NCBI RefSeq assembly: GCF_000015805.1
Contig: NC_009073.1
Location: 420,001-452,000 of the forward strand
Direction: 5' to 3'
DNA from: Pyrobaculum calidifontis JCM 11548
GTDB lineage: Archaea > Thermoproteota > Thermoprotei > Thermoproteales > Thermoproteaceae
Length of the DNA stretch: 32,000 nucleotides
Shown: positions 1 through 32,000 of the stretch, one piece after another
Numbering within the stretch: the stretch's first letter is position 1
How the letters are laid out: every line of letters begins with the position of its first letter
The notes under the pieces: model-generated
The model's database searches: none
Told to the model about the DNA's origin: nothing
The model's input: the letters and a program-made list of their open reading frames with translations, nothing else
Translations under genes and position numbers: made by a program

Positions 1-73
1 GTTCCCCCAGGCAATAACCCATGTAAAAGTGGGCGAGGAGGGTGGGTCGTGGATTATTCGCTACTAGTGCGCA

Positions 74-916
74 CTAGACGCAGGAGTAGTTGAGAATCTC
101 TGCGCATTTTGGAATCTCCTCAGGAATCTTGGGAATCGCCTCGACGATTACTTTGCGGATTAGCGCCATTTTTTCCGTCATCATTTTCTCCACGGCCTCG
201 GCTGTGACCGGCTGGTGGGGGACCCATATGTCGTAGTCTGTGACGAGGGCTATTAGGCCGTAGCACATCCCCAACTCTCTCGCTAGGTTTATCTCGGGGA
301 CAAGCGTCATGCCTATGATGTCGCAGCCAAACACCTCTCTCCAGATGCGGGACTCGGCCTTTGTGCTGAAGCGTGGCCCCTCGATACATATGTAGCACCC
401 GCCGTCGTGAGTCTTGTTGTACTTCGACGCAGTCTCCACTAACACCTTCCGAATCTCCTGTGTAAAGGGCTCGAGGCCTATTTGCACGTGGCACGTCCGC
501 GGCCCGTCGTAGAAGGTGTACTCGCGCCCCTTGGTCATGTCCACGAACTGGTCTGGGACGACGAAGTCGCCGGGGGCGTAGTCGGGCCTCAGCGAGCCCA
601 CCGCGCTGACCGCCACCACGGACTTGACGCCGAGGGCGTGGAGGGCGTATATGTTGGCCCTGTAGGGTATCTTGTGGGGCGGGTACTTGTGCCCCCTCCC
701 GTGCCTAGGCAGAAAGGCCACTACCCGCCCGGCGACTCTGCCAACGATGACGTTGTCTGAGGGGAGCCCGTAGGGGGTGTGCATCTGTACCTCCACGGCG
801 TTTTCAAAAATCCCAGGGTCGTACAGCCCAGAGCCCCCAATGATGCCCAGAGTGGGGAAGCTGTCAAACCCTATCTCCTGAGGCCTCCTAGGCGGTTGAG
901 TCAGTTTCACAACCAT
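74..916 (-). CDS. mtnP: S-methyl-5'-thioadenosine phosphorylase (MTAP, PNP/MTAP family)
   Basis: 280-aa ORF with GIIGGSGL near the N-terminus, FLPRHGRGH, and the IGMT..PE block typical of MTAP/PNP phosphorylases. An A/T-rich box (about 925-945) lies ~24 nt upstream of the ATG at 916. Confidence 0.9.
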
Positions 917-935
917 GTCGCCTAAATTACCTACT

Positions 936-1133
936 TTATTTAACTATTATGACGCCAAAAACGCCTAGGGCGCCATTCGACGGAGGTGGGCTCGGGTTGT
1001 TAAACCCGTGTTTTCCGTAGAAGGGCCAGCCGGTGCCGCTCTCGCCGTATTTCATGACAAGAGACCACTCGTGCTTGTGAAAGCCAACCATGCCCTTGCC
1101 GCCAGAGCCGCCGCTCTTCCTATGCTGGCCCAA
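936..1133 (-). pseudogene. Fragment resembling the N-terminal region of ribosomal protein uL15 (L15P/L27a family)
   Basis: 65-aa ORF reading [28 protein letters not shown]...FYGKHGF, which matches the Gly-rich/HKHKW/FGKxGF N-terminal signature of archaeal uL15. A stop lies 2 codons upstream of the TTG start. The ORF ends 20 nt before the MTAP start, so there is no room for the uL15 C-terminal domain. Confidence 0.4.
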
Positions 1134-1201
1134 GTGCTACTTTGGAGTATTTGACGGCTGGCTAGCGCTTAGGCGAGGGCGTGTGGGCGAGGCTTTTATA
1201 G

Positions 1202-1714
1202 TTGGCTGTTCTAGCTGACATGTCTGAGGTATTTGCGCCGACGCCTACGGAGTTATTGAGGAAGTACGGGGCGAAGAGGCTGGGCGAGCGTTATGAGGTC
1301 TCTGCGTTAAATTTGCCCTGGGTTTTTAAACGCGAGGTAGAGGTCGAGATTTCGCCTGGTAAGCAGTACCGCATCTCCGGCGTAGAGGTGGTCGGCGTGT
1401 CTCCGCCGTGGGAGACATACGTGGCCCTTGTGGACAAGGGCGGGGAGTTTGGGGTGGGGTATGTGGCGACTCCCAGGAAGAGGATGTTTCAATGTATCCG
1501 CAAGCCCTACGCCTACCCCCTCGGCGTTAAAACGCCGCAGCATATAGTGGTTAAGCCAGTGGAGCTCCTCCTCACCGACGCCCCGGGCGTTGTGGAGTGC
1601 GTAGACAGAGCCTTCACCGCTGGCTACCTCGCCGTTTTTATAAATGCGCCTGTTTCAGTTGTTCAAAAGGCACAGGTCCGGATAGAGCCAGTCATCGAGG
1701 AAATGTTTAAATAG
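1202..1714 (+). CDS. Hypothetical protein (170 aa), no recognisable motif
   Basis: Clean ORF with protein-like composition. The antisense ORFs look like shadows. No family recognised. Confidence 0.55.
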
Positions 1715-1736
1715 TGAGGAAAGTGTAGAGTTTGGA

Positions 1737-2099
1737 ATGGAGATCAAGCTTCCGGGTCAAGACGCCGAGGACATAATTGACCAACTGCTCGGCGGGGGCG
1801 AAGACACGGCGCTGATGCAGACAATTACCAAGGAAAAGGCCTTGATTAGGATTAGGCTGGAGAACAGGAGGGGACACTACGTGACTATTGTGGACTTCGG
1901 AAACTCCGACGACGCAAAACAGCTGGGAATCAAAGACTTGGCCAGGGAGTTGAAGAAGAGGCTGGCGGCGGGGGGGACTATTAGGGATAGCTGGATTGAG
2001 ATACAAGGCGATCACCGGCACAAGGTCAAGAAGCTCTTAGTAGAGATGGGGTTCAAGGAGGAGAACATACTCATCGATGAGGGAGTCACTGAGACGTAA
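1737..2099 (+). CDS. sui1: Translation initiation factor aSUI1 (eIF1 homologue)
   Basis: 120-aa ORF. The core [16 protein letters not shown]...[16 protein letters not shown]...[15 protein letters not shown] matches the SUI1 domain pattern. Confidence 0.9.
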
Positions 2100-2391
2100 G
2101 GCGGAGGAGGCGCTGGGGAGGGGGGACTACAAGGCCTTGGCCACCCTCTGCCTAGAGCTACTAGAGGCCACGGAGTGGCTCGAGGCTTGGAGAAAAATCG
2201 ACAAACTGGCCCAATCCAGCGGGGAATACGTCCTCGCCAAATTCCTAGCCTCAGCCTACGCCTTGGCAAACGACGGGATATACGGCGCACTGTCCCCAAT
2301 GACGAGGGAATTCTTGGCTAGAGACATCGTCGTGTGCCTAGAGAAGGCCAGCCAAGTCTTAGAATCCCAACTTTTTTCCCAGCCCCTATAG
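2077..2391 (+). CDS. Hypothetical helical protein (104 aa)
   Basis: ORF overlapping the sui1 end by 23 nt. Helix-rich composition, no motif recognised. Confidence 0.4.
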
Positions 2392-2922
2392 GGGGCGTAT
2401 TTCCACAATGGGGTTTTGAATGTGCACCCGCACCAAGAGGTGTTTCAGCTCCAGCGCCTCTGCCTTCTCCCTCTGCGCCTCGGTGAGCCGGCCTGTGTTA
2501 GTCTTTACTTCTACGGCGTAGATCTCGCCGTCTTTCTCGGCGAATAAGTCAACTGTGGCGAGGGCGCGCCTATAGGCGAGTAGGTGTATGTGGCGGCTTA
2601 GGGCCTGGAGCAAGGAGCCTAGCTCCGCCTCTATGCACTTCTTTACGCAAGGGGCGTATGCGCTGGCCTCGAGGGGCGTGGCGTCGGGCAGTCCCTCGAG
2701 ACATCTGCCTCGCCAATAGCCGACTTTCACGTAGCCGTAGGGAGTGGCCAGCGTGTAGGCCAGCGGCCGCGGGGGCTCCGCAGCGCATTGGCCCTCCAGC
2801 GAGTGGTAGACCGCGGCCAGCTCCAGCGCTCTCACGAACTCCCCCGGCTTGAACACTCGAAGGCCCCTCTGCCTCAGCGCCTCGGCGGCTATGCACTCCC
2901 CCACTACGCCGACCTCTTTCAC
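2386..2922 (-). CDS. PD-(D/E)xK nuclease-like protein (Hjc/YraN-like core with a large insertion)
   Basis: N-terminal GECIAAEALRQRGLRV helix plus C-terminal VDLFAEKDGEIYAVEVKT (D...E-V-K) fit a restriction-endonuclease-like fold. Its GTG start overlaps the argS TGA stop (ATGTGA). Confidence 0.5.
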   Translation of the reverse strand: MKEVGVVGECIAAEALRQRGLRVFKPGEFVRALELAAVYHSLEGQCAAEPPRPLAYTLATPYGYVKVGYWRGRCLEGLPDATPLEASAYAPCVKKCIEAELGSLLQALSRHIHLLAYRRALATVDLFAEKDGEIYAVEVKTNTGRLTEAQREKAEALELKHLLVRVHIQNPIVEIRPL

Positions 2923-4808
2923 ATCTTGGTCAAGGTGGGTATGCCGAGGATGTAGAACCCTGCCTCCAACACCGTCTTCACCGCGTTTACTAAGGCCAGC
3001 CTAAAGCCGCGGAGCGGCTCCTCGGCCTTTAACACAGGCGCCTTCTCGTAGTAGCTGTTGAACACTAGGGCGAGGCCGTCTAAGTACTCTGCGACGTAGT
3101 CTGGGCGGAGGGCTTGAAACGCCTCTTTCACGACCGTGGGCCACTCCGCCACTTTTACCACCAGGGTCTTCTCCTCGGGCAACATCTCCCCCGGTATCTC
3201 AGGCCGCGCTGGCGGGGCCTGGGCCTTCTCCAGTATGGAGTAGGCGCGGACATACGTGTACTGTAGGAATGGGCCAGAGTTCTGGCGCATGTTCAAGACG
3301 GCGTCCCACTTGAACTCTATGGGCTTCCTAGGACCGGTGGAGAGGAAGGCATATCTCACAGAGCCCACGCCCACCCTCTCGGCTATTACTCCCGCCACCT
3401 CTGGGTTAGCCTCTTTCACCAAGGCGGCGGACCGCTCAGCCGCCTCGTCCAAAATCTCGTCTAGGGAGATGTACTGCCCCCTCCTCGCGGACATCTTCGC
3501 CCCCGGCAAGTTGACCATTTCATAGGCGTAGTGTACAACGTTCTTAGCCGCGTCTTCGTGGCCTAGGGCGTAGAGGATTATGCGGACGTGCGCCTGCTCG
3601 TGGGTCTGCTCCGTGGAGACCACCCTAATAACCTTGCCCAAGCCCCTTTTCCACTGCCACAGAGCGTAGGCCACGTCCCTCGTGACGTAGAGAGTGGTGC
3701 CGTCAGACCGAGTCAAAGTGACGGGAGGTATGAACTTGGGGAGGTCCAACACCTCGTGCAACTTGAAGTCCTCCGCGAATTTGTCGGCGCGGAACACCAC
3801 GGCGCCGCCCTTGTTTTCCACATACTGAGGCCACCTCCTCTGCAACTCTCTCACAATCCTCATGGCCTCGCCAGACCAGACGGATATGTCGCTCTCGTAG
3901 TCCCAGTAGTCTATCTCTATGCCAAGCCTCGCCAAAGTCTCCCTCTGACCCCTCAGCACAAGATCCACCACCTCTCTCACGGCCTCCCTCGCCTCGGCGT
4001 CGCCGGCCTCGTACCTCCTGTTGAGCTCCACGGCCTCTTGAGCCACATCTCTCTGCCCAAGGACCTCCACCACCTTGTTCACAAGGCCCCCCTCCACGTC
4101 CATCAGCCGCTTCAAGACCGCCACCCACTCATCAATCTGTGCAATTATCTCCCTCTTCTTCTCCTCCTCCCCCGCCGCCGTCAGCTCCTTCTTCAGTCTA
4201 TTTATCTCCGCCACGGCGTTTGTGGCAGAGTATATGTAGCCCACCACTAAGTCCGGCTTAGCCCCCCGAGCCACGGCCTCCGCCGCCTCCTTCCTAACGG
4301 CGCGGTAGCCAATCGCTGCGTACATCACCTGGACGCCGCAGTCGTCGACGTAGAAGTGCGTCTCCACCTTAGCGCCGCAGAACTTCAAAAGCCGCGCCAG
4401 CGAGTCGCCCAAAATGGCGTTTCTCCCATGGCCAATGTGCAGAGGGTGGACGGGGTTGGCAGAGGTGTGCTCCACGAGGAAGGACCCCCCTGGACATACG
4501 TCTGACCCATAACGCCTGCCCATTTCAGCCACTGCGTCGAACACAAGCCCGGCCAGCCTGGCCACGTTCAACTCCGCGTTGAGGTACAAGCCATCTGCAG
4601 AGACCCACTGCAGATACTCAAGCCCCCAGTCCCCCTCCGCCGCCGCCTTCAACTGCCCGGGATCCACCTTGTACTTGTGGAAACGCGCAGTGAAGTAGCC
4701 AAACCTCTTCGCCCTCTCCACCTCGGGCACTTCGCCAATGCCAAGCCGCTTCGCCACCTCGGCCACCACTCTCCCAAACTCCTCCCTAGCAGGCTGTAGA
4801 GGGTCCAC
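2919..4808 (-). CDS. argS: Arginine--tRNA ligase (class I)
   Basis: Contains SANPVHPLHIGHGRN (HIGH motif) and the class I ArgRS layout, including the C-terminal anticodon-binding helical domain. The 728-aa ORF (to 5105) runs antisense through rps28e. I place the start at GTG 4808, ~24 nt downstream of a TATA-like box (TTTTATAA on the minus strand, 4828-4835). TTG 4853 is an alternative start. Confidence 0.88.
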   Translation of the reverse strand: MDPLQPAREEFGRVVAEVAKRLGIGEVPEVERAKRFGYFTARFHKYKVDPGQLKAAAEGDWGLEYLQWVSADGLYLNAELNVARLAGLVFDAVAEMGRRYGSDVCPGGSFLVEHTSANPVHPLHIGHGRNAILGDSLARLLKFCGAKVETHFYVDDCGVQVMYAAIGYRAVRKEAAEAVARGAKPDLVVGYIYSATNAVAEINRLKKELTAAGEEEKKREIIAQIDEWVAVLKRLMDVEGGLVNKVVEVLGQRDVAQEAVELNRRYEAGDAEAREAVREVVDLVLRGQRETLARLGIEIDYWDYESDISVWSGEAMRIVRELQRRWPQYVENKGGAVVFRADKFAEDFKLHEVLDLPKFIPPVTLTRSDGTTLYVTRDVAYALWQWKRGLGKVIRVVSTEQTHEQAHVRIILYALGHEDAAKNVVHYAYEMVNLPGAKMSARRGQYISLDEILDEAAERSAALVKEANPEVAGVIAERVGVGSVRYAFLSTGPRKPIEFKWDAVLNMRQNSGPFLQYTYVRAYSILEKAQAPPARPEIPGEMLPEEKTLVVKVAEWPTVVKEAFQALRPDYVAEYLDGLALVFNSYYEKAPVLKAEEPLRGFRLALVNAVKTVLEAGFYILGIPTLTKM

Positions 4809-4827
4809 AAAGGCGAGTAATTCCCAC

Positions 4828-4846
4828 TTATAAAACTTTAAAAACT
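4828..4846. promoter_or_regulatory. Putative bidirectional TATA region shared by argS (-) and the rps28e-rpl24e operon (+)
   Basis: The only A/T-rich tract in a GC-rich context is TTATAAAACTTTAAAAA. It sits ~24 nt from GTG 4808 on the minus strand and ~20-25 nt from ATG 4864 on the plus strand. Confidence 0.45.
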
Positions 4847-4863
4847 CGTGCAAACGGCCGCCT

Positions 4864-5097
4864 ATGGCTGAGGAGGTAAAGTTCTCGCCATACGAGGATG
4901 CAGTAGCCGGGCTAGTGGTACAGATACTGGGGAGGACAGGCGTGGCAGGCGAAGTAACACAAGTGAAGATCAGAGTACTAGAGGGGAGAGACAAGGGCAG
5001 AGTACTCACTAGAAACGTAAAAGGCCCAGTACGCCTCGGCGACATTGTAATGCTAAGAGAAACCGAAAGAGAAGCCAGGAGAATTACGGCAAGATGA
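4864..5097 (+). CDS. rps28e: 30S ribosomal protein eS28
   Basis: 77-aa [53 protein letters not shown] is the canonical S28e sequence pattern. Confidence 0.95.
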
Positions 5098-5282
5098 AGA
5101 TCCACAAGTGCTCCTTCTGCGGCGCCGACATACCCCCAGGCTACGGCATAATGTACGTAAGAAGCGACGGCACAGTACAGAGATTCTGCAGCAGAAAATG
5201 CTTCGTAAGCGCAGTCAAGTACGGGAGAAACCCCAGAAAACTTGCATGGGTAAGAAAGAAAAAAGCCAAAACTTCAAAGTAG
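5094..5282 (+). CDS. rpl24e: 50S ribosomal protein eL24
   Basis: 62-aa ORF with a CSFCG...C..KC zinc-ribbon pattern and a basic tail. It overlaps the rps28e stop by 4 nt (ATGA). Confidence 0.95.
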
Positions 5283-5431
5283 TACACTTCTCCTCGTTAT
5301 ACCCGTAGTACCGGTTGACGCGCCGAGGCGTGAATCGGTAGATGTATATCAGCCACAAGCTATACACTTTGTACTCCTCGCAAGTGGAGTGTCGCCAAAA
5401 CGACAGTTGCAGTAAAAATGTGAGGGAAAAA

Positions 5432-5881
5432 TTAGCGTCTGACCGGGATGGCGTTTAGCCCGTGTTTTGCCCTAATCTCGTTGATCTTGTTTACCAGCGC
5501 CTCCAGCTCTCCTGCAGCTTGGCCTGCCTCAATTACCACCGCGGCCGCGGCGGCCACGTTTATCCCAGCCGCCTTTCCCAACTTCTCCTTAGACGGCACA
5601 TAGACGTAGGGCACCTTCTTCTCCTCGCAGAGAAGCGGGAGGTGGGCAACAACCTCGGGGGGGTCCACGTCCTCGGCAATTAACACAAGTTTCGCAAGGC
5701 CGCGCTCCACGGCTTTAGTAGTCTCGTTAGTCCCCTTTTTGATCTTCCCCGTCTGCCTCGCAATTGAAAGTATCTCCAGCGCCTTCTCAGCCACGTCGCT
5801 CGGCACCTCGAATCTGACGTAGAACGGCTTCCCCGGCAGAGGGTTGGCGTAGAACGTCTTTGGGTCAATCGTCACCGCCAT
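5432..5881 (-). CDS. rpl7ae: 50S ribosomal protein L7Ae (kink-turn binding)
   Basis: 149-aa ORF with [51 protein letters not shown], the L7Ae/L30e/S12e signature. Confidence 0.95.
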
Positions 5882-5912
5882 GGCCCCCTAGAAATAACCC
5901 AATATATAAACT

Positions 5913-6992
5913 TTAGGCCGCCTCTCTGCGGAGCTCCTCGAGCCTCCTCCGCTTCAGCGTCTTCACAGGCCGCTCCGCCACGACGCCCTGCGGCATAAAC
6001 ATTAGCACCAAGATGACGACTATGCCGAAGACCATGTACTGGAAGAAGACGGGGTCCACGTTGACCACCTGCCTAATCCCCTCCTTGTACAAGCTCAACA
6101 ACCTATCCGCGGCGTAGTATATGCCTACCCCAACTAGCGCGCCCACGTTGTTGCCGCTGCCCCCAATGATCAACATGAGCCAAGCGTAGAAGGTGTAGAG
6201 TGGGACAAACTGGCCCATGTTTACGAAGTTGTTGTAGAAAGCCAGGAGGGCGCCGGCCACGCCGCTGAGCGCCGAGGCGACCGCCAAAACTCTAACCCTA
6301 AAGCGGACTATGTCTTTTCCAAATACCGCAGCCGCCGTCTCTGCGTCGCGGATAGCCCTAAGCGCTCTGCCAAAGGGAGAGTTGCCCAGCCTCTCCGCCA
6401 CGAAGAAGGTCAACACGAGGAGCAAGACGACGACGAGGGCGTACCCCCAGGGCCTGAGCTCCCCCATCCACACAAAGGGATCCGGCACCACGGCACCGAA
6501 GACCCCGCAGGCCAACTGGGGGGTGTAGGTGGTTATTACTCTAATAGTCTCGGCGCTCACCAAGAGGAGAATGCCTAGGTAGTCCTCGCGGAGCCTTATG
6601 GCCGGCCAACTCATCACTACGCCGAACACCCCCGCCAACGCGGCGGCTATGATGAGAGCCATAAGGAAGAACGCCACAGCCTCCAGGGGATTGGAGAGGA
6701 AGATCCCCTTTATCACATCGGCCGCCTGGTACTGATAGGCGGTGCAGTACGCGTCGAGGTTTGCCAGGGGGTTTATCCCAAGTCTGCTCTGTATAAGGCC
6801 GCCGTATAGGAGGAGCGCAACCTTAGTGGCAATTCCCCCAACGGCGAAGGCCCCCAGCGCCAAGAACATGACTTTGCCAAACTGCGGCAGGCCCAGGTAC
6901 CCCACCTCTAAGTTGAGGCTGAGGACGTATATAGCGTATATAGCCGCTATGGCGACCGTCTCTCTTATAAATACATCAATTTGGAGAAACAT
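5913..6992 (-). CDS. livM: Branched-chain amino acid-type ABC transporter permease (LivM-like)
   Basis: 359-aa polytopic membrane ORF with the LivH/LivM family layout. It lies immediately downstream of the LivH-like gene. Confidence 0.85.
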   Translation of the reverse strand: MFLQIDVFIRETVAIAAIYAIYVLSLNLEVGYLGLPQFGKVMFLALGAFAVGGIATKVALLLYGGLIQSRLGINPLANLDAYCTAYQYQAADVIKGIFLSNPLEAVAFFLMALIIAAALAGVFGVVMSWPAIRLREDYLGILLLVSAETIRVITTYTPQLACGVFGAVVPDPFVWMGELRPWGYALVVVLLLVLTFFVAERLGNSPFGRALRAIRDAETAAAVFGKDIVRFRVRVLAVASALSGVAGALLAFYNNFVNMGQFVPLYTFYAWLMLIIGGSGNNVGALVGVGIYYAADRLLSLYKEGIRQVVNVDPVFFQYMVFGIVVILVLMFMPQGVVAERPVKTLKRRRLEELRREAA

Positions 6993-6993
6993 A

Positions 6994-7929
6994 TCACCTC
7001 CCCCGCTTGGTTAAGAGTGAGACAAGTCCCTGAGGCATGAATAGCAGAATGACAATGACGATGGAGAAGGGTATGATCAACTGAAACTCTATGGGCACGT
7101 TGAGGGGGGCCAGGATATATGCTGCGCCTAGCACTGTGCTAAGTCCCACCACGTATCCGCCTAAGAGGCCGCCGAATATGTTGGAGAGACCGCCCACCAC
7201 AGATGCGACGAAGACAAGGGCGAGCCTCAGCCAGCCCAGCTCCTCAGTCATGGGGAAGAACATGGCCATGTACACCCCCGCGAGGCCGGTCACGGCGCCT
7301 ATTAAGAACCACGCAATGGCAAAGACGGCCTCCACGTTTATCCCCACAGCCTTGGCCAAGTAGATGTTGTCTATGCTGGCCCTCATGACCACTCCGTACC
7401 TAGTTCTGTAGAGAATGAAGTAGAGCAGAGCCGACACCGCGGCCACCGCCAGCGACGTGTTTATGAGAGAGGAGGTCAAGAAGTCGGTGCCAGGCCACAC
7501 AAATTCGTAATTTGCAAGCAAGACGTTCCTAGTCAACACCTTGTACGTATTTTGCACATAATCCGCCGCTATGGCCACCGCAGAGAAGAGGACAAAGTGG
7601 ACGCCGAAGGAGGCGATCATGAGCGCAGTTATGCTAGCCCCCCTCCGAATCATTGGCCTAAAAACCGCGATGTAGGTAGCCACGGCGACGGCCCCGCTCA
7701 TCAGCACTACTAGAGGGAGAGAGAGGTAGACGCTTGCGGCAGCACCACCGAGAAGGAAGACGATGGTGAAATAGCTCACGTAGGCCCCCACTGTGGCCAA
7801 GTCGCCGTGGGCAAAAGACGGTATCTTAGTAGTGATGTAAGTGAGGTTTAGCCCAAGGCCTAGCAATGCGTATATGTTTGAAAATATTATAGCCCTTGCA
7901 AGAGTTGGGTAGTCTATGAACAAGTCCAT
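6994..7929 (-). CDS. livH: Branched-chain amino acid-type ABC transporter permease (LivH-like)
   Basis: 311-aa polytopic membrane ORF. It is divergent from the binding-protein gene. Confidence 0.85.
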   Translation of the reverse strand: MDLFIDYPTLARAIIFSNIYALLGLGLNLTYITTKIPSFAHGDLATVGAYVSYFTIVFLLGGAAASVYLSLPLVVLMSGAVAVATYIAVFRPMIRRGASITALMIASFGVHFVLFSAVAIAADYVQNTYKVLTRNVLLANYEFVWPGTDFLTSSLINTSLAVAAVSALLYFILYRTRYGVVMRASIDNIYLAKAVGINVEAVFAIAWFLIGAVTGLAGVYMAMFFPMTEELGWLRLALVFVASVVGGLSNIFGGLLGGYVVGLSTVLGAAYILAPLNVPIEFQLIIPFSIVIVILLFMPQGLVSLLTKRGR

Positions 7930-8027
7930 GCACCCCCAAAAAGACCTATTAAATAACTTTTAGTACAATAGACTACATTTATCTATATAGATGAGCAATG
8001 CTTTTATATACCCGGTCATGGGCCTCT

Positions 8028-9353
8028 ATGGCGTCAAAAGCCTACATCTGGGTAGCAATCGCGGTGGTAATTATAGCCGTAATAGCCGCAGTGCTCCTAA
8101 TGCAACAGCCTACTACACCAGCGCCCTCCCCCACGACGGCCCCAGCAACAAAAACCACCGCCACGCCCACAGCGACTACGCCTGCACAGCAGGTAAAAGT
8201 TGTCAAAATAGGCGCGTTGACGCCTTTGACTGGGGGGCTGCAGTCTTATGGCATTGGCATGAAGAATGCGGTGGAGCTGGCTGTAGAGGATGCTAATCAG
8301 ATGTGCGCTGGTAAGGGCATTAAGTTTGAACTATTGGTAGAGGACACGGCGACTGACCCCAACCAGGCTTTGCAGAAGTTGCAGGTGTTGTACGGCAAGG
8401 GGGCTAGGCTAATCGCTGGCCCAATGTCTAGTAGAGAGGTAAGCGCGGTGAAGTCTTTCGCCGACCAAAACCACATAATCGTGGTTAGCCCATCCTCAAC
8501 TTCCCCACTACTGGCGGTGGCCGACTGGGTGTTTAGAATGGTCCCCACCGACTTTGCCCAGGCCAAGGCCATAGCCGACTTGATGCAGAAGCTGGGCATT
8601 AAGAGGGCGGCCATTATCTATAGAAACGACGCGTGGGGCGTCGGGCTTAAAGACGCCATTGTCTCAGAGGCGCAGAAGTTGGGCATACAGATCGTCGCTG
8701 TAAAGGGCTATGACCCAGATCCCAAGGCTTTTCCACAGGCAATGCCCACAGTGGTGAACGAGGTGTCTAAGGCCATTGGCCAGCCTTCGCCAGACGCCGC
8801 GGTGGTCTTCCTCACTTTTGAAGACGACGGTGTGGCCGCCATGTCTGCCGCCGGCGGTGACCCCGTGTTGAGCAAAGTGAGGTGGATTGGGACCGACGGC
8901 TTTGCCTACAGCGAGGCTTTGATAAAGCAGGTGGGCCAGTACATGGCCGCCGCTAAGTTGCTTGGCACTATCGCCGCGCCGGACCCCAACGACCCCAACT
9001 ACCAAGCCTTTAAACAGAAGTACAAGGCTAAGTACGGGAGAGACCCCGTGGCCTACGACCCCTACAGCTACGACGCCGCCATGATGCTCATGAAGATCGT
9101 ATGCGAGCTCGGCACAGACGACCCAGACAAGGTGAAGGCCACACTAGAGCAGTGGGCCAAAGAGGGCAAGTACTCGGGAGTGACCGGGAAGGTGTACTTA
9201 GACGAATACGGCGACAGGGCCTACCCCAACTACCTCATATGGGGCGTAGTCGTTGAAGGCGGACAGCCAAAGTACATAGACGCGGGGTACTACTACGGCA
9301 CAGATAGAAAGATCGTGGTCTACGACCAGGGCAAGCCCCTCTTCCAGCAGTAG
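8028..9353 (+). CDS. ABC transporter substrate-binding protein (LivK/periplasmic binding protein type I), membrane-anchored
   Basis: N-terminal TM helix, then a Thr/Pro-rich linker (TTPAPSPTTAPATKTTATPTATTPA), then a Leu/Ile/Val-binding-protein-like domain (IGALTPLTG...). The start is set at ATG 8028, ~24 nt downstream of CTTTTATATACC. The ORF itself opens at 7998. Confidence 0.85.
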   Translation: MASKAYIWVAIAVVIIAVIAAVLLMQQPTTPAPSPTTAPATKTTATPTATTPAQQVKVVKIGALTPLTGGLQSYGIGMKNAVELAVEDANQMCAGKGIKFELLVEDTATDPNQALQKLQVLYGKGARLIAGPMSSREVSAVKSFADQNHIIVVSPSSTSPLLAVADWVFRMVPTDFAQAKAIADLMQKLGIKRAAIIYRNDAWGVGLKDAIVSEAQKLGIQIVAVKGYDPDPKAFPQAMPTVVNEVSKAIGQPSPDAAVVFLTFEDDGVAAMSAAGGDPVLSKVRWIGTDGFAYSEALIKQVGQYMAAAKLLGTIAAPDPNDPNYQAFKQKYKAKYGRDPVAYDPYSYDAAMMLMKIVCELGTDDPDKVKATLEQWAKEGKYSGVTGKVYLDEYGDRAYPNYLIWGVVVEGGQPKYIDAGYYYGTDRKIVVYDQGKPLFQQ

Positions 9354-9382
9354 CACATATAAACACCCACCTTTTTTGCCCC

Positions 9383-10147
9383 ATGTCTTTTATACTTACG
9401 GCTGAGGGCGTTGTAAAACAGTTCGGCGCATTCCGCGCCCTAGACGGAGTGGACATAGCCGTGGAGAGGGGAAAGGTGACCTTGATAATCGGCCCAAACG
9501 GCTCTGGGAAAACCACCTTTGTAAACGTGGTGACCGGGGTCTACAAGCCCGAGGCGGGCCGCGTCCTGTTCTACAAAGACGGGCGTGCCGTGGACATCAC
9601 AGGCTGGCCTCCGCACAAGGTCTTCGAAGCGGGCATTGTGAGGACGTTTCAAATACCGCAGATCTTCCTAAAGCTGACAGTACTCGAAAACCTCTTAGTG
9701 GTGGCCAGGGGGCAGAGGGGCGAGGGCGTCCTCCCCGCGCTCACGAGAAACTGGGTCAAGCAGGAGGAGGAGCTGGCGAAGAGGGCTTTTAAAATCCTCA
9801 AAGCCGTCAGGCTGGAGGACAAGTGGGACTCCCCGGCGTACCTCCTCTCAGCGGGGGAGCTGAAGCTCCTGGAACTGGCCAGGGCCCTGATGGCGGGCGC
9901 AGAGCTGATAATCCTCGACGAGCCCATCGCCGGCGTCCCCATCGACCAGGCCCACGAGGTCTTTAAAACTGTGAAAGAAATAAACCAGACGGGGACCACA
10001 TTCCTCGTCATCGAGCACAGAATCGACATCGCCTTTAAGTACGTGGACTACGTATACGCCATGGCAAGCGGGAGAGTAATATCAAAGGGGACCCCAGAGC
10101 AAGTGGCCAACGACCCAAAGGTGAAAGAGGTGTACATAGGGGGCTAA
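9383..10147 (+). CDS. livG: ABC transporter ATP-binding protein (LivG-like)
   Basis: Walker A GPNGSGKTT, RTFQ Q-loop block, signature LSAGELKLLELARAL, Walker B LIILDEP, and an H-loop in LVIEHR. Confidence 0.9.
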   Translation: MSFILTAEGVVKQFGAFRALDGVDIAVERGKVTLIIGPNGSGKTTFVNVVTGVYKPEAGRVLFYKDGRAVDITGWPPHKVFEAGIVRTFQIPQIFLKLTVLENLLVVARGQRGEGVLPALTRNWVKQEEELAKRAFKILKAVRLEDKWDSPAYLLSAGELKLLELARALMAGAELIILDEPIAGVPIDQAHEVFKTVKEINQTGTTFLVIEHRIDIAFKYVDYVYAMASGRVISKGTPEQVANDPKVKEVYIGG

Positions 10148-10267
10148 ACTGCACGACAGGGTTTGAAGCCTCTTTATTCTCCTTCTGTCGACTCGTGCCT
10201 CTTTTAAGTAAAGCGCGCCGTTTGGTTTAAAGCGTCGCCGTTAAGGCGGGAGGACAGCGAGAAAACA

Positions 10268-10352
10268 CGCCGGGGGTGGGATTTGAACCCACGCCCCCGT
10301 ATGGGGACGGGCTTAGCAGGCCCGCGCCTTGGACCAACTCGGCCACCCCGGC
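10268..10352 (-). tRNA. tRNA-Ser (anticodon GCU)
   Basis: The reverse complement folds as GCCGGGG-TG-GCC-GAGTTGGTCCAA-GGC-G-CGGGC-CTGCTAA-GCCCG-TCCCCATACGGGGGC-GTGGG-TTCAAAT-CCCAC-CCCCGGC-G. This gives a 7-bp acceptor stem, a long variable arm (class II) and anticodon GCT. No CCA is encoded and no intron is seen. The TATA-like CTTAAAAA ~22-26 nt upstream overlaps the stop codon of the neighbouring reductase gene. Confidence 0.9.
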
Positions 10353-10374
10353 GTGTCTCGTGGTTTGTGTGTTT

Positions 10375-11238
10375 TTAAGTTTTGTCTCGCTGGGGAGCTA
10401 CTTCGAATCTGTAGGCGTAGTAGTGTGTGTTTATGAGCTCCCAGTCTTTTTCTGTGAGTGCCCACCCCAGCGCGCCTGCGTTTTCCTCTACGTGTTTAAT
10501 GTCGGCGGCTTTGGGGACTGGGACCACGTGGGGCCACCTCGTGTACCAGTTGAGGGCCACTTGGGCGGCGGTTTTTCCGTACCGTTTCCCTATTTCGGCT
10601 AGGAAGGGGTCTAGGGCTAGGGCGCCTCTTTCGAGTGGCGAGTAGGCGATGTAGAGCATCCCCTCCTTCTCCACTATGGGGAATATGTCTACCTCGTCGC
10701 GTCTGTGGAGTAGGCTGTACCTGTTCTCCACGGCGGCGGGGGGCGTCTTCTTGTAGCAGGTGAGGGCTTGGCGGAGTTGTTGGGCTGTCACATTGCTCAA
10801 GCCGTAGTGGTTGGCTAGGCCTTTCTCAACGGCGGCTTCCAGCGCCTTTACCACGTCGCATATGGACGCGCCTACTGGGACCCAGTGGAACATCGCCAGC
10901 CACACCCTCCTGCCCAGCCTCTCGGCGGAGGCGGCGAGGCGTTTGAAGACCTCCTCTGGGGTGGGGGCCGTGGGCTGGATTTTGGCCACTATGTACAAGT
11001 CTCTTATGTCTGAGGAGGCATATTTTACAAGCTCCTCGGCGTGTCCTCTGCCGTAGAGCTCAGAGGTGTCTACCAGGGTTAGGCCGAGCTCAAAGGCTCT
11101 GCGGAGCGCTTGTATCCAGTGGTAGTCCCGCGAGTCGTCTCTGTGCCAGAAGTCTCCGCCTATTCCAAAAGTCCCCACCCCCATGGGGGGCACGCAGCCC
11201 ACCCTCTTGAGGCACTTCACATGAGTATTTGTATACAT
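10375..11238 (-). CDS. Aldo/keto reductase family oxidoreductase
   Basis: 287-aa ORF with GVGTFGIGG, DTSELYGRGHAEE, and the ENRYSLL and PKAADIKHVEEN blocks typical of AKRs. Confidence 0.85.
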   Translation of the reverse strand: MYTNTHVKCLKRVGCVPPMGVGTFGIGGDFWHRDDSRDYHWIQALRRAFELGLTLVDTSELYGRGHAEELVKYASSDIRDLYIVAKIQPTAPTPEEVFKRLAASAERLGRRVWLAMFHWVPVGASICDVVKALEAAVEKGLANHYGLSNVTAQQLRQALTCYKKTPPAAVENRYSLLHRRDEVDIFPIVEKEGMLYIAYSPLERGALALDPFLAEIGKRYGKTAAQVALNWYTRWPHVVPVPKAADIKHVEENAGALGWALTEKDWELINTHYYAYRFEVAPQRDKT

Positions 11239-11248
11239 ATTTAAAAAT

Positions 11249-12250
11249 TTATGTGAAAAGTTTCTCCAATATGCCCCTCGCAGCGGCCTCTTTTATCTCG
11301 TGGGCTATCCTCTCTCCCATGTCCATGGGCTCGTCGAAGTAGAGGACAGAGTAGGGGGAGCCCACGCCCATGTAGACGTTTGTCCCAGCCACGATCCTCC
11401 CCGAGAATTCAAAGACGACGATGGTCATGTCGTCTCTTATTATGCTCTCGAGACAGTAGGGTCCCGCCAGCTCGCAGCTGACCTTTTCTCTCACTGCCTT
11501 GGCGAAGTCGACTCCGTACTTGTGCACCACGGGGAGCAGAGACTCCCTTAACACCAGCGGGAGATTCCCCACCACTACGAAGGTGGGCTCTACCCAGCCG
11601 AAGGTTCTCCCATCTACATTGGTCTCGTATCTGATGTCCATGCCGAAGATCTCCACTCTGTTGTACACCGGCGAGGCGAAGTAGTGGTAGTAGGCGGGCA
11701 CGCCGAAGACGTATTCCTGAATTATGTAGTCGCCCTCCACCGCCTTGATCCTTTTGGCCAACTCCTCTCTGTTCTTTGCCACGAAGTACCCCCTGCCGCC
11801 CTTGGCGCCGAAGAGTTTGACTATTACGGGGCCCTCGGCCTCTTCGGCCCTCTTGTAGTACCTCGGCGTGGGTATCCCCGCGGCGGCCAGCAGCTCCATC
11901 TTCTTGTACTGGTCGGCCTCCCAGCGCAACAGCTCTCTACAGCCTAGGGTGGGCACTGGGGCCTCCAGCGCCTGTCTCCACCCCACGTACTCGACGTATG
12001 AGCCGTGGGGTATGAACAAGGCGTTTTTCTCCACGAGCTTCTCAGCGACGTGCCTAAAGTTGGAGAAGTCGGCGGTCCACACTTCGTCGATGAAGGAGAA
12101 CTGGCGGTAGAAGTCGGCGTTTCTCTGTGCCACGGCTATTGTCCTAAAGCCGTACCTCTTGGCTCCCCTGAGGATTTGGAGCGCGGTGTGGGAGGCCACC
12201 GTGGCCACGGCCAACTTATCCAAGTCGTACCTCTTCAGCGCGGCGGACAT
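11249..12250 (-). CDS. purP: 5-formaminoimidazole-4-carboxamide ribonucleotide (FAICAR) synthetase PurP, ATP-grasp
   Basis: 333-aa ORF with IATVASHTALQILRGAK at the N-terminus, KLFGAKGGRGYF, and IQEYV ATP-grasp blocks matching archaeal PurP. Confidence 0.8.
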   Translation of the reverse strand: MSAALKRYDLDKLAVATVASHTALQILRGAKRYGFRTIAVAQRNADFYRQFSFIDEVWTADFSNFRHVAEKLVEKNALFIPHGSYVEYVGWRQALEAPVPTLGCRELLRWEADQYKKMELLAAAGIPTPRYYKRAEEAEGPVIVKLFGAKGGRGYFVAKNREELAKRIKAVEGDYIIQEYVFGVPAYYHYFASPVYNRVEIFGMDIRYETNVDGRTFGWVEPTFVVVGNLPLVLRESLLPVVHKYGVDFAKAVREKVSCELAGPYCLESIIRDDMTIVVFEFSGRIVAGTNVYMGVGSPYSVLYFDEPMDMGERIAHEIKEAAARGILEKLFT

Positions 12251-12304
12251 GGCCTAGGCGTTGCAGAGCTTTTTTAAAGTTGCCGTAAACAATGTCCATG
12301 TTTT

Positions 12305-12337
12305 TCTAAAGTCTCCTCATCTGTCTAAATACTCCTC
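12305..12337. promoter_or_regulatory. Two copies of a 14-bp direct repeat in the purP/dehydrogenase divergent intergenic region
   Basis: TCTAAAGTCTCCTC (12305-12318) and TCTAAATACTCCTC (12324-12337) match at 12 of 14 positions, start-to-start spacing 19 bp, inside the 180-bp AT-rich gap. Confidence 0.3.
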
Positions 12338-12430
12338 TTAACAATCTTAAACCTATTTTATAGACAAGACAAATATTGTGAATTTATATGTAAATATTTT
12401 AAAGTTTTAAATGCCTCAATTCTTTCTTAT

Positions 12431-13435
12431 ATGGCTAAGTATAAGATCGTTGTTTTATCTCCAGCGCCTGAGGCTTTGCTTAAAATGTGGGCAACCCCCA
12501 TTGCCCAGAAGTACGGCATCGCCATCGACGAGGTGGAAGTTGTGACATTTTTTGAGCCAAATTACGAGGAGATTGGGCGACATGTGGCAGATGCAGACGT
12601 CGTGGTGGGGGACTACACCTTTAGAATTAAGATAGATGCCTCGCTCTGTGAGAAGATGTCTAAGGTTAGGCTTATTCAACAGCCAAGCACCGGCTACGAC
12701 CACATCGACGTAGAGGCTTGCGCGAGGCGGGGCATCCCCGTGGCCAACATAGGTGGGGCTAACGCCATTTCTGTGGCTGAGCACACAATAATGCTGGCTC
12801 TCATGTTGTTAAAACGCGCCGTGTATGCCCATAGGAGGCTTTTAGAAGGCCAGTGGACGCAAGGGGAGCTCATGAACGTTATCGGCGAAGTGTTTGGAAA
12901 AACGTGGGGCGTGTTGGGCATGGGGAGGATTGGCCGCGAGGTGGCGGTCAGAGCTATGGCGCTAGGCGCCAAGGTAATATACTACGACGTGGTGAGAAAC
13001 GAAGAGATGGAGAAGAGGGGCGCAGAATATAGGCCTTTTAACAGGCTATTGGCCGAGAGCGACATCCTCAGCATCCATGTGCCTCTGACCCCAGCTACTA
13101 GGAAGATGATCGGCGAGAGGGAGCTAAGGCTTATGAAGCCCACCGCCGTGGTTATAAATGTTTCAAGAGGCGAGATAGTGGACGAGGAGGCTCTCGCCAA
13201 GGCAGTTAGAGAGGGCTGGATTGCGGGGGCTGGAGTAGACGTGTTTTCAGTGGAGCCGCCTCCGCCTGATCACCCGCTTATTCAAGCCGCCAGAGAGGGG
13301 TACAACGTCGTAGTGACGCCGCACATCGCCGGCGCCACAAACGAGGCTAGAATGCGCATAATAAACGTGAGCCTTGAAAACGTGTTTAAAGTGCTCGCCG
13401 GCCTTAAGCCTGACAACGTTGTTAATATGCCATGA
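12431..13435 (+). CDS. D-isomer-specific 2-hydroxyacid dehydrogenase family protein (NAD-binding)
   Basis: 334-aa ORF with the GVLGMGRIGREVA Rossmann motif, and the SIHVPLT and VNVSRGEIVDE..L / TPHIAG catalytic blocks. Confidence 0.85.
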   Translation: MAKYKIVVLSPAPEALLKMWATPIAQKYGIAIDEVEVVTFFEPNYEEIGRHVADADVVVGDYTFRIKIDASLCEKMSKVRLIQQPSTGYDHIDVEACARRGIPVANIGGANAISVAEHTIMLALMLLKRAVYAHRRLLEGQWTQGELMNVIGEVFGKTWGVLGMGRIGREVAVRAMALGAKVIYYDVVRNEEMEKRGAEYRPFNRLLAESDILSIHVPLTPATRKMIGERELRLMKPTAVVINVSRGEIVDEEALAKAVREGWIAGAGVDVFSVEPPPPDHPLIQAAREGYNVVVTPHIAGATNEARMRIINVSLENVFKVLAGLKPDNVVNMP

Positions 13436-15081
13436 ACGTCGCTGAGGCAGTTGTCAAATGTCTTGAGCAATTGGGGGTAAAGCGCGTATACGGCCTAATT
13501 GGCACGTCGATTCTCGACTTTGTAGACGCCTTGAGAGACAGCAAAATTAGGTATATTTCAACGCGGCACGAACAAGTGGCCGTCTCCATGGCCGACGCAG
13601 AGGGCAGAATCACCGGCAGGCCCGGCGTTGCCGCAGTCCACGCGGGGCCTGGCTTTTTGAACTCGCTCATATCTGTGGCCGCCGCGTATAAAGACGTGTC
13701 GCCGCTGCTCCTCATCTCGGGGGCCGTCAAGAGGAGGCTGGCCGGCCTCGACTCTTGGCTCGAAGTCCCTCAGCGGGATATCATTAGGCCATTAGTCAAG
13801 GGCGTCTACAGAGTGGACAAGCCCTTGGAAATTGGGAAAGTGATCTCGGAGGCCTACTCTCTCGCAGCTTCGCCTCCCCAGGGTCCAGTGTTTGTAGAAG
13901 TACCAGAGGACGTGTGGAACATGTCTTCGCAGGCGGAGAAGTGCGAGGTCAAGATTGCACCGCCGCCGACCGTGCCCAAGGACTTCGTAGACAAAGTCGC
14001 CGAGCTCTTGTCTAAGTCTAAGAGGCCGTTGATCCTTGCGGGAGGCGGCGTGAATAACGAAGAGGGGAGGCGCCTCCTCTTGGATGTGTCTGAGAGGTGG
14101 AAGATACCAGTCGCTGTGACAGGCAACGGAAGAGGGGCCTATCCGGAGGACCACCCGCTGTTTTTAGGCAAAGTGGGATTCGGCGGCGGTAACATTGTGG
14201 CCGACAGGGCTTTGGTCGAGGCAGACTTAGTGCTGGCCGTGGGCGCAGGTCTGTCAGACACGACGACGTACGGCTACAACTTCGTGCCCAGGGGGGACAT
14301 CGTCGCCGTAAATTTGGACCCCCTAGCCGAGAAGAAGCCCGTGCCATATACGCTATACCACTACGCAGATGCCGTCGACTTTTTGAAAAAACTAGCCGCA
14401 CTGGACCTTAAATATGAGCCAAGCGTCGAGTGGTTTAGGGAAATAGAGGAGTGGAAGGCCGCGTGGAACGCCCTGCTCTCAGAGGCCCTCTCGAGGAGCT
14501 ACAAGGGGTTTGTAAACCCCTCCAAGTTCTTCCACAGGTTAAACAAGTCCCTCCCCCGGGACTTCGTCATGGTGGGAGGACAGGGCATGCACCTCGTCTA
14601 CACCTTCGCCTTTATCACAGTAAAAGCAGTGAGGGGGTACCTCGCCGCGTTTAACCTAGGCGCCATGGGGTTCGCCTTCCCCGCGGCCCTTGGGGCAAAG
14701 GTAGTGGCCCCTGAGAGAGACGTCTACGCAGTATTAGGCGATGGAGAGTTTATGATGACTGTACAGGACTTGGAGACCGCGGTTAGGGAGAAGATAGGCG
14801 TAAAAATCATAGTAGTAAACGACAACGCATATAGAGTCCTCTACGCAAGACAGAAGGCGCAGAAAATGGGCCGCATCTACGGAACTCTACATACAAACCC
14901 CGACTTTGTAAAACTCGCCGAGGCTTTTGGAGTCGAGGCCATGTCAATAAGCCAAGACGAGGAAATAGAAAAAGCCGTGAACTTTATTACAAGGCCAACG
15001 GACAAGCCCCTCCTATTAGAGCTGAAAATACACCCCGACGACCTCCCCCCAATGAACATAGACGGCGCCCTGAGATTCTAA
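13432..15081 (+). CDS. Thiamine pyrophosphate-dependent enzyme (acetolactate synthase large-subunit-like)
   Basis: 549-aa ORF with an N-terminal TPP-Pyr domain (VYGLIGTSILDFVDAL, HEQVAVSMADA) and a C-terminal GDGEFMM...NDNAY TPP-binding motif. It overlaps the upstream gene by 4 nt. Confidence 0.85.
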   Translation: MNVAEAVVKCLEQLGVKRVYGLIGTSILDFVDALRDSKIRYISTRHEQVAVSMADAEGRITGRPGVAAVHAGPGFLNSLISVAAAYKDVSPLLLISGAVKRRLAGLDSWLEVPQRDIIRPLVKGVYRVDKPLEIGKVISEAYSLAASPPQGPVFVEVPEDVWNMSSQAEKCEVKIAPPPTVPKDFVDKVAELLSKSKRPLILAGGGVNNEEGRRLLLDVSERWKIPVAVTGNGRGAYPEDHPLFLGKVGFGGGNIVADRALVEADLVLAVGAGLSDTTTYGYNFVPRGDIVAVNLDPLAEKKPVPYTLYHYADAVDFLKKLAALDLKYEPSVEWFREIEEWKAAWNALLSEALSRSYKGFVNPSKFFHRLNKSLPRDFVMVGGQGMHLVYTFAFITVKAVRGYLAAFNLGAMGFAFPAALGAKVVAPERDVYAVLGDGEFMMTVQDLETAVREKIGVKIIVVNDNAYRVLYARQKAQKMGRIYGTLHTNPDFVKLAEAFGVEAMSISQDEEIEKAVNFITRPTDKPLLLELKIHPDDLPPMNIDGALRF

Positions 15082-15111
15082 AATATAAATACAAGGGGGG
15101 TACTCTTTTGC

Positions 15112-15771
15112 GTGGAACTTGTGGAGGCGGTAAAGAAGGTGTTGATGGAGAACCCGTCGATACTAGTGGAGGTCCTAGTGGCAAAGCCGGAGATCTTGTA
15201 CCAAGCCCTGGCAAAGATAGCTCCATGGCAGTTGTTAGCCACGAAAGAGGACATAAGAAGACTTGAGGAAAAGATGGCGACAAAAGAGGACGTAAAAAGG
15301 CTGGAGGAGAGAGTGGCGGCTTTGGAACGTAGATTTGATAGTGAGATGCGCCGCTTGGAGACGACTATTACTGCCCTAGGCGCCAGGTGGGGGGTTCTCA
15401 GCGAGGAGGCCTTTAGGGAGGGGGTGAGGAGGCTCTTGGCCGAGGCCGGCTGGGCGGTGGAGAAGGTGATGTTATTCGACAGAGAGGGGTACGTCTACGG
15501 GGAGCCCTCCGAGGTTGAGTACGACGTAGTCGTGAAAGACGGCAAGACGTTCCTCGTGGAGATAACCTCTGCCCTCAAGCGCAGCGACTTGCCCACGCTG
15601 CGGCGGAAGAGGGAGTACTTCGAAAAAGCCAAGGGGGTGAAAGTAGACGCCGTCTTTGTAGTGACGCCGTTTATACACGACAGGGTGCCAGAGAGAGTTA
15701 AGGCCATGGCAAAGGATATGGGGATAGAGGTGGTATACCCCACCGACACATTGTTTGCATCAGCCCTGTAA
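15112..15771 (+). CDS. Coiled-coil + PD-(D/E)xK-like domain protein (paralogue of 23797-24435)
   Basis: 219-aa ORF. The N-terminal heptad-like repeats (KEDIRRLEEKMATKEDVKRLEERVAALERRF) are followed by EVEYDVVVKDGKTFLVEITS, a nuclease-fold-like block. It has the same two-part architecture as the 23797-24435 ORF. Confidence 0.6.
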   Translation: MELVEAVKKVLMENPSILVEVLVAKPEILYQALAKIAPWQLLATKEDIRRLEEKMATKEDVKRLEERVAALERRFDSEMRRLETTITALGARWGVLSEEAFREGVRRLLAEAGWAVEKVMLFDREGYVYGEPSEVEYDVVVKDGKTFLVEITSALKRSDLPTLRRKREYFEKAKGVKVDAVFVVTPFIHDRVPERVKAMAKDMGIEVVYPTDTLFASAL

Positions 15772-15780
15772 AAAGCCCTA

Positions 15781-15983
15781 CTATACAGCTCTATATATCC
15801 AATTTGTCAATTTTATTCTGGATGTATATCAAAAATCAAAAAACTCTGTAAAGTGCGACGTTTCGGGCCTAAGTGGGTTTTGGCGGCGGACTAAACTTTG
15901 ACAAGTGCCGTGTGGCCGCCGTTTTGGACAAGAATTTTCGTCGGACAACGGCGTCGGCGCCGCTTAGACAAAGAAAATGTAAA
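15781..15983. repeat. Left inverted repeat (IR-L) of the 2.4-kb cassette
   Basis: 15883-15983 (101 bp) is the exact reverse complement of 17969-18069; I checked this base by base. 15781-15882 pairs imperfectly with 18070-18170, roughly three quarters identical by eye with one small indel. Confidence 0.9.
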
Positions 15984-16120
15984 GAGGGTGGGTTGCTTTC
16001 AAGCGTCTTGCCGAGTCAAATCAAGTATTAGACGGCGGCTAATCGTTGGCCGCTTTCTAGTACCTGAATTCTCACTGCGCGGCCGAGCTTGCGTAGGTGG
16101 TTTTAAAATGTATTTTTAAC

Positions 16121-17947
16121 ATGGGAGAGGTGAGTGTGAGTGAGGCTTTGGAGGAGCTCCGCGAGAGGCTTGAGCGTTGGGACGAGCTGTGCGCTCAGCT
16201 TAAAGAGCTGTACTACAAGTACCTCGACCTTGCGGCATTCCGCTCAGATAAGTGCTACTTCCCCGGCCGCAAGTGCAAACGTAGCTGGGATCGCCAGTAC
16301 GACATGGGCGACCTAACCCTCATGTGGACGTACATTGCGAACACGGCCCCCCTCTGCGGCAAGCTCATAAGGGCGCTGGCAGAGGTAGAGTACAAAATCC
16401 GCTTAAAGGCTCTGGAAAGTCTAGAGAGGTACGGCGGTGTAGAAAAAAAGAGTAGGCCATCGAATGAAATTGTAAATTGGCAATTAAGGAAGCCTGTATA
16501 CTCGTATTTAGTAATAGATGGAGAAAAACTTTATGTTATATGGGGTGAACCAAAGGGGGTTCCGCACAGAGGTCGTCAAAGGTCTGTCGTGCTTGAAAGA
16601 AAAATTCTCGACGCTCTTCTAAAGATAAAGAGCGGCATTTTCGATGAGTTACACTTTAACGTCTTTAATATAGATCATGAATATGAGCGATTGTGGCTTG
16701 AGGTACCTTTGTCGGAGAGTGCGTCGAAGTTGTTAGGCGGAAGGGACAAGGCCCCGGTAGCGCTGTTCAGAAGCTTGGGCTGGCTGTTGAGCGACGACTC
16801 TAGGGTTAAGCTTGTACATGAGGCGGGCAACCCCGGCCAAGTAGCCTTAAGGTTGTTTGATTGGATTGCCTTGGTGAAATATGCTACCAAAAGGCTGGTA
16901 TTTGATGAAGACAAGCCGCTAGTGTTTAAGCTTGCCGTTCGCTACATTACAAAAACTAAGATAGGCGAAAATCCGCGTGTTTACATAAGGCCAATAGGCT
17001 TCTCCGCCCGTGTGATAAAAGAGACATATTTACGATTCGGTATCCCGTTTGGAAACCCAAAGGCGGTGATTGCTCATGGATATGAAGTTATCGGCGTGTT
17101 GAACAATATGGCGATAAGACGGCATAAAGTTGAAAGCGTTGTAGACGATGTAAATTCGTGGATGGCGCTAAGTGCAACTCTGACGTCGCTAATAATTGGC
17201 GATGGCACAATAAGTCCGTATTTGATACGGATATCCGCAAAAGCAAAGCCAGAGGGGGGTGCAGCTAGAGAGTTAGCAAAAGCGCTAAAAGTTTCGTGGC
17301 ATGAGGGCAAAGTCGCCCTCTGGCCGCGGCTCATGAAGCTCTTGTTACCAGCGCCGCCGACGCCGGCGTTTAAAAAGACTGTGAAGCTGTATAAGACGTT
17401 GCTAGAGTACCCAGTGGCTGTAGTCGTGAATATAGGAGGAAAGAAGTACTTGTTGAACAACGAAAAGGGGAGGTTTAGAATCGGTGGAAAGAAGGCCGTC
17501 GAACTACGCGAGCTACTCAGACGCGTGGGGGTAGAGGCCGGCTATAACGGGCGCCTCTACATAAAGTACAAAGATCTGATGAACTTGGCTAAACGCGGCT
17601 TCGAGGTGAAGTTCTTGAACCAAATGGAGAAGGAGGCCGTCAAAAGAGTGCCGCGGGCTGTGTCGGTGCCCGACCATGAAACTTTAAGGCGCATTTTCGA
17701 AAAAATTGCCGAAGTGGCGAGATTTCGCACAAAAACGTACGGGAAGCATAAATCCATCGTCATATCTCTGATCGACAAATCTAAGTTCGAAGAAGTGTTG
17801 AAGCTACTCGAAGCCTCTGGTTTGCGGTTTTCCGTGTATCAAAAGAAGAAGATGTTTATTATATATGAGCAAACGCTGGTTGAAGCCATATTGAGTGTTG
17901 TGTCACACCTTTTTTCTGCACCTTCTCTTTGTTTTTCATGTGTATAA
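16121..17947 (+). CDS. Large cassette-encoded protein of unknown function with LAGLIDADG-like motifs (possibly a Pyrobaculum multi-copy PaREP2-type family; unverified)
   Basis: Long uninterrupted ORF (opens at 16097; ATG 16121; GTG 16130 lies ~26 nt from TTTTAAAA at 16101-16108). It is visibly more A/T-rich than flanking genes. Motifs: SLGWLLSDDSRV (16772-16807) and SLIIGDGTISPY (17186-17221). Confidence 0.7.
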   Translation: MGEVSVSEALEELRERLERWDELCAQLKELYYKYLDLAAFRSDKCYFPGRKCKRSWDRQYDMGDLTLMWTYIANTAPLCGKLIRALAEVEYKIRLKALESLERYGGVEKKSRPSNEIVNWQLRKPVYSYLVIDGEKLYVIWGEPKGVPHRGRQRSVVLERKILDALLKIKSGIFDELHFNVFNIDHEYERLWLEVPLSESASKLLGGRDKAPVALFRSLGWLLSDDSRVKLVHEAGNPGQVALRLFDWIALVKYATKRLVFDEDKPLVFKLAVRYITKTKIGENPRVYIRPIGFSARVIKETYLRFGIPFGNPKAVIAHGYEVIGVLNNMAIRRHKVESVVDDVNSWMALSATLTSLIIGDGTISPYLIRISAKAKPEGGAARELAKALKVSWHEGKVALWPRLMKLLLPAPPTPAFKKTVKLYKTLLEYPVAVVVNIGGKKYLLNNEKGRFRIGGKKAVELRELLRRVGVEAGYNGRLYIKYKDLMNLAKRGFEVKFLNQMEKEAVKRVPRAVSVPDHETLRRIFEKIAEVARFRTKTYGKHKSIVISLIDKSKFEEVLKLLEASGLRFSVYQKKKMFIIYEQTLVEAILSVVSHLFSAPSLCFSCV

Positions 17948-17968
17948 TTCCCGCCGCATTCCCTCCCA

Positions 17969-18170
17969 TTTACATTTTCTTTGTCTAAGCGGCGCCGACG
18001 CCGTTGTCCGACGAAAATTCTTGTCCAAAACGGCGGCCACACGGCACTTGTCAAAGTTTAGTCCGCCGCTAAAACCATTAGGATCTCGAACGTCGTGCTT
18101 TACACAGTTTTCAGATTATTGATATTTAACCAGAATAGAATTAATAAAACTGATATGTAGAACTATATAG
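17969..18170. repeat. Right inverted repeat (IR-R) of the 2.4-kb cassette
   Basis: Reverse complement of IR-L: perfect over 17969-18069 and imperfect over 18070-18170. It begins 22 nt after the stop of the cassette ORF. Confidence 0.9.
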
Positions 18171-18198
18171 GTTTGTCTCATGCCGCAAAATGTTTTAG

Positions 18199-18381
18199 AG
18201 CTGTAGCAAGTTCCAAACTAATGTTCCCTTTCCCAAGGGCAACATCGAGCCTGGCGAGGCGCCCGAGGCAACTGCGCTGAGGGAGGTAAAGGAGGAGACG
18301 GGCCTCGACGTGGAGTTGGTAGAGGGCTTCCGGGAGGAGGTGGAGTACGTGTACCACTGGGCCATCGCGAGGTGGTCGTAG
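18199..18381 (+). pseudogene. 5'-truncated Nudix hydrolase remnant
   Basis: This frame reads ...NVPFPKGNIEPGEAPEATALREVKEETGLDVELVEGF..., a clear Nudix box (GX5EX7REVXEETG). There is no start codon, the ~30-40 N-terminal residues expected before the box are missing, and the frame ends prematurely. The remnant begins ~30 nt after IR-R. Confidence 0.65.
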
Positions 18382-18403
18382 TTCAGCTCGGGGTCTGAGC
18401 CTT

Positions 18404-18505
18404 GTGAAGTCCGGGGAGCTGAAGCAGGGCGGGGAGAAGGTGTGGAACTCCGTGGTGCAGTTGGTGAAGGCTGTGGCAGAGAGAAGACGTTGGCGCCACG
18501 CCTCC
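18404..18505 (+). pseudogene. Short gene fragment (PaREP1-like helix or frameshifted Nudix C-terminus)
   Basis: Reads KSGELKQGGEKVWNSVVQLVKAVAERRRWRHASL. It resembles the xEKxWxAxxxxVKAxA helix of PaREP1-type proteins. The frame then runs antisense into the serpin gene. Confidence 0.3.
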
Positions 18506-19690
18506 CTAGCCGACAACGTGGCCTATGAAGTATATGACCCTGTCATCTGCCAAGACGAAGAGAAACGGCCTATCCACTACCACCTCCGCACCGCCTACTT
18601 TGGCGCATACAGCGACTTCGACCGCGGTGGCCGCCGCGGCGACTACCCCATTTTCATAGGCCTTGACGTAGGTCCCGTGGAATACGTCGCTTAGATAGAC
18701 GTCGCGGGAGCCGTCCATGGGCGAAAAGTCGGCCTTAGATGGGTCAAAGGCCCTTATGATGCCCATTTCTTTCAACACATCTTTTACAGAACCCTTAAAC
18801 TCTGCCACAAAGATCGGCATTTTTACGTACACGACCTCGGCCGTCAAATTGGAGAGATCTTCCCTGAGTTTTTCATAATTCAACGAGGCCACGTAGGCTT
18901 TGAAATCCAGCGGCACGACAATGTACATGGCAGTCTCCGTGTTCTTCAGCGGTAGCTTCACCACGGTTATGTTGTCCTCTATTTTGCCCACCAACGATGG
19001 GTCGCCGCACGACCTCAAGTCGAGGGCCATGTACTCCACGGGGTGCGCCGCCCCGGCGAAGCTCCCCTCCCCCACCCTGGAAAAGGAGCGCGGCCACCAG
19101 CCTGCCTCAAAGTACAGCGCCGACACCAGCACTGCTACGACGTCCCTCTTTGGACTCGACGGAATTAGGTCTTTTACAAGGCCGCGCGTCTTTTCCTCAA
19201 CCCACTTGTTTATCTCCTCGACCGTGGCCTTAAAGTTGCCGCGAAAATCTACGCGGTGAGCCTCGGCGCAGAGACAAGCAAGCTTTTCCAAGTACTGCTG
19301 TGTAAATGTCGCTCCCGTCTGGAGCCACGCTGAGGTTGCCTCTTCCATGCCTCTGCCAGCTGGCGCCACTTCGCAGGGGTCTTCGCCGAAGCCGAAAACT
19401 CGCTTGATCTCCTCTCTAGTCTCGCCCCCAGCGCCTGCGTACACCATGGCGAAGGCCTTGTAAACGGAAAAAGGAGACACGGCGAAATTTTCGCCTAAGT
19501 GGCTCAGGGCCAGCCTCTTGTAAAACTCCACGGCGAACTCGTTGTAGCCGCTGGCGTTGAAGTTGAGGGCAGGAGAGGGCGAGCAATTTCTAGGCGGAGG
19601 GGCCGCCGGGCTTCCAACGCTTGACGACAACGCCTCTAGCAGTACCAAGGCAATTGCCCCCATGGCAACTAGGAGGTACAGACGTAGCAC
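18506..19690 (-). CDS. Serpin (serine protease inhibitor) with N-terminal signal/anchor sequence
   Basis: 394-aa ORF with a hydrophobic N-terminus (LRLYLLVAMGAIALVLLEAL), an inhibitory-type hinge ENGVVAAAATAVEV, and the C-terminal VVDRPFLFVL...FIGHV serpin signature. Confidence 0.9.
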   Translation of the reverse strand: MLRLYLLVAMGAIALVLLEALSSSVGSPAAPPPRNCSPSPALNFNASGYNEFAVEFYKRLALSHLGENFAVSPFSVYKAFAMVYAGAGGETREEIKRVFGFGEDPCEVAPAGRGMEEATSAWLQTGATFTQQYLEKLACLCAEAHRVDFRGNFKATVEEINKWVEEKTRGLVKDLIPSSPKRDVVAVLVSALYFEAGWWPRSFSRVGEGSFAGAAHPVEYMALDLRSCGDPSLVGKIEDNITVVKLPLKNTETAMYIVVPLDFKAYVASLNYEKLREDLSNLTAEVVYVKMPIFVAEFKGSVKDVLKEMGIIRAFDPSKADFSPMDGSRDVYLSDVFHGTYVKAYENGVVAAAATAVEVAVCAKVGGAEVVVDRPFLFVLADDRVIYFIGHVVG

Positions 19691-19734
19691 AGCCCCGCCG
19701 GGAGTCGAGCAAATAAATTTGACGTACTCAAAGT

Positions 19735-19971
19735 CTATGTCAAATCCTCCAACGCCTTGGCCAAGGCGAGGGCCACCTCCTTACCCCTCTCCGTGAGCCT
19801 CACCGAGCCGTCGACCTCCGCCACGAGGCCCCTATCCTTTAGGAAGTCTAGGTACTGGAGGAAACGTGGGTAATTGAGCCCTGTCCTCATATACAGCGCA
19901 GTGCGGCCCTTGGGGGACTCCAAGAGGGAGAGGAGTATCCTAGCCACTACGTCAAGGTCGTACTTAGCCAT
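19735..19971 (-). CDS. Small winged-helix DNA-binding protein
   Basis: MAKYDLDVVARILLSLLESPKGRTALYMRTGLNYPRFLQYLDFLKDRGLVAEVDGSVRLTERG fits a wHTH (helix-turn-helix plus wing). The start is set at the internal ATG; the ORF opens at 20007. Confidence 0.7.
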   Translation of the reverse strand: MAKYDLDVVARILLSLLESPKGRTALYMRTGLNYPRFLQYLDFLKDRGLVAEVDGSVRLTERGKEVALALAKALEDLT

Positions 19972-20729
19972 TTTCTCACGCGCCTCATGCCCACATAGAA
20001 TCTCCACAAGCCGTAGACACCCACGGCGGCGGGCAAGGCGGCCAACAACTGCGAGGGGAGGGCGGCAAGAGAGGCGGCTATGGAGGCGGCCGAGAGGAAG
20101 AGAAGCGACTTTGCCCTATCCAACAGGCACTCGGCGCCTCTACACTTGGCCAGATACGCGCCGTAGAGAAACAGCGCCACCCCAAGCGCCAGCGCTACCA
20201 GCCGCAATGCCTCAAAAAACGAGACGCCTCCCCGGCCGACCTCTTCCACGACGCTGGGACCGCCCGTGAAGTTAAGCCTACAACTGTCCAAGGTAGCCAT
20301 AAAATGTGTGAAGTTGAAGTAGCCGTTTTCTAAGACAGCTATGTAGATCCTACTCTCCGCTTCTACGGGCTTACAACTCGCCGTGAGGTTAGCGGCGGGG
20401 CGCCGCTCCACGACATTTACCTTGATCTCCCGCGCCGGGACCGACAGGGGGATCGACACATTTGGCCACGCGGGGGGCGCGGCGGCGCTTGTCATTTCTG
20501 CCATGAGCACGTGGCTGGGAGCCGCCAATTGTATTGCGCCCGTGGCTATGGCGAGAGCCGCCGTTGCTAGAATGACGTAGAGAAATTTCACAACTCGTAA
20601 AAGAGGGGCCGTTAAAAAGTTGACGTATTGAAAGTACACACCAGCGCAACGCGCATTGTAGAAAGCCGCCTTACGCCCATATCGCCTATTCCACATGGCC
20701 CACGTCTCCCCGTGACAGACGCCTAGCAA
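19947..20729 (-). CDS. Hypothetical membrane protein
   Basis: ORF with an N-terminal TM helix (FLYVILATAALAIATGAI), a central soluble part with N-x-T/S sequons, and two C-terminal TM helices. Its end overlaps the wHTH gene by ~25 nt. The start codon is uncertain. Confidence 0.5.
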   Translation of the reverse strand: MLGVCHGETWAMWNRRYGRKAAFYNARCAGVYFQYVNFLTAPLLRVVKFLYVILATAALAIATGAIQLAAPSHVLMAEMTSAAAPPAWPNVSIPLSVPAREIKVNVVERRPAANLTASCKPVEAESRIYIAVLENGYFNFTHFMATLDSCRLNFTGGPSVVEEVGRGGVSFFEALRLVALALGVALFLYGAYLAKCRGAECLLDRAKSLLFLSAASIAASLAALPSQLLAALPAAVGVYGLWRFYVGMRRVRKWLSTTLT

Positions 20730-20870
20730 GGCGCTTTGAACGTTGCCTTAGCCCACAGCAATGCCGCGAGGAGCCCTTAAACACTGCGGCTGGGTAGCCG
20801 GCCGCTGACCACGGCGGACGGCCCACTGGCGCACCCCGACAACGTTTTTTAAGCGGGGCCACTTTATCGC

Positions 20871-21926
20871 GTGGTTGTGTACACCGTTGGGTACTCCGCC
20901 TTCACCCCCGAGGGGCTTCTCGCCGAGCTTAAGAGGCGCGGCGTAGAGGTGGTAGTCGACGTTAGGCGCTTCCCCCGGTCTAAGATGCGGGGATTCTCGC
21001 AGGGGGAGCTAGAAGAGCTGTTGAAGGGGGCCGGCGTGGAGTACTTGTGGATGGGCGAGTTGGGGGCGCTGGGCGTGAGGGGGGTAAGGGCCGGCTGCTC
21101 TCAGTCCCCCACCTTTGACGCATATGTCTGGCGTCTCTACCGCTACGGGCCAGCAATCCTTAGCCTCGAGGAGTTGAACAAGCTGGCGGCCGAGAGGACG
21201 GCGGCGCTGTTGTGCAAAGAGGAGGACTGGCGGCACTGCCACAGACAGTTTATCGCCGACTACCTCGCCGCCAGGGGGCACACGGTGGTGCACATTAGGA
21301 AGGGGGGAAGGGAGGAGCCCCACGTCCCCACTCCCTGCTACAGCGTCTTACAGCCGCCGCCCGTCGAGCTCGTTGCCAGGGCGGCGGGCGACTTCGCCCA
21401 CTTGTGTAAAACCCACAGCGTCTACCTCTTCGGAGGGGCGTTGTACAACAGCGGCGGCGACATAGACGTCGTGGCCTACGGCGAGCCCGCCGGCGAGTTG
21501 CCCCAGGGGTACGACGCCCAGACAATACCGGCCCCACGCCCCGACCTCTTCCACCTCTTTGTCACAAGAGGCGTACTCCTCTGCGGAAAGCCCCTCCTAG
21601 TCGACCCCCGCGAGGCCTTGGAAAACGAGCTAAGAGAGGCGGAGGCCCTGGCGCAGTACTTCAGAGAGGGCACCCACCCCGTGCTAGTGTGCAAGGCGGC
21701 CAAGAGGCTGGTGTTCCTAGCCGCAGTACTCAAGTGCGGCCTCTGGGCAGACACGTGGCAAAAGGCCACCCAGTGCCTTGGAGAAGTTCCCGGCGTATTT
21801 AAGGACTGCCTAAGCCCCCCGCCCCTGGAGGAGATGCGGCGGCACAGCCACTTCGTGGAGAAACTAGTGGCCCTAATCAACGAGAGGCGCAAAGCCGGCG
21901 CGCTTTCTCTACCAGGAGGACTATGA
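20871..21926 (+). CDS. DUF488-like domain fused to a minimal nucleotidyltransferase-like domain
   Basis: N-terminus VYTVGYSAFTPEGLLAELKRRGVEVVVDVRRFPRS...CKEEDWRHCHRQFIADYL fits the DUF488 pattern. The C-terminal half has SVYLFGGALYNSGGDIDVVAYG (G-G/S...D-x-D NTase motif) followed by a helical region. Confidence 0.7.
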   Translation: MVVYTVGYSAFTPEGLLAELKRRGVEVVVDVRRFPRSKMRGFSQGELEELLKGAGVEYLWMGELGALGVRGVRAGCSQSPTFDAYVWRLYRYGPAILSLEELNKLAAERTAALLCKEEDWRHCHRQFIADYLAARGHTVVHIRKGGREEPHVPTPCYSVLQPPPVELVARAAGDFAHLCKTHSVYLFGGALYNSGGDIDVVAYGEPAGELPQGYDAQTIPAPRPDLFHLFVTRGVLLCGKPLLVDPREALENELREAEALAQYFREGTHPVLVCKAAKRLVFLAAVLKCGLWADTWQKATQCLGEVPGVFKDCLSPPPLEEMRRHSHFVEKLVALINERRKAGALSLPGGL

Positions 21927-22274
21927 ACCTAAGCTTCGCCACTTCAGCGCCTACCTAGTGGAGCCAGTTTACGTGAACGCGGCGTCCCACGCCACATATA
22001 CACCGTCGCCGAGCTTTGCCCGGCCAGCCACAGTCCCCTCTTCACAGCCTCAAGCAGACCGTTCGCCAACGCATTCACCCTCACCGCCTTGTAAATCTTT
22101 TCACGCGCCTGTACCAAGTCGCCGCGGTCTAAGACGCCTCTCTGATACATCTCACAGTTCTACGTGAGAGTAGGAAGCTCAGAGAGGCCCAACTCCAGAG
22201 GCGATGCGACTAGATCTACGACGTAGCGTCAAGGCCCCTCTCCCTCAGCCGCTCTAACAATGAGCAAGCATATG

Positions 22275-23354
22275 CTACTCTCCGCTGTAATGTGCTTGTG
22301 GCGGCAGTCGGCGGCCCACAGGGGCCGCGATGTATATGTTGTGCTCGTTTTCGAGAATCCTCACCTTCACCCTGGCGCCCAACAGCTCCTCCGCCCCCCG
22401 CCCCACTGCCACAGTCAAAGTCCTATCCCAAACCGCCGTCCCCCTCTTGGCCACAGGCACGGCGAGCACCTCGCCCTTGAAAATACCCCGCTCCACCACT
22501 TCCACAGACACCACCTCACCCACCTTGTAGGGCTTGGGGAGCTCGGGGGCTCTGTGGATGTTGAACTCCCCCGGCCTTGGGACCAAGGGCACCCCCGTCT
22601 CTCTCTCAAGCTCCCTGAGGCGCCTCCAAAACTCGCCCCACCCCATAGGCCTCACCTTGACCTTGCGCCCCCTCTTGTGCGGCACGTACTTCTGGATCAA
22701 AACCGGCGTAAGGCCTCTCCCAAGCCCCGCCTCCGCCGCCCACCTCGCTATCTTCGCCATCTCTCCGTCATTGAGGCCGGGAATCCACACCGGGCTCACC
22801 ACCACATTTATGCCAAGGTCAAGGGCCTTTTTCACAAGCTCCACAACCCTCTCCACGTTGTACCACGGAGCGCCCGCCAGCCTCTTAGCCAACTCAGGGT
22901 CAAGCGCGTCTATGCTCACGTTCAACCTATCCAGCCCAGCCGAGGCAAGAGCCCTAAGCCCCTCCTCCCCCAGCATAAAAAGCCTCGTCTGCATAGACAC
23001 CAACGCAACCCCCCTAATCGCCTTCGCCCCAGCCACAAGCTCAGCCAAGGCGGGGTAGTTCCCAGGATCCCCCATCCCATCTATATGCACCTCCACGTCG
23101 TCAACCCCCTTAAACCTAACAACCTCCTCCAACGCCACGAGCAACGCCCCCACGTCCACCACATACTCAACCCACCTAACCCTCGACCCAGGCCCCGCAT
23201 TCACAGAACAAAAGACGCAAGAAAGCGCACACACGGTGGTAGGCCTAACCTCAACCACGTTAGTCCCCCTATCTACAATCCCAAAGGCCAGCGTGCCCAC
23301 TTGAGGAAAAGACCCGTCAATCTCCACTAAATGCCTCCCAAACACTAGGCGCAC
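22275..23354 (-). CDS. Radical SAM protein with C-terminal TRAM-like domain
   Basis: CALSCVFCSV (CxxxCxxC cluster motif) lies near the N-terminus. The C-terminal beta-rich block VGEVVSVEVVERGIFKGEVLAVPV...ARVKVRILE is TRAM-like. The GTG start at 23354 is ~25 nt from a TATA-like box (23375-23384). Confidence 0.85.
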   Translation of the reverse strand: MRLVFGRHLVEIDGSFPQVGTLAFGIVDRGTNVVEVRPTTVCALSCVFCSVNAGPGSRVRWVEYVVDVGALLVALEEVVRFKGVDDVEVHIDGMGDPGNYPALAELVAGAKAIRGVALVSMQTRLFMLGEEGLRALASAGLDRLNVSIDALDPELAKRLAGAPWYNVERVVELVKKALDLGINVVVSPVWIPGLNDGEMAKIARWAAEAGLGRGLTPVLIQKYVPHKRGRKVKVRPMGWGEFWRRLRELERETGVPLVPRPGEFNIHRAPELPKPYKVGEVVSVEVVERGIFKGEVLAVPVAKRGTAVWDRTLTVAVGRGAEELLGARVKVRILENEHNIYIAAPVGRRLPPQAHYSGE

Positions 23355-23396
23355 ATAAGACGCCGGAATAGCAGATAAAAACTTAAGACCGCGCCA

Positions 23397-23762
23397 CTAA
23401 GAGGTAGACTGCCCGCTCTTCGCCTCCTGCTCCAGCTTCTTGAGCTCCTCCTCAATCTCCTTCTCGATCTCTTCGATGGGCTTGGGTGGTGGGGTGGTGG
23501 CTAGGGCGTAGCCTACCCAGGCGAGTATGCCCAACACCGCGGCCACTGCGACAAAGGCAGTCAGCTGTATCACAAAGGCGCTCCAAGGCGAGAAGAAGAC
23601 AAGCCACCCGTACAACAAAATGCCGACAATCCCAACCACAAGAAGGCCAATACCCACAGCCTTATCCCTATGCATAAGACAAAAAACCAACGAATATATA
23701 AATATAACCAAGGCGAGGGACAGAGCCACCAAGAGCGGCGCCCACTCCGTCAGACTAACCAA
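23397..23762 (-). CDS. Small membrane protein with acidic coiled C-terminal tail
   Basis: 121-aa ORF with three predicted TM helices and a C-terminal PPPKPIEEIEKEIEEELKKLEQEAK. Confidence 0.55.
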   Translation of the reverse strand: MVSLTEWAPLLVALSLALVIFIYSLVFCLMHRDKAVGIGLLVVGIVGILLYGWLVFFSPWSAFVIQLTAFVAVAAVLGILAWVGYALATTPPPKPIEEIEKEIEEELKKLEQEAKSGQSTS

Positions 23763-23796
23763 GGCGAAGCTTTTAAAAAACTATGAGGAAAAAGAC

Positions 23797-24435
23797 GTGG
23801 CGAGCGACCTGAAGCGTCAGTTCCTCAAGTTGCTTGAGGAAGATGAGGAGTTTAGATACGCCGTGGCGGGGCGCCTCGGCATATTAGAGGTATTAAAACG
23901 CCTAGACGCCATAGCAGAAGAACAGAAAAACATAAATCGAAACATAGAAAACATAAATCAGAAAATAGAAAAAACATGGGAAGAGATAGCCAAGATCTGG
24001 GCCCAAATTGAGAAAATTTGGAAAGAGATCAAAGACATGAAGAAGACGCTTAACAGGGTGGAGAAGACTCTTGAGCACATCACCATAAGCATAGAGGAGG
24101 AGGCGCAGGAGGCTGTGGCTTGGCTACTGTCGCAGAGGGGAATCACCATGGAGATAGGCGATGTGAAAGTCGACGAAAAATACGAATTCGACATCTATGG
24201 CAGCAATGGCCAAATCACAGTAGTAGGAGAAGCTAAGACGAGGGCCTCGCCAAGGGCCGTAGGGAAGCTCCTAGAGAGGGTAGAAAAGGCCAAGAAGCTC
24301 AGGCCAGACATATTCAAAGGACGCGTAGTCCCAGTAATCTACTGCTTAAAATACGTCGGAAACCCCAAAGAGGCAGAGGAGCGGGGGGTCTGGGTCATAA
24401 AATCGGGAAAAGAACTCACAAAACCACCACTATAA
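23797..24435 (+). CDS. Coiled-coil + PD-(D/E)xK nuclease-like protein (paralogue of 15112-15771)
   Basis: GTG 23797 is in frame with the long ORF 23527-24435, whose first 90 codons overlap the opposite-strand membrane gene. It has coiled-coil repeats (NINRNIENINQKIEKTWEEIAKIWAQIEKIWKEIKDMKK) followed by EKYEFDIYGSNGQITVVGEAKTR (D...E-A-K). Confidence 0.65.
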   Translation: MASDLKRQFLKLLEEDEEFRYAVAGRLGILEVLKRLDAIAEEQKNINRNIENINQKIEKTWEEIAKIWAQIEKIWKEIKDMKKTLNRVEKTLEHITISIEEEAQEAVAWLLSQRGITMEIGDVKVDEKYEFDIYGSNGQITVVGEAKTRASPRAVGKLLERVEKAKKLRPDIFKGRVVPVIYCLKYVGNPKEAEERGVWVIKSGKELTKPPL

Positions 24436-24616
24436 CGCCAGCGACGTCTCAACGACCCCACGCCACAATAACACGGACACGCTACAAACAGAAACAGACG
24501 CCAACCCGGCGACGGTCAAGGCCCCGCGAGAGACTGGCAATTAACCAGGACAGCCAAGGGAGGGCGGAAATCTCCAGCCCCTTAAACTTTATATAATCTG
24601 AAGGAAAGAAAATAAT

Positions 24617-24811
24617 GTGGATGAGGACGTTTACTACGTCATAAGCTTCTCTTTGACCATAATTGGGATGCTGGGCGTGGCGTTGTACTGGCTAGGAGGG
24701 AAGTTTAAGAAACTAGAAAAGAGATTTGAGCAGATTGATGACAATATGGGTAGCCCTAGCGAGAAAAAAGGAAAGCCAGCAGTAGGATGCCCACCTACGA
24801 GAAGTGGATAG
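24617..24811 (+). CDS. Small putative membrane protein upstream of the HEPN gene
   Basis: 64-aa ORF with one TM helix (VISFSLTIIGMLGVALYWLGG). The GTG start is ~24 nt downstream of CTTTATATAATC (24588-24599). It overlaps the HEPN start by 25 nt. Confidence 0.35.
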   Translation: MDEDVYYVISFSLTIIGMLGVALYWLGGKFKKLEKRFEQIDDNMGSPSEKKGKPAVGCPPTRSG

Positions 24812-25155
24812 AGAGAGCAAAGAGGTACGCGGCGCTTGCCAGAGAGATGGCTACAAGAGGCTTCTACCCCGAGGCTTGCCTCTTTGCCCAACAAGCCGCC
24901 GAGCTCTACCTCAAGGGACTTTTGATAAAGGCCACGGGGGCCAGGCCGTACACACACTCCATTCTACACCTGCTCAGAAGCTACCTCGCCCTCTCGGGGC
25001 GCGAGCCCGGCGAAGAGGAGACGAGGTGCGCCAAGCTTCTCACAGAGCACTACCTAGGGGCGCGGTACCCCGACGCGAGGATGTTAGAATACGACGACAA
25101 AGACGCCGAGGAGTGCCTAAGATGCATGGACGCGGTGCTCAATGCAGCTGTATAG
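24787..25155 (+). CDS. HEPN domain protein (putative toxin of a HEPN/MNT pair)
   Basis: 122-aa all-helical ORF. EACLFAQQAAELYLKGLL and HYLGARYPD are typical HEPN blocks. It overlaps the downstream nucleotidyltransferase gene by 14 nt. Confidence 0.8.
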   Translation: MPTYEKWIERAKRYAALAREMATRGFYPEACLFAQQAAELYLKGLLIKATGARPYTHSILHLLRSYLALSGREPGEEETRCAKLLTEHYLGARYPDARMLEYDDKDAEECLRCMDAVLNAAV

Positions 25156-25525
25156 GCAAATATTCCTAAAAGCGGCTCAGGAGGCGGAGGAATGGATACG
25201 ACGACTCTGCGAAGCGGGGTACACAGTCATACTCTTCGGCTCAAGGGCAAGAGGCGACGCGAGAATAGACAGCGACTGGGACCTACTAGTAGTGGGAAAA
25301 GACCCCCCACCCGAGCCGCCCCACGACCTAGTACAAGTGGTATTCCTAAAGCCCGAAGACGTAGAACCCCAGATAGAAAAATTCAACACCCTGGTAATAG
25401 ACGCCCTCTACGAGGGAAAACTGATATGCGGCCCCAAAGACCTCTACCACAAGTGGAGAGAAACCACACTGAGAAAGACGGCCAACTACGCCAAGACACC
25501 ACAAGGCTGGCTACCACGCTCCTAG
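25142..25525 (+). CDS. Minimal nucleotidyltransferase (MNT, putative antitoxin)
   Basis: VILFGSRARGDARIDSDWDLLVV is the canonical GSxxRG...DxD minimal nucleotidyltransferase motif. Confidence 0.85.
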   Translation: MQLYRQIFLKAAQEAEEWIRRLCEAGYTVILFGSRARGDARIDSDWDLLVVGKDPPPEPPHDLVQVVFLKPEDVEPQIEKFNTLVIDALYEGKLICGPKDLYHKWRETTLRKTANYAKTPQGWLPRS

Positions 25526-26214
25526 CGCAACCCACCCACCTCCTCCACCAGCGCCTTATAGGCCCTTTCGTGCTCCTCAGTCCACGCGACGCCGCTTTTC
25601 AACCTCTCTATGTAACGTATCACTGCCTTAACCAGGCTCTTCACAGCCGCGGCGGCCTCCTCCCTCGTCCTGTACTTGCTGAGGGCCATGTCCGGGTCTG
25701 GGCCGTGGTACTGATAGTCGTGGAGGTTCAAAGCACCATATGTGATATATGTAACGTCCTCATACCCTAGTTGCTCAAGCATCTGCGAAAGCGGTATCAT
25801 CTTCGTAGTGGGGACTCGGGGCACTGCCCTCTCCTCAAGCCAACGCCGCTCTTCCTCCGTCTTGGCCAAGGTCTTCAGCCTGTCCAGCTCCAGCCTGAGA
25901 AGAGCCGCCAGCACAGCCCTCCACGCTTGAAAAGCCTTCCCAGCCGCGTTACGCGTTAAACCACGCCTGAGAAATTCGAGGGCCAGCCTAGCCTCCACCA
26001 AAGCCTCAAGAAGGCGGGCAGAGGCGTAGTCCGCAGAGGAGGGCTTTGGGAGCGGGCGCTCAATAGCTTCTTCCACGGCTAGATAGAGCGGCTGGTATAT
26101 ATGCGTTACAGCTTCTTCCAATAAGGCATCAACGGCCACAGCTGAGATGAGGCTAGAAGCTGCCACGCCGCATCCAACAGCGCCGCTAGGCCCTAATAAG
26201 CACGATATGGCCAT
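25522..26214 (-). CDS. PaREP1-like family protein
   Basis: ARLLEALVEARLALEFLRRGLTRNAAGKAFQAWRAVLAALL...LHDYQYHGPD matches my recollection of the archaeal PaREP1/PaREP8 helical family. The start is set at the internal ATG 26214; the ORF opens at 26328. Confidence 0.6.
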   Translation of the reverse strand: MAISCLLGPSGAVGCGVAASSLISAVAVDALLEEAVTHIYQPLYLAVEEAIERPLPKPSSADYASARLLEALVEARLALEFLRRGLTRNAAGKAFQAWRAVLAALLRLELDRLKTLAKTEEERRWLEERAVPRVPTTKMIPLSQMLEQLGYEDVTYITYGALNLHDYQYHGPDPDMALSKYRTREEAAAAVKSLVKAVIRYIERLKSGVAWTEEHERAYKALVEEVGGLR

Positions 26215-26460
26215 CGAAACGCCGCGTGTCAAAAGCGCGTTCTCCGAAAATAAAACACTCAGCAATGTAACGCAACCGTGGCTAAGCCGACTAAATTTAT
26301 AAGAGTGGACAAGCACATGGTGCAACACGGTTCGGCTCTACCTCAGGAATTGGCGATGCATAGAGGAAGTGGAGATCTCTCTAGAACCTGTTACTCATCG
26401 GGAGGAACTCTAGGAGCATTATTCCGAGTAGTGGCTCGCCCCCTCCCCCGCTCAGAAGCT

Positions 26461-26688
26461 CTACTGTACACCTCCCCTGCTCTTGACGAGCTTTTCCACA
26501 TACTCGAGCAACCACTCGACCTGCGGAAGATCTAACTCGACGTCCTCAGCCGCAAGCTTCGCCTCGTGGAAGCCCCACACGTGCAAGCTGTAAGCGGCGT
26601 CCCACGCGCTTTTCACCCGAGGCTCACTCACACCCCTAAAAACATATCGCCAAACGCGCAGAGACATCTGTTGAAAACCTCCACACAT
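26461..26688 (-). pseudogene. PaREP1-like C-terminal fragment (probably a decayed second copy extending to ~26870)
   Basis: SAWDAAYSLHVWGFHEAKL... parallels the GALNLHDYQYHG block of the neighbouring gene. Upstream minus-strand frames (26636-26866) carry possible N-terminal remnants in another frame. Confidence 0.35.
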
Positions 26689-26964
26689 CCCTCGCCACTA
26701 GAGCCCTACCTCGCCCACATGGCCAGAGGACCTTCGCCTCATTCCACGGCCGTTGTCTCAGGTATTGCGCAGGTCCTGCAAAGCTGACGTAGCAACTGGC
26801 AGTTGTAAGTAAAAATCCCCATATATGCACTGCCATAGGCTCAATAGACCTCGTAGAACTCCCCAAAAAGAGCGCTCAGACTCCACTGGCCCGCGGACAG
26901 GGAAGGCGGCGCGGACACACCCCACGCCGAAATTTTCAACGCGCATAGTTGCGACATACGCGTA

Positions 26965-27345
26965 TTGAAATCTAAGATAAGGCACACGGACAAGGAAGCC
27001 GAGTGCCAAGCGCTGTTCGACACAGGCTCAGGCATCACGGCAATACAACGAGCGTTCTTCGAAGAACACTTCGACACCAACCGGCTAAAGCTCGAGAAAC
27101 CCCAGAGAGTGCATTGGATAAACGGCAACTCCATTGAGATAGACAAATACGCGCCAATCACAATAGTCAAGACGAGATAGACCTCCCAGAAACCGCATTC
27201 ACCGTGGACAGCTACGTAAGAGCCGAATTAGAGGACAGGAGGGTCGCCACCCGAGCTAATCATAAGCTCTGGGGACAATGGACAAATACGGCATAGCACT
27301 AGGTCCAGAAGAGAGAGTCAAAGTAAGCAAGGCAATACTGTTAAC
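26965..27345 (+). pseudogene. Retropepsin-like aspartic protease, disrupted by a stop and frameshifts
   Basis: ALFDTGSGITAI has the D-T-G-S active-site loop in the right context. The reading frame stops at 27180. Homology-like sequence continues in two other frames (LPETAFTVDSYV..., then TMDKYGIALGPEERVKV, resembling the usual C-terminal xxLGxDxL...D block). Confidence 0.55.
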
Positions 27346-27420
27346 AAAACCCACAGTTACCTACAACACGGAGAGAACGAAAACCAGAGAACCCTTAAAA
27401 TCTGCACACCGTTTAGACAT

Positions 27421-28444
27421 GTGAAGAGGATCAGGGTCTCTTTCGCCGGCCTTGAGGTCGAGTTTGTGGATAGGGATAGCTCTTGCGCAGATTAAAGAGT
27501 TCGGCGAAAGGGGGACTTTCCCAGTCTACGTCGTCTACGGCCCCGAGGGGTGTGGCAAGACTGCCTTCCTCAAGCAGGCTAAAGCCGTCCTTGAAGAGGA
27601 GTTTGGCTATCACGTCATATACGCGAGCCCTCTGGCAGATGATGCGAAAGAGATCTTGTACACCCCCTCGATCCGCGAAATTGTCGAAGAAGTCTTAAAG
27701 GCCCCTCCAGATCCCCGCCTAAAACTCGTCGACGTAGTTGTAGCTATCGTCAAAAGAGTTGTGAGAAAGGTAAGGAGGCCCAAAATCGCGGTCCTCATGG
27801 ACGACGTATTCCAAGCGGTGGGCCTAGACGAAGCGGAGAGATACACAAAGACGTTGCTAAACCTAATAGAACACCCACCAGAGAAGTATGAAAAATCGTC
27901 GTCCTCGTCGCCTCCAGCGAGGGCGTTACATGGGAGCGCGTGGGACGGCACAGCTGGGTAGACATCTTCGTCATGTGGAATATGCCGCGGAGCGGCTTTG
28001 AACAACTGTACGACGCACTACCAGGCCCAAAGCCTCCCTTCGACGAGGTTTGGAGGGCGACTGGGGGGAAACCCAGGAATACTCTCAATGCTCTTCAAGA
28101 GACAGTGGGATACTGGACAAGTGGTAAAGTGGCTTATTGCCTCTAAGGGCCTTGGCGATGTGTTGCCTGTGCTTAGCCGTGTTAAGCTTGAAGTTCTTAG
28201 AGAGGCTGTGGAGGACCCCGACGTGATACTTGAAAGAATAAGGGAGAGGGAGGTGCAAGAGCTCAGAGATCTGCTCGTCGAAAAGAACTTGATCGTCAGA
28301 GTGTGGGATAGAGACCAGTACCCCTGGGTCGACACCCCACCACCCGAGCGCGACCCAGAGCTAGGCATAGGGAAACATTATGCGTGGCAAACGCCCCTAC
28401 ACAGAGAGGCGGTGAGAAGGGCACTAGAGACGCTCCGCGACTAG
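27421..28444 (+). pseudogene. Archaeal-type P-loop ATPase, frameshifted paralogue of 29036-30052
   Basis: It is collinear with the intact copy across three frames: VKRIRVSFAGLEVEFVDRD | IALAQIKEFGERGTFPVYVVYGPEGCGKTAFLKQAKAVLEEEFGYHV...EKYEK | IVVLVASSEGVTWERVGRHSW...FDEVWRATGG | NPGILS...DPELGIGKHYAWQTPLHREAVRRALE. Frame changes occur near 27475, at the A5 run 27891-27895 and at the G6 run 28063-28068. Confidence 0.8.
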
Positions 28445-28516
28445 AAGAGCCACACGACCAGAGACGCCCAGACGCGCCACCGCACGCCGGCGAAACACTT
28501 AAATCCTCCCCACGTC

Positions 28517-28885
28517 GTGGCGCGTATGCCCTCGCCGCCGGTGTTGCACCGGCTGTTGGCTGTTAGGTCTTTGGCGCTGCGTAGGGGTGTTTGGTTTAGG
28601 GTTAGGCCGGCGGCGAGGGCGCTCATTGACGCAGTCATCCTCCACCTTCGCCGTGGGGGCCGGGTGAAGTCGCCCGCCCTCCTGGAAGCGGTGAGGAGGG
28701 CCGTTGAGGAGGTCGTGGCCCTCGCCGCGCCCCTCCGCGTAAAGGCGAAGGCCCTGGGATACGCCATAGCCGCCAAGCTCGGCATCACGGTAGACGAGGA
28801 GAAGGCAATAGCCCTAGGAATACAATGGATAAACACCCCAAAGAGATACAGAGGAGAAGCGCCGCCCATATTCACATGGCTATGA
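28517..28885 (+). CDS. Hypothetical basic helical protein between the two ATPase copies
   Basis: 122-aa ORF with protein-like helical composition; the opposite-strand ORF looks like a shadow. ATG 28526 is an alternative start, ~26 nt from CACTTAAATCC. Confidence 0.45.
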   Translation: MARMPSPPVLHRLLAVRSLALRRGVWFRVRPAARALIDAVILHLRRGGRVKSPALLEAVRRAVEEVVALAAPLRVKAKALGYAIAAKLGITVDEEKAIALGIQWINTPKRYRGEAPPIFTWL

Positions 28886-29035
28886 CCCCCCTCACTAAGC
28901 CAAACCGGTGAAGAAGGCTAAGACCGCCCACGAATCCTGAGAAGTACGTCGTTGAGATCTCGCCATGAAGCAAGCCGAGGAGGTGCCCAAAGCGGCAGGG
29001 AGGTAACCTCTTAAACTTCTACGGGCGGCACACCC

Positions 29036-30052
29036 GTGAAGAGAATCAAGCTGATCTTTGCCGGCAGGGACGTGGAGTTTACAGACAGAGACGTGGCCCT
29101 GGAGCAAATAGCCAAGCTAGCCGAGAGAGGCACCTACACAGTACACGTCGTGTACGGCCCCGAGGGCTGTGGCAAGACGGCCCTCCTCAAACAGGCCAAA
29201 GCCGTCCTAGAGGAGGAGTTCGGCTACCACGTCTTATACGCCAATCCTCTAGCCAAGAGGACGGAGGAGATTCTCCAATACTCTCCCTCGGCGAGGGAGC
29301 TTGTGGAGAAGGCATTCAGCGTATTCTCTGACCCATTAGCCAAGGCCGTAGACCTGGTAATAAACGTGGCAGGGTGGATAATCCAAAAATTCCACAAGGC
29401 AAAGGTTGCGGTCCTCATGGACGACATATTCCAAGCCATTGGAGTTGAGAATGCAGAGGCCTACGTCAAAGCTCTACTCAACTTGATAGAGTGGCCACCC
29501 GCCGAATACGACAAAATAGTCGTGCTAGTGGCATCGAGCGAAGGAATAACCAGGGAGCGTGTAGGAAGACATAGGTGGGCAACTATCAAGGTGATGTGGA
29601 ACATGTCGAAGGATGGCTTTCGCCAGCTATACGACGTGCTACCAGACCCAAAGCCCCCATTCGACGATGTGTGGAGGTGGACTGGGGGCAATCCCGACGC
29701 CCTAGAGGGGCTTTTTGAGGCTGGGTGGGACGTGGAGAGAGTTGTGGAAGACTTGGCAGTTGACAAGGGGCTGAGCGCGGCCTTTGCCGAGAGGTGGAGG
29801 GCGCATTTGGCCAAGGCGCTGGAGGATCCAGACTACCTCTGGGAAGAACCTGAGGCAGAGGGACTGGCAAAAGAGCTAGTGGAGAAAAACCTCGTAGTAT
29901 TGTTAAAGGGAAGGAGGCCAGACGCCTGGGTCGACCAGCCGCCCCCCGAGCGAGACCCAGAGCTAGGCATCGGAAAACACTACGCTTGGCAGACGCCCCT
30001 ACACAGAGAGGCTGTGAGGCGGGCGCTGGAGCAGGCCCAAAAATCTGCATGA
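29036..30052 (+). CDS. Archaeal-type P-loop ATPase (Arch_ATPase/AAA-like)
   Basis: 338-aa ORF with FTDRDVALEQIAKLAERGTYTVHVVYGPEGCGKTALLKQ (Walker A) and VAVLMDDIFQ (Walker B-like hhhhDD). The GTG start is ~24 nt downstream of CTCTTAAACTTC. Confidence 0.85.
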   Translation: MKRIKLIFAGRDVEFTDRDVALEQIAKLAERGTYTVHVVYGPEGCGKTALLKQAKAVLEEEFGYHVLYANPLAKRTEEILQYSPSARELVEKAFSVFSDPLAKAVDLVINVAGWIIQKFHKAKVAVLMDDIFQAIGVENAEAYVKALLNLIEWPPAEYDKIVVLVASSEGITRERVGRHRWATIKVMWNMSKDGFRQLYDVLPDPKPPFDDVWRWTGGNPDALEGLFEAGWDVERVVEDLAVDKGLSAAFAERWRAHLAKALEDPDYLWEEPEAEGLAKELVEKNLVVLLKGRRPDAWVDQPPPERDPELGIGKHYAWQTPLHREAVRRALEQAQKSA

Positions 30053-30122
30053 AGCTGGGCCACGGCTTTTCGCAAGAAAAATAAACATCGTAAAGCTATT
30101 ATAGCAGACGGACATCGGTGAT

Positions 30123-31169
30123 GTGGGCATGGGCTACGTAAAGGGCCTGGAGGTAGAGGGCTACCGCGGGCTCCGCAAGGCGAGCCTAACCGACTTCGCA
30201 GGGATAAACGTGTTCGTGGGCAAAAACGGCAGCGGGAAGTCCTCCCTCCTCGAAGCCCTCTACATAGCCCTCAAGCCGTTTGACGGGCTGAAGCACGTAG
30301 TCAAGAGACGCGGCTGGTTTGGCCTAGCGTCGGCAGAGGCGCTATTCCACGGCAGGGATAGTGAGATCAAGATAAGAATAACGTTGGAGGATGGGTCTTG
30401 GGAGGAGGTGATAATAAGACGCAGTGCGCCTACCGTAGGTCATATAGAGGCACTTAAGGCCAAGGGCCTAGACGCCAGCAAACTATATGCGCTCAGCATA
30501 AGCGCAAAGGGCAAAGTCGCCGGAGATGCAACATTTTATGTAGACCCCAGCGGTAAATGTCTTACGCTTTTTGAAAAGGGGGAAGGGATGGTTTACGGCG
30601 CGACGTTCATTGACTGGAACAGCGTCTACTCCTACGGCACTCCAGAGGAAGCCTATTCCACCATGGTGAAAGAGGGCGGTGAAGAGGCTAAGGAAGCCGT
30701 CATCAAGACTTTACAAGCTGAATACGAGGAGCTTCGCGACATCGCAGTCCTTCGTGCATACGACGAATGGGTGCTCCATCTAACCTTTAAGGACGGGGCC
30801 GTTCCATACTACGTAGCAGGCGACGGCATTAGATACGCCCTGATGTACCTCATGGCCGTGTCCACGCCCAAAGAAGCCGTGTTGCTAATGGAGGAGCCGG
30901 AGCTACATGCCCATCCGAGACTGATGAAGATAGTGGCCAACTCCATCCTCCACACCCACCGCGAAAGGAGAAACCAGGTATTCCTCTCAACCCACAGCCT
31001 AGAGCTAATAGAGATGTTAATCGAACAAGCCGAGAAGCTCGGACTAAAAGACCAAGACCTGAAAATCTACAGACTCGCGCTAAAAAACGGCGTCCTCTAC
31101 AGCAAGGTGTACACCTTAAGCGAAGCCCTAGACGCCGTCAAAAAACTCGAATGGGACCTCAGGAGGTAA
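30123..31169 (+). CDS. ABC/SMC-type ATPase of the OLD/AAA_15/AAA_21-like kind, stand-alone
   Basis: Walker A GKNGSGKSS at residues ~33-41 after a beta-hairpin N-terminus (LEVEGYRGLRKASLTDFAGINVFVG). Signature-like VAGDGIRYAL, Walker B-like VLLMEEPELHAHP, and an H-loop FLSTHS. A TATA-like CTATTATAG lies ~25 nt upstream. Confidence 0.8.
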   Translation: MGMGYVKGLEVEGYRGLRKASLTDFAGINVFVGKNGSGKSSLLEALYIALKPFDGLKHVVKRRGWFGLASAEALFHGRDSEIKIRITLEDGSWEEVIIRRSAPTVGHIEALKAKGLDASKLYALSISAKGKVAGDATFYVDPSGKCLTLFEKGEGMVYGATFIDWNSVYSYGTPEEAYSTMVKEGGEEAKEAVIKTLQAEYEELRDIAVLRAYDEWVLHLTFKDGAVPYYVAGDGIRYALMYLMAVSTPKEAVLLMEEPELHAHPRLMKIVANSILHTHRERRNQVFLSTHSLELIEMLIEQAEKLGLKDQDLKIYRLALKNGVLYSKVYTLSEALDAVKKLEWDLRR

Positions 31170-31882
31170 GACGCAAGACGTTGATACTTCTCACGGAGGG
31201 TCTAGTCGAGGAAATAGTCTACTCCAGCATGCTGGAAAAACTATACGGCGGCAGACAAGTAGAGTGCGAAGATGCGCCAACACCGTTGGAAGCGCTCATA
31301 GATCCCCTCATACGACGCGCCAAATGCTATACTCTAGAACATGGAGACCTTATAGTCATAGTCAACAGCAGAGGGTATGAAAATCTCAGAAACACAATCA
31401 GACAACTACTCACACAGCCAGAGCTCCCCGAAGCCCTCGGCCAACTCGACCTACGCATAGCAGTCGCGGCCGACAGAGACAAGAACCCCACCGAGAGCAT
31501 CAGAGGAGTACTATCGTCAATGGGCCTCCAGGCAACAGGAGGCGACACCCTCACCGTTGAGCTCGGCAACGGGGCCAAGTTGGCCATACACGTAATAGAA
31601 CAGGGAGGCGAGGGAGACACTGCCACAGGGGAAATAGAAGACGAGCTAAGAAAACTCGTTGAGACGCTAAAGCCAGAGCTACAACACGCCGCCAAGAAGG
31701 TAGAGGAGATCTACGGGCCACTAACCGACAAGCAGAAGCTACTAATCTACCTGGCACTACTAGAGCGCAAACCCAAGATAAGAGAGCTGTACGAGCTCTT
31801 CAGAGAGGCGGTGGCGGCGGCCAGCAGAGACGCCATAGAACACCTGGGCCTAGCCAAAGGCCTAGGAAAAGCGCTCGGATAG
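31151..31882 (+). CDS. Toprim-like (DUF4276/DUF4435-like) partner protein of the ATPase
   Basis: Its start overlaps the ATPase gene end by 19 nt. LILLTEGLVEE (hydrophobic strand + EGxxE) at residues 11-21 and IAVAADRDKN (strand + DxD) at ~103-112 match the acidic-residue layout of Toprim folds. The C-terminal part is helical. Confidence 0.45.
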   Translation: MGPQEVRRKTLILLTEGLVEEIVYSSMLEKLYGGRQVECEDAPTPLEALIDPLIRRAKCYTLEHGDLIVIVNSRGYENLRNTIRQLLTQPELPEALGQLDLRIAVAADRDKNPTESIRGVLSSMGLQATGGDTLTVELGNGAKLAIHVIEQGGEGDTATGEIEDELRKLVETLKPELQHAAKKVEEIYGPLTDKQKLLIYLALLERKPKIRELYELFREAVAAASRDAIEHLGLAKGLGKALG

Positions 31883-31893
31883 CCGCGCGCAGA

Positions 31894-32000
31894 ATGCTCC
31901 TTGAGGCAATCGCCATCGCGCTGACGGCGGCGCACTTCGGGGCGCCCCTGCTCTACTACTGGCGCGCAAAGAGGTGGCTCAAAAAGCCCTGGGACGTCGC
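31894..32000 (+). CDS. 5' end of a membrane protein gene (partial, runs off the window)
   Basis: ATG 31894 opens MLLEAIAIALTAAHFGAPLLYYWRAKRWLKKPWDV..., a hydrophobic N-terminal helix followed by basic residues. The ORF is still open at the window end. Confidence 0.3.
   Translation, partial: MLLEAIAIALTAAHFGAPLLYYWRAKRWLKKPWDV

Follow-up and report, generated by a model that had tools for sequence, protein, structure and literature searches.

An insertion-polymorphic and inverted Pyrobaculum gene cassette bounded by long inverted repeats and encoding a protein of predicted LAGLIDADG-like fold

The repeat-bounded segment at 15781–18170 of the window (the 32,000-nt stretch of the Pyrobaculum calidifontis JCM 11548 genome analysed here) belongs to a family of Pyrobaculum mobile gene cassettes that carry one gene each and of which the literature searched contained no description. 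It belongs to a repeat-flanked family, is polymorphic for insertion and has exact junctions (Table 1). The original prediction of a transposon-like element with long terminal inverted repeats (TIRs) and no recognisable transposase is borne out by empty sites in three genomes and by copies in other contexts, and a search for copies, solo repeats and empty sites yielded all three. With moderate confidence, we favour a selfish cassette with a LAGLIDADG-type gene that arrived by a homing-like route within foreign DNA and was later flipped by host recombination. Tip-to-tip transposition is a less probable alternative to such homing-like copying.

Table 1. Features of the cassette and its insertion site, in window coordinates
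Feature	Position	Strand	Basis or remark
PDDEXK nuclease target gene, DUF3782 coiled-coil + PDDEXK_10	15112..15771	+	Pfam PF12644, PF07788; ends 9 nt before left arm
CCAC, left junction copy	15740..15743	.	Alignment with L032, L033, L034
37-nt extension, inserted, outside repeat	15744..15780	.	Absent from empty sites
Left arm, ~210-bp module	15781..15988	+	Alignment, arm profile
101-nt identical core, left	15883..15983	+	Exact match
Spacer with TATA-like box TTTTAAAATG	15989..16135	+	Conserved in paralogues (blastn)
Gene for 603-aa double-LAGLIDADG-like protein (predicted fold)	16136..17947	+	ORF, motifs, predicted structure
Right arm	17961..18170	-	Starts ~13 nt past stop codon; inner end T-rich on + strand
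101-nt identical core, right	17969..18069	-	Exact match
325-nt co-inserted piece, Nudix-box fragment 18211-18378	18171..18495	+	Empty/filled comparison, translation
CCAC, right junction copy	18496..18499	.	Junction alignment
Serpin gene, right neighbour, convergent with nuclease gene	18506..19690	-	Pfam PF00079; synteny with empty sites

Three related genomes (L032, L033 and L034) have empty sites with identical synteny, where the PDDEXK nuclease and serpin genes are directly adjacent (empty-site sequence GGTGGTATACCCCACGCCTCCCTAGCCGAC); the locus is filled in the window, L009 and L031. Besides the serpin gene, genes for a 2-hydroxyacid dehydrogenase and a TPP enzyme flank the locus. Filled L009 and empty L033 come from one metagenome and are 96.6% identical in the flank. 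Relative to the empty sites, the window has 2752 bp of extra DNA, flanked on both sides by CCAC and composed of the 37-nt extension, the repeat-bounded cassette and the 325-nt piece with its Nudix fragment. The repeat tips, taken originally as the ends of the element, are consequently not the insertion junctions at this locus, which lie 37 nt and 325 nt further out (15743/15744 and 18495/18496). An imperfect flanking direct repeat proposed at 15753 and 18171 lies off these junctions and is at chance level, 139 of 2000 shuffles scoring as well. CCAC is either a target duplication or a microhomology. No target-site duplication was found outside the repeat tips at the window, L009, L029, L001 or L020, where a TA or TATA duplication inside the palindromic tip would be hidden. 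The inserted DNA has a G+C content of 48.5%, against 55% and 60% in the adjoining 5-kb flanks, in keeping with the A/T-rich interior first noted. Parsimony, the compact empty arrangement and this difference in G+C lead us to infer an insertion as the probable, if not proven, polarity, rather than a deletion of 2.75 kb between CCAC repeats.

The DNA on either side of the arms bears on how the cassette arrived. The coiled-coil/nuclease-like gene seen 9 nt from the left arm is a genuine DUF3782–PDDEXK_10 gene, and its last 9 codons and stop codon in the window (15744–15771) are supplied by the insert. The orthologue in the empty sites has ...VVYPTPP* as its C-terminus, with a 4-nt overlap at the serpin stop codon; we therefore rejected the possibility that 15744–15780 is the native end of the nuclease gene. 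The extension is conserved beside the gene-3′ arm in L029 (7020–7062) and L030 (6592–6624), close relatives (79–81% aa) that occupy another locus and yet carry the same 37 nt. The 325-nt piece is missing from L032, L033 and L034 and is 91–93% identical in the filled loci L009 and L031. A Nudix-box fragment is present at 18211–18378 as predicted, truncated at both its N- and C-terminus, but it is not a resident gene cut by the insertion, as had been supposed: since it is absent from the empty sites, it came in with the element. A search for an intact orthologue returned one 53-aa fragment only, belonging to L031.

The inverted repeat itself proved to be as described and somewhat longer. Its cores are exact reverse complements (101/101), with identity ending at precisely the same limits in both arms, and the imperfect outward continuation with an indel extends to 15781 and 18170 in a gapped alignment that also reaches a few nt inward (185/213 identical over the full arms, with small indels). 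A 50-mer from the core occurs twice in the window, both times in the arms, with 0 occurrences expected from 100 shuffles, and an arm-profile scan of the 32-kb window matched the two arms and nothing else. The outer tip of the ~210-bp arm is the palindrome CTATATAG (arm tip sequence CTATATAGYTCTATATATCC; the left-arm outer tip reads CTATACAG), and each arm contains several TTGAC(GGCG)-type repeats (internal repeats TTGACGGCG). The arms are conserved across 19 copies, where they define the ends of the unit, and in more than 15 arm copies homology stops sharply at the CTATATAG tip, the flanks beyond it being unrelated. The ~210-bp repeat is thus a family-specific module that bounds many diverged copies, and it is better conserved (70–80% nt) than the gene (45–50% aa). 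A structured RNA in the arms was considered and rejected, as RNAalifold on 19 arms gave -5.8 kcal/mol essentially without covariation and a structured-RNA search gave no Rfam match. Small arm-encoded proteins were also rejected: the arm ORFs are by-products of the repeat, as first suggested, with 1-nt indels between copies, and the right-arm ORFs (L029/L030; window 17895–18122) have no left-arm counterpart of at least 50 aa.

Between the repeats lies one gene with its own TATA-like box, as originally noted. The reading frame is open from 16097 to 17947 (616 aa), with an annotated GTG start at 16136, and TTTTAAAATG (16101–16110) lies ~25 nt upstream of this GTG. The spacer, contiguous with the left arm and the gene 5′ end, is kept in paralogues; L010 (400–1073) and L013 (1–616) match window positions 15780–16451 at 80–81% (blastn). 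The protein family comprises about 110 clusters, all Pyrobaculum-like and mostly from 2–5 kb contigs, with P. calidifontis as the sole named source and hot-spring metagenomes as the rest. A protein search found the family absent from other named Pyrobaculum genomes, and a protein-pattern scan of 185,579 species representatives, a set that apparently excludes the source genome, returned no family member. Carriage by a virus or plasmid was rejected, since IMG/VR, phage records and PLSDB contain no relatives. The copies are old and diverged (45–90% identity) and the gene is frameshifted in some of them; a dN/dS of about 0.25 for the window gene against L029/L030 indicates purifying selection. Because several paralogues without any repeats lie on long, high-coverage contigs, some family members may have become fixed or domesticated.

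Repeat-bounded relatives occur in different genomic contexts, and many short contigs terminate within the repeat. A repeat-pattern scan of genome contigs gave 52 matches by chance, all in A+T-rich bacteria, and a single true one, a degenerate solo arm in a Pyrobaculum MAG. The family also includes mosaic copies. No near-identical copies at separate loci were found among the loci sampled. Two extra ORFs in L030 were considered as nested family members and rejected for lack of similarity.

The enclosed gene had appeared unrecognisable and remains so by sequence, the window protein having no Pfam, NCBIfam or PDB sequence match, but its predicted structure and motifs are LAGLIDADG-like. The protein is laid out as a Cys-containing helical N-terminal domain, a double-LAGLIDADG-like core and C-terminal alpha/beta domains, and the predicted models reach a pLDDT of 87 for the full protein and a pLDDT of 89.6 with a pTM of 0.90 for the central domain. 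In Foldseek, LAGLIDADG enzymes (I-DmoI, I-OnuI, PI-SceI) make up nearly all the top matches of the central domain, with E-values of only 0.02–0.1; I-DmoI was matched with a probability of 0.98 over ~226 columns at a TM of 0.47–0.49. The full model gave the same enrichment against PDB and BFVD. Motif 1, LGWLLSDDS, spans residues 227–235 (16775–16801) with D233 and D234 invariant, and motif 2, LTSLIIGDG, spans residues 362–370 (17180–17206) with G368, D369 and G370 invariant, as judged across 30 and 19 family members. Both motifs sit at helix C-termini in the predicted model, each with an invariant Asp; the first LAGLIDADG-like domain is modelled without a clear first beta-hairpin. Profile methods gave no such signal. 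Curated LAGLIDADG profiles had no significant match (the best, Pfam LAGLIDADG_3, reached E = 0.2 in 2 of 30 members), a PDB profile search retrieved no LAGLIDADG protein, hhalign against I-DmoI aligned the LIIGDG motif alone with a probability of 2%, and a profile search of 1.84 billion representatives recovered only the orphan family, with no remote homologue bridging to canonical LAGLIDADG families. Predicted structure and short motifs, then, assign to the central domain the putative fold of a double LAGLIDADG homing endonuclease, and the protein may be an active nuclease. LAGLIDADG homing endonucleases have an alpha-beta-beta-alpha-beta-beta-alpha fold, two copies of which pack together through the motif helices, and make site-specific double-strand cuts that leave 4-nt 3′ overhangs. 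Searches by Pfam, NCBIfam, PDB sequence and fold found no signature of a DDE, HUH, serine or tyrosine transposase or recombinase.

The suggestion of an invertible segment holds in part. L009 and L031, from independent samples and assemblers, are mutually collinear and have the cassette in the orientation opposite to that of the window, as read from short-read data assembled across a repeat whose exact core is 102 nt long. In the window the 37-nt extension adjoins the gene-5′ arm, and in L009, L029 and L030 the gene-3′ arm. The lineages with opposite orientations are ~10% diverged, and the outer arm halves are orthologous by side, the left arm of the window matching the right arm of L009 at 90% and the right arm of the window matching the left arm of L009 at 89%. 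Inner halves are 98% identical within the window and 93% within L009, with ~70% identity between elements. These comparisons indicate that the cassette was inverted between lineages, and that the two inner halves of any one element are kept alike whereas each outer half goes with its flank, a pattern of concerted evolution that agrees with the recombination or gene conversion between arms proposed at the outset. By this sequence comparison, the 101-nt core appears to be a recent gene-conversion or crossover tract. L009 has its own 102-nt perfect tract, shifted in position relative to that of the window, and random homologous exchange fits such tracts better than a fixed crossover site; the flip was probably carried out by host homologous recombination. 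There is no invertase gene inside the cassette or beside it, where the neighbours are the PDDEXK nuclease and serpin genes. Since the TATA-like box is itself part of the flipped segment, inversion would leave the on/off state of the gene unchanged; what adjoins the cassette is the 3′ end of one gene and a dead fragment of a Nudix gene, which leaves nothing to switch. Without a dedicated invertase or switch logic, "invertible segment" can be taken only to mean flipped between lineages.

In the history that we favour, the cassette would have arrived within 2.75 kb of foreign DNA, bringing the 37-nt extension and a 325-nt stretch of a Nudix gene picked up at an earlier location, and this piece would have inserted at the junction of the convergent nuclease and serpin genes, with only CCAC common to the joints. 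Copying or repair from a donor locus, triggered by an endonuclease or a break, is the most likely route, homing-like and with imprecise flanks; precise excision at the repeat tips is disfavoured for this locus. Homologous recombination between the arms by the host would later have inverted the cassette in the lineage leading to the sequenced strain, and the same exchange would hold the inner halves identical through gene conversion. The protein presumably drives the spread of the element, and the arms may be its cis-acting binding sites. Homing-like movement leaves unexplained why the arms outlast the gene in conservation: to our knowledge no homing endonuclease gene needs conserved inverted ends, and the model thus does not account for arms better conserved than the gene. 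Moreover, most copies end sharply at CTATATAG, an argument that the unit usually moves from tip to tip, like a transposon. A TIR transposon of a new class, whose protein would bind the multi-site 210-bp ends and cut exactly at the CTATATAG tips, would account for the more than 15 arm copies that end sharply next to unrelated flanks, for the stronger conservation of the arms, for the repeated TTGAC(GGCG) motifs, comparable to the subterminal binding sites of long-TIR transposons, and for the varied contexts, the many short contigs that end in the repeat and the solo degenerate arm. The 2.39-kb unit would then move by cut-and-paste or cut-and-ligate, and the extra 37 and 325 nt would come from an earlier, separate event. 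We nevertheless consider this rather unlikely, given that no two-ended copy has a target-site duplication at its tips, that the sole locus with an empty site has its junctions 37 and 325 nt beyond them, that the sampled loci include no near-identical copies at different sites and that the searches detected no signature of a DDE, HUH, serine or tyrosine recombinase. No LAGLIDADG protein is known to act as a transposase, either. A new archaeal class of DNA transposon in which a LAGLIDADG-type nuclease plays this part, its extra domains anchoring it to the arm sites, is a possibility that we rate as unlikely. In such a class both ends would be cut and the cassette re-joined elsewhere, or in place in reverse, so that the flip would also be explained.

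The same data weigh upon two readings without transposition. Inverted repeats that are long and share a perfectly identical core, together with both orientations among related lineages, would fit a programmed regulatory switch, in which a site-specific recombinase frequently flips the segment among the cells of a population. Such a switch is very improbable here, as the cassette neither contains nor adjoins an invertase or recombinase gene, the TATA-like box turns together with the gene, the gene 3′ end and dead Nudix fragment alongside give it nothing to control, the identical tracts differ in position between the window and L009, and the orientations distinguish ~10% diverged lineages rather than cells of one population. 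It would alternatively be conceivable that a resident, non-mobile gene family has regulatory regions that are inverted copies by chance and that the "empty" genomes suffered a deletion: several repeat-less paralogues on long, high-coverage contigs look fixed, the gene is under purifying selection, and the 4-nt CCAC is equally compatible with microhomology-mediated deletion. We give this little credence, since the family is missing from other named Pyrobaculum genomes (protein search) and from the 185,579 species representatives, the segment is lower in G+C than the DNA around it and includes part of a foreign Nudix gene, relatives at 79–81% aa sit at a different locus with the same 37-nt extension, and a selfish element could be expected to leave frameshifted and mosaic copies and a solo arm in the course of its life cycle.

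The cassette shares features with several known systems and coincides with none of them. Like LAGLIDADG homing endonuclease genes, whether free-standing or encoded in introns or inteins (for example those for I-DmoI of Desulfurococcus and PI-SceI), it has a predicted two-domain core with an acidic residue ending each motif, is present or absent at one site among close relatives, exists as intact and decayed copies, as in the homing cycle, and was transferred together with flanking DNA. It differs in that its protein, which has added N- and C-terminal domains and is about 3 times larger than I-DmoI, lacks a sequence-profile match to any LAGLIDADG family, in that the gene resides in neither an intron nor an intein, and in that diverged paralogues occupy multiple loci with conserved 210-bp inverted repeats. 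Insertion sequences and long-TIR DNA transposons resemble it as 2.4-kb single-gene units with family-specific inverted ends, a sharp outer tip, internal short repeats, several copies per genome in varied contexts, ends at which assemblies break and a relic that consists of one end alone, whereas the cassette lacks a target-site duplication and a DDE, HUH, serine or tyrosine transposase, its copies are diverged rather than near-identical, and its one datable insertion has off-tip junctions. With the Hin/Gin/Cin, fim and Piv-type invertible segments it has in common a repeat-bounded segment found in both orientations, here observed between lineages only; unlike them, it has ~210-bp repeats instead of short recombination sites, exchange tracts that vary in position, no invertase gene and no promoter/gene-switch logic. 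Copy correction in large inverted repeats, such as those of plastids or inverted IS copies, similarly leaves an identical tract with divergence outside it and permits the enclosed segment to flip by homologous recombination, but over kilobases rather than 0.2 kb. The cassette arms are, in addition, shared in conserved form by non-allelic elements, implying that they have a sequence-specific function other than recombination.

Catalogues of mobile elements are poor for the Thermoproteales, and this family, which has no Pfam model or annotation, is common in hot-spring metagenomes that contain Pyrobaculum and breaks assemblies there. It unites a protein of homing-endonuclease type with long conserved TIRs, which normally belong to separate kinds of selfish DNA, and this combination would point either to a homing endonuclease gene escaping its dependence on a single site or to a new transposition chemistry. 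If a LAGLIDADG transposase were indeed at work, the family would provide the first case of a homing-endonuclease fold that powers a transposon or a self-inverting element. The natural series of filled, empty and flipped states at one locus makes the mechanism directly testable, and a new family of thermostable nucleases with long sites would be of interest as a tool.

WhiA was among the structural matches of the full model. Both WhiA and the yeast HO endonuclease are, like the cassette protein, large free-standing proteins, LAGLIDADG-derived and with extra domains of DNA-binding type. WhiA has lost the catalytic acidic residues, which are invariant in the cassette protein. HO and WhiA have been recruited to host functions, whereas the window copy is an insertion polymorphism and not a conserved host gene; by analogy, the repeat-less paralogues on long contigs could be similar host recruits.

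The cassette lies in DNA that is present at some copies of a conserved locus and missing at others. Three contigs, L032, L033 and L034, reached via orthologues of the serpin gene (92, 88 and 80% amino acid identity), share with the window the order 2-hydroxyacid dehydrogenase, TPP enzyme, DUF3782/PDDEXK_10 nuclease, serpin, HTH, 214-215-aa ORF and DUF488. In all three the nuclease and serpin genes lie directly against each other, with overlapping stop codons and no insert (junction between GGTGGTATACCCCAC and GCCTCCCTAG), providing empty sites, which the original prediction had proposed to look for. The window junctions read ...TATACCCCAC before the insert, CGACACATTG ... GACGTTGGCG at its two ends, and CCACGCCTCCCTAG beyond it. 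The truncated Nudix gene had been taken for a resident gene that the insertion interrupted; because its fragment lies within the extra DNA, it must instead have been imported with the element. The same extension, together with ~12-16 nt resembling the end of the nuclease gene, adjoins the gene-3′ arm at the different locus represented by L029 and L030, which again suggests that flanking DNA is dragged along when the element moves.

Features of the inserted DNA (window positions) and of family copies bearing arms
Feature	Position	Remark
Extra DNA relative to empty sites	15744-18495	2752 bp
Insert part 1, extension	15744-15780	37 nt; now supplies last nine nuclease codons
Insert part 2, repeat-bounded cassette	15781-18170	
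Insert part 3, with Nudix-box fragment	18171-18495	325 nt
CCAC on both sides of insert	15740-15743; 18496-18499	
Arms called by repeat search	15876-15996; 17956-18076	
Perfect core of arms	15883-15983; 17969-18069	identity ends exactly at these limits, both sides
TATA-like box	16101-16110	TTTTAAAATG
Long ORF	16097-17947	GTG start at 16136 in identical public protein, 603 aa
Arms at both ends		L009, L029, L001, L020, L011
Arm at downstream end		L012, L014, L016, L017, L021, L025
Arm at upstream end		L010, L013

The filled locus L009 and the empty locus L033 come from one metagenome and their flanks are 96.6% identical, so that the polymorphism, judged by this identity, is recent. An alternative polarity would be deletion between the CCAC repeats, but we read the polymorphism as an insertion, since the empty state is compact and is found in the most divergent lineage, and since the additional sequence is low in G+C and foreign in content. 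The A/T-rich interior that had been noted is borne out by a G+C content of 48.5% in the inserted DNA, versus 55% and 60% in the 5-kb flanks.

The perfect core of the arms was confirmed by direct check (101/101, exact reverse complements), as was the outward continuation of the repeat, with 185 of 213 columns identical in a gapped alignment of 15781-15988 and 17961-18170, the outer half showing small indels. A core 50-mer occurs at two places only in the window, both of them the arms (shuffles expect 0), and a profile of related arms finds only these two copies within the 32 kb. Short ORFs inside the arms are by-products of the repeat, as had been supposed. A search for structured RNA in the arms gave no Rfam match, and RNAalifold returned -5.8 kcal/mol with no covariation. 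Sixteen G+C-rich nucleotides of the arm core (15949-15964) recur inverted inside the gene (17350-17365, 94% complementary), at codons of the conserved PAPPTPA motif, a match that may be due to chance.

Two independent assemblies of the filled locus, L009 (ENA ERZ1684501) and L031 (JGI 3300020567), are mutually collinear at 90% identity and carry the gene 5′ end and its arm on the Nudix/serpin side, the reverse of the window, as the proposal of an invertible segment had anticipated; in L009 the gene-3′ arm abuts the extension/PDDEXK side. Both are short-read assemblies through a repeat with a ~100-nt exact tract, on which two assemblers and two samples concur. Since the extension adjoins the gene-3′ arm at the L029/L030 locus too, the derived orientation looks like that of the window. 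The outer arm halves track the flanks (left window arm versus right L009 arm, 90%; right window arm versus left L009 arm, 89%), and the inner halves are homogenized within each element (98% identical in the window, 93% in L009, ~70% between the two). In L009 the perfect tract is 102 nt long and differs in position from that of the window. Such shifted tracts, and the difference between outer and inner halves, argue that the arms undergo homologous exchange and gene conversion with each other, as originally envisaged, and not crossover at a fixed, specific site. A programmed switch is unlikely despite the two orientations, because the segment contains no recombinase gene and the TATA-like box turns over along with the gene it serves, so that no switch logic is seen. 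Of the original alternatives, a transposon-like element or an invertible segment, the first is borne out by the filled and empty sites, and the second insofar as the segment has flipped between lineages, probably by homologous recombination. The window core carries a minority variant, TTTCGTCGGACAACGGCG, similar in the right arm of L014 and the left arm of L013 (arm alignment columns ~175-200), and the TTCCGCTTTTGACGGCG type is found instead in L009, its orthologue, and in most other copies, which suggests import of the window core from another copy.

An arm-profile search found the ~210-bp module adjoining many diverged family copies, and several contigs terminate within it. Its consensus begins with the palindrome CTATATAG; within it lie a block of invariant sequence, AAAACTnTGTAAAG, and TTGAC(GGCG) motifs that recur in either orientation. 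Past the CTATATAG tip, different copies have flanks unrelated to one another. From element to element, arm identity is 65-96%, against only 45-80% for the proteins. No arms were found at the paralogues on the long, high-coverage contigs L015, L018, L019 and L023. A degenerate solo arm (L036 213-385, Pyrobaculum sp. MAG DRTY-8_201808_bins_12; nhmmer E = 1.5e-13) has unrelated genes on both sides, and the 8 kb of sequence covered there contains no family gene. Searched with the arm pattern, 185,579 species genomes gave this one true match. The L012 upstream arm (2624-2796) has the same orientation as its downstream arm (4820-5033), a direct rather than inverted pair that suggests rearrangement with the arm of a neighbouring element.

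Exchange between copies is indicated by mosaic identity, the 3′ part of L009 being 90.7% identical to L029 and its 5′ part falling under the 85% identity cut-off of the comparison, and by arm replacement, since L029 and L030 differ in their left arm, which has been replaced, and by a further 3.4 kb. L030 721-6600 and L029 4649-7019 represent one locus in two related metagenome strains, with left arms 72-75% identical. The ~3.4 kb extra in L030, between left arm and gene, holds ORFs of 299 aa and a Pro/Thr-rich 460 aa, for which neither Pfam matches on record nor similarity to the cassette family was found; the stretch looks as though a cassette was exchanged, or cargo captured, within the repeat-bounded unit.

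One long ORF occupies the segment, in keeping with the single gene predicted, and its product matches, at 100% identity, a hypothetical P. calidifontis protein that has no sequence match in Pfam, NCBIfam or PDB. Its relatives form ~110 clusters, two from P. calidifontis and the remainder from hot-spring metagenomes, mostly on 2-5 kb contigs; searches of IMG/VR, phage records and plasmids yielded none. A central-domain profile search of 1.84 billion representative proteins gave 51 matches, every one from the cassette-gene family. A dN/dS of ~0.25 against the closest full-length relatives, L029/L030 at a different locus, indicates that the protein is under selection. Frameshifts occur in L009 (~2046 and ~3211), L020 (~2740) and L023 (~3762); the flipped allele L009, split across frames, is probably a pseudogene, and the window copy is intact.

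Two motifs are invariant in the family alignment, LGWLLSDDS (residues 227-235) and LTSLIIGDG (residues 362-370), each placed by AlphaFold (full-length pLDDT 87; central domain pLDDT 89.6, pTM 0.90) at the C-terminal end of a helix, the second being followed by the canonical beta-beta-alpha-beta-beta-alpha topology. The top 38 Foldseek matches of the central domain in PDB are almost exclusively LAGLIDADG homing endonucleases (I-DmoI, I-OnuI, PI-SceI), with I-DmoI matched at probability 0.98 over ~226 aligned columns (target-normalised TM 0.47-0.49). The full-length model shows the same enrichment in PDB (I-DmoI, bI3 maturase, WhiA) and, among viral structures, enrichment of DOD-type endonucleases and intein-bearing proteins. 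Sequence-level matches are weak, Pfam LAGLIDADG_3 reaching E = 0.2 in 2 of 30 members and hhalign against I-DmoI aligning only the LIIGDG motif, and we therefore hold with moderate confidence that the core is LAGLIDADG-like and probably catalytic. The best-conserved part is the N-terminal ~115 residues, with four nearly invariant Cys; the C-terminal ~170 residues are modelled as additional alpha/beta domains. Among paralogues L010, L013, L014, L012, L020 and L016, the left arm, spacer and first ~115 codons (window 15780-16450) are ~80% identical in DNA, and similarity drops abruptly near 16450, the proteins being only ~50% identical elsewhere. The pattern suggests either that the Cys-containing domain is very strongly constrained or that copies convert one another.

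The element is most likely a selfish cassette encoding a LAGLIDADG-type nuclease, and we rate its kind as a putative mobile endonuclease gene. It would spread when a break triggers copying and repair, leaving imprecise flanks, and its long inverted ends would recombine with each other, causing flips and copy correction, and with other copies. Strong arm conservation and the sharp end of homology at the tip are left unexplained by this model, and both speak for the chief alternative, a genuine transposon with long TIRs whose protein cuts at the tips; target duplications, however, are lacking, and at the sole datable insertion the junctions lie off the tip. A new class of transposon using the homing-endonuclease fold is a less likely reading, and a non-mobile host gene is unlikely. 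Among known systems, the element comes closest to free-standing LAGLIDADG homing endonuclease genes, to insertion sequences with long TIRs, and to inverted repeats between which inversion and copy correction take place; it has some defining features of each and lacks others. Our literature search found no prior description of the cassette family.

The second P. calidifontis paralogue, P0014 (L001 3664-6078), is 51% identical and has decayed arms (68% identical). On one side of it lies the gene for indole-3-glycerol-phosphate synthase and on the other a cation-efflux gene. A table in PMC3388794 lists these two genes with locus tags that are adjacent, or almost so, in P. aerophilum, P. arsenaticum and P. 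islandicum, a hint of a second insertion site; the same table gives adjacent tags in P. calidifontis too, which conflicts with P0014 between them. At the window locus, the nuclease gene contains a 39-nt tandem repeat (15238-15315; two copies, 74% identical) encoding coiled-coil heptads, and empty-site orthologues are longer (303 and 316 aa versus 219 aa), with extra repeat-like DNA (L033 8673-8922), so that repeat number varies between strains. A second indel, at ~24741-24744 beside a HEPN/nucleotidyltransferase pair and PaREP1 genes, leaves the window without ~395 bp (small ORFs) present at L033 1505-1900.

Follow-up and report, generated by a model that had tools for sequence, protein, structure and literature searches.

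The window that we analyzed, which is the whole 32,000-nucleotide stretch of Pyrobaculum calidifontis DNA, contains two overlapping open reading frames (ORFs) on its forward strand. Gene 1 (positions 30123-31169) opens with a GTG start codon and encodes an ATPase of the ABC/SMC class that is 348 aa in length; an in-frame ATG at position 30129, which is the choice of gene callers elsewhere, would result in a product of 346 aa. Gene 2 (positions 31151-31882) opens with an ATG and encodes a Toprim-like protein of 243 aa that is a putative nuclease. As read from the translation of gene 1, the Walker A motif GKNGSGKSS occupies residues 33-41, the signature-like motif AGDGIRY residues 232-238, the Walker B motif VLLMEEPELHAHP with catalytic acids E257-E260 residues 253-265, and the H-loop LSTHS residues 288-292, which include T290-H291. 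The translation of gene 2 features LILLTEGLVEE at residues 11-21 and IAVAADRD at residues 103-110. A TATA-like box, CTATTATAG, is located on the forward strand at positions 30097-30105, upstream of both candidate start codons of gene 1, at a distance of 18-26 nt from the GTG and 24-32 nt from the ATG. A first-pass annotation of this DNA had described both ORFs, each of the motifs above and a TATA-like box approximately 25 nt upstream of gene 1, and all of these elements were found in the sequence and its translations. The box is identical at the related locus L009 and is not clearly conserved at L007 or L020; it is a putative promoter for a two-gene transcript that would be leaderless or nearly so. 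Conservation of gene 1, scored over 55 homologues, revealed invariant or near-invariant columns at G38 K39, G233 D234 G235, E257 E258 P259 E260 H264, Q285 and T290 H291. For gene 2, the corresponding columns are E16 G17, D108, D110, Q151 G152 and E163 D164, which are kept down to 22% identity. Because the motifs of both proteins fall on such columns of the family alignments, we conclude that they are not due to chance.

Searches of Pfam with gene 1 returned AAA_15 (1.3e-22; 81.3 bits against a curated cut-off of 32.1) and AAA_21 (1.6e-22; 81.4 bits against a cut-off of 27), both of which are among the families that had been anticipated for this protein. The AF2 model of gene 1, which was built with database homologues, showed high scores (pLDDT 92.9, pTM 0.91), and its best Foldseek matches were the ATPase heads of Rad50, GajA, PtuA and SMC proteins. 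Residues ~81-164 form a beta-rich insert; the model also contains one 25-residue helix and no coiled coil. The polypeptide stops directly after the ATPase head, and the Toprim-like protein is a separate ORF. The Pfam scores above cut-off and the ABC head fold of the model support the initial view of gene 1 as an ABC/SMC ATPase with no effector domain, and we assign it to the stand-alone ABC ATPases of the OLD/AriA/AbiLi kind. PDC-M38A (PDLC04608) was the best of the 149 matches of gene 1 to PADLOC models, at 7.7e-33, and the others included AbiLi (8e-25), AriA (4e-23), mad3 (1.8e-15), GajA and Old. The matches to the AriA HMM, which score below PDC-M38A, reflect the general ATPase family.

The AF2 model of gene 2 (pLDDT 83.2, pTM 0.81) has a C-terminal helical domain, consistent with the helical tail that had been predicted to follow the Toprim-like part. 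This domain is conserved, features a KQKLLIYLALL motif and comprises one third of the protein. E16 follows the strand formed by residues 8-15 and D108-x-D110 closes the strand formed by residues 99-108, which is the Glu/DxD arrangement of the Toprim type. Overall, the conserved residues, Q151-G152 included, are found in the predicted model at the C-termini of strands 8-15, 99-108 and 143-151 and at the N-terminus of helix 162-173, positions that match those of Toprim acidic residues. E16, D108, D110 and E163/D164 are the putative ligands of metal. Gene 2 by itself showed no significant match to Pfam: OLD-like_TOPRIM reached 0.21 over residues 12-33 only, and neither DUF4435 nor DUF3226 matched at E <= 1. 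Among 31 members of its family, which consists of 44 clusters among 1.84 billion proteins, OLD-like_TOPRIM matched 19 and DUF3226 matched 15 at E <= 0.05, the best at 1.6e-7. The sole PADLOC match of gene 2, to PDC-M38B (PDLC04619), was weak (1.2e-4; residues 12-123 against positions 4-110 of the 240 in the profile), and the AbiLii model of PADLOC did not match gene 2. Models for PDC-M38B matched up to 11 of the 31 family members, the mad4 model matched five, and the AriB HMM matched one, at 0.0066. The initial expectation that gene 2 would fall into DUF4435 or DUF4276 failed, since neither appears and the nearest families are DUF3226/mad4 and PDC-M38.

Structural comparison of gene 2 yielded one real match, which was PH0156 of Pyrococcus horikoshii (2p62_A; DUF3226/PF11536), with a Foldseek TM of 0.70 over the full length. 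A profile of the gene 2 family also detected 2p62_A, at 1e-6, as its only relative among PDB sequences, and the two proteins share an N-terminal hhhVEG motif and a similar length. The N-terminal 108 residues of PH0156 match the models for mad4 (3.9e-16), PDC-M38B (4e-7) and AbiLii (0.003), and PH0156 is the top HHpred match for a PARIS AriB/DUF4435 protein (PMC11381338). The structure of PH0156 was solved in 2007, and its annotation is still that of a hypothetical protein. The top 50 PDB matches of the gene 2 model contained no Toprim chain from OLD, GajA, AriB or RNase M5, and hhalign of the gene 2 family to P2 Old aligned 20 columns (Old residues 394-413) at 8% probability, which covers the first strand-helix motif only. 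Comparison of the model with the BFVD viral library returned nothing significant, with an RloB-like protein as the best plausible match (TM 0.38, E = 0.16). Gene 2 is related to DUF3226/PH0156 and to the PDC-M38B and mad4 models; because the query itself lies below Pfam significance, although 15 of its 31 relatives and the TM of 0.70 do match, we consider it a distant relative of DUF3226/PH0156 rather than a member. The Toprim fold previously proposed for gene 2 is supported by its motifs, family matches and conserved acids but was not confirmed against canonical Toprim structures. As judged from sequence, the Toprim-like character of gene 2 lies in its motifs and its family.

We also investigated the junction between the two genes. 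The ATG of gene 2 sits 19 nt before the stop codon of gene 1, as had been reported, and falls at position 31151 within the conserved LEWDLR-coding end of gene 1. In the relatives L009 and L007, the start of gene 2 is an ATG or GTG located 3 nt past the stop codon of gene 1. The ancestral start position reads CGC in the window and a 1-nt deletion shifts the frame, and therefore the gene 2 ORF opens at the upstream ATG inside gene 1. The true start may be either this ATG or a TTG at position 31181. Across loci, the two genes overlap by up to 19 nt or are up to 12 nt apart, with the exception of the contig-edge locus L018, for which the called gap is 68 nt. The 19-nt overlap is lineage-specific and the tight adjacency of the two genes is the conserved feature.

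In each of the ten distinct contexts with enough upstream DNA, the gene directly preceding the gene 2 homologue was a gene 1 orthologue, and this obligate linkage holds down to ~22% identity. The co-occurrence of both genes in other genomes, which the first-pass annotation had named as a check, was present wherever it could be assessed. A homologue of the ATPase in the bacterial phylum Planctomycetota is followed by a 261-aa partner that overlaps it by 4 nt and shows the same CEG...CGG...DPD layout. The named sources of gene 2 are P. calidifontis, P. neutrophilum and Pyrobaculum islandicum, the last with a truncated copy, and a metagenome scan with gene 2 found three loci only. No match to gene 2 was found by tblastn of plasmid and phage collections, and a scan of IMG/VR returned generic, distant AAA_15 ATPases and no gene 2 relative. 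The position of the locus is the same in two related Pyrobaculum-like genomes. The gene 2 family is mostly archaeal and forms a branch separate from PDC-M38.

The pair had been placed in surroundings rich in toxin-antitoxin (TA) modules and ATPases, and the window and several relatives' loci do carry TA, Cas or other ATPase genes. In the window, these surroundings comprise an HEPN-MNT pair, PaREP1 and an ATPase_2 pseudogene; among the relatives, HepT/MNT modules occur in L007 and L008, Cas6 in L014, and a second AAA_15 pair in L020 and L008. Gene 2 is not related to the 168-aa protein that partners the second ATPase in L020. At the distant locus L016, the pair lies among housekeeping genes. 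No compositional anomaly, flanking tRNA gene or tandem repeat was detected at the locus, and no integrase family was found among the window ORFs scanned with Pfam. The upstream ATPase_2 gene (29036-30052) was rejected as a third component of the system because the distant loci L012, L014, L016 and L020 lack it and because the ATPase_2 copy in L007 is a divergent paralogue with TA genes between it and the pair. In comparison with L009, the two genes showed dN/dS values of 0.34 and 0.23 and a neighbour gene a value of 0.07, which indicates that the pair is under purifying selection and evolves faster than its neighbour. The same comparison revealed a mosaic of dS along the pair, from 0.03 to 0.98. 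Positive selection was sought in the ATPase insert, and dN/dS was below 1 everywhere.

An architecture of ABC ATPase and Toprim-like partner is common and already catalogued, and we compared the pair with the known systems that feature it. The closest in PADLOC is PDC-M38, one of 145 phage-defence candidates that were identified as genes embedded in known defence systems and for which cassette homologues were searched in RefSeq v209 (Payne et al. bioRxiv 10.1101/2024.01.29.577857). Like the pair, PDC-M38 is a two-gene cassette in which an ABC ATPase precedes a protein of ~240 aa, and its models are the best PADLOC matches of both genes. However, the match to the B component is weak and limited to the N-terminal 110 of 240 profile positions, and PDC-M38 is itself only a candidate. 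The resemblance to PARIS lies in a split ABC ATPase and Toprim-like effector encoded by an adjacent or overlapping operon, and E16 of gene 2 and the catalytic E26 of AriB share their sequence context. In contrast to PARIS, gene 2 lacks a DUF4435 match and the AriB HMM matches a single relative, the host is archaeal, and the proteins are smaller, with 348 aa for gene 1 versus ~55 kDa for AriA and 27 kDa for gene 2 versus 35 kDa for AriB. Furthermore, AriA contains coiled-coil inserts that build a hexameric scaffold, and the gene 1 model is without them; therefore, a PARIS-like assembly cannot be assumed. OLD proteins, such as P2 Old, GajA of Gabija and the effector of retron Eco8, also pair an ATPase of the AAA_15/AAA_21 class with a Toprim-type module, but the two domains are fused in OLD proteins and split in the Pyrobaculum pair. 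AbiL likewise shares the ATPase class, with the AbiLi HMM matching gene 1, and the pairing with a Toprim-type module, but AbiLii does not match gene 2. MADS (mad1-8) resembles the pair through the mad3 model on gene 1 and the mad4 model on gene 2 relatives but differs in that no methyltransferase adjoins the pair in the window or at related loci, as scanned with Pfam. The proposal that the pair is a divergent archaeal counterpart of PARIS or AbiL is therefore upheld for the layout of ATPase and Toprim-like partner but not for membership, which applies to neither system. Taken together, these comparisons suggest that the pair probably functions in the manner of PARIS, AbiL or a split OLD nuclease while belonging to none of these systems.

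Based on the analogues PARIS (AriA-AriB), OLD/Gabija and HEC-01/04, we propose that this operon of a minimal ABC ATPase and a dedicated Toprim-like partner is most likely a module for defence against viruses or mobile elements, to which we assign a probability of roughly 0.6, and that it is probably an archaeal relative of PARIS and other bacterial systems that act against viruses. The TA, Cas and ATPase genes near the pair, the truncated P. islandicum copy and the PDC-M38 matches favor this reading, whereas the unremarkable composition of the locus, the lack of a flanking tRNA gene, tandem repeat or integrase family among the features scanned, the lack of gene 2 relatives in the plasmid, phage and IMG/VR collections searched and the housekeeping surroundings in L016 weigh against it. 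We infer complex formation, nuclease activity, a substrate, a trigger and a role in defence, which would be connected as follows. The ATPase would dimerize through ATP by means of K39 of Walker A, E258 and the GDG signature, and would hold or regulate its partner. A signal from an invader would then alter the state of the ATPase, and the partner would cut DNA or tRNA/RNA at a two-metal site comprised of E16, D108, D110 and E163/D164, with the outcome that the invader or the infected cell is stopped. PARIS provides a precedent in the form of trigger-dependent effector release and tRNA cleavage (PMC11464382), and further mechanistic precedent comes from the same system (PMC12409363). A more specific version, which we advance tentatively and at somewhat less than even odds, is that the pair represents a previously unrecognized and mostly archaeal defence family, a stripped-down analogue of PARIS with a coiled-coil-free ATPase sensor and a DUF3226-related Toprim nuclease. 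Such a system would be directed against crenarchaeal viruses at temperatures of 90 C or more, and its assembly and target (e.g., tRNA or viral DNA) would possibly be unlike those of bacterial systems.

We weighed this defence reading against others. The pair may instead be a selfish, TA-like addiction module in which the ATPase restrains a Toprim-like toxin and which would be kept because its loss is harmful, without any dedicated antiviral role. The tight coupling of the genes, the HEPN/MNT and HepT/MNT modules around them, the patchy distribution with a decayed copy and mosaic recombination are in line with this possibility, as is the toxicity of AriB of PARIS once released (PMC11464382). 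However, the plasmids, phages and viral contigs searched contained no relatives, the locus keeps its position in the two Pyrobaculum-like genomes, and the pairs of ABC ATPase and nuclease tested so far act in defence, which together make addiction unlikely. The boundary between a TA-like module and defence by abortive infection is blurred. Another possibility is that gene 2, with a degenerate Toprim-like fold, serves as an adaptor or regulator without catalytic activity, in which case the ATPase would do the work, such as the binding or remodelling of nucleic acid or of a partner from another locus. This explanation would fit the conserved helical domain with its KQKLLIYLALL motif, the restriction of canonical Toprim similarity to the first strand-helix unit and a Foldseek result that consists of PH0156, a protein without an assigned function. 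Yet the four acidic positions and Q151-G152 are invariant or nearly so down to 22% identity, which points to a metal or active site and is hard to explain otherwise; we therefore regard a purely adaptor role as quite improbable. Finally, the pair could serve genome maintenance through DNA repair or recombination, with an SMC-like head and a Toprim-type partner that binds or cleaves DNA as a small analogue of RecF-RecR or Rad50-Mre11. This reading is favored by Rad50 and SMC heads as the closest solved structures to gene 1, by an NCBIfam RecF N-terminal match (1.8e-10) and by the presence of a Toprim domain in RecR and the ABC ATPase nature of RecF, but we consider it very unlikely given that the RecF and Rad50 matches are far under curated cut-offs and cover the P-loop region only, that gene 1 is without a coiled coil, that the family is tiny and known from three named Pyrobaculum sources, one of them with a truncated copy, and that the pair diverges faster than its neighbour.

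Text searches found no paper on the family of the Pyrobaculum pair, on DUF3226 or on PDC-M38, and literature searches on mad3 and mad4 of MADS returned nothing usable on mad4. The gain is incremental, in that the architecture is well known and PADLOC already lists PDC-M38, a candidate that is closely related. If the pair is active, it would extend the theme of ABC ATPase and Toprim shared by OLD, Gabija, PARIS, AbiL and HEC-01 to Thermoproteales and would provide the first function for the DUF3226/PH0156 fold. With proteins of ~39 kDa and 27 kDa, a small and thermostable system of this kind would also suit structural work on how ATPases control nucleases.

Gene 1 (30123-31169, the ATPase gene) and gene 2 (31151-31882, its Toprim-like partner) are open reading frames (ORFs) on the same, forward strand that overlap by 19 nt and encode proteins of 348 and 243 aa, as the first-pass annotation had described; the start codons are GTG and ATG, respectively. 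Databases contain an identical protein from Pyrobaculum calidifontis, which agrees with the crenarchaeal host assumed at first reading. The motifs quoted there are all present in the two genes, and the TATA-like box that it placed about 25 nt upstream of gene 1 is CTATTATAG at 30097-30105, which lies 18-32 nt upstream of the two candidate gene 1 starts. The alternative start is an in-frame ATG at 30129, used by gene callers in other assemblies, which gives a protein of 346 aa. The start of gene 2 was compared between the window (31140-31185) and the homologous loci L009 (3785-3830) and L007 (4440-4480). At both loci, gene 2 starts with ATG or GTG located 3 nt past the gene 1 stop codon. The window counterpart of that codon is CGC, and a 1-nt deletion has caused a frameshift, so that the gene 2 ORF now opens farther upstream, at an ATG within the conserved stretch that encodes the terminal LEWDLR of gene 1. 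The 19-nt overlap is therefore derived, the ancestral start, 3 nt after the gene 1 stop, having been lost in the window. A TTG at 31181 represents an alternative gene 2 start.

Gene 1 matches Pfam AAA_15 (1.3e-22) and AAA_21 (1.6e-22) above their curated cut-offs, in line with the AAA_15, AAA_21 or OLD-type match anticipated for it. The P-loop end is also matched by Pfam SMC_N, AAA_23 and DUF2813, and NCBIfam returned sub-threshold matches only, to MAD3, RecF, the retron Eco8 effector and Rad50. Alignment of 55 homologues shows little or no variation in Walker A (G38-K39), the signature position (G233-D234-G235), the Walker B region (E257-E258-P259-E260-H264), Q285 and the H-loop (T290-H291). 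AlphaFold2 gives a high-confidence model (pLDDT 92.9, pTM 0.91), which in the PDB best matches Rad50 heads (TM ~0.6), GajA, PtuA, the retron Eco8 effector and SMC heads. The segment that separates its two ATPase lobes (residues ~81-164) is beta-rich, one 25-residue helix comes after it, and the model contains no coiled coil. Taken together, these features make gene 1 a minimal stand-alone ABC ATPase without an effector domain, which agrees with the ABC/SMC-class assignment made at first reading.

By itself, gene 2 gave no significant Pfam or NCBIfam match (OLD-like_TOPRIM scored 0.21 over residues 12-33), and the expected match to DUF4435 did not appear. A profile run against 1.84 billion representative proteins recovered a small family of 44 clusters (E <= 0.001), whose full-length members are ~230-255 aa long. 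Across 31 members, with identity down to 22%, E16-G17 (hhhVEG), G75, D108-x-D110, Q151-G152, T159, E163-D164 and K194 are invariant or nearly so. When these members were scanned singly, 19 of the 31 matched Pfam OLD-like_TOPRIM (best 2.3e-5) and 15 matched DUF3226 (best 1.6e-7). In the AlphaFold2 model of gene 2 (pLDDT 83.2, pTM 0.81), a helical domain comes after an alpha/beta domain. Strands 8-15, 99-108 and 143-151 carry the conserved acidic residues at their C-terminal ends, and helix 162-173 carries them at its start; judging from secondary structure, this would be how the residues of a Toprim metal site are expected to lie. Foldseek found one real PDB match for this model, the Pyrococcus horikoshii DUF3226 (PF11536) protein PH0156 (2p62; TM 0.70, E = 1.7e-7), which the gene 2 family profile also finds by sequence (1e-6). 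The other matches were glyoxalase-type chains with TM < 0.2, and no OLD, GajA, AriB or M5 chain was among the best 50. The N-terminal 108 residues of PH0156 match the PADLOC models mad4 (3.9e-16), PDC-M38B (4e-7) and AbiLii (0.003); RT-Toprim and Old are weaker matches. A published analysis places PH0156 (2P62_A) first among the HHpred hits of a lactococcal AriB/DUF4435 protein, which it relates to the OLD Toprim domain (PMC11381338). These matches and the published HHpred link therefore form a chain of evidence from gene 2 through DUF3226/PH0156 to AriB and AbiLii, and from there to Toprim. The Toprim identity proposed for gene 2 is favored by the conserved acidic positions E16 and D108-x-D110 and the matches of its relatives, but the direct link to canonical Toprim is weak: when the family was compared with P2 Old by hhalign, the alignment was confined to Old residues 394-413 (VLLVEGKTE), with a probability of 8%.

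The proposed co-occurrence of the two genes held in other genomes. At every gene 2 locus with upstream DNA, all of which were included (L010 and L015, where gene 2 is at the contig end, were excluded), a gene 1 orthologue lies directly upstream on the same strand. These loci comprise L001-L006 from the same species and others whose gene 2 is 83% (L009), 71% (L007), 42% (L020), ~30% (L016/L017), ~23% (L014) or ~22% (L012/L013) identical to that of the window; at L011, L008 and L018 the ATPase is cut by the contig end and was matched by phmmer at 1e-79, 3e-38 and 1e-87, respectively. Divergence of the ATPase parallels that of its partner, with identities to gene 1 of 76% (L009), 72% (L007), 43% (L014), 39% (L016) and 34% (L012). 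Spacing ranges from the 19-nt overlap to a 12-nt gap, except at the contig-edge locus L018, where the called gap is 68 nt. A Planctomycetota MAG (L019, 8001-9790) encodes an ATPase homologue with 29% identity followed, with a 4-nt overlap, by a 261-aa partner that has no Pfam or PADLOC match. With hhalign (E = 6e-5, probability 65%), this partner could be placed on the 116 N-terminal columns of the gene 2 family profile, whose CEG...CGG...DPD layout it shares; the module therefore extends beyond archaea as an unannotated family.

Among known systems, the best PADLOC match for gene 1 is PDC-M38A (7.7e-33), ahead of AbiLi, AriA, HEC-01A, NsnB, mad3 and GajA, and the sole match for gene 2 is PDC-M38B (1.2e-4), over its N-terminal half. 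Within the gene 2 family, PDC-M38B models match up to 11 of the 31 members, mad4 five and AriB one. PDC-M38 is one of 145 phage defence candidates from a guilt-by-embedding screen, and its definition rests on two cassettes with 84 and 66 occurrences (bioRxiv 10.1101/2024.01.29.577857). In PARIS, a hexamer of the ATPase AriA holds AriB until ATP-dependent sensing of a phage protein releases it, whereupon AriB dimerises and uses a two-metal Toprim site, E26 included, to cut tRNA-Lys (PMC11464382; PMC12409363). A published proposal treats the split ATPase/Toprim layout as class 4 of OLD (PMC10568477). The Pyrobaculum pair shares the logic of an ATPase with a Toprim-like partner, and to this extent the split OLD/AbiL/PARIS-like architecture suggested for it stands. 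However, membership in PARIS was rejected because gene 2 has no DUF4435 match, coiled coils are absent from the gene 1 model, and the two proteins are smaller than their PARIS counterparts. Unlike OLD nucleases, the pair is not fused, and unlike mad3 and mad4 it does not belong to a MADS locus. The earlier view of the pair as a divergent archaeal counterpart of such systems is therefore essentially right, with the branch of ABC-ATPase and Toprim-like partner systems being mostly archaeal; the pair is probably a defence module, whose function, substrate and trigger we infer.

Named sources of gene 2 are only P. calidifontis, P. neutrophilum and a truncated copy in P. islandicum. The latter (Pisl_1482, P0030) and its counterpart in a related assembly (P0031) are without the N-terminal E16 region and, given that their C-terminal ends also diverge, appear to be decayed copies. 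Using L009 as a reference, whose flanks are 93-99% nucleotide-identical to the window, we found that the cassette (30123-31882; L009 2746-4518) is a local hot spot of divergence, with identities of 82% for gene 1 (dN/dS 0.34) and 85% for gene 2 (dN/dS 0.23), compared with 95% for the neighbouring ATPase_2 gene (dN/dS 0.07). These values, which are below 1 and give no signal of positive selection in either gene, indicate that the pair is under purifying selection and evolving faster than its neighbour. Identity is lowest (71-74%) in the ATPase insert and gene 2 residues 59-108, and dS along the two genes varies from 0.03 to 0.98, which suggests a mosaic that fits recombination between alleles.

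The first 15 kb of the window hold housekeeping genes (purine nucleoside phosphorylase, ArgRS, L7Ae, a branched-chain amino-acid ABC transporter, PurP, a TPP enzyme), and gene content is mixed from there on. The border is marked by a DUF3782 and PDDEXK_10 nuclease-superfamily gene (15112-15771; PADLOC CRISPR type III-associated model C3a181, 1.3e-13). A 616-aa ORF (16097-17947) without Pfam or PADLOC matches may be foreign DNA because nowhere in the window is G+C lower than in its stretch (0.48 versus ~0.56). It is followed by a full-length serpin (18506-19690, reverse strand; Pfam Serpin 5.6e-69) and a 351-aa protein (20871-21926; PADLOC candidate models PDC-M45B 1.6e-19, PDC-M19A 3.9e-18) with an N-terminal DUF488 domain and 200 unannotated C-terminal residues; a radical SAM enzyme is also encoded past 15 kb. 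The island of toxin-antitoxin modules and ATPases noted previously was recovered as an overlapping HEPN and minimal nucleotidyltransferase (MNT) pair (24787-25525; HEPN 1.6e-30), an adjoining PaREP1 gene on the opposite strand (25522-26328), and an intact ATPase_2 (PF01637) gene (29036-30052) with a decayed, frameshifted paralogue (27452-28444) in which three overlapping ORF pieces repeat its sequence. Block 26310-28174 is missing from L009 and is thus a recent insertion or deletion. Downstream of the pair is a GT2 glycosyltransferase. The G+C content of the pair itself is not anomalous, neither tRNA genes nor tandem repeats flank it, and no integrase family was found among the window ORFs scanned against Pfam.

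Elsewhere, the pair adjoins HepT/MNT modules and PaREP1 (L007), HEPN/MNT genes and another AAA_15 ATPase (L008), or Cas6 (L014); L016, where it lies between EamA and tRNA-splicing endonuclease genes, is the sole case of that kind. On the archaeal contig L020, the pair is directly followed by a second one (12051-13752) that comprises a 391-aa AAA_15 ATPase and a 168-aa protein, rejected as a gene 2 relative at an hhalign probability of 0.1%, and the two pairs together form a small cluster of ATPase-based modules.
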